In this document: one piece after another, positions 1 through 64,000 of the stretch
How positions within the stretch are numbered: the first letter of the stretch is position 1
How the letters are laid out: each line of letters begins with the position of its first letter
Source: Paraspadella gotoi
Lineage: Eukaryota; Animalia; Chaetognatha
Direction of reading: 5' to 3'
Assembly (NCBI GenBank): GCA_051294375.1
Contig: CM119270.1
Location: 2,557,484-2,621,483, forward strand
DNA: 64,000 bases
Translations under genes and position numbers: made by a program
Notes under the pieces: generated by a model
Seen by the model: the letters and a program-made list of their open reading frames with translations, nothing else
Databases searched by the model: none
Told to the model about the DNA's origin: nothing

Positions 1-869
1 AAAACAACAACGAGACACCGAAAGTTCGTCGTCCTTTTTTTTTCCCCCCTTCGTCCTTCTTTTCTTCCGCCTCTTTCATTGCGGGAAATGGACGCCTGAG
101 TCGGTCAGGTCGATCTCGTCTGGCTGAAAATTGAAGTTCCCGTTTGCAATAATTTTTTTACTTTAATAACTGTTGATTGATAATACATTTTGAATTGTGG
201 AATTTGGAATTCAGGCGTGAGCTGGGTTCCAATTAATTATTTATCTTTTCTTACGCTTTCTGTCGGTCTCCGGTACGGGGGTTGAGGTGTAGGTGGTTGG
301 GAGGTAATACACCTCCTCATACCGGAGTCGTCTTCTAAATCATCGGGGCGACCTTGCCGCCCTTCGTCGTCCTCTTCTTCGTCGTCATCTTGTCGTCGTC
401 GTATGGCTATGACCGATGCGGGGAATGCTCGTTCCCCGTCCATCCCCTCTGGTGCCGGCCGGCGGCGGTCCGTAGCTGCTGAAGCAGCTTCTGCGTTGGG
501 GGCCGCTTCTGTGGCGTTGTCGGCGGGCGTCCGTCGCTTCCGGGTGCGGCGTTTTCGGCCGGGAGCCGCTCTGCGCGTTTTCGGCGGCGTCCATGGCTTG
601 CCGTGCGGGCGTTGTGCGCCAGTGGCCCGATTCGCGGTTGGGCGGTGGCGGCGTTGTTTGGCGTTGTGCCGGCGTTCGGGGCACGACGGTGGATGGTGTG
701 ACGGCGGCGCCATCGACGGGTGCCGTCAACCCGGATTTCACGGAGTCCGACATGTTATAATAAGATTTCTTGGGGAATTTGAATTTTATCAAAAATATAT
801 ATGTCATAATTATCGACACATTCAAATAATTTTGATGACGTATATAAGAAAAACAACTTTTTTCCGATT

Positions 870-3800
870 AAAGCGAGGTGTCATTTGTTTTTAGTTTCTC
901 GTTCCGCCATTGGTCCCGCATTTTCTCGGAAATGCTCTTTCTCATCGCCTCCCGAGCCTCGTTTCAAACCTTCTTGCTTTCTCCGTAACTTTTCGAAATT
1001 ATTATTTGGTCTTTCTTTTCTTTCAGAGTCTGGTACTGTCGAATACCGTGTCCGGAATTCGACAGCCATTTTCTTACGTCCATGTTTTTTTCTCGACTTT
1101 TAAATGAGTGTTTATTTCGTTCATTATCGTGAACGGGTTCAACACAATTTTTCTGATTTCCAGTTAATTTATTCGTAAATGAGCTTTTTCAATATTTTTT
1201 ATGCTGTTGCATAATGTCCTTCGTTATTTTTGCAGAATGTTTTGCCTCCCGCTTTCTAAACGTCCGGGCCATTCACTCCCGGAAATTTATCTCCAGCGAT
1301 ATCGTTCGGATTCTTTCGTCGAGAGGTGAGCCCATGTATATAGTATTGTAGTATATTCCGACTCCATTCATTTCTGATTTGATTCCGTCTCTCCTTATTG
1401 ATCTTCTAGGGCTGTCCGGGTGCGTCCCTCGATGGGGCTCGACTTCTTTCTTGATTTGGCGAAATCCCTTCGTCTCGTCATCGGTAGAGTTTTATTTTTG
1501 TTTCGTTTTTTTGTTCGAGTAACATTTTTCTGGTAAATTAAACCAATTAAAAAAATACGCTTTTCCGCGTTACCAAGTTTTTGGACTGGTTCATGGTTTC
1601 TCTCATAAGATGTCCGGGTCTATTCTGGGTATTTCTTGCCCTTCGTATGATGTCTATTTTCTTTTTGAAAGGTCCAGACAAAAAAAATTTTTTTTTCTTG
1701 ATTCTTTTTTTTAAATCTGACTTCTTATCCATCAGTTCGTTATAATCTTTCTGTTTTCGAAGTCGCTTCTAGCTTTCTTTTTCTTTTTTATGTCTTGACC
1801 GTACTTTTTTCGATTGCTCCTTGGTGGAAGTGGGTAGGATGCGAAACATCCTCATAAGCGCTTCAACTGATTGGCGGCGTGCTGTCGACCTTTCAAGCAC
1901 CACTCCTTGTCCTCTCTGCGGAAATCAGCCTACTTTTTCTCTGAAATTAATTTAACGATCGATAAGTATTATTTTCTCACCATTGGTTTTTTCTTGATTT
2001 CTCATGATTTGATTCTTATTTCACTTTTCGAGTCTTTTGATTTTTTTGTTCTTACATTTGGTCATTTCTTTTTCTGTCCTCGCCCCAGGATTTTTCCGAT
2101 GTAATTTTTTGAAATGATACTTTTTCTCCTTCTCGTATTATTTTCCGTCCCCTCCGCCTTTCCTTTTCAGGCAGACTTTCTTTCTTCTCCCTTTCGCCCA
2201 TTCTCAGTGCTTCTCAGGATCGTTTCTTTCCTTTCTTCTTCCGTCGTCTTTTCCTTCTCTCTAGGTTCGACTTCCGTAGTATGAGTTTCTCGCGTCAACT
2301 TGATCCGATTTCCGTGTGCTCTCCGGTTTGTCCACATTTTCCTTGTCCTTGTCTCCCCATTTTTTTCATCCCCAATTCCGTTTCGTTTGTTTCGAAAATC
2401 CTTCGGGCTAAATCCATCTGGTTAACTCAATTAATCTTTTATTTAGCTTTTCGCTTGCCTTTAAATTAAATTTTTATTTTTGTTAGTCACGGCGAAATTC
2501 ACACAGAGGTTTTTCTACAGAATTTATCTTTCCCCGTGACCCGCTTTCGAGTCTTTCAAGTCCGTGCCTCCACTCCTCGAAGATCTTTCCGCTTTTTGAC
2601 AACCAATGATTTTTTTCTGAGTTCTTCTCTTGAAGGACGAACTGGAGAGAAGCTTATTCTTCGTCGCTTCCGATATCGTTGCGTCTTGAATCTTCTTCAG
2701 CTGTTTCTACGGTCTTGTTGCAACCAATTGTCCGAATCTTTCTTTGATTTCGATTAAAATTCGAAAGGAATTAGGTTCAAACATCGTTTTGAACATGACT
2801 TTGCGTTCTGTAGTCATTTTAAGCTGAAGCTAAAGTGGAAAAAATTTGTTCAACAGATCATGTTGGGTGTGAGTAATTGCTGAATGCCAAGAAAGGGGAA
2901 TTGGGTCAAACATTGGTTTTGAACGTGGCTCTGCGCGTATCATTTTAGGCTTGAAACTAAAAGGGGGAAAAAATTCGGTCCAATTCAAGATCATGTTTTT
3001 GTGGAGTAATTTGCTGAGCAGAAAAGTGAAAATGGGTCAACCATTGTTTTTGAACATGACTCTGGCCGCGGTGAGTCATTTTAGGCTGAAGCTAAAAGGG
3101 CAAATATTAGGTCAATCTTTCTTTCGTCTCTATTTTTAGTTTCAAACTTTTTCTCTTTGGAGAATTTAGTTTTCGTAGAATTTTCCTTTTTTTCGTTTCC
3201 ACCTTTCGCCATTTTCTTTCAGTTTCTTTCACCTTTCGTTTTTTGATTGTCGATTTGTTCATCTTCGTGAAATCGGGTTCTCTTTCCCATGGCCGATTGA
3301 GCTAAATCTCTGTTAAAATTTATCAACATTTATCTTAAAACAATGTATCGGGGTTCAACCAATTATTATTTATTGATTTCGTCACCAAATTTAATGATTT
3401 TTTGCTGTTTGAGTTTCTTGGATAAGTTTTTCTCTCATTGGTCTAGTTCAAACTGGACCAACGCGTTGTGATGGCCGACGAAACGTCTTTCGTCCGGGCG
3501 AGGCCGAAACGACTGGCTTCTCTCCTTGGTTGGGTCCATCGCCCTTCCAGGTTCCCGATTCATCGTCCTATTCCATGATCCACGTGGCCGCGCGACCGTT
3601 GGGGTTCGACGAGAAGGACAACTTGTCCTTCTTCCAACTTCTCCGTCGACGTCTCCCACTTCCGTTGGCGGTTCCTGTGAGTGATATTAATACTCAGTTA
3701 ACCATCTTTTCAGAAAGCGGTCGGCGATCTTCCCTCACTTGGTCTCCAAGAGGCTCTCATCACAGGTTCCCCTTTCTGATGCTGCGTAAGGTAAATATGG

Positions 3801-4980
3801 TATTAGGTTGTACGGAGTAAAGATAAGGAGCCCCTATCCCTCTCATAACATGTTTCATTCGGGCGCTCATGCCTCATTTCGGCTTCTCTAGGGACTCAGA
3901 TTGATTCCGAATCTCTATCGGGCTCGTCCTGTCTCCAATATACCTGCCCACTCATCGGCTCAAACGGCCCCCGCCCCCCGGTCGCCACTGGTCGATGTCT
4001 AGTTTTTTGCCCCGGCTCAAAGCTGGCTGCAGCGCATGGCCTCCTCTTCTCTTTTCTTCTCGTTTCTCTTGCACATTCCGTTCCCACGATCCTCCCCCCG
4101 TCCCCGCGCCGGGCGCTTTCGGCCCTCGCCCCCAACTCTCATGTTCTCCCTTCTTCCGCGCATGCTCTCTGTGACCCTTTTCGTTCTTTCTTCGAAGGCT
4201 TTTGGAGTTGGTCTTTCGATTTCGTTGGTGAGCTCCCGTCAGGGTTTTGCGGGTGCCCGTTGGTCGGACACTACGGGCCAATCCGTTTACAAGGCCCGCT
4301 GGGGCGCGACAGTTCCTTAACCCGCTATAAGTTGCCATTCAGCATCGACTTCTGTCGGACACTGTCTTTTAAACTATTTCGTAATTGACTTGCGTCTCGT
4401 TCGTCTCACCCGGCGGTTAATAACTACTCACCGTCTCTTTCTTTGTTTTAAGTCCCTCCGGCCGGCCGTGGCGTTTACCCCCTAGGAACGGTCCGAACGC
4501 CGCTCGAGTCCGCGGTTCACCCATCGAATCGGCATGCCTTGACTATACACTCTGAACGTCGTGCTCGCAGCTCGCCCCATCTTTCTGTGGCTTCGTCTGG
4601 ACTTGAATTCTCCTCTCTTGGCATTCGACCCCCCCCCGCCAGCGGCGGACGCTCTTCTCGACCCGCCCGGACCTCGGTCCCACTCAACGTCGAATCTTTG
4701 CCGTAGCACACACCGCGTGAACCGTTCCGCATGCTCCTCGTTCCTCTCTTTGCGGGTACTTTCCGTCCCCCCCACGCCTCAAGCTCATTGGCCCAAACGA
4801 TAAGTATCCGGCTCAAGCACCTGAACTTGCTGTCTTCCGGTCTGCCCTCTCACCTCGAGGCGGCCCCCCGATGCTATCCTCACCGTATTCTTTCCCCTTT
4901 CGTTTTTTGATCCTTTCCACCCTCGTGTCGCCGTCCGATCGGGCCGATCTTTCCTTTGGTCGTAAGCTCTCAGCCCAGCC
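870..4980 (-). mobile_element. Degenerate coding-like remnant, possibly a decayed non-LTR retrotransposon
   Basis: Strong strand skew (A/G-rich minus strand giving K/E/R-rich fragments), interrupted by stops and frameshifts. Fragments near 1230-1370 (IHGL...ECP...E..H) loosely resemble a LINE ORF2 C-terminal zinc knuckle. No RT catalytic motif found. Confidence 0.2.
2770..3115. repeat. ~130-bp tandem repeat, about 2.7 diverged copies
   Basis: Recurring ggtcaaacat..ttttgaacatgact...tcattttaggctgaagctaaa at ~2775, ~2903 and ~3035. Confidence 0.75.
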
Positions 4981-5189
4981 NNNNNNNNNNNNNNNNNNNN
5001 NNNNNCTCTGCTCTCTCTCTCTCCTCTCTCCTCCTCTTCTCTCTCTCTTCTCTCTCTCTATTTCAAATATTCTCCTTTCACTCTCTTCCCCATCAGCCAA
5101 ATAAGATAAAAAACGAACATTAATAAAAACAAAAAAAGATAATAATATAACGCCAGTAAAAATATTGACAGGCAAGACTCATTTGCCTG

Positions 5190-6022
5190 TATCTCCCTTT
5201 TCTTTCCTTTTCCTCCGCCACCCGCCTGACTCTTTTCTCCCTCCCTCCCTTTCCCTTCGTTTTCCTATTACTCCCCTCGTCCCCTTGACTCTTTCCCCCT
5301 GTCCACTCCTTTCCCCTTACCCCTTTCTTTCCCTTTCCTCCCCTCCCATTGACTGCTTTTCTCCCTCCCCCCCTTTCGCCTGTTTTCTTTCCTTTCTTTC
5401 CCCTCCCCTTGATTCTTTCCTCCCTCCACCCACTTTTCCCTTTCCCTTCTCCGTTCCTATTTCCTTCTCCTCCCCTTGAACTCTTTCTTCCCTCCCCCCC
5501 TTCCCTTTTTCTTTCCTTTCTTCCCTTATTCCTTGCACTCTTTTCCTCCCTCCACCCTTTCCCCTTTTCTTCCTTTCCTCCCCACGCCTTGGACTCTCGC
5601 GTCTTATACCTCGGTTCATGCCCTCCACCCCTTTCCCCTTTGGTTTTTCCTTTTTACCCCCACCCTTGGACTCTTTCCTCCTCCACCCTTTCCCCTTTTC
5701 CCTCTTCTCTTTCCTCTTCCTCTCCTCCCCTTGACACTTTTCTCCCTCCCCCACTCCCCTATTTTCTTTCCTTTCTTCCCCTCCCTCTGACTCTTTCCTT
5801 CCCTCCACCCTTTCCCCTTTTCTTTTCCTTTTCCTCTCCTCCCTGACTTTTTCTCCCTCCCCCCTTTCCCCTTTTTCTTTCCTTTCCTTCTTCCTCCCCT
5901 TGACTCTTTCCTCCCTCCACCCCTTTCCCCTTTCTTTCTTTCCTACCCTGCCTCTCCCTTACCTCTTCCCTGTCCTCCTTTCCCCCCTTCCCCTTTTCTT
6001 TCCTTTCCTCCCCTTCCCCTCC
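5190..6022. repeat. Polypyrimidine minisatellite (~45-bp unit)
   Basis: Repeated ccttgactctttcctccctccacc(c)tttccccttttctttcctttc units. Confidence 0.85.
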
Positions 6023-7500
6023 CCCGGCGCTCCCGGCCCCATGGCGTTACATGGCGTGGATTGATTAGACCCCGCAATATATACTATCCCCATGGGGTTG
6101 GCCCATATCACGACGAGGGTTCAAGGGAATTCCCCGACGCCTCTGCGACTTACGCGGTTTTGTAGCGAAGGAAAAGAGGGGAGGAAGGGAGGAAAGGAGG
6201 AGGAAGAAAAGAAAGGAAAGGAGGAAGGAAAGGGAGGAAAGAAAAAAAGGGAGGGAAAAAAGGAGAAGGAAGAAAGAGAACAGAAAAAAAAGTGTAGGAG
6301 ATAAAAAAAGGGATGGATGGATTTGCAAATTCACTTCAGTCACGTCAAGTTTTAATTTATAACATTAAATATCGAAAGTTTTAATTTTTTTTAAAAACCA
6401 AAGTTTTGTTCTTTTTTTAAGTTCAAATCGCAGATGGAAGCGAAATTTTCATTTCAACTTTATTCAAAAGTTGGCAACTTTTTATTTAGTGACTTCTACT
6501 AGATCTCGGTTAATCAAAATGAAAATATTTAAAAAAACATGTGCGGTGCCCCAAACCAATACTAATACTAATACTAATACTAATACTAATNNNNNNNNNN
6601 NNNNNNNNNNNNNNNNNNNNNNNNNNNNNNNNNNNNNNNNNNNNNNNNNNNNNNNNNNNNNNNNNNNNNNNNNNNNNNNNNNNNNNNNNNNNNNNNNNNN
6701 NNNNNNNNNNNNNNNNNNNNNNNNNNNNNNNNNNNNNNNNNNNNNNNNNNNNNNNNNNNNNNNNNNNNNNNNNNNNNNNNNNTCCCGAAATGATTCGTCC
6801 CAAAATCGGGAAAAAATGTTTTCTCGTCTCGCGGAAATCACAACCTGAGAAGACGACGTCGTTGTTGTCGTTGTTGTTGTCGTGGTCGTTGTTGTTGTCG
6901 TTTTTTTTTCGCTGTCCTTATTAGTTAGTAGTCGCCACTAACATTATGATATTTGTTTTATTGTTCAGTCGATTTTATCTTATTTCTTTTTCTCATTCCG
7001 TTGTCATCTATCGTGTTATTATTTTCGCGAGAATTGTTTAAAACTCGAATCCAGTCTTAATCAGAATTATTTATTATTTTCATTGTCTAAATTCCCAAAT
7101 TCCTTTTCATAATCTCCCCCCCTTTCTTTTCATCTCGTCTTCTTCTCCCTCCTTCCCTCTCTCCCCATTTGCATTGGCCTTCTCGATTGAAGATGCCCCA
7201 CGGCTGCAATGAGGCAACCCATATCGCGACTGTCACCATGGAATCGTTGCCTTCGTCGTCGTCATCGTCGTCATCATCATCATCGTCGTCAACCCCCCCC
7301 CTCTCTCTCTCTCCCTCTCTCTCTCTCTCTATCCTCTCCCCAAACGCCCGCAAGGGAGTGAGAGATGTTATCTCTGTGAACGTAAACCGTTTTTTCAGGC
7401 CGAGAGTCGAAACTCCTTATTCACAAATCGGGCAGCCTTCACGCAATTCACAATTCGAGCTTGGTTTTTTTTTTCACTTTGGTGGCTGTTTTCACGTTCG

Positions 7501-7510
7501 GCGCATGCGC
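7501..7510. promoter_or_regulatory. NRF1-type palindrome GCGCATGCGC in a CpG-rich patch
   Basis: Exact GCGCATGCGC; a possible ATGGAG|GTGAG donor follows at ~7667-7677. Motif match only. Confidence 0.3.
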
Positions 7511-8808
7511 GGGGTTGTTTTTTTTCGCGCAATAGAAGTTTCGTGCATTGTCTCATTTGCACATGAGTTTTTTTTTTTTCTGCGCGGTCGGATCGTTGAC
7601 TGAGAGTTGCAACCGACTTTTTGTGTGAGGGTTTTAGATTTAAATTATTGTTGGAAACAAAAAGATATGGAGGTGAGAAAATTACTCAGTTCTGATTGTT
7701 CATACTACAGAGAGTTTAGATGAAATGCTTGCAGGATCCTGCTAGGTTATCTTGTATGAAGGACTTGACTGACTTTGACTGTCTACAGTCCGAGGCATGA
7801 TAGCTTTTTCACTAATTTAGTGAATGAATAAACCGGTCTTATTTTGGTTTTACCAATTTCATAATAAGTTAGCAAATCAGTTTGATTTAATGGTTCTTGC
7901 TAACTGAGTAGTTTTTTTTTCTACTGATTAGTTCATCGCGTGAATAATATCGGTGTTTGATTGGTCTGCTTGACAGATTGATTGGCTGATATGATATCCG
8001 CTCTGATCGAACGATCCATTTCTCACGCGAGTTCGATGCGCGATTAGATCCTAATCTTTTTCTATGAAGATTCAGTCTTCCCATGAGTCTCGTTGTTGTA
8101 GTTGTCGTCGTCGTCTTCGTCGTCAAATCTGGATTTCCGGTTGTAATTCAAAACTGACGACAGGATTAAAAGATTTTAGTGGGAAAGATGAATACAGTAA
8201 ATCGGGGATTTTCGTGCGACCGAGAATTTTTCTTGGGGGGGAGGGGAATGTGAATTTTACTGTGAGATTTCACTCTATGTGTGAAAAAAGCGGATCACAA
8301 AAGTGTCCATGGATACATAGATTCGTACTCGTTAAATATAATTCGAGACATTATTTTCTTAATTTTTTAATCAAGATCTTTTGTTTTTGTTGAATTTTAA
8401 TAATGTAGTTTTTACTTGTTTACCTTTTTCTAGTCTTTTACACTGTGACTGTTTCTGATTTTGTCAATACTGTTTTTAGAATTAATAAAATTTAATAAAA
8501 TTCTGTTGCCGTGACTGTTACTGTTACTGTTTTTTAATTACGTTAATATCCTTTTTGTTATTAATAAAAAAAATAGGCAAAATTATAACTGCTGCAATTC
8601 AAAATTTTTAAGAAATACGATAGAAAATTTAATTAAACCTGCGTAATCTTCCTAATTAAATTTTTTGACGTTAACAACAAATTTGTAATAAAAAATTATC
8701 TCTTGATTTTTTTAAAAAATTGTTTGATCAATTTTATTCATTTTTTTCCCTTCATTGTTCAGTTTCAGACGTTTGGTTCTTCGCGCGTCCTGACAGCCGT
8801 CCCGACCT

Positions 8809-8849
<41 letters not shown>

Positions 8850-8996
8850 CTCCCGCCAATCGGCGTTGTCATGGCATTTTGAACGCGGACAAAGCCGAAA
8901 CCCCTCGAGTCAATCAACGCCTTTTCGTCCCGCATTTCGGGGCTCACGGCGAATCTTTCTTTTTCTTTTCTCTCTTTCTTTCTTTCTTTCTTTCTT

Positions 8997-9029
<33 letters not shown>

Positions 9030-9817
9030 ATTTATTGCTTTCTTTTCTTCTTTTTTCTTTCTTTCTTTCTTCTTATTTATTGCTTTCTTTCTTTCTTTAT
9101 TTCTTTCTTCTTTTTCTCTTCATTTATTGCTTTCTTTCTTTCTTTTCTCACTTCTTTCTTTATTTTCTTTCTTTCTTTCTTTTCTTTCTTTCTTTCTTTC
9201 TTTCTTTTTCTTTTTTTTAATTTTTATTGCTTTTTTAATTTTTGTCTTTCCTTTAGGTTCCTTTGCTATTGGAAAAAAACTTCATCTGATATTATTTTTT
9301 TTTTTTGACATTGTTTCTTTGTACTAAATAATTTTTTCGAGCATATTAAATCTAATCTAAAATCTCTCATTTACTTCTTTTCACTCAATTACTTTTTTTT
9401 TCTATATTTCTTTTACATTTATTTATTCTTCTTTCTTTCTTTTTTTTTACCAACATTTCTTTCTCGAATATTTCTTTCATTCTTTCTATCTTCCATATCC
9501 TTGTCTTTCTATCTCTTTCTATCTTCCATATCCTTGTCTTTCTATCTCTTTCTATCTCTTTCCATCATTAGCATTTCATCTTCGTATCTTCCAAATTTCT
9601 ACCGAGATTCCATGTTTTTCATTCACCGGCGACAAAACCATTTAGTCTATTCGACCCATTTTTGTTGTGATGGGGGTGAGGGGGTGACAAAGAGGGTGGT
9701 GGANNNNNNNNNNNNNNNNNNNNNNNNNNNNNNNNNNNNNNNNNNNNNNNNNNNNNNNNNNNNNNNNNNNNNNNNNNNNNNNNNNNNNNNNNNNNNNNNN
9801 NNNCACTTTGTGAAAAA

Positions 9818-10151
9818 GACCCCAAAGCGCTTAACGTTACTCTCGATGTGTGAGGCTTTCTTGGATTTGGACATATGAAAATTGAAATGACATTGCAATG
9901 TATTAGATTGCAGATAGCAAATTTTATGTACAGAGATTGCAGTGACTGAAATTTGTGAAACTTGTGAAGATTGTGGTCTTTTACTTGAGACGCTGACATT
10001 CATTTTTAAGTTTAACATACACACATTTTTTCTTACATCGCAAAGTCGACAGCGACCGACAAAAGCCACCGACGCCAGCGACCGACACTTACGTAAATGA
10101 GCCGACTGGAATTCGGCGTCCAACGTGGCGGTAGGCGAATGGAGGGTGGCG
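9818..10151 (+). repeat. Copy 1 of a ~330-bp segment repeated at 12936-13400
   Basis: gacccaaagcgcttaacgttactctcg...cacacattttttcttac...caacgtggcgg aligns to 12936-13400. Confidence 0.8.
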
Positions 10152-10758
10152 NNNNNNNNNNNNNNNNNNNNNNNNNAGCGACAAAGACCAGAAGCGGAGC
10201 TGCGGAGATGGCGAGACAGGAATTGTGGAAAAAGAAGGTGGGGAGAAAGAAAGAGAGGGACCAAGGTATAAGGACGAAATGGAACTATAGGGAAAGAGGC
10301 GGGGGAATTAATTAGAAAAAGGAAGGAAGACCGGGGAAGGAGAGCAGAGGGTAAGGAAGAGGGGATATGATACTTAAATAGAGTAGAATAAGGATATGGA
10401 AGATAAGAAGCGTAAGTAGCACAGAGATATAAAGCAAGGAGAAAAAAGGAAAAAGAGATGGTAATGTGTGAAAAAAAGAAAGAAGATGAAAAGAGAATAT
10501 TAGAGGGGACACGTGAATGGGAAGGACGTAAGGCGGGAAGGGGACTAGTATATCACAAACAGTAGTGGGGGGAAACCTATAGTGCAGTGGAAGGCAGCCC
10601 GAGGAACCTCCTAATGATAAGCTTAATATTTTAAAAAACAACATAATATCAATTATCGTCACTCCGGAAATTCTTTGTTTATTTTTTATAAAATTTCCTC
10701 AGGTAGACTCGTGGATTAACTTTCATTACTTTCGCGTTTCTTTTACTTTGGTCGTTAC

Positions 10759-10762
<4 letters not shown>

Positions 10763-10815
<53 letters not shown>

Positions 10816-10853
10816 AAAAAAAAAAAAAAAAAAAAAATTAAAAAAAAAAAAAA

Positions 10854-10892
<39 letters not shown>
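10763..10892 (+). repeat. Poly(A) tract (~130 nt)
   Basis: Directly visible, nearly pure A run. Confidence 0.95.
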
Positions 10893-10894
<2 letters not shown>

Positions 10895-12935
10895 AAACCA
10901 ACACAATAAAACATAGAGTATATGGATCGCGATCAAACTTTAAAAAAAAAAAAAACCCAAAAGAGATTCATCTATTTTTTATTATTTTCTTTGTAGAGAT
11001 CACCATCTTAATTTGTGATTATTAAAAAATCTTTTAAATTATATTTAAAGTCCCCTGTTAAAGAACAACAAGACTATTCGAATAGCCAAAAGACACAGAG
11101 GCCCTCCCTTTCTCCTTTTTCCAACCGCGCCTCTCACTCTGTGTGGAAACGAAAAAAAATAGATCTTTTGGCGAGAGTTTTCACCACACGCTCTTCACAG
11201 TCCTCACACATCGGGTCCCTCCCTTTCATCTCTACCGGTCATTCTTCACCCAAAATCGTTCGTAACTCGCGTTCATTTCGAGCTGGGCCGTACGTCACCC
11301 CATTGAATTCCCTTTTCAATTTTCACCAGACCCAAGATAACGTTTCGTCGTCGTTCGTCGTACGTCGTCCGTCGTCCGTCGTCCGTCCGTCGAATGCCTG
11401 GAATCTGAAACACGGTCTAAGATCACGAGTGACGCCTTTACTTGTCGGTATGCTCCCGATCGCCCAAATTGCGCCGACGCAATGTGCTTGCGCTGCCGAC
11501 CTCGCAAAGCAATGCCGGGAACGCCAATGCCGCCGCAATGTTGCTACAATGCACCACGCAATTCAATTCTTCGATATGCCGGCCGACGCAAATTTCTCAC
11601 ACGCAAAGCTGACCGCAAGACACAAACAACACAGAAAACAAGTTTCAGAGAAAACGTAACCAAAGCGGGCGGCATACCGGACAAATGCCGACAGCCCCGC
11701 CCCCACGCAAATGTTGTTTCGACACCTGACGCAAAGCCCCGACCGCAATGCCGACCCAAATGCCAAGTCGCTTGGACCGGGATATTCATTGAGCGCGCCC
11801 GTGGATTTACCTAGCGGCACACAATTCTAAATCGTTTTGATAAGTGTAAAAATTAGGGAAAATAATTCCAAAGATGCTTTCAAAATTAGGATATTGTTTT
11901 TTAAACTCTTTTTCCCCTAACAATTTAATATTTTGTTAGAACAAGAAGGAATTTGCCGAAATAGTATGATCATAAGGTTTTCCTTGTTTCGCCTTACCCT
12001 CTCACTCACCCTCTTCTCTCCTTCCTTCACCCAGCAATCCCTCTACCCCGCCAGTAAACGTTTTATCTCATATCAAATTGAAGCTGACGCACATATGCCA
12101 CTCAACTCACAGGGAGTGGAATACCTAATTCCACCAAAATTATCGGAGCCTTTTTATGACACCAATTAAAACAAACAGAGTGAAAATCTTCTTATGTAAC
12201 TTTGACAACCCACTCGTCACCCTACTCTCCTCGTCTTCATTTTTACCGCGATCCCTCCACGGGTAGATCTCCCACTCACCCCACGCTCACTTCCATCATC
12301 ACTCTCTCTACCTCTCTCTCTCTTCTCTCTCTCTCTCTTCTCTCTCTCTCATCTCATCTCTCTCCCTCTCCTCTCTCTCTCTCCTCATTCACTCTCCTCT
12401 CTCTCTCTCTCTCTTTCACTTCCCTCCTCTCTCGTCTCTCTCGGTTCCTCTCTTCCTCTCTTTCTCCCTCTACATCTCAGTCTCCCTCTCTCTCTCTCTC
12501 TCTCTATCTCACTATCTCTCCTCTCTCTTTCTTCCTCCCTCTCTCTCGCTCTCTCATGTCTCTTTATCTCTCTCTCTCTCATCTCTCTCTCTCTCTCTCT
12601 CTCTCTCCTTCTCTCTACTCTCTCTCTCTCTCCTCTCTCTCCTCCCTCTCTCTCTTCTCTTTCTTCATCTACTCTCTCTTCCCCCCCCCTCTACCCTCTC
12701 CCTTCCACGTCCACAAAATCCACCGCCCTGTTTTTAGGTCCGTGCCGCGCCATCGCTGCTGACCCCGAAAGCGCAGGAAGGGCTGAAGAGCGGGAAAATT
12801 GCCGTAGTTTTTATACATTCTCCGCAATGAAAAAAAGAAAGCAGAAGGTGGGTGCAAAATAATAAGGCGGAAGTATTTGTGAGGGCGGCGCGATCGCCGG
12901 GAAGCACTCGCCCGTCACTTTAGTTCGAAAAACAG

Positions 12936-13400
12936 ACCCAAAGCGCTCTAACGTTTACTCTCGCCATTGTGCTGCCAGGCTCTTCTTGTGATTTGCCGAC
13001 ATCATGAAAATTCTGAAATGAACATTTGACAAATGTCATTAGATTGCAGATTTACGATAAGCCAAATTTTATGATTTATCAGATGATTGCCACGTGACTT
13101 TGAAATATTCGTATGAAACTTGTGCAAGCAAGATTGTGCGTCTTTTACCGCTGAGATCGCTGACATTCATTTTATTTTTTTAATAAACTCCATTTTAAGA
13201 CACTACACACATTTTTTCTTACCCCATCGCAAAAAGGTCGCACAATAGCGCACCGACAAAAGCAACTACGCCTCACGCGACGACCTGACACTCTACCTGT
13301 CGTCATAAAATTGAGCACCGACACACCTTCTTGGACAATTCGAGACGTCACCAACAAACGTGGACCGCGGTACAGCGCCGAAATGGCAGATCGGCGTGCG
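12936..13400 (+). repeat. Copy 2 of the 9818-10151 segment, carrying many single-base insertions
   Basis: Same sequence order as copy 1 but expanded by scattered 1-2 nt insertions. Confidence 0.75.
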
Positions 13401-14011
13401 CGGGGTGCGTCGCCTGATCAGATGGCGGTTGTTTGGCGGGTGGCGGAGCGGATGGCCGCGTGTGGCTGGTGGGCGGCGTTCGGACGGGGTTTCTCATGGC
13501 GCCGATTTTTTATAGCATGGTCCGCCATCTCGCCGATTCGACCATGTAACCCGATCCGTTTTCCTTCCCCTTCCGGTCCCCACCGTTTACCTTCTTACCA
13601 ATTCCACCGCAATGCTCTGTCCGGAAATTCAGATCTTCGCCAGTCGCGGTTAAGTAATCTAGAAAACGCGCTCTAAACGAAGAAGCCTCGGAGGTAGAGA
13701 TGCAGAGAGAGCGATAGACGCGGCAGCGGTGAGGAAGAGAGAGCAGCAGAGATGCAGAGAGAGAGCAGACGAGAAGAGATCGAGGAAGACAGACGAGACG
13801 GAGAGCATGAAGGACAGAGAAGCGAAAGGAAACGACTACGAGAACAGTAGAGCTTTTGAGAACGAAAACAATGTCGAGTGAACATTCATTATTTTTAACG
13901 TTAACTTTATTCTGACAAATTATAAAACCGACAAACCAAGTATCACACAAATAGCCACGTTATTATTAACGAACTTATTAACGAACACGAACTGTAATAA
14001 ACTGTAAAAAA

Positions 14012-14264
14012 GCATAGGCGACGCGTTGGAACGAGGAGGCTCTGATGACGGTCCGCAGGATAATAATTCAGTGAACCCTGCGGACGCGACTCAGATGCAC
14101 TATGTGAAACAACACAATGAAAGGCTGTGTATGCAATCGCATAGTGTCTGCGCGGTACCCTGAAGATGGCATACCAGCTCTTCCCCGTACGTCCTTAAGG
14201 GGTCTCCATCAACGTCGCCAGGCCCCGAGTTTAGAGGGGTTACAGGTCGACGCCAAACCCGGCC
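14012..14264 (-). ncRNA. 7SL/SRP-RNA-like structured RNA, copy 1
   Basis: Minus strand starts GGCCGGGTTTGGCGTCGACCTGTAACCCC...GGGGCCTG (Alu fold with UGUNR). GGCGACG after the Alu domain pairs perfectly with the 3'-terminal CGTCGCC; ends at TTTTTT. Confidence 0.75.
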
Positions 14265-14713
14265 TGAAGAAAATATTGTGTGTGAAGTGAAATAGTGATC
14301 TTTGAGCGTGAAGTATTCTATTAGTAGGAGAAGAATTAGCCGATGTTGATGATTTGATTGACTGACTGATGAGTGGATTTATTTATTTTTTTTTTTGCAT
14401 GATCGGTAGTAATTCCTTTCATTTCGTTGTTGTTTGATAGTTGTTTCGTATAGAGTTTTTTTTTTTTTTGGTTTTTTTTTTTTAAGAGTTTGTTTTAAAA
14501 AGTTTCTCAACGAAGAAGAAGAAGATAAGAAAGAAAGAAAGAAAGAAGAAAGAAAGAAAGAAAGAAGGAAGAAACGAAAGAGCACAAGTAAGTCAGAGAA
14601 AGAAAGAAAGCGAAAGAAAGACAGTAAAAATTCAAGTTACATTGATCTGGCAAACTCATGGACTTAATGGATCTAAATAGTTCTTTACGCGCACAAAATT
14701 AACGAAATAAAAA

Positions 14714-14960
14714 TGTTGGCGACGTGTTAGAAACCGAGGAGGCTCTGATGACGTTCCGCAGGATAATATCGCTGTACCCTGCGGATCCGCCTCAGACGAC
14801 ACTATGTCAAGCTACGCACCTACGTATGCAATGCACATAGTGCCCAGCGGGTACCCTGAGGTTGGCCATACCAGTTATTCCCGTACGTCCTTGACCGGTT
14901 CCGTCAACGTAACCAGGCCCCCGATTTACACCAGGGTTACAGGTCGACGCCAAACCCGCC
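14714..14960 (-). ncRNA. 7SL/SRP-RNA-like structured RNA, copy 2
   Basis: GGCGGGTTTGGCGTCGACCTGTAACCCTG...CGGGGGCCTG Alu fold; stems CACTATGT/ACATAGTG, TCTGA-GGCG/CGTC-A-TCAGA and TCCGCAGG/CCTGCGGA; ends at TTTTT. Confidence 0.8.
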
Positions 14961-14971
14961 TGAAGAATTAT

Positions 14972-14995
14972 ATGTGTGAAGTGAATTAGTCAATC
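14972..14995 (-). promoter_or_regulatory. Conserved upstream element of the SRP-like RNA genes (consensus GAATCACTAATTCACTTCACAC on minus); counterparts at ~14279, 15494, 16097 and 16693
   Basis: + strand gtgtgaagtgaattagtga(t) recurs ~12-35 nt 5' of all five RNA starts, while the spacers farther away diverge. Confidence 0.55.
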
Positions 14996-15186
14996 CAGAG
15001 AGAAAATATTTCTTTCAGAGGAGATGAATATGGTGATAGATTAGATTGATCGATCAACTGCATGAGTGCGCATTGATTTTTTTACTGTTTTTTTTGGTAA
15101 GAATTTGGTTTTAAAAAGTTTTTACTTGTAAGAAAGAGAAGAGCAGAGAGAACAAATGGAAATTAATGTAGGAAAATTTAATAAAA

Positions 15187-15482
15187 TTATTGGTGACGTG
15201 TAAGAACGGACGAGGCTCTAATCTTGAACGTTCCGCAGCGATTATATATGGACCTGCTACCCTGCGGAGCTTCTCCAGCCTTCAGCATGCACACTATGTC
15301 AAGCATACGAATTTAGGCGGACCATTATGTAATCTGGCAATGCACAATAGTGCCCTCGCGGGTTACCCTGCAGATGTTTAGGTAGTTGGCATACCAGTAT
15401 TCCCCGTACGTCCTTGACCGGTTCTGTCAACGTAACCAGGCCCCCGAATACATAGGGGTTACAGGTCGACGCCAAACCCGCC
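15187..15482 (-). ncRNA. 7SL/SRP-RNA-like structured RNA, copy 3 (3' half carries insertions, possibly read errors)
   Basis: Clean Alu fold TGTAA-CCCC...GGGG-GCC; TGGT..ACGT..AGAAC pairs with 3' GTTCT..ACGT..ACCA; ends at TTTT. Confidence 0.7.
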
Positions 15483-15837
15483 GGAAGAAAAAAAGTGTGA
15501 AGTGAATTAGTGATTCGTAAGAATTTGTTTTAAAAATTTTCTTACTTGTAAGAGAGAGAGAAAGAGAGAGAGATAAAGAGAGATAGAGATAGAGATAGTG
15601 AAAGAGAGAGATAGATAGAGAGTGGATAGGGAGTGGGAGAGAGAGGGGGGAAGAATGAGACGATAGAAAAAAGATTAAAATGGAGAGAAAAAGAAAGAAA
15701 GAGAGAATGATATTAGATGACAGAAGATTTTTAAGTTAACTGTGGACGTACATACCAACATACGTACATACCAACAAAGTGACGCACATACTCACATTCT
15801 TCACGCAACAAATAAATGAAATAAAATTTAACCAAAA

Positions 15838-16085
15838 GGTGGCGACGCGTAAGAAGTTAGGAGGCTCTGATGACAGTCCGCAGGAGATTACCCAATCCTG
15901 CGGAGATGCCTCAGACAACACTACATCAAGCATATGGTGCACCGGAACACCATACGCAATGCACATAATGCCTGCGGGTACCCTGATGATGGTTTAACAG
16001 TATTCCCCGCACGTCCTTTTTTAGTTCTTTCGACGTAACCAGGCCCCCGAGTACACAGAGGTTACAGGTCCACGCCAAACCCGCC
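15838..16085 (-). ncRNA. 7SL/SRP-RNA-like structured RNA, copy 4
   Basis: GGCGGGTTTGGCGTGGACCTGTAACCTCTGTGTACTCGGGGGCCTG; stem GCGTATGGTG/CACCATATGC; compensatory GGCA/TGTC versus GGCG/CGTC in copy 2; ends at TTTT. Confidence 0.8.
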
Positions 16086-16230
16086 TTGAAAACGAAAGCG
16101 TGAAGTAAATTATTCATTCGACTTATTTATTTAATAGGTCACAAATTTAGCGACTGATTGATTAATGAGTTAAGTAATTTTTTTTAGTGTTGTTTGTAAG
16201 AATTTGTTTTGAAAAGTTTGAGAGAGAGAA

Positions 16231-16271
<41 letters not shown>

Positions 16272-16418
16272 TTAGATAAAATAAGTTTCAACGAACAATG
16301 TCGTGTGAATTTTCAGATTTTTAAGTTATTTGTGGACAGACAAACGATAAGATAGGCAGACCAACAAAGTGAAACTTATTGTCACGTTTTTCACGCGCCA
16401 AGACAACTGTAATAAAAA

Positions 16419-16680
16419 TAGAGAGACGCGTCAGAACCAAGGATCGAGACCGCTCTGATGACTTTCCGCAGGATATTACCGCAGCACCCTACGAAATCGC
16501 CTCAGACAACACGACGTCAAACATACGGCTATAGCTCGTCGCCGTATGCTATGCACATCGAATCTGCGGGTACCCTTGTGATTGCATACAAAGTATTCCC
16601 CGCACATTCTCTACCGGTTGTTCCTACGTCCCCAGGCTCCCGTGTGTACAGGGATTACAGGTCGTCGCCTAAACCCCGCC
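16419..16680 (-). ncRNA. 7SL/SRP-RNA-like structured RNA, copy 5
   Basis: GGCGGGGTTTAGGCGACGACCTGTAATCCCTGTACACACGGGAGCCTG, with helix 4 TCCC/GGGA as in vertebrate 7SL/Alu; stem CATACGGC/GCCGTATG; ends at TTTTT. Confidence 0.75.
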
Positions 16681-16824
16681 TGGCGAAAATCCGTCTGAAG
16701 GGAATTGCTGATTCGAGATGAATTAATTTTGGAAATATAATAGAGCGAATGACAAATGGAAACGTTTTTGAAAGCTTTTTATTAGAAGATTTGTAAAAGC
16801 TTTTCTTACTTGAAACGAGGAGAG

Positions 16825-16877
<53 letters not shown>

Positions 16878-17004
16878 AGAGAGAAGAGAGAGAGAGAGAG
16901 AGAGATGAGAGAGAGAGAGGAGAGAGAGAGACTAAGAAAGTTAAGAAAAACTTCTATAATGAAACATAAGTGAAAAAAAGTTTTCAATGTGATACCGAGA
17001 AGAG

Positions 17005-17042
<38 letters not shown>

Positions 17043-17194
17043 AGAGAGAGAGGAGAGAGAGAGAGAGAGGTGACGAAACGCGCGTCGGATCGAGACGAGA
17101 ACCGACGGCACCAATTCGTTGCACCGTGACATCATAATCGGGGCAATGGCCATAATCCTGTCTAAAGGAGAGAGAGAGAGAGAGAGAGAAGAGA

Positions 17195-17253
<59 letters not shown>

Positions 17254-17326
17254 CTAAGGGTGACTAAGAGGCGGGTTTTCCGCTCGGTTGGCTCCAGATC
17301 GGCCGTTCTCGTGATATCTCACGCTG

Positions 17327-17367
<41 letters not shown>

Positions 17368-17377
17368 CTTTTCTCCT

Positions 17378-17422
17378 CATGGTGCTCCCATGGTGTCACC
17401 GTTGGGTGCACCATGGTGCAAC
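17378..17422. promoter_or_regulatory. CCATGG-centred palindromes upstream of PNP exon 1 (X-box-like)
   Basis: TGCACCATGGTGCA palindrome and a second ctcccatggtgtcac ~120-160 nt before the ATG at 17540. Imperfect match to the RFX X-box. Confidence 0.25.
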
Positions 17423-17539
17423 CTTTTCTCTCGCGCGTTGCGTTTTATTTCACGGGAGGATTGGCGTGAGTTGGTGAGGGTGTGAATGGAAGAAGGGTTG
17501 GCGCAGTGAGGAGTGAACGTGACGTAGCGTGGCTGGGCG

Positions 17540-17589
17540 ATGGCGTCGCAGGAAAACTACGTCGGCTGGCGCGGTTCGTATATGGAGTG
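17540..17589 (+). CDS. PNP: Probable first coding exon of PNP (MASQENYVGWRGSYME, phase-2 donor)
   Basis: gcgATGG context, open frame, ends at a strong G|GTAAGT donor, lies in a CpG-rich patch ~1 kb upstream of the conserved exon. Its junction to the next exon is unresolved. Confidence 0.5.
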
Positions 17590-18571
17590 GTAAGTTGTTG
17601 TTTAATAAAAACTATGGTTATGTTTTGTTTTTTAGTTATTGATTTATTGATTTATTTTTTTATTTATTTTATTTTTGCTTTTTAATTCACTATAAATATC
17701 TGAGTGAAACATGTACATTACAATTTTGTTCGTGTCTCAGACGTTTATCATTTTCTTGAGTTGTCTAATTTATTTTGACAGTCATCTTCGTTTTCACTTA
17801 GATAACAAAAACTAGAGCGAAATCAACATTCTGAATGAATTTTTTTTCTTCGTAATTTTACCCAAAATTATTAATAACATTTGAATCATTGAAGCTATAT
17901 CAAGCATTAGACGTCGACGCTTTACAATTTTAAAATCATAATAACTTTTAATATTCGAGTATGAAAGGCGGCAAAATGGATTTTTTTTTCCTTCTCGCTC
18001 GTTCATTCACCTCACAGGGTTCAACACAATTTCATAATTCTTAGCCTCTACCTAATTAATTAATGATTTAGTACGGAGATACATCGTCGTTAAGTTTCTT
18101 CGATCGATTCTACTTTGTGAACTTTTGTTTCAAGTTTTGACGAAATCTTAACCGATTTTGATGAACTCGAAATAAAAATAAAAATTAATTAGGTAATCGC
18201 AAATCCGAACTAGAAAAAGGAAAGAACCGAAATTAAATCAACTTGGGATTTAAGCAATTTTTTTTTTCAAAAAAAATATTCACGAGAAAATACTATTTAG
18301 CCGCAGCTAATTATTTTATCCTCTTTCCGCGACATTTCGTAATTTATTTTTTTAATTATTCATACAATTTATTCTTACCTCGAATTTTGTGATCTAAAGA
18401 AAAGAAAAAAAACCTTTAATTCGTCCTTCTTGAATCAAATAAAAAGGACAAAACGGACAGAAGGACGAGAGCAGCTTAAGCAGCAACCGTTTCAGCATCA
18501 GCGACGCAGGCAGCGTCTTCAGCAGCGTCTTCAACTACATCATCATCGTCGTCACCATCATCGTCGCTCAA

Positions 18572-18784
18572 ATGTGGAAAAGAGACGTCTCCCCGCTTTC
18601 TAACCGCCACGCCCCCTCGGCCGACGAAGCGATTGGCGGCGCTGGAGTGAAGAACCCCTTCGGCTTTGAGGAGTGCCGCGCCGTGGCGGAGTGGCTCGCC
18701 GAGAGGACCTCCATTCGGCCTAGAGTCGGACTCATTTGCGGATCGGGTCTCGGCGGATTGGCCGAGATACTCCAGGATAAGATG
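18572..18784 (+). CDS. PNP: Purine nucleoside phosphorylase exon (5' boundary uncertain, may begin ~18447-18484)
   Basis: FGFEECRAVAEWLAERTSIRPRVGLICGSGLGGLA motif; donor ATG|GTGAGT, phase 0. Confidence 0.93.
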
Positions 18785-18986
18785 GTGAGTGTGGTTGTTG
18801 TTGTTATTGTTGTATTTTGGGGTTTCTGTGTGTCTGTGTGTGTGTATGTGTGTATATGTGTGTGCGTTTGTGTTTTTATGAGTGTGATGGATATATTTTT
18901 TCTCGCACCTTTCCCCCAAAATATATTTTTCTCTCAATTTTTTTAGAATCTTATGACTTTTTTACTTAAATATTTGTTACCTTTTT

Positions 18987-19237
18987 TAGTTGCGTCGCGA
19001 GTACACGCAGAGCAATTCAATTCAATTCAATTCAACTGTTAGGTCGGTCAGTCGTTCTGTCGGCATTTTGTTTTTAAAAAATTCGTATGGAGAATAAAAT
19101 ACGGAATTTTGATGAAGTGCGTGTTTAAACGTGCTAAATACACTCATCGGCCCTGCCACTGCATAACTCATCATAATAATCATTAGATCATAAAAAAATA
19201 AAAGTCACTAGGGCGCAACACATTATTGTTCTTGTTT
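18987..19237 (+). mobile_element. Small Helentron/DINE-1-like (HINE) non-autonomous element in a PNP intron
   Basis: T-run flanks; subterminal inverted repeats GTTGCGTC / GGCGCAAC; internal (AATTC)n and gtcggtcagtc microsatellite; 3' end CTTGTTT. Confidence 0.45.
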
Positions 19238-19342
19238 CAACCATTTCTCCATTTACTCCCTTCATTCTTCTACCCTTCTTTCAACTTTCCTTCTTATTTT
19301 CTTGCCTTTCCACTTGGCCTTACTCAACCCTTACCCTCCAAG

Positions 19343-19472
19343 TCCTTCGACTACAGCGACATCCCAAACTTCCCTACGTCCACCGTCGCTGGACACGAGA
19401 GTCGACTCGTCTTCGGGAGACTCGGCGGACAAGAAGTCGTCTGCATGCAGGGGAGGTTTCACGCTTATGAAG
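19343..19472 (+). CDS. PNP: Purine nucleoside phosphorylase exon
   Basis: [44 protein letters not shown]; AAG acceptor, G|GTAAG donor, phase 0 to 1. Confidence 0.95.
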
Positions 19473-19777
19473 GTAAGGAAAAAGTAAGTTTAAAACTAGC
19501 CTTTACTTAATTGGACAGAGTTGCGTCTTTATATACAAAGTAGTACCGGAAGTTATGTCAGGCAACTTATTCCTCTTCTTTAAATTAAAAAAAAATATGC
19601 AAATGAGGGTTTAAAATGAGGCTTGTAGAAAACAAAAGATAAATACGATATTCTATTAGTTCCAAAATTCGATTATTTCGAAGTCTTTTCACCGTATGTT
19701 AGTTAATTGACATTTTGTAATTTGTTTTCTTCGCCAAGCAACTCTAGATCCTTTAAACCGCATCATCCTTCAAACAG

Positions 19778-19970
19778 GCTATCCTCTGATGCAGTGCGCC
19801 TTCCCCGTCCGCGTCATGCGTTTCCTCGGCGCCACCGTCATGATCATCACCAACTCAGCCGGAGGTCTCAACGTGGACTACAAGGCGGGCGACATCATGG
19901 TCTTGAAGGACCAAATCAATTTGCCGGGATTTTCGGGAGACAATCCTTTAAGGGGACCCAATGACGAGAG
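19778..19970 (+). CDS. PNP: Purine nucleoside phosphorylase exon
   Basis: YPLMQCAFPVRVMRFLGATVMIITNSAGGLN...DQINLPGFSGDNPLRGPNDER; CAG acceptor, AG|GT donor, phase 1 to 2. Confidence 0.95.
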
Positions 19971-20393
19971 GTTTGGGAGGGGGGGTTTAAGGGAATGGGG
20001 CCTTGTGCTCAGCGTATATATGTGAAGTTTGGTCATAGAATATTCTGTAAATAGTAGTAATATTAACATTTCTGATGCCTATGGTGGGAGATATATAAGC
20101 TTATAAAGAAACATGAACGTTGAACAATTAATACGGAATGAGAATTTTATTTCATATTATTATATTATTATATATCATTATTATTATATTTCATTAATAT
20201 AGGAATTTAATTTAAGTGCCTTTGTTATTTTTATGAATTTTGTAAAACTAATATTTAAATTATAAATTCATTTTATAAACAAGCTATCCGAAATCTGAAT
20301 ACGATAGGCAGAGAGCTTTATTTTAAGTTAAATATTTAATTATTTAGATAAGATACCAAATTTTAGTCATACCACCTATCCTTTTTTCACCAG

Positions 20394-20558
20394 ATTCGGT
20401 CCCAGATTCCTAGCGATGAATCGCGCCTACGATCGTTCATTGCGCGATTTATTATTAGCGTCGGCAGAAGAGTTAAACCTTACCTTTGTTCGAGTAGGGA
20501 CGTACGTGAAGATAGGCGGACCTTGCTACGAGACGCCATCTGAGGCAAGGGCTTTGAG
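20394..20558 (+). CDS. PNP: Purine nucleoside phosphorylase exon (not in the ORF track)
   Basis: FGPRFLAMNRAYDRSLR...GTYVKIGGPCYETPSEARALR; CAG acceptor, AG|GTAAG donor, phase 2 to 2. Confidence 0.95.
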
Positions 20559-20814
20559 GTAAGATTGCGCTATTGGAGAAATGTCCATGAGGCTTTTGAA
20601 AGTAGGTAACATTTTTTTTAAGAAAGAAACGAAAATTATTAAAATCACCTAATGATGATGATTATTTTTTCAAATTTATGACCGATTTGTCATAATTTTA
20701 TCAGATTCCCTTTTATAAGACAAAAATTTATACATGGTCATATACAATGCTTCATTGCGAGCATATACAGAAACAATTTAAAACGAAACATCATAAATCA
20801 AAAAGTTTATATTA

Positions 20815-20922
20815 TATAATTTATTTTATGAAATTGGTACAACCAATATAAAAATTATCCATCCATTTAATAAATAAGCTATCTTGTCCCTGACTTTGGA
20901 CAGGCTTTGGTGGTTTAAGGCC
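20815..20922 (+). repeat. Dispersed repeat; inverted copy at ~61078-61178 and partial copy at ~55895-55950
   Basis: aattggtacaaccaatata...taataaataagctatcttg..ctgactttggacaggctttg.tggtttaag versus its reverse complement at 61078-61178. Confidence 0.65.
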
Positions 20923-21115
20923 TCCATCACACTTGCAAGATAATAACATAACAGGTTTCTGCAAGCTTTTAATCAAGCCTCTCTCTATTATAAAACAGTA
21001 AATTCTGGTTCGCCTCTAATTCCCAACCAATTTCCCTTCAACCTCACTTTTTTACTCACCCCCCATCCTCGACCCTTACCTTCCCTCTATTCCCCACCCC
21101 TTCTTCATCTACCAG

Positions 21116-21263
21116 GATGTTGGGGGCGGACGCGGTGGGGATGTCCGTCGCCCACGAGGTTATCATCGCCGTCCACTGCGGGATGCGGGTCGTGGGGATG
21201 TCGCTAATTGCCAATTTGGTCGTCGACGATGTTGACGAGGTTGTGGAGACGAATCACGAGGAG
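21116..21263 (+). CDS. PNP: Purine nucleoside phosphorylase exon (not in the ORF track)
   Basis: MLGADAVGMSVAHEVIIAVHCGMRVVGMSLIANLVVDDVDEVVETNHEE; CAG acceptor, GAG|GTGAG donor, phase 2 to 0. Confidence 0.95.
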
Positions 21264-21445
21264 GTGAGGTCCGGGTAAAGTGGAAGGAGGGTGGGGTCAG
21301 GTTGGGTTCTGGATGGGGTTGGGTCAAGTGGGGTTTTATATTTCTTTCTTTCTTTCTTTCTTTTTTTCTTTCTTTCTCTCCTTTTTCTTCTTTTCATGTT
21401 TTCTTTCCTCTCTTTTTTATATTCTTCTTTCTTTTTTTCTTCTTT

Positions 21446-23124
21446 TAGTCGGAGTCTGCTTATTCAGCAGATCCCGACTCTATAACTCAGACTTTTTAAA
21501 CTCACTTTTTCGGTCCGTCGGTCCGCCTCCCCTCAATATTGTCGGGCACACACTTATATCATGTCAGAACATCGAATTATGATAAATTATGCAAAAAAAA
21601 TGATGTCCGTCCGTCCGTCTGTCTGTCCGTCCGTCCGTCCGTCCGTCCCACCTTAGCAAAAAAACACCAATTACTCGTGATTGATGGATGGATTTAAATG
21701 AAATTTTGTGTGTGGATAGGTAAGTGTGTGATTTGAGCTGGATATTAAGTTTCGATGGAATCGTTCCGAGTGGAAATGAGTTTTAAATGGAAAAAAACAA
21801 AAAAAAAATATATTCACTATTTGAAAACCAATTGCTCATGAGTGATGGCTGATTGACCTGGAATTTTGTATGTGGGTAGAAAGGTGTATTGTGATTGAAC
21901 AGCGAATCAAGTTCGATGGAATAGTTTGATGTTGGAAATGAGTTTTAAATGGAAAAAAAACAAAAAAACCTGTTTTACTAATTGTTATGCTTCTTTTTCT
22001 CTTTTATATTATGTATCTGCAGGACGATGTAATTGAATAAATCAAATAATTAATCAGGTAATTAATCAATGTATGTTAAATAAATTAATCAATAATTAAT
22101 AATAGTCAATCAATCCGTCCATCCGTCCCATCTTAGGCAAAAAGCTCAATTACACTCGTGATTGGCTGGTGGATTGGAATAAATTTTTGTGTCGCCGGTA
22201 GGAAAGTGGTGATAAAGCTGTGGATATAAATATTTCGAAGAATCCGTGTGAGTGAAATTAGTGTTAAAATGGAAAAAAATAAGTCGAATTTACTAAAATC
22301 TTTTACTTTATTTTAACAATTAAATACTCCAATTATCATAATTGGATGGATAGCATTGAGTTGGAATTTGTGTGTGTGGGTAGGAAAATCTGTTATACGA
22401 ATGCCTTGATATAAAGTTTCAGTGGAAACGTACCAGTGCGAAATGAGTTTAAATGAAAAATATATGATGTTGATCACATTTGACTGAATTTTATTTTTTA
22501 ACCCATGATAGATCTGAGATGAAATTTGTGGCCGTAGAAAAGGAGTAGAAAGTGAATAAAAGTTTGACGGAATGCAATGAAAAAATTAGCAACGTGAAAA
22601 AAATGATGCAATGTTGAAAAGAATCGATGCATAAAAAAATCTTAAAAGTCATTAAGGATCGTCGCTATTGCATAAAAGAGGAGAGAGAGAGAGAAAATCG
22701 AGATTAAATGAGGTGTGAGAGAGAAAGAGAGAGAGTGAGAGAAAGAGAGAGAGAAGAACATAAATAAAAAAATCTTAAAAGACTCAAGATCGAGCAGAGC
22801 CCACTATCATAGAAAATTAATGAGAAAAACCCAGGAAGATAAACAAACAATGATCATGCGATAACGAAATTGTTGGATGTACTAGTAATTGATTGAGGTA
22901 TACAATTGTATTGATTTAACTACCTGTAATGTAATTTTGACTGTAATAGGAAATTCGATTATTGAATTCGATGAATAATCAATAATTGATGTCGATCTGA
23001 ATAGTCATTCACGCTGTTGATGATAGTCATTCAGTGATGCGATGATTGTCATTCATTGATCGATGATTTGTCATTCATTGATGCGATGGATAGTCAATAA
23101 AACAACAAATGCGTTATGAGTGAA

Positions 23125-23178
<54 letters not shown>

Positions 23179-24303
23179 AGAAGAGAGAGACAGAGAGAAA
23201 GAGAGAGAGAGAGATAGAAAGAAAGAGAAATAAATCCACGAAAATCTCGGGATGAAAATATGGGATATTGTATTGAAAAAAAGCGCGGAAAAATGGCGCA
23301 ATAATAAAAAAGTTTTTAGAAGGAAAAAAATAATCAGAATTTTTCAAAAAACAACAGGATCACGCAAAAGATCGGACAGATAGGGACAGACACACACAGA
23401 GAGACAGAGAGACAGAAAAGAAGAGAGCAAAAAAGAGAGAGAGAGGAGAGACAGCCGCTGCAAGAGAAAAAGAGAAAGAGAAAGAGCGATATATAATAAT
23501 TAAAAAAGAGAGAGAGAGAGAGAAGCTCTACAGCCCCTTTACTCGTTAAAGAATCAGCGAGTACTTATGGCGCCGCACGCTAGCGTGAGCTATTCTCTAC
23601 CCCAAAGACCCGGGGTTCGCGCCCTGTTCGCCGGCATCGTTTTTACATTAGTGAACCCACATTATATCTAAAAAATTTTTTGTAAAAAAAAAAAAAGAGA
23701 GATAGAGAGGAGAGAGACGGAGAGAGAGAGAGAGAAGAGAGAAAGAAGCTGGACAGACGCTGCAGAGCCGCGAACTCGTTTTAGAAGAAGCAGTGACCGG
23801 AGAAAGAAAGAGAGCAGAGCCGACATATAATTAAACGTTTTGTTTTTGTAAATAAAACATTAAACAAATACCATATCTTGCATTATGAAACATTGGAGAA
23901 TTTTAAAGATCTGTGATGATTGAAGCCAATATGAAACAACTTCCAACTCCCTATGATATCACACTTTCAGAACCACCATGATGGTGCAAAAACACAGTGC
24001 GAGACCGAAAAGCTCAAACCCGAAAAAAAATCTAGACAGGACGGGCTTTGCCCTTGCCTGCTCCGATAATTAGAGGATATTTTTTGTTTTTGATAAAATG
24101 TAAAACAAAACATTTAATAACTGTCCTGACTCAATTTTAAGACATCGATGATGAACAAGCTGAATATAAATTATAATTAATCTATTAATTATATTAATTA
24201 ATTATAACTAATAATTAATTAATTAATCTATTAATAAATTAATTAATCAATAATTAATTAATTATCGTAGGCAGCATCCGACATTGTTTGTCAACACTTG
24301 TTT
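21446..24303 (+). mobile_element. Helentron/DINE-1-like element (possibly composite) filling the last PNP intron
   Basis: 5' palindrome AGTCGGAGTCTGCT-tattc-AGCAGATCCCGACT after a T run; (CCGT)n microsatellite at 21605-21647; ~120-bp internal tandem repeats 21660-22560; 3' subterminal GCAG(C)ATCCGAC followed by ACTTGTTT. Confidence 0.5.
23560..23645 (+). mobile_element. tRNA-derived SINE head or tRNA pseudogene
   Basis: A-box-like TGGCGCCGCACGCTAGCG, B-box-like GGGTTCGCGCCC at tRNA-like spacing, followed by TTTTT. No convincing cloverleaf. Confidence 0.45.
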
Positions 24304-24566
24304 CCTTCTTTCTTTCTTTTTTTTCTTTTTTTCTTGTTTTTTTTTTTCTTTCTTGCTTTCTTTCTTCTTTTCTTTCTTTCTTTCTTTAATTTTTCTATCC
24401 CGATTCCTAGTTGATATTATATTTTCTTTATATTTCCATCAGGCCCTGCTCCTTGTCGATCAGACCCAAATATTTGTCTGTCAGACATCCCTAATCGATC
24501 AGGCTTCTCTCCCATGTCAATCAGGCGCCGTCCTTTTTTAATTCTCCCTTTATCTTCTTCCACCAG

Positions 24567-24719
24567 GTGCTTGAGACGGCCAAGAACCGGGCGAATATCA
24601 TGGAGCAGCTCATGACTCTTTTCATCTCGAAATTGAGTGAAAATAATTTGGAACCGGCGCAATTTCGTCCTGCGATCGACGGTTTTTGCGAATCTATGCG
24701 ATCGAGACGGACGATTTAA
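24567..24719 (+). CDS. PNP: Purine nucleoside phosphorylase terminal exon
   Basis: Pyrimidine tract plus CAG|GTG, completing NHEE-VLE; VLETAKNRANIMEQLMTLFISKL...RRTI then TAA. Confidence 0.9.
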   Translation: MLETAKNRANIMEQLMTLFISKLSENNLEPAQFRPAIDGFCESMRSRRTI

Positions 24720-25422
24720 TTGGCGGGGAAAAAAAATTTAAGGAGATAGTTATTTAAACTTTGTCATTATTTTTATTATTAAATAGATCAATTGTTTGAG
24801 AAAAAAAAAGAGAAATAATCTTTGAAATAATAAAAAATTCATGATAAAAAAAAAAATCTTACAATCTGGAAAAAATTTTTGCGACTCAGTTTTTAATAAT
24901 TATTATATTATGGTGGACTAAAATCTTTATTTTCATTTGCGGCAGTTAATTTCTGTATTTTTTTGCTGAAGAACTCCATAACAGAATCGAGTTAGAATTT
25001 AAAGATTTCTAAATTTGGTCCTTTAATTAAATAAAACCAAATGAAAAGGCGGGAAAATGGAAATGTTTTTTTGTTTTTCCTCGTCGGATGTTTTGAAATC
25101 TTTTTTCATCAAGAAACGTCGTCTTTCGTCATTGTCGTCGTCGTCGTCGTTGTCGACGCCCAAAACTTTTTCACAGATTTCGTTAAAAATCTGATTTACA
25201 TAATCAAGAAAATTCGAGACTGAACAAAACAAGTCGATATTTTTCTCTCTCAGATTCAAATTTCATTTTAGGCGAAAGAAAAAAAACAGAAACTCGTTTC
25301 ATTTTTTGGGGAGAATGAAGAAAAATGAAGAGAATGAGGAAAATAAAGATGGCGAATGTGAGAGAAAATATGGACGAATTAAAAAATTTGGAGTTTTGTG
25401 AATATAATTAATTTAGAAAATA

Positions 25423-25552
25423 ATGCGGATAATTGATTAATAACAACCAGTAATACTGCGGATAATTGATTAATAACAACCAGTGATAATGCGGATAATT
25501 GATTAATAACAACCAATGATAATGCGGATAATTGATTCATAACAACCAGTGA
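25423..25552. repeat. 33-bp tandem repeat x4
   Basis: tgcggataattgattaataacaaccagtgataa units. Confidence 0.9.
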
Positions 25553-26189
25553 GGTTTTAAAAAGCAAAACTCGGTTCTGTGAGTTTTAATTTTGGGAAAA
25601 ACGATTTGCGATTTTATCGTAAACACGAACTCACGTTTGAAAAGGTAAGGAAAACTTGTTGCCCTCGCTACTTAATCTCAACCTCCCCTCGCAGTTTTTA
25701 TCTCTATCTCCCTATGTTTACCCCTTTTTTTCATTTTTCACTCCAAATCCTTTTGAGCTTCATTCACTCTACTTTTTTCTCACCACACCACCTTCGTTTA
25801 TTAATATACCTGTCTTTAACACTCCTCCTCTGTTCAACACTCCTTTCTAAAGTGTGCCTCACTCTAATCGCCTTATCCGCTCTACTTACCAGTGTACCAC
25901 TTCACTTCCCACAGCCACGCCACTTTTCACTGCTCCTTTTTCTAATAGTACTCTCCCTTTAACACAACTTCAGCACTCCGCTACCCTTTCTCCACTCTCC
26001 CATTTTATTTTCGCCGAATTGAAAAAAAATTTTCCTCAGAAACGAAATATTGAAAAAANNNNNNNNNNNNNNNNNNNNNNNNNATAAAGTGTTTTTTTTT
26101 TTTTTTTTTTTTTTTGAAAAAAAAAAAAAATTTCCTTCGTTTTTTTTGATGCGGTGCGAGAAGATGAAAAAGGGAGGAAACACCGCGAG

Positions 26190-29100
26190 AGAGAGAGAGA
26201 GAGAGAGAGAGAAAGTTTAGGCTTCGGACTTTTACGCTTGGTTTATTATTGACGGATGTTTATTGCACGGTTTTGCCATGGAAAACTCGACGAGAAGAGA
26301 GGGGAAAACCCGAAGTCGCAGGGTGGAAAAGAAGTGGGGAGGGTTGGAAAACAGGGTGAGAGGGTGGAAAAGGAGTGGGAGGAGTGGGAAAAAAAGGGTG
26401 AGAGGGTGGAAAAAGGGCGGTAGAGGGGTGGAAAAGGGGTGAGAGGGGTGGCAAAAGGGGTGTGGAAGGGGAAGAAAAGGCGCGGAGCTGGGGTTGAGAG
26501 GGATGGTATAAAGGGTTACCGAGGGCTGGGGGGATGACAAAGGGCTGTGAGAGGGTGAAAACGAGGTGTGAGAAGGAGGGAAGAAAAGGGGGTGAGAGGT
26601 GTTTTTTAAAGTGAAGGAAGGTTGAGGCGCGGGTGGTTAGAAAGATGTGGGACGACCAATTTTGGGTAATTGCCGACGCATATCGAGAATAAGGCAAATG
26701 GCGCATCCGTGGGGCAAAGTAGTTAATTTTGAATCAGTTTGACGTCAAGCTGGAGCTTTGAAATGCCAGGAGGACACTTAAAATATTGGGTGGCGGGTAT
26801 ATTCGCCCACCGTTCTTGGCTCCAAATAAAGCCCCGAATCGCATTGCTCTGAGGCGCGGCAGGGAAGCGTCAGTTCCAGCCTGCCCAGTGCCATGCCATG
26901 CCGATGCCAGACGTTAAACAAGCGACGGCGTGAACAAGGTTCTGCTTTGAGTTGGATCAAAATACGCTGGATCCGGTCTGACGGTTGGTCCCGACACTTT
27001 GATGTGAGGAAGAGAAGAGACGGAGAGGAGGAGGAGAGGGGAGATTAAGGGGAACGTCCCAGAAAGAGAAAGAAGAAAAGCCGGAGAGTGGGAAGAGGGG
27101 AGAAAGGGGAGAAGGGGAAGGCGCGACAAAAAAAAAAGAAAGCATGGAAGTGGAATATCTAAAATGCCCTAATTGTTAAATAACAAAACAACTATAGCCA
27201 GTTGGATGGCAAACAAATGGTCGGATCTGGAGAGCCCTACAAATAATTTAAGCAAGAAGAAATAAGCTAATACGGAATGATTGATTCTTGGTAATGGTTT
27301 ATTACTGAACTTTAAATTTATGATGCTTAAACAAGGATGCATAACACGTTATCTAAGTATAAAAGGAAGGGTTGAGAGGAAGCGAAAGACAAGATGTCGG
27401 ATCATGCCGAGAGAAACGAGAGAAGAGAGGAATCGATTGTACTTGAGGAGAGAGAGCGTAATTAATTAGAATAATAATAATTCAACGTTAGATTAATTAA
27501 TTAGCGGCAAAGACATTAATTAATCTGATATTTGCATCCGAAAAATGGTTGTTACGTTGGGAAGTATAATTAAGTTGAGCAAGAGGAACTGATTAATTAA
27601 TTAAATTTGATTAATTATTGAGAGAGAGAGGCATTAGCTAGTAGAGTTAGTATTAGAAGGCTGATTTAAAGTGCTTAGATTAGTTTTTCGGCGCAAATTC
27701 TCTACTTTATATCGTTCGTCTATTTTCCTCGGTCGAAAGAGAGAGAGAGAGAGAAAAGTTTAGGCTTCGACTTTTACGCTTGTTTATTATTGACGGATGT
27801 TTATTGACGGTTGCCATGGAAACTCGACGAGAGAGGGGGAAACCCGGAAGTCGAGGGGTGGAAAANNNNNNNNNNNNNNNNNNNNNNNNNGAAGTGGGAA
27901 GGGTTGGAAAAAGGGTGAGAGGGTGGAAAAGGAGTGAGGAGTGGGAGAAAAAAAAAAGGGTTTGAGAGGGTGAAAAAGGGCGGTAGAGGGTGGGAAAAGG
28001 GTTGTGAGAGGGTGGAAAGGGGTGTGGAAGGGGAAGAAAAGGGGAGTGAGAGGGATGGTAATAAAGGGTTTAGAGGGATGAAAAGGTGTGAGAGGGTGAA
28101 AAGAGGTGGAGAAGGGGGGAAGAAAGGGGGTGAGAGGTTTAAAGTGAAGGAAGGTTGGGGTGTTAAGAAATTGGAGACAATTTGGTATTTGACGATATGA
28201 GAATAGAAATGGGCATCCGTGGGGGCAAATAGTTAATTTTTGAATCAGTTTGACCGCAAGCGAGTTTGAAATGCCAGAGACACTTAAATATTGTGGCGGG
28301 TATATTCGCACAGTTCTTGGCTCCAAATAAGCCGCCAATCCATTGGCTCTGAGGGCGGAGGGAACGGCGTCATTCCAGCCTTGCCATGCCATGCCATGCC
28401 TATGCCCAGACGTTAAACAAGCGACGTGAACAAAGGTTCTGTTTGAGTTGGATCAAAATACGCTGATCGTTGACGTTGGTCCGACACTTTGAGTGTGAGG
28501 GAAGGAGGAAGAGGAGGAGGAGGAGGAGGAGGAGGGGAGATTAAGGGGAAGTCAGAAAGAAGAAAGAGAAAAAGCTGGGAGGAGTGGGAGAGAGGGGAGA
28601 ATAGGGGAGAAGGGGAAGTGCGGACAAAAAAAAGAAAAGCATGGGAAGTGGAATATCTAAAATGCCCTAATTGTTAAATAACAAAACAACTATAGCCAGT
28701 TGGATGGCAAACAAATGGTCGGATCTGGAGAGCCCTACAAATAATTTAAGCAAGAAGAAATAAGCTAATACGGAATGATTGATTCTTGGTAATGGTTTAT
28801 TACTGAACTTTAAATTTATGATGCTTAAACAAGGATGCATAACACGTTATCTAAGTATAAAAGGAAGGGTTGAGAGGAAGCGAAAGACAAGATGTCGGAT
28901 CATGCCGAGAGAAACGAGAGAAGAGAGGAATCGATTGTACTTGAGGAGAGAGAGCGTAATTAATTAGAATAATAATAATTCAACGTTAGATTAATTAATT
29001 AGCGGCAAAGACATTAATTAATCTGATATTTGCATCCGAAAAATGGTTGTTACGTTGGGAAGTATAATTAAGTTGAGCAAGAGGAACTGATTAATTAATT

Positions 29101-29373
29101 AAATTTGATTAATTATTGAGAGAGAGAGGCATTAGCTAGTAGAGTTAGTATTAGAAGGCTGATTTAAAGTGCTTAGATTAGTTTTTCGGCGCAAATTCTC
29201 TACTTTATATCGTTCGTCTATTTTCCTCGGTCGAAGGGTGTTAGAAAGTTGGAGACAATTTGGATTGACGATATTGAGAATGAGAAATGGCATCCGTTGG
29301 GGCAAATAGTAATTTTGATCAGTTTGACGTCAAGGCTGAGTTTGAAATCCAGAGACACTAAATATTGTGGCGG
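26190..29373 (+). repeat. ~1.5-kb tandem duplication (two full copies plus a third fragment running into a gap)
   Basis: 26190-27735 versus 27737-29234. The last ~590 bp look identical (duplicate 62-aa ORFs in the track); the rest differs mainly by indels. Confidence 0.9.
27810..27823. promoter_or_regulatory. RFX X-box GTTGCCATGGAAAC (indel-altered copy at ~26270)
   Basis: Perfect match to the X-box consensus GTYNCC-AT-RGNAAC. Confidence 0.5.
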
Positions 29374-30079
29374 NNNNNNNNNNNNNNNNNNNNNNNNNNN
29401 NNNNNNNNNNNNNNNNNNNNNNNNNNNNNNNNNNNNNNNNNNNNNNNNNNNNNNNNNNNNNNNNNNNNNNNNNNNNNNNNNNNNNNNNNNNNNNNNNNNN
29501 NNNNNNNNNNNNNNNNNNNNNNNNNNNNNNNNNNNNNNNNNNNNNNNNNNNNNNNNNNNNNNNNNNNNNNNNNNNNNNNNNNNNNNNNNNNNNNNNNNNN
29601 NNNNNNNNNNNNNNNNNNNNNNNNNNNNNNNNNNNNNNNNNNNNNNNNNNNNNNNNNNNNNNNNNNNNNNNNNNNNNNNNNNNNNNNNNNNNNNNNNNNN
29701 NNNNNNNNNNNNNNNNNNNNNNNNNNNNNNNNNNNNNNNNNNNNNNNNNNNNNNNNNNNNNNNNNNNNNNNNNNNNNNNNNNNNNNNNNNNNNNNNNNNN
29801 NNNNNNNNNNNNNNNNNNNNNNNNNNNNNNNNNNNNNNNNNNNNNNNNNNNNNNNNNNNNNNNNNNNNNNNNNNNNNNNNNNNNNNNNNNNNNNNNNNNN
29901 NNNNNNNNNNNNNNNNNNNNNNNNNNNNNNNNNNNNNNNNNNNNNNNNNNNNNNNNNNNNNNNNNNNNNNNNNNNNNNNNNNNNNGCAAGAAAGAAGCGG
30001 TATTAGAATATTAAAGAAACAAAGATGGGAGCATCCAAACTACTGCGCATAGAAAAGCCCGAAACAAGATTGAGGCAAG

Positions 30080-30445
30080 GTATATTAGGTATTAATAAAA
30101 GAATAAAAAGAAAAAGACGGGAGTATCAAATCGACTGCGCAAAGAAGAAACAACATTAGGAAGGTATTAATAAAATAATAAAAATAAAAGGACAGGGAGT
30201 ATCAAACCGACTGCGCATTAAAAAACAACATTAGGAAGGTATTAATAAAAGAATAAAAAGAAAAAGGATTATCAAACCGACTGCGCATTAAAAAACAACA
30301 TTAGGAAGGTATTAATAAAAGAATAAAAAGAAAAAGACGGGAGTATCGAACCGACTGCGCAAAGAAGTATCTTTCGACTCCAGGGATCGAAAAGATGCAT
30401 CTTCTTTCCAATCGGCAGAATAAAAAAAAAAAAGCAAGTCCCCAA
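30080..30445 (-). mobile_element. Hairpin-headed repeat with ~70-bp internal tandem units (HINE-like); second copy at 54832-55215 in opposite orientation
   Basis: Reverse complement of 54832-55215; long imperfect palindrome CCGATTG-AAAGAAG-ATCTTTTCGA/TCGAAAGAT-CTTCTTT-CAGTCGG; four tandem units. Confidence 0.6.
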
Positions 30446-30644
30446 CGGTTCGTCGAAAATGTTGCGCCTCAGAAATCGGATATAAAGCGACGACGGTTAT
30501 AACGAGATCGAATCTTAACGTCGATATCATTTTTTTTTTAATTTTCTTTCTTTTTTTTATTTATTTACCTTAATTTTTTCCTTTCTTTCCATTTTTCTTT
30601 TCTTTTCCCTTTGTCTCCCTGCGCCATATATATTTTCTTTTCTC

Positions 30645-30965
30645 TTTTCATTCTTCCTTATTCCTCATTCCTCATTTCTCATTCTCTTTTCTCTTTTCAT
30701 TCTTCCTTATTCCTCATTCCTCATTCTCTTTTCTCTTTTCATTCTTCCTTATTCCTCATTCCTCATTCTTTTTTCTCTTTTCATTCTTCCTCATTCCTCA
30801 TTCTTCATTCTCTTTTCTCTTTTCATTCTTCCTTATTCCTCATCCCTCATTCTCTTTTCTCTTTTCATTCTTCCTTATTCCTCATTCCTCATTCTCTTTT
30901 CTCTTTTCATTCTTCCTCATTCCTCATTTTTCATTCTCTTTTCTCTTTTCATTTTTCCTTATTCA
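30645..30965. repeat. 42-bp pyrimidine minisatellite, about 7 copies
   Basis: cattctcttttctcttttcattcttccttattcctcattcct units. Confidence 0.9.
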
Positions 30966-31413
30966 ACATTCCACCTTTGTTTTATTTTTTTTTCTTCTCA
31001 TTTTGTTTTCTATTTTCTTTTCTTCTTAATATCTCCTCCTTCTTTCTCTTTCATTTATTCTTTCTCAATTATCATTTCCTTTTTTTTCTCTCTCTCATCC
31101 TTCTCGCTCCTCCCTAATACTCTCTCCTCTTTCCTTCTTTTTCCTCCTCTTTTTCCTCCTCTTTTTCTCCTGTCTTCTATTCTTTCCTCCTTTTTCTTTC
31201 CCTCCTATCTCCTTTTCTCTTCTCTTCTCTCCTTTCTCCTCCTCTCTTCCTTTCTTTCCTCTCTTCTCTCCTCCTCTCTCTTCCTCTCTCCTCCTTTCTT
31301 TTTTTCTTTCCTCCCTTCTCTTCTTTCCTTCAATCCTCCTCTAGAAAACATTGTCGTTGACCCCCTGCTTTACTTGGCCGACCTTTCAACTCTGAGGATT
31401 TCGTTTTTCTTTG

Positions 31414-31446
<33 letters not shown>

Positions 31447-32066
31447 TCTCTCTCTCTCTCTCTCTCTCTTCTCTTCTCTCTTCTCTCTCGTTTCTTCTTT
31501 ATTTGAAACTCAGCCTCGTTGTTTTCGCCTCCGTGGGCTGACCCTTTGGGCCTTTTATTTTCGTCGGCCTCGATTTTCTGGTTGGGTGGGTGGTTTTTGC
31601 GGACATTGAGGGTGGTGCGTGGTTGGAGGTAGTTTAGGGCGGGTGCGTTTGGAGGTTTGGTCAGGGCGGGCGGGTGAGTTAGATGGGTGGTTGTTTCGTG
31701 GACAGGGGGTTTTAGACAGGAAAGAGAGAAAGCGTTCATTGAAAAGATGCGACTTAAAAAACCAAAATGTTTTCTTTTTTTTTCTTCTTTTTTTTTCCTC
31801 AGAGAAAATAATTCGTTTCGCTTTTCTTTCTTTCTTTTTCTTTCTTTTTTTTCTTTTTGTCTTTTATTTTCGCGCGAGTTTTCTTCTCCAATCTCTTGCG
31901 ATTACTTTTTGCGACTTCTTCATCATTTCTGAACTAGTTAGCAATTAATATTAATCTGACATTGTGAAATTATAATTATTTTATTTATTTTAAACCCACT
32001 CCTTCAAAGATTGATAAATTGGTAAATAATTTCATCATCCAATCGTCATAATTATCATAATCTTGG

Positions 32067-32077
32067 TAATAATAATG

Positions 32078-32172
<95 letters not shown>
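32067..32172. repeat. (AAT)n microsatellite
   Basis: Directly visible. Confidence 0.97.
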
Positions 32173-32339
32173 TTACTTATTCAACTGAGATGGAATCAAC
32201 TTTTGTTTACCTTTAACTCTTTTTCCTTCTTTTCCCCAATTTTCTGTTTTTTCCTCTCACTTTTTTCTTTTCACCAAAACATCTTTTGTTTTCGCATTCA
32301 CGGTCACGTGACTCCAGATCGAGTTCACCGTTCGCCCAC

Positions 32340-32425
32340 CGGCAGCGTCGGCCGCGGCGTCGGCAGCGTCGGCCGCGGCGTCGGCAGCGTCGGCCGCGGC
32401 TTCGGCAGCATTGGCCGCGGCGTCG
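32340..32425. repeat. 21-bp GC-rich tandem repeat x4
   Basis: cggcagcgtcggccgcggcgt units. Confidence 0.9.
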
Positions 32426-32951
32426 AACTGTATTTCCTTCATAGGAAGTGTTCTTTTACATATACTATCTTCTTAACTTAAGTTCTACTTTCTTTACATT
32501 ATATATCTTTCTACTTTCTCCCTTTTTCTCTTACTTCTTCCCTCTCATTATCCTTGTTTGGTTCACTTCTAACCTACTTCTCTTCCTCCTCCTCCTCCTC
32601 TTCCTCCTCCCCCTCCTCTTCCCCCCTCTCATCAAGAGTCACAAAGTGGCATTTAATCCCTGAGGAAATTCTCTTGTCAAATTTTTCATCTGTTGTTGCA
32701 ATTGATCGCGTCGTCGTCGTCGTCGTCGTCGTCGTTATCATCGTCGTCGTCGTTATCGTCGTCGTCGTCATCGTCGACCCGCCAAATTTCAATTTTCAAA
32801 CTCGACACGAATGAAATTTTGCGCTTTACGAATTGTTTCCCCTTCAAACGAAAAATCATCAAATATTTTTCATTTTTCGCTCTCTCTCTCTCTCTCTCTC
32901 CCTTCTTCTCTTCTTTGCCGGCTTTTTTGTGGTTCGTAGGGGCGGTGGTTG

Positions 32952-32996
<45 letters not shown>

Positions 32997-33010
32997 CGCA
33001 ATGAGATATC

Positions 33011-34839
33011 CAAATGATTGTGAAAAGGCAAAAATCACATCAGCGTAAATAAACAAGAACTCCATTGATGCGTAATCATGAAGAGTTTTTGGTGTTGATT
33101 AAATAGTTAACATATATATCTTTAATCTTCAATAATGTGTTTTTATCATTGGTTGACCAATGACCATCGATGCGATAAAATTTAAAAACTGCGACAAGTA
33201 AATTGGGGTTAACAGGAATTCAAACCTAACAAATTATTTCGACTAGTATATTTTCAGTTTTAAATAACTTTTTAATATATATATATATTTTTAATCCATA
33301 ATAACAATATATAACGTAAGCGTGGGGAAGAAAATATTTTTTTCTTTAATCAATCGTAAATCTTTAAAAAACTTTCTCTCTTCTCTTTCGTCTCAATTGT
33401 CTCGTTTCTTCCCCCCCCACCGTCTGCTCGAAAAACTCCTTTTAAATTCGGCCTCTTATCTCGACATCCCTTCAACTAACTTACCTTCCTTACCTCAGTC
33501 CCTTCAAACGCCCCCCTTTATCGCGGTGATCATCACTCCAGTGAAAAAAAATCACGATCTTAATCTCACTTCGCTCTCACGACTTTTTTTTTTAATTCGA
33601 GAGGAAGGAGTTAAGGTGAGAGAATTTGAGTGGGAAAGGTAAGAAAATAAGGAATCAGTTGTGAGGTGAGGTGAAGGGACGAGTGTGAATCACATTGTGA
33701 TTGAGATGGTAAAAAAGGATTATATTTGACCACACCACACCAATTCATCAGTATCAGTGTCAGTGTCATCCATACGGAACAGCCTAACGCTACAAAGCCT
33801 AGTTCCCTTTCCAAGGCTACTAAAGGTTATTAACTAATTAAATAATTAATTGAGAATCGAACAAAATTAATTCTTATCTTAGCAGACTTAATTGCGTGAC
33901 AAAAAATATCACCGGCCAAGTTTTCCACGCCCCCTCTCCCTCTCCCATCTTCCCTTCCCCCTCCCTCCCTTCACCTCCCCTTCCCCTCTCTCTCTCCCCC
34001 TCTCTTCTCCTCCTCTCCATTCCACTCTCCCCTCCCCCTCTCTCTCCCCCTTCCCCTCTCCCTCCCTTCTATCCTTTCCCTCTCCTTCTTCTCTCCGCCC
34101 CTTCTCCTTACCTTTCCTTCCCCCTCTCCCTCTCCCTTCCCCTCCACCTCTCCCCCTTCCCCTCCCCCTCTCCCCTTCCTCCCTGCTCTCCCTTCCTCCC
34201 TCTTGGGACTCGTCTCAACAAAATCGACTCTCTCGTCATCGACGGAAAATTAGTCCTACAATCGAACGGAAAGACTTTTCTCTCGCTCTTCTTTAAATTC
34301 CAGCGGATGTTCACCGCTCCCTCATTCCCTCATTCCTTCATTTCTTCTCTCTTCCTTCCCTCCCTCCACCTCGTCCTTCCCCTCCACCCCCCCAAACGAA
34401 ACCCCCAAATGGCGGACTCTGGGTGGGCCACAACTTTTGGGGCAGACGAAGAAGAAAGAAGAAGAAAGAAGAAGATAGAAAGTTTGAGGAAAGAGAAACG
34501 AAATCTTTTGGTTTTTAAGACGAAATTTCGACTCCCGATTTTGTTTTGTTTTTCCCGTTTTTCTTCTCCTTTCGTGAGTTTCACAACCGACATTTTCCTT
34601 TTTTTTTCTTTTTTTTTCTTTTATTTTCTTGTCTTGTCTCTTTTCCTTTGCCTTATCATGTCCGTTCATTGGTCGCACGGTAAGAAAAAATAAAAAATAT
34701 GCAAATGAGGTTTGTAATTAATATGTAGTAAGTATAAATGTAGAAATGTTTAGCAAACAATGCCTCGCCAAGTTTTTATCCTTGACTTTCTTTTTCATTT
34801 CTCCCAGGTTCAAGGTTCGACTCCAGGTCTCTTTCTCAA

Positions 34840-34886
<47 letters not shown>

Positions 34887-36913
34887 AGGGAAAGTTCGAC
34901 TCGAATTTCACAAAAGAATTAATCGCGAAATAAGAAAATTAGGAGGGGGGGGCGGGAAAAAATCGGTGGATTTTCGAATCTTATTTTTTAGACATACTCG
35001 ATAAGATTGTTACGCGCCGATCATGATTTGGCACGACAGTGGCCTCGGGACTCTAATTGATATCTGTGTCCTGCCTCGCCCTTTTCCCGCGAAGATTCGA
35101 TTCGAACGTGAAGATTAATCATGATTATCATTATTGTGCAGAACGTCGCACAAGAAATCAGTGTCTCTTTTAAATCTGCGGACATTAAACGCTTTTTACC
35201 GCGTTGGTGGTTTATCTTTAAAAGTAACGTTTATTCACTATTAAATGAAAGTTTTAATGATTGAATGAATCAATGAATGGATAAATTTGAATGATTGAGT
35301 ATCAATTATTCAATGAATGAATAATGAAATAACTTTTCGAAGAAAATACTTTTTTTAAAAAAATGAACCAATATCTCATACCGGTAATTCTTCCTTGAAA
35401 GTCGTTTATCTTTGCACCTTCCCCTCCTCCTCTTCCTCCTCCTCCTCCTCCTCCTCCTCCTCCTCCAATTTCCCAGTTTGTTTGTTTAGCAGCTGCTTTG
35501 TTTTCTCTTTGTTTATTTTTCTTTCTTTTCTTTTTTCTTTTTTTTTCCGCCCGAAAGTCCGAAGTTTCTTTTCTTCATTTCCGCCTTTCGAGAATTTTCT
35601 TCGACTTCGCCTAAAATTCAGATCTAGAAAAATACTTTTTTTTCCTTTTTTTTTTTTTCAGTCACGGATTTCTCCGAGTCTGAATTAACGGAAAATAACA
35701 TTTCAAAAAGTAGTATTGAAACATAAAGACTTTGAGTGCCGCCTACCGGCCATATTTTCACGGGGAAACGGAGAAAGCAAAGTAAGGCGAAAGGGGGAAA
35801 AAAATGTCAATACAATTCTCCCTTTCTAAGATAAAAATGGAAGTTAAAACCTTTATAAATAAAAAAAGTGTGACTTTATGAGATATGGTCAAATAAATTT
35901 TAAAACCAATTTTCAAAAAAATACTGTTGATCATTTTCGAAACAAAAGGCGGCAGTGACCGACATTTGGTATTTTTCGCAATTAACTCAATTTAATTTGA
36001 ATGAATAAATTGAAAGTTATCCTACCAAAAACGTTTGATAGAATTTCCCATTGGCTAAATCATCGTCCAATCATCAGCCAGCATTCCTTAATTTTAAAAA
36101 TACAAACGTAAAAAAAAATTGGAAGAAAGAAATTCTTAATATTTTTCCTCACAAATTCGTTTGTTTTTGATCAACAACAGAAAATGACAAATCTATCAAA
36201 ATATTTCTCTAAAGAGAGAGAGAGAGAGAGAGAGTTGAATTTTTTTATCCCTCGGCGTTTTTAATGAGGTAGAATTTCATGAAAGGCTGCTTCTCTTTCT
36301 CTTTCTCTTTCTATTTTTCAGCATCATTGAGACGAAGGCAAGCGCCGGGGATAAACATTAACAGATCTACTCGAGGCAAAGAAAAAAGGAAAGAAAGAAA
36401 GAGGGAATAAAACAGAAAGAAAGAAAGTAAGAAAGTTAAATGAAAAAAAAATAAAAGAGAAATTAGAGAAAATTAAAAATGTTAAGATAGACAAACCATC
36501 ATGGATATAAACACAAAATTTAGAAGAAAAAAAACATTTCAGAAAATGTACAAACAACAGTTTTGTAATTATTCGATTTTTAGTTTGACTTGTGTTTGCC
36601 ACATGTCGTAACAAACCCACTTACACATATTTTTTTCCCTTTCGGTCTCCTTCTCCCTCTCTGTCTCTCTCTATCTCCCTCTCTCTCACTCACGGGGGTC
36701 CTGTCCCTCAGGAACTGGAACATATGCAGCCACTCCCGCTTCCAATCGGCTCAAAAACCTCGTCTTCCCCAATCGGCTTAAATTTTGAGTAGCTCTTGAG
36801 GTCAAAGTTCAAACGGGTTTAAATAATTGAGACTTTTGCATAGCAAGTTCATTTAGGTTTCAATCAAAATACTATCTAACTTTTGTGATAATTTTTTTGT
36901 CATTATATGATAA
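33011..36913 (+). repeat. ~3.9-kb direct duplication, copy A
   Basis: Colinear with 37895-41731 throughout, differing mostly by small indels. Confidence 0.92.
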
Positions 36914-36915
36914 AC

Positions 36916-37600
36916 GATGAAGAGGATCAGAGAGTTTCAGGCGTGTGGCTTCGACTGGGGACAGTGGAGGCAGAGTGTCTACGCTTGAGCACGGCAGAGA
37001 CGCCGTAGGCACATTAGGACGTGTTGGAGGAGAGGTTGGTCCGCTCGGCAAAGCGCATCTATTACGTCATTCTGGTGACCGGCCGCTGTCGATGGAGACG
37101 TTTCGCACCGTCATCACCGGCGCCTGAGGGAATCAAACCCGTACGGCCTTTAACGCGAATTAAGGCAGCGATGCTCAAAGATGCTTTTACTTAACGCCAG
37201 CGACATTTATATCCGGGGATTCGCAGAAATCGGAACGACGCCGTGTCTACTCACCGTCTCCGTCTTCCGCGATCATGCGTTTTGGAGATAACCAAGCGTG
37301 GATCTAATCTCTCAATTCGAAGCGACGCCTTTCTCCGCGACATCGCAGTGCTGTACAGGAGCCTGGGATTTCAGTCTCAATCGCCGCGAAACGTTGTGCA
37401 AACACGCTTCCGGACTCAAAGGTCCGGCCAGCTCGTCCTGCTGTTACGAACCAAAGTCGAGGAGCGAGTGGAGGGCTTGGCGTTATCGAAAGGGTGCAAT
37501 GGCGACGAGTACCACACGTGCGACGCGCGTAGTGACTGTGACACCCAGCACAGGCACTTACAATGACGCGAATGGAAAATATTTGAACGCGATCGATTAA
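36916..37600 (+). pseudogene. Frameshifted coding-like segment of unknown identity
   Basis: GC-elevated, high-complexity island with overlapping + strand ORFs; fragments IYYVILVTG and AVLYRSLGFQ. No continuous frame. Confidence 0.3.
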
Positions 37601-37894
37601 AGACGTCCGTTTGGAATTAGATGAGGAAAGTTAAAAAAAAAATACGATTAACTCATCCCTCAAAGAACTAAAACTCTTTGTGACTATTTTATTCCATTAA
37701 TTGCTGGTGCAATAACCGATTCCTTTTCAAGAAGGCTTCGAATCGAAAAAACAGAAAATTCGTTTTTTCCCAAATTCTTTGATTTCGCTTCGATCGAATT
37801 TACCCATAGGGAATGGCACCTAACTAGAAATCAGATAAATGTTTTCAGATTGAATTTTTTGATTTTTATTTTTTACTGTTTAAGACAATCGTTT

Positions 37895-39757
37895 CAATGT
37901 GATTGTGAAAAGGGCAAAATATCAACATCACGTAAATAAACAAGAACTCCATTGATGCGTAATCATGAAGAGTTTTTGGTGTTCGATTAAATAGTTAACA
38001 TAATAATATCTTTATCTTCAATAAATGTGTTTTTCATTGGTTGACCAAATGACCATCGATGGCGATAATTTAAAAAGCCGACAGTAAATTGGGGTTAACA
38101 GGAATTCAAACCTAACAAATTATTTCGCTAGTTATATTTCAGTTTTAAAATAATTTTTATATATATAATATATTTTTAATCCATAATACAATAATATAAC
38201 GTAAGGTGGGGAAAGAAAAATTTTTTCTTTAATCAATCTGAAATCTTTAAAAAAAAACTTTCTCTCTCTCTTTCGTCTCAATGTCTCGTTTCTTCCACCA
38301 CCGTCTGCTCGAAAAAACTCCTTTTAAATTCGGCCTCTTATCTCGACATCCCTTCAACTAACTACCTTCCTTACCTAGTCCTTCAAACGCCCCCTTTATC
38401 CGTGATCATCATCAGTGAAAAAAAATCACGATCTTAATCTTCACTTCGGCTCTCTACGACTTTTTTTTTAAATTCGAGAAAGGAAGAGTTAAGGTGAGAG
38501 AAATTGAGTGGGAAAGGTAAGAAAATAAGGAATCAGTTTGAGGGTGAGGTGAAAGGGACGAGTGTGAATCACATTGTGATTGAGATGGTAAAAAAGATTA
38601 TAATTTTGACCACACCACCACCAATTCATCAGTATCAGTGTCCAGTGTCATCCATACGGAACAGCCTAACGCACAAAAGCCTTTCCCTTTCCAAGGCTAC
38701 TAAAGGTTATTAACTAATTAATATTAATGAGAATCCGAACAAAATTAATTCTTATCTTAGCAGACTTAATTGCGTACAAAAATATCAACGGCCAAGTTTC
38801 CAACGCCCCCACTCTCCCTTTTCCCAATCTTCCCTTCCCCTCTCCTCCCTTCACCTCCCCTTCCGCCTCTCTCTCTCCCCCCCTCTTCTTCCTCCTCTCT
38901 CCATTCCACTCTCCCCTCCCCCTCTCTCCCTTCCCCTCTTCCGCTCCCTTCTATCCATTCCCTCATCACCTTCCTCTCCCGCCCTCCCCTTTACCTTTCC
39001 TTCTCCCCTCTCCCTCTCCCTTCCCTCCACCTCTCCCCCTTCCCCTCCCCACTCTCCCCCTTCCTCCCTCTCTCTCCTTCCTCCCTCTGTGGGACCTCGG
39101 GTCTCACTAAAAATCGGACTCTCTCGTCATCGGACGGGAAATTATCCTACCAAATCGAACGGAAAGCTTTTCTCGCTCTTCTTTAATCCAGCCGGTATGC
39201 TATCACGCTCCTCTTCACCTCATTCCTTCATTATTCTTCTCTCTCCTTCGCTCGCCTTCACCTTCGTACCTTACTCTCTTCTCCACTCCCCCCCAAACGA
39301 AACCCGCCAAATGGCGGACTCTGTGGGCCACTTTGGGGCAGTACAGAAGAGAAGAAGAAGAAGAAGAAGAATAGAAAGTTATGAGGAAAGAGAAACGAAA
39401 TCTTTGGTTTTTAAAGACGAAATGTTCGAACATCCGCGATTTTGTTTTGTTTTTCCCGTTTTTCATTCTCTTTCGTGAGTTTCTTACAAGCCGACAATTT
39501 CTTTTTTTTTCTTTTTTTTTCTGTTGTATTTTCTTGGTCTTGTCCTCTTTTCTTTCCTAATCATGTCCGTTCATTGGTCCGCAACAGGTAAGAAAAAAAA
39601 AAAATATGCAAATAGGTTTTGTAATTATATGTAGTAAGTATAAATGTAGAAATGTTTAGCAAACAATGCCTCGCCAATTTTTTTATCCTTGACTTTTCTT
39701 TTTCATTTCTCCAGGTTCAAGTTCGACTCCAGGTCTCTTCTCAAGGTGTCTCTCTCT

Positions 39758-39791
<34 letters not shown>

Positions 39792-41060
39792 TGAGGGAAA
39801 GTTCGACTCGAATTTCACAAAAGAATTAATCGCGAAATAAGAAATTAGGAGGGGGGGGCGGAAAAAATCGGTGGATTTTCGAATCTTATTTTTTAGACAT
39901 ACTCGATAAGATTGTTACGCGCCGATCATGATTTTGGCACGACAGTGGCCTCGGGATCTAATTGATATCTGTGTCCTGCCTCGCCCTTTTCCCCGCGAAG
40001 ATTCGATTCGAACGGAAGATAAGAAGATTATCAATGATTATCATTATCATTAAATCTGCGGACATTAAACGCTTTTTTACCGCGTTGGTGGTTTATCTTT
40101 AAAAGTAACGTTTATTCACTATTAAATTGAAAGTTTTAATGATTGAATGAAATCAATGAATGGATAAATTTTGAATGATTGAGTAATCAATTATTCATGA
40201 ATGAATAATGAAATAACTTTTCGAAGAAAATACTTTTTTAAAAAAAATGAACCAATATCTCATACGGTAATTCTTCCTTGAAAGTCGTTTATCTTTGCAC
40301 CTTCCCCTCCTCCTCTTCCTCCTCCTCCTCCTCCTCCTCCAATTTCCCAGTTTGTTTGTTTAGCAGCTGCTTTGTTTCTTCTTGTTTATTTTTCTTTCTT
40401 TCTTTTTTTTTTTTTTTCCGCCCGAAAGTCCGAAGTTTCTTTTCTCATTTCCGCTTTCGAGAATTTTCTTCGACTTCGCCTAAATTTCAGATCTAGAAAA
40501 ATACTTTTTTTCCTTTTTTTTTTTTCAGTCACGGATTTCTCCGAGTCTGAATTAACGGAAAATAACATTTCAAAAGTAGTATTGAAACATAAAGACTTGA
40601 GTGCCGCCTACCGGCCATATTTTCACGGGAAACGGAAGAAAGCAAAGTAAGGCGAAAGGGGGAAAAAAATGTCAATACAATTCTCCCTTTCTAAGATAAA
40701 AATGGAAGTTAAAACCTTTATAAATAAAAAAAGTGTGACTTTATGAGATATGGTCAAATAAATTTAAAACCAATTTCAAAAAAATATCGTTGATCATTTC
40801 CGAAACAAAAGGCGGCAGTGACCGACATTTGGTATTTTTCGCATTAACTCAATTTAATGAATGAATAAATTGAAAGATCCTACCAAAAACGTTTGATAGA
40901 ATTTCCCATTGGCTAAATCATCGTCCAATCATCAGCCAGCATTCCTTAATTTTAAAAATACAAACGTAAAAAAAAATTGAAAGAAAGAAATTCTTAATAT
41001 TTTCCAAAATTGTTTTTGTCAACAACAGAAAATGACAAATCTATCAAAATATTTCTCTAA

Positions 41061-41093
<33 letters not shown>

Positions 41094-41731
41094 TTGAATT
41101 TTTTTATCCCTCGCGTTTTAATGAGGTAGAATTTCATGAAAGGCTGCTTCTCTTTCTCTTTCTCTTTTCTATTTTTCAGCATCATTGAGACGAAGGCAGA
41201 CGCCGGGATAAACATTAACAGATAGGCAAAGAAAGAAGAAGAAAGAAATAAAGAAAGAAGTGAAAGTTAAATGAAAAAAAATGAAAATTAGAGAAATTAA
41301 AAGATAGACAAACCATCAATGGATATAACACAAAATTTATGAAGAAAAAAAACATTTCAGAAAATGTACAAACAACAGTTTTGTAATTATTCGATTTTTA
41401 GTTTGACTTGTGTTTGCCACATGTTCGTAACAAACCCACTTACACATATTTTTTTCCTTTCGGTCTCCTTCTCTCCTCTCTGTCTCTTCTCTATCTCCCT
41501 CTCTCTCACTCAGGGGGGTCCTGTCCTCAGGAACTGGAACATATGCAGCCACTCCCGCTTCCAATCGGCTCAAAAAACCTCGTCTTCCCAATCGGCTTAA
41601 ATTTGAGTAGCTCTTGAGGTCATAGTTCAAACGGGTTTAAATAATTGAGACTTTTGCATAGCGAGTTCATTTAGGTTTCAATCAAAATACTATCCAACTT
41701 TTGTGATAATTTTTTTGTCATTATATGATAA
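37895..41731 (+). repeat. ~3.9-kb direct duplication, copy B
   Basis: Colinear with 33011-36913. Confidence 0.92.
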
Positions 41732-41782
41732 TCCTTTCTTTTCGTTTAAATGATTTAGAGAAAACAAAGTTTTTATTAGTTT

Positions 41783-41879
41783 CAACGAATTTGTTTTTAT
41801 TGGAAAACAGACCATGTTTCGGCTTTGGTTTCAAGCCTTCTTCAGTGTTTGTGAATTAGACAAAATATTGTGCAAAAGA

Positions 41880-41917
<38 letters not shown>

Positions 41918-42258
41918 AAAGTTTCCAACAAGTGGTGAGACAGAATAGTGGTCAGAGGTGAGGACAGGGTAAGTTGAACACAGATTGAGTGAGTTTTTGA
42001 AAAGAAATGAAATTTGTTAGAGAGAAAGAGAGAGAGAGAAGATAGACTTAACAGGGATAAATAAATATTAAAAATATACATTGTGCAATGTACAACAGTG
42101 ATAAATGTTTAAAACTGAAAAAGATTGGTGAGAATTTTTTAACAATTGCAAAAGAGTGAATCTCTTTTGCACAATATTTTGTCTAAATCACAAACACTGA
42201 AGAAGGCTTGAAACCAAAAGCCGAAACATGTCTGTTTTCCAATAAAAAAATTCGTTGA
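41783..42258. mobile_element. ~100-bp inverted repeats around a ~280-bp core (MITE/foldback-like)
   Basis: 41783-41880 is the reverse complement of 42163-42258; the right arm ends at an N gap. The flank 41754-41783 recurs inverted at ~45757-45789. Confidence 0.6.
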
Positions 42259-43442
42259 NNNNNNNNNNNNNNNNNNNNNNNNNCCTTTCTTCTTTTTTTA
42301 AACTAACATAAAATGTCCTCAAAAACTCCTCTGGTCTCGAGTTGAGGTGGCTCGTCCGAGATGTTTCTTAAACCTTTGACATAAAATCGAAGCCTTGACG
42401 CAAGAGAAGGAGGATGAGGAGGAGAAGTGGAGGAGGGGGAAAGGAGGAGGAGGAAGGAGGAGGAAGAGGATCATGATCATGAAATGACGATAGCAAGAGT
42501 CAAGTCAGGGAAAAGCATCTCTGGACTAGGAGTCGGGGAAAGGGACTTTTCAAAATGTGAGTAAATAGGGAAGATGAATACGACTATGAGGTCGACAGCG
42601 AGAGGGACAACAACGACGCACAAACGACAACAACGACACGAACGATTAAAGAAAAAACTATAAAAAAATGGGCCGGTTATGAGTGTCGACAAACGACGAC
42701 GACGAAGAACGAACGACGACGTAGACGAACGACGACGATGAAGAACGACGACGACGACGAAAACGACGAAGACGATGAAGACGACGACTATGAAGAGATG
42801 ACGACGACAGACGATGAAGTCGAGGACGACGACGAAGACGACGACGACGACCTACCACCAAATAAAAATTCCCGACGAACGACGATGAAGATAACAATAA
42901 GACAAAAAAAATTCATTGCGGATGTTGTTATTGTTTGTCGTCCGTCCGTCGTCATCCCATGCAATTTTCCGATTTTAATTTCAGATTTTTGAAGGAATTT
43001 CGATCTCTTCAAAAAAATTTGGACAAGTGGGTACAAAGTTTGACTAGGTTCCTCGTTTTCGAGTGTCCAAACGATGACGTCTAAGATGATGGACGAGGAC
43101 GACGACGACGAAACACCAACCTAAATATTTCCAGAACTTAACTTAAAGACTTTTGGAATTGAACGGCATCGGACTCGATGAACGGTGGACTGGAAATTTT
43201 AGAGATATTGGGTGGAAAATTTTGCTTTCTTTTATTAATCAATTTCTTTTTCTTTTAATAATAAATTTAAATCTCATGCGAATATCAGTATAAGATATTT
43301 TCTTATTTTTTGGTTTCGCCTTTACGTTAATTTCTGTATTACAAAAAATGATTAAAAAGAAAAAAAAAATAAGAAGAGTGTAATTATTTTAAATCACACA
43401 TCTGTCGAAACCTTTGACCTGAAAATTTACCAGTTTTAATAT

Positions 43443-43501
<59 letters not shown>

Positions 43502-44668
43502 CTCTCTCCTCTCTTCCCTTCCTCTTCATCTCACACAACATTCCTCCCAGTTCATTTTCCGCTCCTCCTCCTCCTCCTCCTCCTCTCCTCCTCCTTCCTT
43601 ATTTTTCATTCACGTCTCCTTTTTCTTCCTCCTTTTCCACATCAACGAAGAAGGAAAGAGGACGCGACGTCATTTTCACGTGAAACACTTCTTATTTTTT
43701 TCCGTGTTTTTTGCTTTTTTTTTTCATTTTGGGGTTGAAAAAAATTATGAAAAACTAAACAAACTAAACTAATAATACTAAAAACGCCTCGACCCTTTTT
43801 ATACAAAACTGAGATTTGAAACATTACGTCGGTGAAAAAAAATATGTGTCCGTTCGGGCTGGCAGTTTTGGTGCTCCACATTTTCTTCTGGGTGATTTTC
43901 CTAACTGAGGAAAACTCGAACCATTTTTAGCGTCGCGCCGTTTATTATATAAATTTATATTTGTAAATTTCCCCCAAAAAAAATTATCTGGATTTTTTTT
44001 TATATTCTTCGCTGATTCAGCATTCACATTCACCATTCACATTCACATTTTAAAAATCCAGTTCAATGCGTTAAATATAAATTAAGGCATATTCCGGAGA
44101 AAAAAATTGTTTAAAATAATTAAAACGTAAAAATATTAGAAACTAAACGACAATGATGCGACATGCAGCAATGAAACGGCCTCAATGAATTGTAGACATG
44201 CAAAACGGAAATAGATGCCTATGCAAGCAGATACTTCGCTTTTATAATTATGAATAATACCATTTTCACTGTACTATATTTAAAAATTGGTTTAAAAACT
44301 ACTTTCCGCTTCGGCAAGAGGGCGACAAGAAGCACAGGTTTTTAGAGTTTCTAGCCGCAGCGATATTGATTGACCGTCGGCGAAAAGGCGGATGGGAAGG
44401 GCGGAAGGCGGGCGAAGTGGGCGGGAGGCCCGGCCGGAAAGTAGGGGGCGGGGCGGCCGGAGAAGGTTTGGGGGGTTGGATATGTCTAGATCGTGGTCGA
44501 GATCTATGGTTAATCGGCGATCGGCAAAGAGACGCGAGAGACGCAAAAGACGGCGAGAATAAGAGAATTTCGACGAGAGTTCAAAATGAATGGGAGGAAG
44601 AAAATCTTCTCTTTCATTCCAGAGGCCAAAATCGGAGTTTTTTTTTGTTTTTTAGTGGAGAGAGAGAG

Positions 44669-44739
<71 letters not shown>

Positions 44740-45039
44740 AGAGGGAGAGAGTCAGAGACCAAGAGAGTTGAGAGAGATAGGCAGTGAAAAAAAGACGGGA
44801 ATAAGATTTAGAGAAAGAAAAAAAGAGTAAAGAAAAAAAGAAGAAGTGGATGGTTGAAAGATCCGTGGAGGAGGAATTGGATTAGAGACGGAGTGACAGA
44901 TAAGAAAAATCAGAAGGAAAAGAAAAAAAAGAAAAAAGACAAGAGAAAGATCATGATAGAATGAGAAATCTCATCTGGAAGAGGAAATTCGGAGATTCGA
45001 GAGAGAGAAGAAAATGAAGAAGAGATAGAAAGTATGATA

Positions 45040-45300
45040 AAGAAAGGAAAACAGAGAGATTAGAAGAGAGAAAAGGAAATGAGAAGAGATTAGAAAGAAA
45101 GAAAGGAAATTGAGAAAGAGATTAGAAAGAGAGAAAAGGAAATGAGAAGAGATTAGAAAGAAAGAAAAGTAAAGAATGAGAAGAGATTATAAAGAAAGAA
45201 AAGGAAAAATGAGAAGAGATTTAGAAAGAAGTAAATAGGGAAAAATGGTGAAGAATTAGAAAAGAATCAAAGGAAAAGAAATTGAAGATTAGAAAGGAAA
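45040..45300. repeat. ~29-bp purine-rich minisatellite
   Basis: gagattagaaagaaagaaaggaaatgagaa units. Confidence 0.75.
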
Positions 45301-46619
45301 AAGAAAAGGTAAAATGATTAAAAGAGAGTAAAAAAGAGAAAGAAAAATTAAAAGGAGAGATGGGAAAGAGTACGAAAGAAAAAATAAATGGAAAGAGATT
45401 AGATATGAAAAAAGAAATAAACGAAGAGATTAAAAGGAAAAAAAATGAAAAAAGGTTTAGGAAAAGGAAAAAATCTTTTAAATTTTTTGTTCTTTTTCCT
45501 CGGTTCCATTTTTTCCAGTTCCACTTTTCGTCTGCTCTTTTCCTCTGCATTCCTGCGATTTCCAAAGATTAGTGGCAGCGGGGAAATCTTGCTTGCCTGC
45601 TATTGCTTACCTGATTTGCTTTCCTTTTTGTCTTCTCTTTGCAGGCCGTTTTGCTTGCTGTCTCGGTGAATTTCGATACCGGTTTTGTCGCTCTCTCACT
45701 GCTATTGCTTACTGATATTGGCTTCCTTTTTGCTTCTCTGCAGTCCGTTTTGCTTTGAAACTAATAAAACTTTGTTTTTTCTCTAAATTTTTTTGTCTAA
45801 TTTTTCCATGTTTTTCAAACATTACAGTCAATCCATTCCTAATTTGTACAATCCAATAAAATGAAATACAGTAAACAATCCTAATTACTAATCGGGATTC
45901 TAAACATTTTCATGTCAGATCTTAAAATTACATGTCAGAGTGAAAACTTTCTTTTCAAATGATCTTACTCTCAACGTAACCCTCACGCGGGTCAGCTTTT
46001 CTTGACCTCGGTTTTTACCCCCCGGGGCGGGAACCGCAGTCAAAAAAAATACCTTAGCTAACGCAACACATGCGTCGTCGTCGTCATCGTCGTCGTCGTC
46101 GTCTTCGATTCTTTATTTATCCAACCGCAAATATTTCCCCTCATTTTTTAATGGGGAGAAGTACATTAAGCTGTTGTGGAAGGAGAAGCATGCGGCATAG
46201 CATAGTTGAAACTTAGTGTGCAGGTGAAAATTTGATTAATATTTTTTGTAGAATCCTTTGCAGGTTGTAGATGAATAATTAGAGAATAATAAATAGTTAA
46301 TAATTCGTAATACCCGATAAGCAGTTAAATTTAATTTTAATTAAATAGCGTTTCAGCCCTACTATGAAATATTACCTTTTTTTCACTTTTATTACATTAA
46401 TAAATTACGAAATTCGATAAAAAAGCGAGGCGGCTCATCAAAGGTGGTTTCGAGAATACTTAGGAATTCCGAGTTAAAGCCCCCCCNNNNNNNNNNNNNN
46501 NNNNNNNNNNNAAAAAAAATTCCTAAATGTGTTATGTATAGAAGGAGGAAGAAAAACAAAAACCCTTTCGATGTAAACAATGGGGTGGGAGAGGAGAGAT
46601 AATCGTAACTCCCCCACAT

Positions 46620-46650
<31 letters not shown>

Positions 46651-46815
46651 CGAGAGAGAGAGAGAGAGGAAGAGCGAGAGAAGAGAGAGAGAGGAGAGAA
46701 GAGAGAATGGGGAGAGGAAAAGGGCGTCCGCATGTTTGGACCCGGCAATATTTTTTTTTCCTGGGAAAAGTTCTGGAGAGTTTTTGATTCTCGGCCACTA
46801 ATTGCCGTTCTCTCT

Positions 46816-46850
<35 letters not shown>

Positions 46851-47665
46851 TGCTCTCTCTCTCTCTCGCTCTGCTTCTCTCTACGCGCTTCTCTCTCTCG
46901 CGTAAGGAGCATACGTGTTACGGCGAAGAATAAACGTGGTGAAGCCGAAGTCAAAAGATAAAGAAAACAATGTGAACATTCAAAAGGAAACACATCGGCA
47001 GAGAACCAAACAGAACCAGATCGGCCACCCCCCCCGGGGGGTTGGGGGGGGAGAGGTGAAGAGAGCAAGAGGTAGAAGGAGATAGGGGAAGGGTTGGCGG
47101 GGAGGACTGATAAGAGGGCGGGGAAAAAGCAAAGAACATGTGACAGCGCTGAGTGTAAAGTTATGAGAGAAAATCGGGGGGAAAAAGTTGTCGGGGATAT
47201 AAAATGAAGGAAAAATATAAATGATTTGAGAATTGTCGGAAACTGCAGAGTAATTTTATCAGATAAGAGTTCTTGTGGCGAAATATATGCGCCAATATTT
47301 CAATTAAACAGTAGCAAGATTCATTTTTCAACGGCGCGTCCAACTTAATTTTGTGAGTCTCCTCGTCGCGAAATCGAAGTTGGATGGAGACCGAATCTAA
47401 CTGCATGTGACCAATAACAATGCAGTAAGGGATCGAAGTCGATTCGATCAAGTTAGTCAAATAGGAGGAGGATACATATTCTGTTTTGTTTACGATAAAT
47501 AGTTGCAAACGGTTTTCATTCCTACAATGAAAACGCAATTACAATTTAAATGATAACCTGACAATATTTTAAAAATATGCTTTTCAGAGGAACCGCAGCT
47601 TAGATTCAAAGTTTTGTTGTATCAATTAAAAAATATCAATTCAAAAGTAATACAATTTGATACCG

Positions 47666-48820
47666 GTGTTGCTAAATCATGCTGTAAGATCCATGCAGCC
47701 AAAAAATAGGCTATAAGAATTCAATCGCAGCCAAATCACATCGGCAAGATCCAATCTGCCGCAAATCAACCATTTAATATCAATGCGGCCAAATCGACAC
47801 GCTGCGCGGGGGCCGGGATTTTTTGAAATCTCTGAGAAAAAAATTTAAAGTTTTTCACAAAACTCTCGCGAGACAAGAAATCTATCCCTCCCTGCTCTGT
47901 CTGCTCTCTCTTCTCTCTTCTCCATCTCTCCTCTCTCTCTCTCTCGATCTCTCTCTCTCTCTTACTACTCTTTTGCTCTGCTCTCGAACGAACGGACGTA
48001 TGCATCGAGCTCTGAAATTTTTCGGAATTAACAGTAACAAAAAAACACTAAAAAATCTAAAAAAACAAAAAAAAACAAACTTTTTCGTCAATTTCTCTAA
48101 ATTTATATTCATGCCTTATCCTTAAAATATGCCAAGTTTATCCAAAAGAAAACAATACTAACATACATAGATCAGCTGATGTTTCTCACAGCGCTCTAGA
48201 CCAATAGACAGGTGTTATGTCGTCCAAAACAAAGAGGACACGAATTGCGTCAAACCAGAAAAGTCGTGGAAAAACTAAAAACTCCAAAGATACTGCTTTT
48301 TGAAAATGATACAGAAATGAGATTTTTTGAAAGAAACATTTCTACTAATGAAGTTGAAACACGCCTTTTTCAAAGATTTTGAACTCTCAAACCCAGAACG
48401 TAAGTCTGCTTGCCCGCCGTCTAATAAGTCTGGGCTATAACAAAAATGCTAGTCCAACATCAATATAACACAAAATGTCTCACCCTCATTCTCTCTGGGG
48501 GGTGTTGCTAAATCAATGCTGTAAGATCCATGCAGCCAAATAAATGCTATAAGATCCATGCAGCCAAATCAATCGGCCAAATCAATCTGGCCAAATCAAC
48601 TCATNNNNNNNNNNAATGCTGTAAGATCCATGCAGCCAAAAAAATACTATAAGATCCATGCAGCCAAATCAATTCGGCCAAATCAATCTGGCCAAATCAA
48701 CACATTTAAATCAATGTGGCCAAATCGACACGGCTGCGCGGGAGGCCAGGGATTTTTGAAATTTGAGAAAAAAATTTAAAGTTTTTCACCAAAACCTCGC
48801 GAGACAAGAAATCTATCCCT
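47666..48820 (+). repeat. Two copies (47666-47888, 48501-48819) of an element with internal atgctgtaagatccatgcagccaaa repeats
   Basis: Both begin ggtgttgctaaatc and end cgcgagacaagaaatctatccct. Confidence 0.8.
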
Positions 48821-50001
48821 AGATAGAAAAAAAAGATGATGAAGAGGGAAAGGGTGATGAGAAGAGATGAGAGAGATGACGATGAGACGAGAGAGATGAG
48901 AGAGATACTGAGAGCACGAGAGAGTGAAGGAGAGGGAAGAACAACACTTTTCCTTTAAAACAAAATGTAGTGCTTACGAAAAATTTAAAAAATACCTCTG
49001 AAAGCGCTTTAATGAATCGAATGAGGGAGACGGGAGTAAAGAGATAAAAGACTTTGTTTTCAGTTTCGTTAATCGAAGCTATCACTGCAGAAGAAGTATG
49101 CACGCATGCGATGCGTGTAATGCATGCACAAACCAAACGCCTTTCTACTTCCCAATCAATCCACGCATACATATTATAAGAGAGCTAAATGGGTACCTTA
49201 AGGAAGAATAGCAGGTTAAGACCTTAGCTTAGTGAGTATTTCATTATCAATTAGTCTAACAGCTAAATGACAAAAAGTTGCGAATTCGTGAAATGCTTGA
49301 AGAACATGAAATGACACAAGAACAGGAATTATATGACAAGTCAATGTCAATACGACCAAATTACAAATGAGACTTGATGAACTTCAAATTTGAAGTGTCT
49401 CAATCTTCAGATTCTTGGTTGTAGTCAAAAGGTTTCCGTCCTGTGAATAATATCACCGGTTTAGTTCTAAATTTGGCGTGTTGGAGAATTAAACTGTGCA
49501 CTGTACGATGTAACCACAGAGCGCAAAACAATTAAACGGAAGAAGGAAAAAGGGAAGACAGGATTCTTAAGAAGAATTGAGAATTTTTTAACAAGGTCCA
49601 AAAGCGCGTTAGACGAGTCTGTAAAAACTGTATCGCAATTGTCTTCCCGGCGGCGAGCCCCGACTTCCCCTTCCACTCTGCCGTCACTGGGCGAGGCGGT
49701 GTGAGGGATTCCCTCTTGGAGAGAGAGGACAGCGACGACGAAGCCAACGACGCTGGGAGCGCCGAAAAGCGGATATCAGAACGGGCCGATGAACGACAAT
49801 TGGACGAGGGTAAGGCCTTATACTTTTCCTCACACGTGTGTAATATTTCTATATGTCATCGTATAGGCTAGACTACAAAGCTATATTGCGAGATAATAAA
49901 CTGTCTAATTAAATTTTAAAGAAGCTTATGTGTGTATACTTTGCCAATCTTTTACAGCCCACTTTCTTACGAGAACAAATAAAGGAAAATATGAAGATTA
50001 A
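48217..50001 (+). pseudogene. Candidate 3-exon gene or pseudogene of unknown function (approx. 48217-48399, 49263-49809, 49958-50001)
   Basis: ATG TCG TCC AAA start (MSSKTKRTR); donors C|GTAAGT at 48400 and G|GTAAG at 49810; acceptors AACAG and TTTTACAG; charged protein-like fragments. Several frameshifts/stops are needed to join them. Confidence 0.3.
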
Positions 50002-51592
50002 AAAGAAACAAACTGGATTTCATGAAAACTCATGATTTGCAAGCTTTTAAAAATTGTCTAGGCCTATATAAACGAATAGGCACATTAAGACAGTTTTATT
50101 CTCCTTTTGTTCATAATTTACTGAAGAAATATATATTTTTTTTTTATTTTTTAAACCCTCTCGCTTGAATTTTTCAAATCATTGTTAGATTGTCAGTGAG
50201 CTGTCTAAAATAAAGTGTTGAGTGTACATTGTTTTTAAATAGTACGCGTAAAAATTGTTGATTTTTTAGGTTAGGTTGACTTAACTCGATATAACCGGTG
50301 GCGTGCGAAGTATTTAAGAGTTTAAGTAATACTTTCTCCAAGTAAATTAATCATGTCCGATATTCCCTTGCTCTCCAGGAGATTAGTCTGAATTATGGGA
50401 CCAAAAAACTTTGAACATTCCTAAATATATATATAAGTTCTCTCTGATACTAGAGATAGTTCATGACGCATAACGTTATGAAAAATATGCATAGAGCCTA
50501 AAGACTACTCAACGTTCAAAACAATATATTGAAATAGTAGTTTCATTATATAATTATTCTGTGTATTTTATCTGAGAGATCGTATCATGTTATTCCTGCC
50601 TTCATAAATTTAGTATACTTTTTCGTTCGTTATATTTGCAGTTGAGGTTCTGTTTGTTGATATCATAATTTACAAATATACAAAATTTACGTTTTTTCAG
50701 CTATTTTAATTGGTCATTATTTTCTTCTCTCTTATTGATATGTCGTCTCCATTCTCATTGACGAGCGACTAATATAATTATTAATGTACTCTCAAATAAA
50801 TTAGATATAATACTATTTCGCACAACTTGTGAAGTGGGTCAAGGCATCTTAAATTTTACATTGCGAACCTCTTCTCTGGGAAAGACGATCCTGACGTGAC
50901 TTCTGGCTTTGGAGGGTTTTAAAAAATTCACCACAATTTATTTAGATACATTTGAGATAGTGAAAAACAAATTTTTAGTCGCGCAGGACCGTTGATTCCC
51001 CGCATAAATCATCCCCAAATTTGCTGGGCTTAATTTTAGGCTATAATTTATTTAAATTAATAGTAATGGTTTGATATCCGCCACAGTTCTGTTCGTGTCT
51101 CTATATATAAAAAAAATATATGCTTCCATTAGTTTCGCTTTAGTGTTTCAGACCATATATCGATCCTAATCCTTGATCCTGATCCTGTATAAATACATTG
51201 CATTCCTGAAAAAAGCCAAGCCAACTTGCCCACTAATACAGACTAAAAATAATAAGTTATAATAAAATATGTTATTAGAAATTAATTAAGTTCATAATTT
51301 CGAGGACGAAATTTGTTTAATTTCTGTTACGTCGGAGAAATGCTGCCATGCGTTAGTGACATACGTGGTATGAATTCCTCGAAAGATTGGGCAACCATCG
51401 ATGGGGTCACCGTTTTATTTAATTGCCCTCTAGATAGATATAGAAAGAAAAACATAATCTGAAGAAAACTGGAATATCGGCGATATTACCCCCAGAATAA
51501 CTTATATTACGGCTAAGGTGTATCTGCACCATCGAATATAGACACTCTCGTGTTGTGCAATATAGTCGAGGTTATACTTTTGACCTACTCAC

Positions 51593-52825
51593 CGGCTTAA
51601 GATATGGATGGAATAGTCGACAGATAGATTGCGGACATGAGTAACTGCTTGTTCTTGCCATCCACCAATCACTGAAGAAAACCAGTTGGGCGACGAATTC
51701 CTTGTTTGAACCATTAAATCAGTTGATCGTATTGTCCACATTAGGTGTTTGTGTTTGAACTAAACCTAAAAAACTAAAGATTTTTACTTATTTTTATACG
51801 GTTTACTTATTTAACCCAGTGGAAACTGTTAAAATTAAAATTTTAGTTTTAAACATAAATTTTGATCTGTGTCATATCTCCTAATTACCTGTTTTCTTAG
51901 CGATTAGAATCTTGTCCCCTTTGGTCTTGCGCGTGGGTGTACTCAGACAAGAGATCATTTCCACCAATGAGGGAAAAATAAATCGCAATCGATTCGTATT
52001 ACCTCAAGCTTTCGGCAATATATCACATGAAGTGCAATTAGTTAGCCATACTTTACTAGTAGAAAAAGAAAAAAATACGCCGTCGGTTTTTGAAGAGAAT
52101 TTATTAAATTGTATTATCTAAATATAGAAGAAAAAATAAATAAATGGAATCGAGTGGATTAATTAAAGAAACTTATTTTTAAAAATCAAACGGACCTTAC
52201 GCAATATCAAATTGATTTCAAAAATCAAATTATTTAGTTCAATTGTTGGAATGAATCAAAATCTATGCGAATATTTTAAGTTTAAGTGAAAGAATTGCGC
52301 GTTATGTCGCCGCTATTTTTAACCAATTCATTTCCTGTCCACCATGTTAGGCCGGAGTTAAAGAATGTTCTATAAAAAGTAAAAGTATATATTTAGCTGT
52401 AAGTTGATAGTAGAAATTATAAGAAAGCAGTAATGTTTTTAAAAAAATTTACATCTAGCATGTTCGCAGGGCCAATATGGAGCAAGAGGAGGAACGTCCG
52501 AACCATACTGTGATCATTTGTGGGTTTTGAAGGGAGTGATTTGCGTGAGAGAAGAAATAGGCTAAAATTTGTCGTCACAACTTGATTTTGAGCGTTCTTT
52601 TTTTTTAAAATTTTAACTTACGTCAAAAATAGTCTCGTGCCCACATGGTTTGGGCAAGGCTCCGACATACTTGTGTCGGCATTACTGTGTGAAGTTCTAC
52701 ATACCTGTAATAAGACCACCCCATGGGAGGCCAAAGGCCAGCAGTTGTTAGCTGAGCGTCTTAATGTGTTTAGGATAGCCGTACTATTTGAGGGCGAGAA
52801 TCAAGGATTCTCGGCCATCGCTCAT
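51593..52825 (-). pseudogene. Exon-intron-like series on the minus strand with no intact frame (probably part of a larger 50.3-54.7 kb unit)
   Basis: Blocks 52622-52825, 52453-52561, 52201-52369, 51889-52055 and 51593-51765, each bounded by TAG acceptors and GTAAG/GTAAA/GTAAT/GTGAG donors, with AT-rich 60-145 nt spacers. Confidence 0.4.
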
Positions 52826-54831
52826 CTAAAATAATCACAGTCTAGTTCTACTTAAAGATATATATTTGTGGATTCACCTTACTAATAAAAATCAGTATTA
52901 ATAGATATACATATAGTACATGTTATCATAAATTCAAATTTTTAGACCGTTTTTCAACGAATCTTTTAATTTACGGGTTTTGCGCAGCGCAATAAGCAGA
53001 GTTTGCCGCCAGGTATATCGCTTCTGCGTGCTATTAGGCATTTCAAATTCCCAAATTCCCGCCGAGGAGAAATATATTTGTAATGTTTATGTGAGAAGTA
53101 ATTTTACCTCGATTTTCCATTCTCTCCCCAATCTTCCGTAGCCGTTCCTTCATTGCTTGATTTAAGAATTAGAAATGCATGGCTCATTACCTTATTGACT
53201 AAAATGACTATCTCCGTTTCATAGAGTGGCGATCTAAGAAGACACCACCTCCTCAAATAAATTAAGTATCTTATGTTATTTATGTTATTAAAAAAAAAAT
53301 GAAACTTACTGCCAAATGAGAAGACTCAAGAATTATTCGTTTCATAGCCATTCTTGAAGGTTGTGAATTTAATTATCTAAAACTGGCCGAAAATATAAAT
53401 AAAACGTTTGAATCGAATATAAATTTTATTATGATAGCGTGAAAGAGCAGCAGACTATTAAACACGATTCGAAATAACTGATTCATATAATTATAATTGT
53501 TCTGTTCATCGTCCCGCCAAAACTTCTGAGACGAGAGAGACCCTACTATTCCCATTGTGTGTAACGTTCTGCATATAGGTAAAGTCGTATTAATTGTAGA
53601 AAGTTTATAATGTCGCATTTGTAAAAATTTTTCATATTTTTAAAATTTTGTAGACTTACAATCGAGTATTCCACAATTTGTGGGCATTCCAAAAAAATAT
53701 GTCTCGTTATCAGGCCTTTGGCCATTTAGGGGATGCGTACATTCTAAGTTCTCTTGTCAATAAATGTTCTAGAATTTCAAATGCCGGTTTAACCGTTGAA
53801 ATGCAATTGATAATGTTAGAGTTTACTGACGTAAATAGATCGCAAACTTAGCCAGGCCATGTGCCACCAAGGTAGTCCGGCCCAACTGTTGATCCCAATT
53901 TCGCAGGCGACCTTAAGGTAAGAAATTAGAATTAATGGTTTAACCCCTCATTCGATGTGAAAATAAGGATAATTTTGCCGCTGAAGATACCGTCTGCCCA
54001 TCTGGTCTCTTGCGTTTGACTGGCGGGACAAGAACGAAGTAAATCTCCAATTAATTCCCTGTCTGAGATGTCACGATTAACTCGCCCCAAAATTTCCTAA
54101 ACCTTGTCTTACCATTCTGAAACAGGCATTCTCTTCATATATGTTTTCAGATGTGAAAACTAAGAGCAAATTCAAAATGCGTAATATTTAAACCTATAGC
54201 CCAACCGGTAGCGAATGCGCTCTAAGTTTTCCAACCCAAAATCTTCGACGTCTTATTAGAGCTGAAGCGATTGTTCGCAAATAACCCTGAAAATTTGTAT
54301 TTATATTTTTTACACCAGTGATCCTGGAGTCTCGACAGATAAACTTCCAGAATATATAATAACTATATATACTATTCGGTGTAACATTTTCTTTCGGTAT
54401 GAGTGAGGCGCGAGAGTGTACAATATGTAGTTACACACCACAGAATAACCCTTTTTGCTATCATAATGCGATTACCAACACTTGGCCAGTACAGGAGGAT
54501 CCTAAGGTTCTGAAGGAAAATGAAATGAAATGAGCCACTATTTTTTTATTACCATGTTTTCAAAGAAAGTTTCCATAACAGAGATAGACGCGATTAATAA
54601 ATTCATCCTAAAAGATGTTTCTCCGTTAATTTTGTTGTAATAATTCCACTAAACATAAACAAAAGGACTTGAATACGCTAGCAAAGGAAAATATTAATAA
54701 AATCAGGAAAACATGGTATGATCGACGTGGAGCTCAAGTTCCAAAGTTTCGAAATCTCGTTTATTAACCCGTCGTCGCTTTAATATCCGATTCTTCTTGC
54801 GGAGGACGCAAACATTTTTCGAACGAACCCG

Positions 54832-55215
54832 TTGGGGGACTTGACTTCTTTTTTTTATTCTGCCGCATTGGAAAGGAAGATCGCACTTTTCGATCCCTGG
54901 AGTCGGAAGATAAACTTCTTTGCGCCAGTCGGTTCGATACTCCCGTCTTTTTCTTTTTATTCTTGTTTATTAATCCCTTCCACTAATGTTTGTTTTTTAC
55001 TGCGCAGTCGTTTTGATAATCCTTTATTCTTTTTATTCTTTTATTAAATACCTTTCCCTAATGTGTTTTTCTAATGCGCAGTCGCGTTTTGATACCTCCC
55101 TTGTCCTCTTTTAATTTATTATTTTATTACATACCTTTCCTAATGTTGTTTCTTCTATTGCAGCGCAGTCGGAATTTGCATACTCCTCGTCTTTTATCTT
55201 TTTGATTCTTTTATT
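54832..55215 (+). mobile_element. Second, indel-rich copy of the hairpin-headed HINE-like repeat
   Basis: Reverse complement of 30080-30445. Confidence 0.6.
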
Positions 55216-57374
55216 ATATACCGTTACCTTGGTATCTCAATGCATATTCATGTTCGGTTCTTTTTCTCCTATCTTACCATCATATTTCTACTCTTCTATC
55301 TTCTTCGGAGAACTTTAGTCAGAGCATATTAGTGAACTGCTATCATTTGGTCTGTAAAGTAGATCACTTTACCTTATTACCACTGATCCTCATTTTTCTC
55401 GTTTAATTCTAATNNNNNNNNNNNNNNNNNNNNNNNNNCATATCTTTCTAGTTTTACCACTTCCCCTCTCCCTCTCTCTCATTCTACCCCTTCCCCTCTC
55501 CCTCTCTCTCTTTTTGCCCCATTCCCTTCTCCCTCTCTAGTATCTCTTTCATCTTTCTTTCTTTTTATTCTGCTTTCTTTTTTTCTCTGTCTCGACTTAA
55601 AAAAAAAGGAAATGAAAGAAAGATCAGACGTTTAACTTATTCTAAAAGTAAATGTTTATCTTTTCGCGTTAAAATCGGTTTTCTCTCTCTTTCTCTCTCT
55701 CTCTCTCTCTCNNNNNNNNNNGATCATTTTCATCTTTCAACGAAACTTAAAAGATGCGAAAGTTATTTCCCTTTACAAGTTTTCACTAAATCAAGAAAAT
55801 CATTTTCTCAAGTTATGTATGGATTTATGTTTTTATTTATTTATTTATGGATTTATGTATGGATTTTCCAAATTAAAGTTTCTATTTAGGATTCAAAAAT
55901 TGGTAAAACGATAATACAAATTATCCATTCAATAAATAAATAAGCTATCCCACCCCGTCTAGCTATGGATGGGTACCTTGCAACCTTTTGACAAAGGCTA
56001 CAGAATGAGCCTCTTCAAATTACTTGTAATCCTTTAATTCTGTCTTCCTTAATATTTCCTTCATATTAATTGTAATCCTTTAATTCTATCATCCTTAATA
56101 TTTCCTTCATATTTCCTTAATTCTATACTAATACCAATTCCCCTTAAAACTCTTTAATGTATTTTCCACTCTCTCTCTGTCTTTCTCTCCTTTCACATTC
56201 TCTCTCTCTCTATCTCTCAGGCTCTCTATCATCTCTCTCAGATGCTCTTCTCTCTCTCTCTGCTCTCTCTCTTCCTCTCTCTGCTCTCCTCGTCTCATCT
56301 CTCTCTCTCTCGTCTCTCATCTCCTCTCGGTCTCATCTGTCTAACGACTCTTGTTTTCCCTTGATTTAAAAAATTTAGCAGCGAACTATTGTTTTCGATT
56401 CGGAATTGTCGAAAATCAAAACACAAACAATCCAAGTTATACTCTCCATCTTCTTCATACTGCCTGTTCTCTCTACTATCTCCAATCGTCTCTCTGCTCT
56501 CTCTCTCTCACACACACAACACTTCCTCCTCGAGGGCCATCCTTTACCGCAGTACATATCTGGGAGACGGCGAAACGACTACAACAACACAACAACAGGT
56601 TATCTTTCCCTTTTGTTTGTCTTCACTTTCAAAACAAAAACATTTGAGAGAAAAACAAAAGACTTGAAGGTGCNNNNNNNNNNNNNNNNNNNNNNNNNNN
56701 NNNNNNNNNNNNNNNNNNNNNNNNNNNNNNNNNNNNNNNNNNNNNNNNNNNNNNNNNNNNNNNNNNNNNNNNNNNNNNNNNNNNNNNNNNNNNNNNNNNN
56801 NNNNNNNNNNNNNNNNNNNNNNNNNNNNNNNNNNNNNNNNNNNNNNNNNNNNNNNNNNAAGGAAGGAAGGAAGGAAGGAATGAAGAAAGGAATGAATGAA
56901 GGTAAGAAAATAAAAAACGTAAGTAGAGAAGAAAAGAAAATATTCGTTAATTTTTTTTTAAATCGACATCTTCGACAAAATGTAAAAAATCGCCAAAGTC
57001 ATCAGAGATAAGTTAATAATATTTATCATTATATCATCCGAAAAAGGATTTTTTTTCACGAAAGAAAAAAAAAAGGGTTTAATTTTTAAAAGACTTTCGA
57101 ACGAGATATAATCGTACACATTAACCATATTAATCTACCCACATCCCTGTGAAGCCTTGTCTGATGCCANNNNNNNNNNNNNNNNNNNNNNNNNNNNNNN
57201 NNNNNNNNNNNNNNNNNNNNNNNNNNNNNNNNNNNNNNNNNNNNNNNNNNNNNNNNNNNNNNNNNNNNNNNNNNNNNNNNNNNNNNNNNNNNNNNNNNNN
57301 NNNNNNNNNNNNNNNNNNNNNNNNNNNNNNNNNNNNNNNNNNNNNNNNNNNNNNNNNNNNNNNNNNNNNNNNNN

Positions 57375-57470
57375 CTTGGCGGCACCGTCTCAAACCGGAA
57401 GTGACGCAGTCCGCCACGTGGCGTCGTCCCCGACCGGCGTCAACCGGCGTCGTAAAAAGCGAAGGCGTCA
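57375..57470. promoter_or_regulatory. Housekeeping-promoter-like motif cluster (ETS CCGGAAGT, TGACG half-CRE, E-box CCACGTGG)
   Basis: accggaagtgacgcagtccgccacgtggcg within a CpG-rich patch. Motif matches only. Confidence 0.4.
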
Positions 57471-57506
57471 TAACTTTGTTATGAACAATTATTAATGGTC
57501 GGGGAG

Positions 57507-57547
<41 letters not shown>

Positions 57548-58161
57548 TCCCTTTATTCTGTGTCGGATAAAAATGCCTTAGAAGACGACGGCGACTACGA
57601 CTACAATAATAACAACTACGATGACGACGACGACGACGACGAAATGGCGTTAAGGTTCCCGCGCTTTTCGTCCACAACCAAAGTCTTTTTCTTTCTTTCG
57701 ATTTGTGTCAACACTTTTTCTTCTTTTCTTTTTCTCTTTTGTCTCTAAAATCTTTCGACCCACGTTGTTCTCTTCATCTTTAAAACTTAAAAACTTTGAA
57801 ACTAAAACGATCAATGATCAATCCTTCACTTTTCTATTTCCCCTTTCTCTCTCTTTAAACTTCTATCTTTCTCTCCTGACCTCTCTTTACCTCTTAAACC
57901 TTCATCCTCCTCTTTCCTCTCTTTTCTTTTCCTCTCTTCTCGCTCTTACCTTCTTTACTTCCTCCTCCCGTCCCTTCCCCTCTTCCTTCCTACTCTCCTC
58001 CCTCCTCTTCTCTCTCCTACTCTCCTCCCCCTCTCTCTCTCCCTCTCCCTCTCTTCTCTTCCCTTTCCCTCTGTTATCGCACCCTTATGATGACGCCTTG
58101 ACAAGGGAGAGTAAACCCTTCCCGTTTTTTCCATTGATTAAAAAACTTCCTCAATCACGAG

Positions 58162-58197
<36 letters not shown>

Positions 58198-58922
58198 NNN
58201 NNNNNNNNNNNNNNNNNNNNNNNNNNNNNNNNNNNNNNNNNNNNNNNNNNNNNNNNNNNNNNNNNNNNNNNNNNNNNNNNNNNNNNNNNNNNNNNNNNNN
58301 NNNNNNNNNNNNNNNNNNNNNNNNNNNNNNNNNNNNNNNNNNNNNNNNNNNNNNNNNNNNNNNNNNNNNNNNNNNNNNNNNNNNNNNNNNNNNNNNNNNN
58401 NNNNNNNNNNNNNNNNNNNNNNNNNNNNNNNNNNNNNNNNNNNNNNNNNNNNNNNNNNNNNNNNNNNNNNNNNNNNNNNNNNNNNNNNNNNNNNNNNNNN
58501 NNNNNNNNNNNNNNNNNNNNNNNNNNNNNNNNNNNNNNNNNNNNNNNNNNNNNNNNNNNNNNNNNNNNNNNNNNNNNNNNNNNNNNNNNNNNNNNNNNNN
58601 NNNNNNNNNNNNNNNNNNNNNNNNNNNNNNNNNAAAAAAGTATGGAATTGAGGAAATTACTATGATAACGAGGCTTGACGGGAGTCTGTTACGAGCGTTT
58701 GTAAAATCATATGTGCTACAATGCNNNNNNNNNNTACTATGATAACGAGGACTGACGGGAGTCTGTGACGAGCGTTTGTAAAATTATATGTGCTACAATG
58801 CTTAATGTGCAAATCTAGTTGCACACGATTCAATTGAAAACGAAAAAAAGTATATCGAAGTGTGAGAGGCCACAAGAAAGGTTGATGGTGTTAAAAGGGA
58901 ATGAAAATGTTGGAGTGACTGT

Positions 58923-58966
<44 letters not shown>

Positions 58967-59878
58967 TTGTTGTTTAAGGAATTGCTCAAACTTGGTGAGG
59001 AAAAAGGTTTTCAGATTTATCTCTGACTCAAATGATTCCATGATTCCATGAGCTGATGATCACCGTTTTGACGGATCCTGGAATTCGTTCCAGAATAATA
59101 TTAACGACTGAAAAGAAAATNNNNNNNNNNNNNNNNNNNNNNNNNNNNNNNNNNNNNNNNNNNNNNNNNNNNNNNNNNNNNNNNNNNNNNNNNNNNNNNN
59201 NNNNNNNNNNNNNNNNNNNNNNNNNNNNNNNNNNNNNNNNNNNNNNNNNNNNNNNNNNNNNNNNNNNNNNNNNNNNNNNNNNNNNNNNNNNNNNNNNNNN
59301 NNNNNNNNNNNNNNNNNNNNNNNNNNNNNNNNNNNNNNNNNNNNNNNNNACGCAGCCGACTCTGCCGACGCCGCCGCCCTTCACCGTCAACACCTTGGAA
59401 ACGTTCACCCCTGTCACAACGAGTCGCGAATGTGAAGCTTTGGATTTTAACAGCAGATTTTCACGAGCAGTTTTACTGCCGGCACACTTTGTTTAAACTG
59501 ATTAATATAAGTTAAAAATTAAGACTGGTTGATACCAAGATATAATTTTAATAATACTTCTATCTCAATCATTAATAATTAATAATTATATTAATATTAT
59601 ATTATCATAAATATAATTGCAAAATTAACGGAGAGTTGATAATTTTATTTACTTAACAATCATTTCTTTCTTTCTTTATCTCTGTCTTTGTTATCTTCCT
59701 TCCTTCCTTATCTCTCTATATCCGTTTATTTCTTTCTTTCTTTCTTTCTGTCTGACTGTCTGTCTGTTTTTCTGTCTTTCTTTCTGTCTGTCTGTCTTTA
59801 TTTCTTTCTCTCTTTCTTTCTGTCTTTCTTTCTTGCTTGCTTTTTTTATTTCTTTCTTTCTTTCTTTCTGTCTCTCTG

Positions 59879-59949
<71 letters not shown>

Positions 59950-60338
59950 CTCTTTCTTTCTTTCTTTACCCAGCTGACCCTCAAACCCCGACCGCGTCTT
60001 CCCCCTCGACGCAGAAACGCTTCCCAAGACGGGACCACGACGCAAAGAGAGAAAGAGAGANNNNNNNNNNNNNNNNNNNNNNNNNGAAGGAGAGGAGAGT
60101 ACGAGAGAGAGAAAGACGAGAGAATGAGAGAAAGAGATGAGAGAGAGAGAAATGAGAGAGAGAGAGAGAGAGAGGGAAAACTTATTTTTAGACGCATTAT
60201 AATTCACAACTAGTTGTATGCAATATCAAGAGATAAGAGAGAGAGAGAGAGAGAGAGAGAAGAGAAGATCCGAGAGGGAAGAGGACGAGGGAAAAAGTGG
60301 TGAGGAACTGGGCCGAGATGCGAGAGAATTAGCTTACG

Positions 60339-60396
<58 letters not shown>

Positions 60397-61494
60397 GTCT
60401 CTCCTCTCTCTCCAATCCCTTCCTCCGTTTTCAAATCACGCACATAATAACGCACCTAATTGGAAGCTGAATTGTGCGAAATTGATTTCATACATTTATC
60501 CTCCTCTCTGAGGGATTTCACGTTTGATACGGCTTTGAGATAGAAGACGACGACGACGACCGACGACGGACGACGACGAGCGAGCGAACGACAGAGAGAT
60601 TGAATGTTATGTGGAGCGGTTTTGAAACGCAAGAGGGCAAAAGCGTGGAGCGAGAAATAGGGGGAGAGAGGGTGAAGGAAGGAAAGGGGACGTGGGTGAG
60701 AAGGGAAAAAGAGTGGGATCGGAGAAGGAAAAGGGAGAAAGAAAATAGAAAGAGAAGACAAGGAAGAAAAGATTATGATAGAATTATTCTTTGATAATTA
60801 AGGTCAGGAAGAAATGAGATATAAAGTTTTAGTTTGTCAAATTGTATTATATAAATATGTATAATTAAAATATGCAAGCAAAATGATAGAGTTAATAAAA
60901 AAGATATGAGGAAAAAGTGAGAAGCTATGAACAAGATGTGAGTGGTCTTTTCATACATAAAACATTTTTTTGGAATATTATACCATTCATTGATTAGGAA
61001 GCCAAGGTACTGTGGGAGTGAATAAACGAAGACTGTAGAGAGTCGTGATTATAATTATCATTGTAGATTGATGAATGCTTAAACCACAAAGCCTGTCCAA
61101 ATCAGGGGCCCAAGATACTAGCTTATTTAATAAATGAATGTAAATTCTTATATTTGGTTGTACTCAATTCATAATAAAAAAAACGCGAAATAACCTAAAA
61201 AAACTAATAGAAATAAAAACCCAAACTTCTCCTCCTGCTCCTCCTTCTTCTCTCGAAAGGAAAGAGAGGAAATTAATAAAAAGAAAAAAAAGAAAAAAGG
61301 AAAAATTCTCCTTTCCGAAAAATCATCAACGGGTTCGATTCGGTCTGTCGGTCTGTTTGGAGTAATAGAGATTGAGGGATGAATAAACGAGGTTCAGTGG
61401 CGTGAAAGTTTTTGAGGCAAAACAGAAGGAACAAGAGAGAAAATAAAAAAGACGATGAATCTACGTTTGTGATACGGTTGTGCGATGCATTCAC

Positions 61495-61972
61495 ATTCAT
61501 GCAGCAACCAAAAAACAAACTCCAGCATTCATCATTAGCAGCAACCTAAAAACTCACTTCAGCTCGGTATTCAACAGCAAACAAAACAATCCAGCATTCT
61601 CAATTAAGCAGCAACCAAAACCACCCAGCATCGCTCAGTGGACCAACCACTAATCCATCCCAAAAAACCATCAGCTCAGTCACCACAAAAACAACTCCAG
61701 GCATTCATCATCAGCAGCAACACAAACAACTCAGCATTCAATCATGTCAGCAGCAACAAAAACAACTCAATGCATTCAGTTATTCAAGCAGCAACCAAAC
61801 AACTTCCAGCATTCATTCATCTAACAGAACAAATAATCCAGCATACTTAACACAACCAAAACAACTCCAGCATCATATTTCAACAGCAACAAAACCAACT
61901 CCAGCACATTATTCAGCAAACCAATCACACTTCACTACAAGTATTCAACAGGCAACCAAAACAACTCCAGCC
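61495..61972. repeat. Degenerate ~30-bp tandem repeat
   Basis: cagcaaccaaaacaactccagcattcatc units, about 15 copies. Confidence 0.8.
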
Positions 61973-62080
61973 CCCTTTTGAGTCCCTGGTTTTTGTCCCA
62001 GAAAATTTGGTTGATTTATTCGCTGATCGTTTTCGTCAAAAGACTAATTCTCGGCAGCCACTTCTCTCTCTTCTCTCTCA

Positions 62081-62116
<36 letters not shown>

Positions 62117-64000
62117 TCTCTCTCGTCTCTCTCTCTTCTTCTCTCTCTCCTCTCTCTCTCCGTCCCCCTCCGTTTTCCTTTATCGCCCGATTTACATTTG
62201 GCGTCTCCCATTTTTTTTCCTTTTCGCATTTCTTATCAACTCAAAAGAGAACTCCGATTCTTTTTTCTTTTTTTCGTCCTACCCATTTGGCTTTTTCTAC
62301 TCTCTCCCTCTAACTCTTTCTATCCCCATTTCTTATTTCTATTCCAACCACATTCTATTTTCTCTTTTACTCCTTTTTCTTTCTCCCCCCTTCCTCCCTC
62401 TAACATCCTTTCCATTTGTTTCATCCCTTTTTCTTTCTATTTCTAAATTCCTTTCCTCCTTTTCTATCCTCTCTTCCACTTCTCTATTTCTTTCCACCTC
62501 TGCTATCGAAAGTTTCCAAAAAAAACTCTACTTAGCCCACACCAATTCGACACCTAACCCCTTCTAAATATTATTTTTCCTCGCTTCATGACTTACCATA
62601 AAGACACCTCTTCCCCCAATCCCTTACTTTCTCGAACCTCTACCAATCTCCCCCACCCACCCCCCCCTCGTTTTCCAATCTCGAATCTGTCCCTAGTTTA
62701 GATTCCATTTGTTGATCTTTTAAACTTCGCACGTTTGTCTCAACCATGAACGAGTCTTTAACCCCGCAGTCTGTTACGGAGATTTCGGAAACTCGTTTGA
62801 ATCTCGCAACGGAAAAAAAAAGGAAGATCAAACAAAAAAAAGTTTCTTTTTTTTTTCCTATCCTACAACTATTTCTATTTCTTCACTCCCTTTCTCTTCT
62901 TCCCTTCTCTACCTCTTCCTCTTTCTCCCCTTTCCCTCTTCTTAATCTTTCTTCTATCTAATCCTCCTCTCCTCTTCCTTCCCTTCCTCCTTTTCTCTTT
63001 CTTCCTCTTCCTCCTTTTCTTCCTTTTCTTTTTTCTCCTTCCACAACGTTTCTATCCTCACTCCCTTTCTATTCTTTCTTCTTCTCTCCTCCTTCCTCCT
63101 CTCTTATCTCTCCTTCTCATCCTCCCTCCTCTTAATCGTTCCTCCTCTCCTCTTAATCTTTTCCCTCATCCTCTCCTCCTTTTAATCTTCCTCCTCTCTT
63201 TCCTTCCCTTCCTCCTTCTCTTTCTTCCTCTCTTTCTTCTCTTCCCCCTTTCCCTTTTCCCTTCCTTTTTTATTTTTTTGCTCCTTACTACAACTTTCTA
63301 TTCCTCAAATCCCTTAATCTTTCCTCCTCCTCCTCCTCCTTCCCTTCCTTCTCCTACTTAATTTTTCCTCGTCCTCTTCCTTCCTTTCCTCCTTTCTCTT
63401 CTTGCCTCTTTCCTTCTCTTCCTTTTCTTTTTTTTTCTATTTTTTACCACATCCTTCCGCCATTCTCCTTTCTCTCTCTCCTCCTCCTCCCCCTTCTCCC
63501 TTCTCCCTTCTCCCCCCCTCCGACTCAATGATGCTAATGGCATCCAATCCTCGCTCTCGCGCCGGTTTTAAAACCACTTGATTAATCATTCAATGCTAAT
63601 GTCAACTTGTTCCTCCGTTTAGAGCCCTTTTTCGGCGGACCGTCGGCTGCGCTTGAGAACGGCAGCTGGGCTGGCTGAAGCGCTGCGGCTGCCGCGTAAG
63701 TGGCTGTTTGTTGACTGGCTGTGAGAGTCGGTTGTGACGTTTAGAGAGTGGCATGGCAGTTTGTACGCGGCGGCAGAATTGGCAGTTGCGCAGGCTTGCG
63801 ATATTTAGATCGTGAATCAATAACAGACATTGAGCGATGTTATGTGAGAAAAATATAAGCTAGTGAATCATTACGGCTGTAATCGTGGACTCTGAATTGT
63901 GAATCGTTAGTGGACAGGTCGTAGTCTTCCACCTAAACAAATAGCCAAATAAGAATCAATTTACTGTTTGCGTCGCATTATGTTACCGCTCACTGTTTTA

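What the first reader, a model, noticed from the sequence alone, without database searches (positions are those of the whole stretch)
14012..16680. Tandem cluster of five 7SL/SRP-like Alu-domain RNA genes on the minus strand
Seen: five ~250-nt conserved units in diverged, microsatellite-containing spacers. On the minus strand each begins with a full SRP Alu 5' fold: GGC...GCC closing helix, GGT(TT)/(CG or GG)ACC helix 3, a UGUAA (UGUNR) junction and helix 4. Helix 4 covaries as CCCC/GGGG (copy 3), CCTC/GGGG (copy 4) and TCCC/GGGA (copy 5; CCTGTAATCCC...CGGGAG). The 3' end pairs with the strand right after the Alu domain, as SRP helix 5 does, and also covaries: GGCGACG/CGTCGCC (copy 1), TGGT/ACCA (copy 3), GGGGACG/CGTCTCT (copy 5). 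Many substitutions give G-U pairs only on the minus strand (e.g. TTCGTAGG/CCTGCGGA, CATTATGT/ATGTAGTG), which fixes the orientation. Established: this is the SRP9/14-binding fold of 7SL, Alu and BC200 RNA; human 7SL begins GCCGGGCGCGGTGGCGCGTGCCTGTAGTCCCAGCTACTCGGGAGGCTG (from memory). Inference: an expressed, structure-selected family of 7SL-derived RNAs in an invertebrate-type genome. To my knowledge 7SL derivatives are described mainly in primates/rodents and few other lineages.
Basis: partly seen in the sequence, partly recalled or inferred. Interest (0 to 1): 0.92.

Follow-up and report, generated by a model that had tools for sequence, protein, structure and literature searches.

The report
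Alu-headed RNA genes lacking S domain
Five neighbouring repeats in an unidentified invertebrate are predicted to fold into ~250-base RNAs that begin like the signal-recognition-particle (7SL) RNA and human Alu but carry three hairpins where the protein-targeting half should be, so they are likely a separate family of 7SL-derived small RNA genes, a kind that the papers found describe only in vertebrates.

Summary
Five minus-strand units of 245-293 nt, 66-80% alike, lie at 14016-16680. Each starts with an SRP Alu-type head: a descriptor scan finds exactly these five heads in 64 kb, against about 0.004 expected per shuffled core. Metazoa_SRP is Rfam's top match from the first base in 4 of 5 copies, but only at 12-20 bits against a cut-off of 70. 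The two ends pair as helix 5.

New here: the interior folds into three hairpins with variable loops and no SRP helix-6 or helix-8 motif. A conserved box lies at about -28 to -16. A T4-6 run follows every unit, with no A-tail or target duplication. One RNA-like run from the same or a very close species holds one 186-nt contig confined to a unit core; it is a sixth variant, not one of the five.

These are not canonical SRP RNA genes and do not look like SINE insertions. Best reading (0.6): a Pol III gene family of 7SL-derived RNAs that keeps the SRP9/14 handle and carries a new domain. Host lineage, genome-wide copy number, a separate canonical 7SL gene and protein binding could not be tested.

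The parts
16421..16680 (-). Unit c5, 260 nt; Alu-type head about 16680-16635
   Evidence: (Metazoa_SRP 20 bits, E 0.02)
15838..16085 (-). Unit c4, 248 nt; head 16085-16042, hairpin A about 16012-15973, B about 15973-15917, C about 15916-15866
   Evidence: (12.3 bits, E 0.34)
15190..15482 (-). Unit c3, 293 nt; intact head, interior with 40 private inserted bases (noisy sequence or decay)
   Evidence: (15.4 bits, E 0.44)
14716..14960 (-). Unit c2, 245 nt; head 14960-14916
   Evidence: (15.1 bits, E 0.051)
14016..14264 (-). Unit c1, 249 nt; head with 3-bp helix 4 and poor loop3-loop4 complementarity
   Evidence: (no SRP match)
16100..16112 (-). Upstream box, -27 to -15 of c4; candidate external Pol III promoter element (inferred)
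15497..15509 (-). Upstream box, -27 to -15 of c3
14976..14988 (-). Upstream box, -28 to -16 of c2
14282..14294 (-). Upstream box, -30 to -18 of c1
16695..16707 (-). Degenerate version of the upstream box, -27 to -15 of c5 (read by eye; not matched at 1 mismatch)
   Evidence: printout; absent
16414..16418 (-). T5 run just after c5, Pol III terminator-like
15834..15837 (-). T4 run just after c4
15183..15186 (-). T4 run just after c3
14709..14713 (-). T5 run just after c2
14006..14011 (-). T6 run just after c1

Best explanation
The five units are likely a tandem family of small RNA genes derived from 7SL, predicted to be read by RNA polymerase III into ~250-nt RNAs that keep the SRP Alu head and the helix joining the two ends but carry three hairpins in place of the S domain. 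Shown by sequence and calls: the five units, the Alu-type head with its U-turn bases, end-to-end pairing, hairpins B and C, the fixed-position upstream box, the T-run after each unit, and the absence of helix-6 and helix-8 motifs. Inferred: origin by duplication of a 7SL gene, rebuilding of the interior and local tandem expansion; Pol III transcription; binding of SRP9/14 by the head, which would stabilise the RNA and bring it to ribosomes as for BC200 and Alu RNA; no SRP19/SRP54 binding and so no part in signal-peptide targeting; conserved inner stems of hairpins B and C as a docking site for another protein, with the variable loops free to drift or to pick targets. The most likely role is a ribosome-associated translation regulator.
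For: Head: the descriptor finds 5 hits in the window, all at unit starts, against 0.0035 expected per shuffled 250-nt core and a mean of 1.2 per shuffled window. Rfam's top match is Metazoa_SRP from model position 1 = unit base 1 in 4 of 5 copies. The G.U pair opening helix 3 and the following G, which correspond to the G4/U23/G24 triad that PMC12265939 (passages) ties to SRP9/14 binding, are invariant in 5 of 5. The head is the best-kept part, 83% against 72% for whole cores and 52-55% for far flanks. Structure: 91.4% of cells paired, 9 two-sided changes; G.U outnumber A.C 33 to 6 in varying pairs. Gene anatomy: the box matches 4 of 5 copies exactly at -30 to -15 and occurs once elsewhere in the window at 1 mismatch; T4-6 follows 5 of 5. 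Expression hint: run X1 has a spliced contig of the neighbouring PNP gene (GT..AG joint, 1 other letter over 594 laid bases) and one 186-nt contig lying wholly inside a unit core with no loose ends, while unit spacers away from simple repeats and 16432-18119 have no cover. No helix-8 motif in 0 of 5 copies, and the apical loops vary in size and sequence.
Against: Rfam scores are 12-20 bits against a cut-off of 70, and c1 gives none. The Alu-type fold is 3-9 kcal/mol above the lowest-energy fold of the isolated head in all five copies. The loop3-loop4 pairing test passes in 4 of 5, but 45% of random loops pass it too, and c1 fails. The descriptor and the box pattern were written after seeing the copies. 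Hairpin A is the lowest-energy fold in isolation only in c5 and c4, c3 does not fold better than shuffles, and in whole-body folds c1 and c2 pair part of their 5' body locally. The RNA evidence is one contig from one run whose RNA status is the tool's guess; it is a mosaic (c4-like 5' part, c3-like loop, c2-like 3' part) that matches none of the five exactly, and contigs show neither strand nor ends. No homologue was found outside this window. No genome was held, so a separate canonical 7SL gene and the copy number are unknown.
Confidence: 0.6

Rival explanations
1. The units are copies of a 7SL-headed short retroelement (SINE1-like), or its source genes, that were tandemly duplicated here; the structure serves mobilisation or is a leftover and the RNA has no host function.
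For: 7SL-derived SINEs keep the Alu-domain structure because SRP9/14 binding is needed for retrotransposition (PMC7245038, first quarter of the text; PMC11760393, passages). Unchecked notes from this scan report 7SL-headed SINEs in two other invertebrate genomes, which raises the prior. Copies are 20-34% diverged and c3 may be decaying.
Against: No A-rich tail (longest A run in the 60 nt downstream is 2-5) and no target-site duplication beyond one low-complexity 6-mer. A T-run follows directly and an upstream box is kept at a fixed distance, which a retrocopy would not carry. The model finds no copy elsewhere in 64 kb. Known SINE1 heads lack about 183 central bases (PMC13023118, passages), whereas these keep a folded interior of about 150 nt.
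Confidence: 0.15
2. These are the animal's actual SRP RNA genes, with an S domain rebuilt beyond recognition: the three hairpins would stand for helices 6, 7 and 8, and SRP54 would have changed with them.
For: The overall plan is that of SRP RNA: Alu head, long helix joining both ends, distal multi-helix junction, T-run, several tandem copies, and a length of 245-260 against 299 model positions. Altered helix 8 with co-evolved Srp54 is known from basidiomycetes, where it hid the genes from searches (PMC4605306, passages). No canonical SRP RNA is in the window and the rest of the genome is unseen.
Against: Helix 8 is described as conserved in all SRP RNAs, and even the altered fungal forms keep the A-C pair of its symmetric loop. 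Here no copy has the motif, and the stem of hairpin C is fully paired. Apical loops differ in length (4-19 nt) and sequence among copies, with no shared GNAR or GRRA tetraloop. The end-joining helix has only 18 modelled pairs, too short to span the ribosome as SRP does (inference).
Confidence: 0.1
3. The units are genes for an unrelated structured Pol III RNA, and the Alu-like head is a chance or convergent likeness.
For: The best Rfam E-value is only 0.02 and the copies are not independent trials. The Alu-type fold is not the lowest-energy fold of the head. No sequence link of the interior to 7SL was demonstrated.
Against: The likeness begins at the first conserved base, includes helices 2, 3 and 4, UGUNR and the triad in the right order, and is followed at once by the end-joining helix; chance is about 0.0035 per core. 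No other Rfam family scored in the units and there is no tRNA.
Confidence: 0.1
4. The array is an assembly artefact: one gene written several times from noisy long reads.
For: The window holds two back-to-back duplications dominated by indels (4.0 kb at 90% with 303 gap letters and 95 mismatches; 1.6 kb at 88% with 152 and 39), and c3 is indel-rich.
Against: c1, c2, c4 and c5 differ mostly by substitutions (c4 vs c2: 60 mismatches, 17 gap letters; c5 vs c2: 56 and 19) that keep the pairs, which read errors would not do. At most c3 is affected.
Confidence: 0.03

Closest known systems
Metazoan SRP RNA / 7SL (Rfam RF00017)
   Same: 5' head with helices 2, 3, 4 and UGUNR; G.U pair plus G at the U-turn; 5' and 3' ends paired as helix 5; T-run after the gene; weak but correctly placed Rfam match in 4 of 5 copies.
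   Different: Scores 12-20 bits against 70; no helix 6 GNAR loop and no helix 8 SRP54 site; three long hairpins with variable loops instead; shorter end-joining helix; copies 20-34% diverged.
BC200 / BC120 RNA (BCYRN1) of anthropoid primates (PMC12265939, passages)
   Same: A stand-alone Pol III RNA with an Alu domain that binds SRP9/14, has no S domain and is linked to translation control; this is what the present RNAs are proposed to work like.
   Different: BC200 came from an Alu monomer and has a 40-nt A-rich stretch and a variable 3' end; these units have no A-rich stretch, have a folded three-hairpin interior enclosed by helix 5, and form a tandem family in an invertebrate.
SINE1 elements: Alu, B1, Tu, shrew-mole Urop, hagfish SINE1-1_EBu (PMC7245038; PMC13023118)
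   Same: 7SL-type Alu domain without the S domain.
   Different: Those are dispersed in thousands of copies, have an A-rich or microsatellite tail and a central deletion of about 183 nt; these are clustered, end in a T-run, keep an upstream box and hold a structured interior.
Non-canonical basidiomycete SRP RNAs (PMC4605306, passages)
   Same: SRP-type RNA missed by standard searches because the S domain is altered.
   Different: They keep helix 8 with its A-C pair and lack helices 3 and 4; here the Alu head is complete and helix 8 is absent.

Membership tests
Metazoan SRP RNA (RF00017) | Score at or above Rfam's gathering cut-off of 70 bits | tested here: not met
   0 hits at gathering; best 20 bits; 12.3 and 15.1 bits for c4 and c2, none for c1
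Metazoan SRP RNA (RF00017) | Alu head: helices 2, 3, 4 with UGUNR between helices 3 and 4 (PMC4605306) | tested here: met
   5 of 5 copies, and the only 5 hits in the window; not the lowest-energy fold of the isolated head
Metazoan SRP RNA (RF00017) | U-turn triad G4.U23 and G24 (PMC12265939) | tested here: met
   pair 14-32 is G.U in 5 of 5 and the next column is G in 5 of 5
Metazoan SRP RNA (RF00017) | Loop3-loop4 pseudoknot, three pairs in human (PMC8137916) | tested here: inconclusive
   loop 3 GGC kept in 5 of 5; three pairings possible in c2-c5, mostly G.U, one in c1; 45% of random loops pass the same test
Metazoan SRP RNA (RF00017) | Helix 5 pairing the strand after the head with the 3' end | tested here: met
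   14 + 4 pairs, 90% of cells paired, 4 pairs with two-sided change; much shorter than in the Rfam model
Metazoan SRP RNA (RF00017) | 5e motif, the SRP72 site (PMC2905702, section 5) | not tested
   no formal search was run
Metazoan SRP RNA (RF00017) | Helix 6 with a GNAR tetraloop, the SRP19 site (PMC2905702) | tested here: not met
   apical loops of hairpins A-C share no tetraloop and none listed is GNAR
Metazoan SRP RNA (RF00017) | Helix 8 with GRRA tetraloop and symmetric loop, the SRP54 site | tested here: not met
   strict and relaxed patterns match 0 of 5 copies (the patterns were recalled motifs); hairpin C stem is fully paired
Metazoan SRP RNA (RF00017) | Assembly with the SRP proteins | not testable with these tools
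   needs binding or pull-down assays
7SL-derived SINE (SINE1) | 7SL-type Alu head | tested here: met
   the host's own 7SL could not be compared
7SL-derived SINE (SINE1) | A-rich or simple-repeat tail directly after the element | tested here: not met
   T4-6 follows each unit; longest A run in the next 60 nt is 2-5
7SL-derived SINE (SINE1) | Target-site duplication | tested here: not met
   none of 6 nt or more in 4 of 5; one T-rich 6-mer in c3
7SL-derived SINE (SINE1) | Many dispersed copies | tested here: inconclusive
   only the five clustered copies in 64 kb; no genome held
7SL-derived SINE (SINE1) | Internal A and B boxes | not tested
   no formal scan; by eye the loop-3 region could serve as an A box, and a B-box-like word is seen in c5 only
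BC200-type Alu RNA | Alu monomer followed by an A-rich stretch and a variable 3' end | tested here: not met
   the interior is three hairpins closed by helix 5, with no long A-rich stretch
BC200-type Alu RNA | Discrete Pol III transcript that binds SRP9/14 | not testable with these tools
   one unstranded contig of a variant copy; binding untested

The most novel reading that the evidence does not exclude
This animal lineage runs its signal recognition particle on an RNA that has lost helix 8, the SRP54 site held to be universal from bacteria to humans, and has replaced the S domain with three new hairpins encoded as a family of diverged variants.
Probability: 0.1. Interest if true: 0.95.

Novelty: new variant of a known kind. 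Interest (0 to 1): 0.72.

Why it matters
In the papers read, 7SL derivatives are retroelements of supraprimates, a shrew mole and a hagfish (PMC7245038, PMC13023118), plus the primate BC200 RNA born from Alu. A clustered invertebrate gene family that keeps the SRP9/14 handle and puts a folded new domain where the S domain was would show that the Alu head has been reused as a module for non-mobile RNAs independently of Alu retrotransposition. It would offer a natural test of what Alu-domain RNAs do at the ribosome outside SRP. Because it scores far under Rfam's cut-off, such families would be invisible to standard annotation. If instead it is the lineage's only SRP RNA, it would overturn the universality of helix 8.

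Tried and rejected
Whole-genome search: no genome held. Sequencing runs: no RNA holder listed; one run was offered by species label. Homologue hunts found nothing. A hairpin-C pattern gave 5 metagenome loci whose likeness stops at the seed. Head patterns gave 0 and 8 viral loci and 0 prokaryote loci. The model built from the five copies scored all 13 loci at 9 bits or less. Further copies in the window: none; the best other scores were 14.2 bits (the opposite strand of a unit's own hairpin C) and 10.2 bits. tRNA or tmRNA: none. Other Rfam families in the units: none; only weak chance-level hits at edges or spacers. My first guess that the host is a penaeid shrimp was rejected: the neighbouring PNP gene is 54% identical to a decapod protein but 60-69% to an unnamed group (80% in the best exon), and a tree of 33 of the 146 proteins held put that group outside both the arthropod and the vertebrate clusters (the window's own protein was not a row, and one gene gives weak resolution). 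A Pfam scan of 18 of the 145 listed ORFs gave only PNP as a convincing hit. The loop-loop test proved uninformative. Paper searches for a prior description found none that described such an RNA: in a library of open-licence papers only. Older subscription surveys of SRP and 7SL-like RNAs were not seen and no supplements were opened, so a prior mention there cannot be excluded. Look-ups of earlier findings by sequence, place and most word sets were empty.
Full report
Observation. Five related units lie on the minus strand at 16680-16421 (c5), 16085-15838 (c4), 15482-15190 (c3), 14960-14716 (c2) and 14264-14016 (c1), separated by spacers rich in AG microsatellite. Pairwise identity of the cores is 66-80% (mean 72%) and of the first 50 nt 76-92% (mean 83%). 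The 40 nt upstream average 67%, the 40 nt downstream 61%, and more distant flanks 52-55%, against 49-52% for shuffles. A covariance model built from the five finds only these five in the 64-kb window, with or without filters.

The head. Rfam gives nothing at gathering scores. At relaxed threshold Metazoa_SRP is the best match in c5 (20 bits, E 0.02), c3 (15.4), c2 (15.1) and c4 (12.3), each on the minus strand and each starting model position 1 at the unit's first G; c1 has no SRP match. The cut-off is 70 bits, so this is a weak signal. I therefore scanned for the Alu-head anatomy as the literature describes it: helix 2, helix 3 opened by a G.U pair, UGUNR, helix 4 (PMC4605306 passages; PMC12265939 passages; PMC8137916 passages). 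The scan gives five hits in the window, one at each unit start; 12 shuffled windows give 0-3 (mean 1.2), and shuffled cores give 0.0035 per 250 nt. The descriptor was written after I had seen the copies, and the copies share ancestry, so this counts as one observation. The G4.U23 pair and G24, which PMC12265939 ties to SRP9/14 binding, are invariant in 5 of 5. Helix 4 has one two-sided change and two wobble changes. Two results cut the other way. The Alu-type fold is 3-9 kcal/mol above the lowest-energy fold of the isolated head; that is unsurprising for a junction held by tertiary contacts and protein, but it is not support. The loop3-loop4 pairing is possible in c2-c5 and not in c1, but 45% of random loops pass my test.

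The body. The strand after the head pairs with the 3' end (14 + 4 modelled pairs), enclosing three hairpins A, B and C of about 40, 57 and 52 nt. On the 77-pair structure 91.4% of 374 cells pair and 9 pairs change on both sides; 0 of 500 shuffles reach this and slid controls pair 37-45%. The structure was hand-edited from a fold of the same five related sequences, and a few of the nine changes rest on c3 or on G.U/U.G swaps, so this is moderate evidence. Hairpins B and C fold in isolation in c5, c4, c2 and c1. Hairpin A does so only in c5 and c4. The inner stems are conserved while the apical loops vary from 4 to 19 nt with no shared sequence. No copy has the helix-8 motif under a strict or a relaxed pattern (recalled patterns), and none of the apical loops is a GNAR tetraloop. 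Helix 8 is described as present in all SRP RNAs, with its A-C pair kept even in aberrant fungal forms. Orientation is fixed by the Rfam matches, the T-runs, the better minus-strand folding (z -2.6 to -3.1 in four copies; c3 -0.05; plus strand +0.45 to -2.35) and 33 G.U against 6 A.C among varying pairs (partly built in by how the structure was derived).

Gene anatomy. A run of 4-6 T begins within 0-4 nt of each 3' end; four or more T is the Pol III stop signal (PMC11760393 passages). A 13-nt box sits at -30 to -15 of four copies without mismatch to a pattern drawn from them, with a degenerate version in c5; only one other site in the window matches at one mismatch. There is no A-tail and no target duplication. 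This is the anatomy of tandemly duplicated Pol III genes rather than of retroposed copies (inference).

Expression. No RNA holder was listed; one run, X1, was offered by species label and its RNA status is the tool's guess. It holds a contig of the neighbouring PNP gene that skips a 305-base GT..AG intron and shows 1 other letter over 594 laid bases, so it behaves as RNA of this or a very close species. Of 448,509 records read, one lies on 14000-16750. It is 186 nt long and is wholly accounted for by 15956-16046 (c4-like), 25 letters resembling the c3 loop, and 14748-14812 (c2-like), with no loose ends. It spans about +40 to 33 nt short of a unit's end and does not run into flanks. This is a sixth variant or another allele. 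It suggests the family is transcribed but gives no strand, ends or level, and does not show that any of the five window copies is expressed.

Host and spread. No genome is held. The PNP gene points to an invertebrate outside arthropods and vertebrates, related to an unnamed group in JGI, ENA and Logan data; the lineage stays open. Scans of metagenome, viral and prokaryote collections gave only chance seeds. The assembly has indel-rich redundant stretches, and c3's 40 private inserted bases may be read error. The other four copies differ mainly by pair-preserving substitutions and look real.

How it most likely works. Inferred chain: a 7SL gene was duplicated; the copy kept the Alu head and the proximal helix 5, lost the SRP19 and SRP54 sites, and acquired or refolded a three-hairpin interior; the gene then multiplied in tandem with its upstream box and terminator. 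The RNA would bind SRP9/14 through the head, as a 46-nt Alu 5' domain does in human extracts, and so reach ribosomes, while hairpins B and C would recruit another partner. It would work like BC200, as a translation-linked regulator, without belonging to that family. I give this 0.6. Rivals: a SINE-like element (0.15), the lineage's true but rebuilt SRP RNA (0.1), an unrelated RNA with a convergent head (0.1), an assembly artefact (0.03).

What is known. PMC7245038 (first of four parts read) and PMC13023118 (passages) confine 7SL-derived SINEs to supraprimates, hagfish and a shrew mole. PMC2905702 was read as passages and one section; PMC10351891 as two passages that added nothing. Ten searches of the open-licence library returned no description of an Alu-headed RNA with a replaced S domain in an invertebrate; subscription papers and supplements were not seen. 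Unchecked notes from this scan mention 7SL-headed SINEs in two other invertebrates and an SRP-like duplicate lacking the SRP54 site in an archaeon. I did not test them; they raised my prior for the SINE rival and lowered the sense that a 7SL head in an invertebrate is unique.

Verdict. The feature is real and under structural constraint. It is not a canonical SRP RNA and lacks the SINE hallmarks that could be tested. It is best filed as a new variant of 7SL-derived Alu-domain RNA. Interest 0.72: the anatomy is clear and cheap to test, but ancestry rests on a weak Rfam score plus motif anatomy, expression on one contig, and function on analogy.

Noticed in passing
window 18570-24720, + strand: A spliced purine nucleoside phosphorylase gene (Pfam PF01048; six coding stretches by tblastn) starts about 1.9 kb from unit c5 and points away from the cluster. 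Its closest relatives are an unnamed group in JGI, ENA and Logan data.
   Followed up: partly
window 33015-36913 / 37900-41731 and 26191-27737 / 27735-29235: Back-to-back duplications of 4.0 kb (90%) and 1.6 kb (88%) that differ mainly by indels, in a window with 18 N runs, eight of them exactly 25 long; probably redundant, poorly polished assembly.
   Followed up: partly
window 15322-15308, - strand (loop of hairpin B in c3): By eye this loop matches 13 of 16 letters of the Metazoa_SRP consensus at model positions 108-123 (helix 5, 5' strand) printed, with one gap; the variant in run X1 has a similar loop. It is not significant alone and the other four copies lack it, but it may hint that the interior is refolded 7SL sequence.
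   Followed up: no
window 14748-14812 and 15956-16046 (run X1, record 1): The RNA-run variant is a mosaic of a c4-like 5' part, a c3-like loop and a c2-like hairpin C, which suggests gene conversion or unequal crossing-over among the copies, or a further copy not in this window. The tool reports it as a 1143-base skip, but it is not a splice.
   Followed up: partly
window 15725-16268 / 16315-16872: The spacers on either side of c4 align over 576 columns at 69%, showing that whole units with their spacers were duplicated in tandem.
   Followed up: partly
window 30088-30516 / 55222-54744 and 9813-10069 / 12930-13266: Two further dispersed repeats (86% inverted over 480 columns; 72% direct over 338 columns) seen in the self-comparison.
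   Followed up: no

What the first reader, a model, noticed from the sequence alone, without database searches (positions are those of the whole stretch)
14730..14890. S domain is rewired: SRP54-binding helix-8 motif is absent and replaced by a three-hairpin junction
Seen (coordinates for copy 2; the stems are recognisable in all copies, with more mismatches in copies 3 and 5): after a short helix 5 (up to AGGA/TCCT) come three hairpins, CGGG/CCCG, CACTATGT/ACATAGTG with an inner GCATAC-type stem, and TCTGA..TCCGCAGG/CCTGCGGA..TCAGA. Colinear echoes of 7SL remain (TATGCC..GGGT..CCGC..CACTA; TATGGTG..CACCA in copy 4; GTTGTCTGAGG versus human GTTGCCTAAGG). However, CAGG is paired with CCTG instead of facing AGCA, and no conserved GNRA/GNAR tetraloops exist. 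Established: the CAGG/AGCA symmetric loop and those tetraloops are needed for SRP54 and SRP19 binding in all canonical SRP RNAs. Inference: these RNAs probably cannot form a normal SRP and may be neofunctionalised SRP9/14 RNPs (translation-arrest or decoy RNAs analogous to BC200/scAlu). Alternatively they are an extremely divergent true SRP RNA.
Basis: partly seen in the sequence, partly recalled or inferred. Interest (0 to 1): 0.8.

Follow-up and report, generated by a model that had tools for sequence, protein, structure and literature searches.

The report
SRP-like RNA missing its universal core
Five tandem small-RNA genes in an unidentified animal keep the front (Alu) half of the signal recognition particle RNA but lack the helix-8 motif otherwise found in all such RNAs; one version is transcribed, and the RNA likely works as a translation-tuning particle, though it could instead be this animal's only, radically rebuilt SRP RNA.

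Summary
Five genes of about 250-266 nt (copy 3 reads 300 nt) lie in tandem at 14008-16680. Each has an upstream element, an SRP-type Alu domain with UGUAA, and a 3' T-run. Helix 5 is only about 28 nt per strand. It opens into three predicted hairpins in which CAGG pairs with CCUG. No copy has a helix-8 symmetric loop or a conserved GNRA/GNAR loop. Rfam Metazoa_SRP scores at most 20 bits (cut-off 70) and skips helices 6-8. The genes are not eroding: bodies stay 70% alike while distal flanks have fallen to shuffle level, and changes cluster in loops. A run shown to be RNA-seq holds a contig across the whole rewired S domain and no flank. The family looks low-copy, not a SINE. Copy 3's extra mismatches are probably assembly errors. 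No genome was available, so a canonical 7SL elsewhere and SRP54 could not be checked. Best reading (0.45): a 7SL-derived SRP9/14 RNP that cannot load SRP19/SRP54. Close rival (0.37): the animal's real SRP RNA, without helix 8.

The parts
14008..14264 (-). Copy 1, 7SL-derived RNA gene (about 257 nt, ends in T-run)
14710..14960 (-). Copy 2 (about 251 nt); reference copy of the finding
15183..15482 (-). Copy 3 (300 nt as assembled; S domain probably error-rich). The expressed contig is of this type
15834..16085 (-). Copy 4 (about 252 nt)
16415..16680 (-). Copy 5 (about 266 nt); best Rfam Metazoa_SRP match, 20 bits, E 0.022, helices 6-8 skipped
14914..14960 (-). Copy 2 Alu 5' domain (helices 3 and 4), UGUNR motif at 14937-14941; predicted SRP9/14 site
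14884..14913 (-). Copy 2 short helix 5, 5' strand (about 28 nt); its 3' strand is about 14714-14743
14847..14883 (-). Hairpin 1: GC stem with a conserved purine-rich internal loop (GAAUA/GGUA; loop-E-like by recall, untested), variable apex
14800..14842 (-). Hairpin 2: CACTATGT/ACATAGTG outer stem with an inner stem and variable apex; likely distal helix 5 plus the helix-6 remnant
14744..14796 (-). Hairpin 3, in the helix-8 position: CAGG Watson-Crick paired to CCUG, no symmetric loop, variable 9-13 nt apex
14709..14713 (-). T5 run, predicted Pol III terminator of copy 2; all five copies have at least T4 at the same place
14280..14293 (-). Upstream element, copy 1 (about -16 to -29); likely external Pol III promoter
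   Evidence: 7 matches, 1.68 expected; 5 lie upstream of the 5 copies
14974..14987 (-). Upstream element, copy 2
15495..15508 (-). Upstream element, copy 3
16098..16111 (-). Upstream element, copy 4
16693..16706 (-). Upstream element, copy 5

Best explanation
These are five conserved, likely Pol III-transcribed genes for a 7SL-derived RNA that keeps the Alu domain but lacks the helix-6 and helix-8 motifs, and is predicted to bind SRP9/14 but not SRP19/SRP54, so it likely forms a translation-tuning Alu-type particle beside a canonical 7SL gene inferred, not seen, elsewhere in the genome. Inferred history: one ancestral 7SL copy lost the helix-8 apex and part of helix 5's 3' strand, the orphaned strands re-paired into three hairpins, and the gene was then duplicated in tandem and kept under selection. 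Inferred action: SRP9/14 loads on the UGUAA domain, and the RNP slows elongation at the factor-binding site or hands SRP9/14 to 40S subunits, as mammalian Alu RNPs do. The invariant hairpin-3 stem and the hairpin-1 internal loop bind a further protein (SRP68/72 or a new partner) that sets where or when this happens. Shown: sequence, motif loss, conservation pattern, a transcript contig. Predicted: fold. Inferred: partners and function.
For: Alu domain aligned by Rfam in copies 2, 3, 4 and 5; UGUNR in 5 of 5. Helix-8 motif in 0 of 5; the covariance model drops helices 6-8. Helix 5 has 28-35 nt per strand against about 79 consensus positions, which by inference is too short to reach from the factor site to the tunnel exit. 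Forcing a longer helix 5 costs 12-16 kcal/mol in 4 of 4 copies tested. Bodies 0.70 identical (shuffled 0.47); distal flanks 0.50 and 0.51 (shuffled 0.49 and 0.48), over 10 pairs. Apical loops vary (3/13, 3/25, 4/15 columns invariant) while stems hold (16/24, 17/34, 31/40). Run X9 is RNA-seq (one contig joins three PNP exons) and holds one 186-nt contig wholly inside the RNA body. Even noncanonical fungal SRP RNAs all keep the A-C pair (PMC4605306, parts 1-3 of 6 read). Known reductions of true SRP RNA keep helix 8 and shrink the Alu domain (same paper, plus recall), the reverse of what is seen here.
Against: No canonical 7SL has been seen. In RNA run X9 the only record laid on the array at 80% or more was the helix-8-less type (1 record). 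The variants whose S domain was visible in the DNA runs are all rewired. The most invariant element sits in the helix-8 position, as expected of a true SRP RNA. 7SL-derived SINEs are reported only in some mammals and hagfish, all with a central deletion (PMC13023118, passages), unlike these genes. Covariation is weak. Hairpin 1 is not predicted in copies 1 and 2 as assembled. Expression rests on one contig in one study, with no strand, ends or level.
Confidence: 0.45

Rival explanations
1. These genes are the animal's only SRP RNA. Hairpin 3 is a rebuilt helix 8 whose symmetric loop has closed into Watson-Crick pairs, and SRP54 has co-diverged or binds through protein contacts instead.
For: Several low-copy genes with an external element and T-run, as is usual for SRP RNA (8 + 4 candidate copies in S. 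mansoni; PMC2770079 passages). Hairpin 3 is the last hairpin before the 3' strand, keeps CAGG on its 5' arm and is the most invariant part (31 of 40 columns). It is the only SRP-like contig laid from the RNA run. SRP RNAs that models missed have turned out real: basidiomycetes (PMC4605306) and permuted Thermoproteus RNA (PMC4731332, abstract only).
Against: Those precedents keep the A-C pair; this RNA has none. Helix 5 is about a third of the consensus length. A canonical gene under 80% alike, or one removed by the tool's human-likeness filter, would not have been laid.
Confidence: 0.37
2. Decaying or passenger duplicates of a canonical 7SL, with at most one copy weakly transcribed and no function.
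For: Copies differ by 23-37%. Only one type is seen in RNA. An earlier AI note on another genome (e1-7352826) read a similar case this way.
Against: The same rearrangement is in all five copies. Body and upstream element are conserved while distal flanks are at shuffle level. Changes fall in loops or keep pairing. Gene conversion confined to the body could mimic part of this.
Confidence: 0.1
3. Not SRP-derived: another Pol III RNA class or a SINE whose 5' end only resembles the Alu domain.
For: Rfam scores are only 12-20 bits, E 0.02-0.47.
Against: Metazoa_SRP is the only family hit on any copy, always on the minus strand from model position 1. Order of parts fits (5' G, helix 3, UGUAA, helix 4, end-to-end helix 5, T-run). 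No A-tail. 52 records were laid on the array in X1, against 11,974 on a stretch holding a true repeat.
Confidence: 0.08

Closest known systems
Metazoan SRP (7SL) RNA, Rfam RF00017
   Same: Alu 5' domain with UGUNR, end-to-end helix 5, T-run end, similar total length, several gene copies
   Different: No helix-8 symmetric loop or GNRA loop, no helix-6 GNAR loop, helix 5 about one third of consensus length, an extra fold-back hairpin; 20 bits at best against a cut-off of 70
Noncanonical basidiomycete SRP RNAs (PMC4605306)
   Same: Missed by standard models because helix 8 is altered
   Different: They keep the invariant A-C pair and helix 6 and have a reduced Alu domain; this RNA keeps the full Alu domain and loses the pair
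BC200, scAlu and rodent 4.5SH RNA (PMC10137851 passages; PMC4357698 and PMC11581171 search listing only)
   Same: 7SL-derived Pol III RNAs without an SRP54 site; 4.5SH genes lie in tandem repeats; Alu RNPs act on translation through SRP9/14
   Different: Mammalian, arose through SINEs, S domain deleted; here an invertebrate-type animal, low copy, with a conserved S-derived three-hairpin module
7SL-derived SINEs (Alu, B1, Tu, Urop, hagfish Ebu1-1; PMC13023118 passages)
   Same: Alu-domain head
   Different: No central deletion of about 183 nt, no A or repeat tail, few copies

Membership tests
Eukaryotic SRP RNA (RF00017) | [quoted passage not shown] | tested here: met
   Covariance-model alignments of copies 2, 3, 4, 5; UGUAA in 5 of 5
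Eukaryotic SRP RNA (RF00017) | Pol III-type gene: purine start, 3' U-run | tested here: met
   5 of 5 by sequence; true RNA ends not measured
Eukaryotic SRP RNA (RF00017) | Long helix 5 joining Alu and S domains | tested here: not met
   28-35 nt per strand against about 79 consensus positions; extending it costs 12-16 kcal/mol
Eukaryotic SRP RNA (RF00017) | Helix 6 with GNAR tetraloop (SRP19 site) | tested here: not met
   No shared GNAR/GNRA loop; apex 3 of 25 columns invariant
Eukaryotic SRP RNA (RF00017) | Helix 8 symmetric loop with A-C pair and GNRA tetraloop (SRP54 site) | tested here: not met
   0 of 5 copies, strict and relaxed; model skips helices 6-8
Eukaryotic SRP RNA (RF00017) | Rfam gathering score 70 | tested here: not met
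   0 hits at gathering; best 20 bits
Eukaryotic SRP RNA (RF00017) | Assembles with SRP54 and targets nascent chains | not testable with these tools
   Needs pull-down; no genome held to inspect SRP54
7SL-derived SINE | Central deletion of the S domain, tail, high copy number | tested here: not met
   About 160 nt of S-derived sequence kept; 5 copies in the window; few records laid per run
BC200/4.5SH-type Alu RNA | Transcribed 7SL-derived gene without SRP54 site | tested here: met
   one RNA run only
BC200/4.5SH-type Alu RNA | Alu-only body derived from a SINE | tested here: not met
   S-derived three-hairpin module conserved
BC200/4.5SH-type Alu RNA | Binds SRP9/14 and coexists with canonical 7SL | not testable with these tools
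   No genome, no binding assay

The most novel reading that the evidence does not exclude
This animal has no canonical 7SL: its signal recognition particle runs on an RNA that has lost the helix-8 SRP54-binding motif conserved from bacteria to man, with SRP54 co-diverged or tethered by protein.
Probability: 0.37. Interest if true: 0.92.

Novelty: new variant of a known kind. Interest (0 to 1): 0.74.

Why it matters
Both leading readings are new. If it is the true SRP RNA, the one feature thought universal in cytosolic SRP RNAs is dispensable in an animal, and this gives a natural test of what helix 8 does and of how many animal SRP RNAs current models miss. If it sits beside a canonical 7SL, it is a conserved 7SL offshoot outside mammals and hagfish, arisen without a SINE stage and keeping a remodelled S domain. 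One genome search and one pull-down separate the two.

Tried and rejected
Whole-genome search for canonical 7SL and SRP proteins: no genome held. Relatives in metagenomes: Alu-domain pattern 0 hits; hairpin-1 pattern 5 hits, 5 of 5 chance (no Alu motif, no nhmmer or Rfam hit). No RNA holder was listed by the run search; X9 came in by species label. Plus-strand readings (hammerhead-like CUGAUGA, box C/D): rejected, since Rfam finds none on the copies, GAAA is in copy 2 only, the opposite strand folds no better (z -2.4 to 0.0 against -3.2 to -0.2) and the T-runs and upstream element point to the minus strand. Extended canonical-like helix 5: 12-16 kcal/mol worse. Hairpin-3 5' arm as an internal duplicate of the helix-5 5' strand: shuffle p 0.34, 0.013, 0.11, 0.36 in four copies, not supported. 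The AGCA after CAGG in window copy 3: not taken as a helix-8 remnant, since it has no stem or tetraloop and this copy looks error-rich; 15258-15354 has no cover in the four runs, which alone proves nothing. Lineage from the neighbouring PNP gene: closest proteins (77-80% over one exon) are unnamed environmental ones, and named relatives of one of them are animals at 54-59%, so only 'animal'. Literature: eight searches listed no animal SRP RNA lacking helix 8; the library lacks most subscription papers, and no supplements were read. Earlier-findings look-ups by place and sequence were empty.

Full report
What is there. The finding lies in copy 2 of a tandem array on the minus strand: 14008-14264, 14710-14960, 15183-15482, 15834-16085 and 16415-16680. 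A profile from four copies finds exactly these five in the window. Each starts with G, has UGUAA at position 20-22, ends in at least four T and has a shared element about 13-29 nt upstream (7 matches in the window, 1.68 expected, five of them at the five copies). These are the marks of Pol III genes; the promoter role is inferred. The neighbouring gene is a spliced purine nucleoside phosphorylase whose named relatives are animals; its closest relatives are unnamed environmental proteins, so the lineage is not fixed further.

Ancestry. Nothing in the window reaches an Rfam gathering score. With E-value thresholds, Metazoa_SRP is the only family on the copies: copy 5 20 bits (E 0.022), copy 3 15.4, copy 2 15.1, copy 4 12.3; copy 1 gave no listed hit and was not scanned alone. 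All four alignments match the Alu domain from model position 1. Only copy 5 aligns end to end, and there helices 6, 7 and 8 are skipped by local ends.

The S domain. RNAalifold of copies 1, 2, 4 and 5 (copy 3 left out, see below) gives the same three-hairpin junction; it misfolds the Alu domain, whose canonical fold rests on the Rfam alignments. Over 42 pairs, 160 of 167 cells pair and 3 pairs change on both sides (13 of 500 shuffles). With four related sequences and a structure derived from them, this is weak. Hairpin 3 is predicted in 4 of 4 copies with about 8 of 8 inner pairs; hairpin 1 only in copies 4 and 5. CAGG-GNRA-AGCA is absent from the window, a relaxed symmetric-loop descriptor hits 0 of 5 copies, and the four GNRA/GNAR loops found on 3-bp stems are not shared between copies. 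Helix 5 has 28-35 nt per strand against about 79 consensus positions; forcing the hairpin-1 3' arm to pair with CCUGCGG, which would lengthen it, costs 12-16 kcal/mol. By eye, hairpin 2's two arms resemble the distal helix-5 strands of the Rfam consensus, which would make hairpin 2 distal helix 5 capped by helix 6; this is untested.

Selection, not erosion. Over the 10 copy pairs, bodies are 0.70 identical (shuffled 0.47), the 45 nt upstream 0.63 (0.47), more distal upstream 0.50 (0.49) and downstream 0.51 (0.48). Within the body, invariant columns are 31/40 in the hairpin-3 stem, 16/24 and 17/34 in the other stems and 29/52 in the Alu domain, but 3/13, 3/25 and 4/15 in the three apices. The places where SRP19 and SRP54 would bind are therefore free to vary. 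Gene conversion limited to the gene body could mimic part of this.

Public runs. Eight DNA runs from two studies hold the stretch; one may be the assembly's source. Three were laid with a ninth run, X9 (48 indel rows, 16 loose ends and 79 pieces were not shown). All three DNA runs share indels against the window (14065, 14812, 14846, 14866), so the assembly has errors inside the stems. In X3 a copy-2-like S-domain contig joins copy 3's downstream flank (joint 15187 to 14732), so copy 3 as assembled is probably noisy; its extra mismatches should not be read as decay. The runs also show a variant with copy-1-like flanks and a rewired 3' part, and a more divergent variant seen only as 36-43 nt matches with loose ends; its S domain could not be read, so it remains a candidate canonical gene, although it shares the hairpin-1 region. 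Contig depths on the array (46-103 in X1) are of the order of those on the PNP gene (65-85). Depth is no copy number, but a true repeat in a PNP intron drew thousands of records, so the family looks low-copy.

Expression. X9 is RNA-seq of this organism: one contig joins PNP exons 18510-18779, 19342-19470 and 19776-19970 with one other letter. On the array it gives one record of 186 nt, laid wholly inside the RNA body, from about nt 40 to 213, across the entire S domain including both arms of the inner hairpin-3 stem, and carrying the differences of the copy-3-type DNA contigs. So a helix-8-less version is transcribed. Contigs give no strand, ends or level, and this is one study.

How it likely works. 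The Alu domain is the SRP9/14 site, and helices 6 and 8 bind SRP19 and SRP54 (PMC4605306, parts 1-3 of 6 read; PMC4238359, passages). An RNA with the first and without the others is predicted to form an SRP9/14 particle that cannot target nascent chains. Mammalian Alu RNPs inhibit translation through SRP9/14 (PMC4357698, listing only). I put this reading, beside an unseen canonical 7SL, at 0.45: known divergent SRP RNAs keep the A-C pair and trim the Alu end, and the short helix 5 could not span the ribosome. The rival, that these are the only SRP RNA genes, is close (0.37): no canonical gene was seen, the only SRP-like RNA contig laid is the rewired type, and the most invariant stem sits where helix 8 should be. 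A canonical gene under 80% alike or filtered as human-like would have been missed. Decaying duplicates (0.10) and a non-SRP origin (0.08) fit poorly.

Relation to what is known. It works like an Alu-type RNP by prediction, and it fails three defining tests for membership of RF00017. It differs from 7SL-derived SINEs, which share a central deletion and are reported only in some mammals and hagfish (PMC13023118, passages), and from 4.5SH RNA, which is tandemly encoded but B1-derived (PMC10137851, passages). Eight searches of an incomplete library listed no animal SRP RNA without helix 8. Two metagenome scans found no relative, so conservation beyond this organism is unknown. Verdict: real, conserved, expressed, and new in either leading reading; interest 0.74.

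Noticed in passing
window 18510-21266 (+): Spliced purine nucleoside phosphorylase gene; exons confirmed by RNA contigs. Closest proteins are unnamed environmental ones.
   Followed up: yes
window 20825-20985: Very high-copy repeat of about 160 nt in a PNP intron (thousands of contigs laid in each DNA run, summed depth in the millions); MITE- or SINE-like, not identified.
   Followed up: no
First candidate to check for a canonical helix 8.
   Followed up: partly
runs X1, X3, X5, joints 14097-14824 and 15491-14354: A further variant with copy-1-like flanks, so the array is longer or polymorphic relative to this assembly.
   Followed up: partly
window about 33850-36700 and 38700-41640: Two similar blocks about 4.9 kb apart (matching repeats and frames), suggesting a segmental duplication; a GGTTCGA (B-box-like, recalled) motif near 34815 flanks a CT repeat.
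   Followed up: no
window 30556-31059; 26230-26730 and 27790-28230: A 42-nt tandem repeat (9 registers) and a pair of similar 20-nt-unit repeat blocks.
   Followed up: no
window 14847-14883 and equivalents: Hairpin 1 carries a near-invariant GAAUA/GGUA internal loop that resembles a loop-E or bulged-G motif (recalled; not tested).
   Followed up: partly
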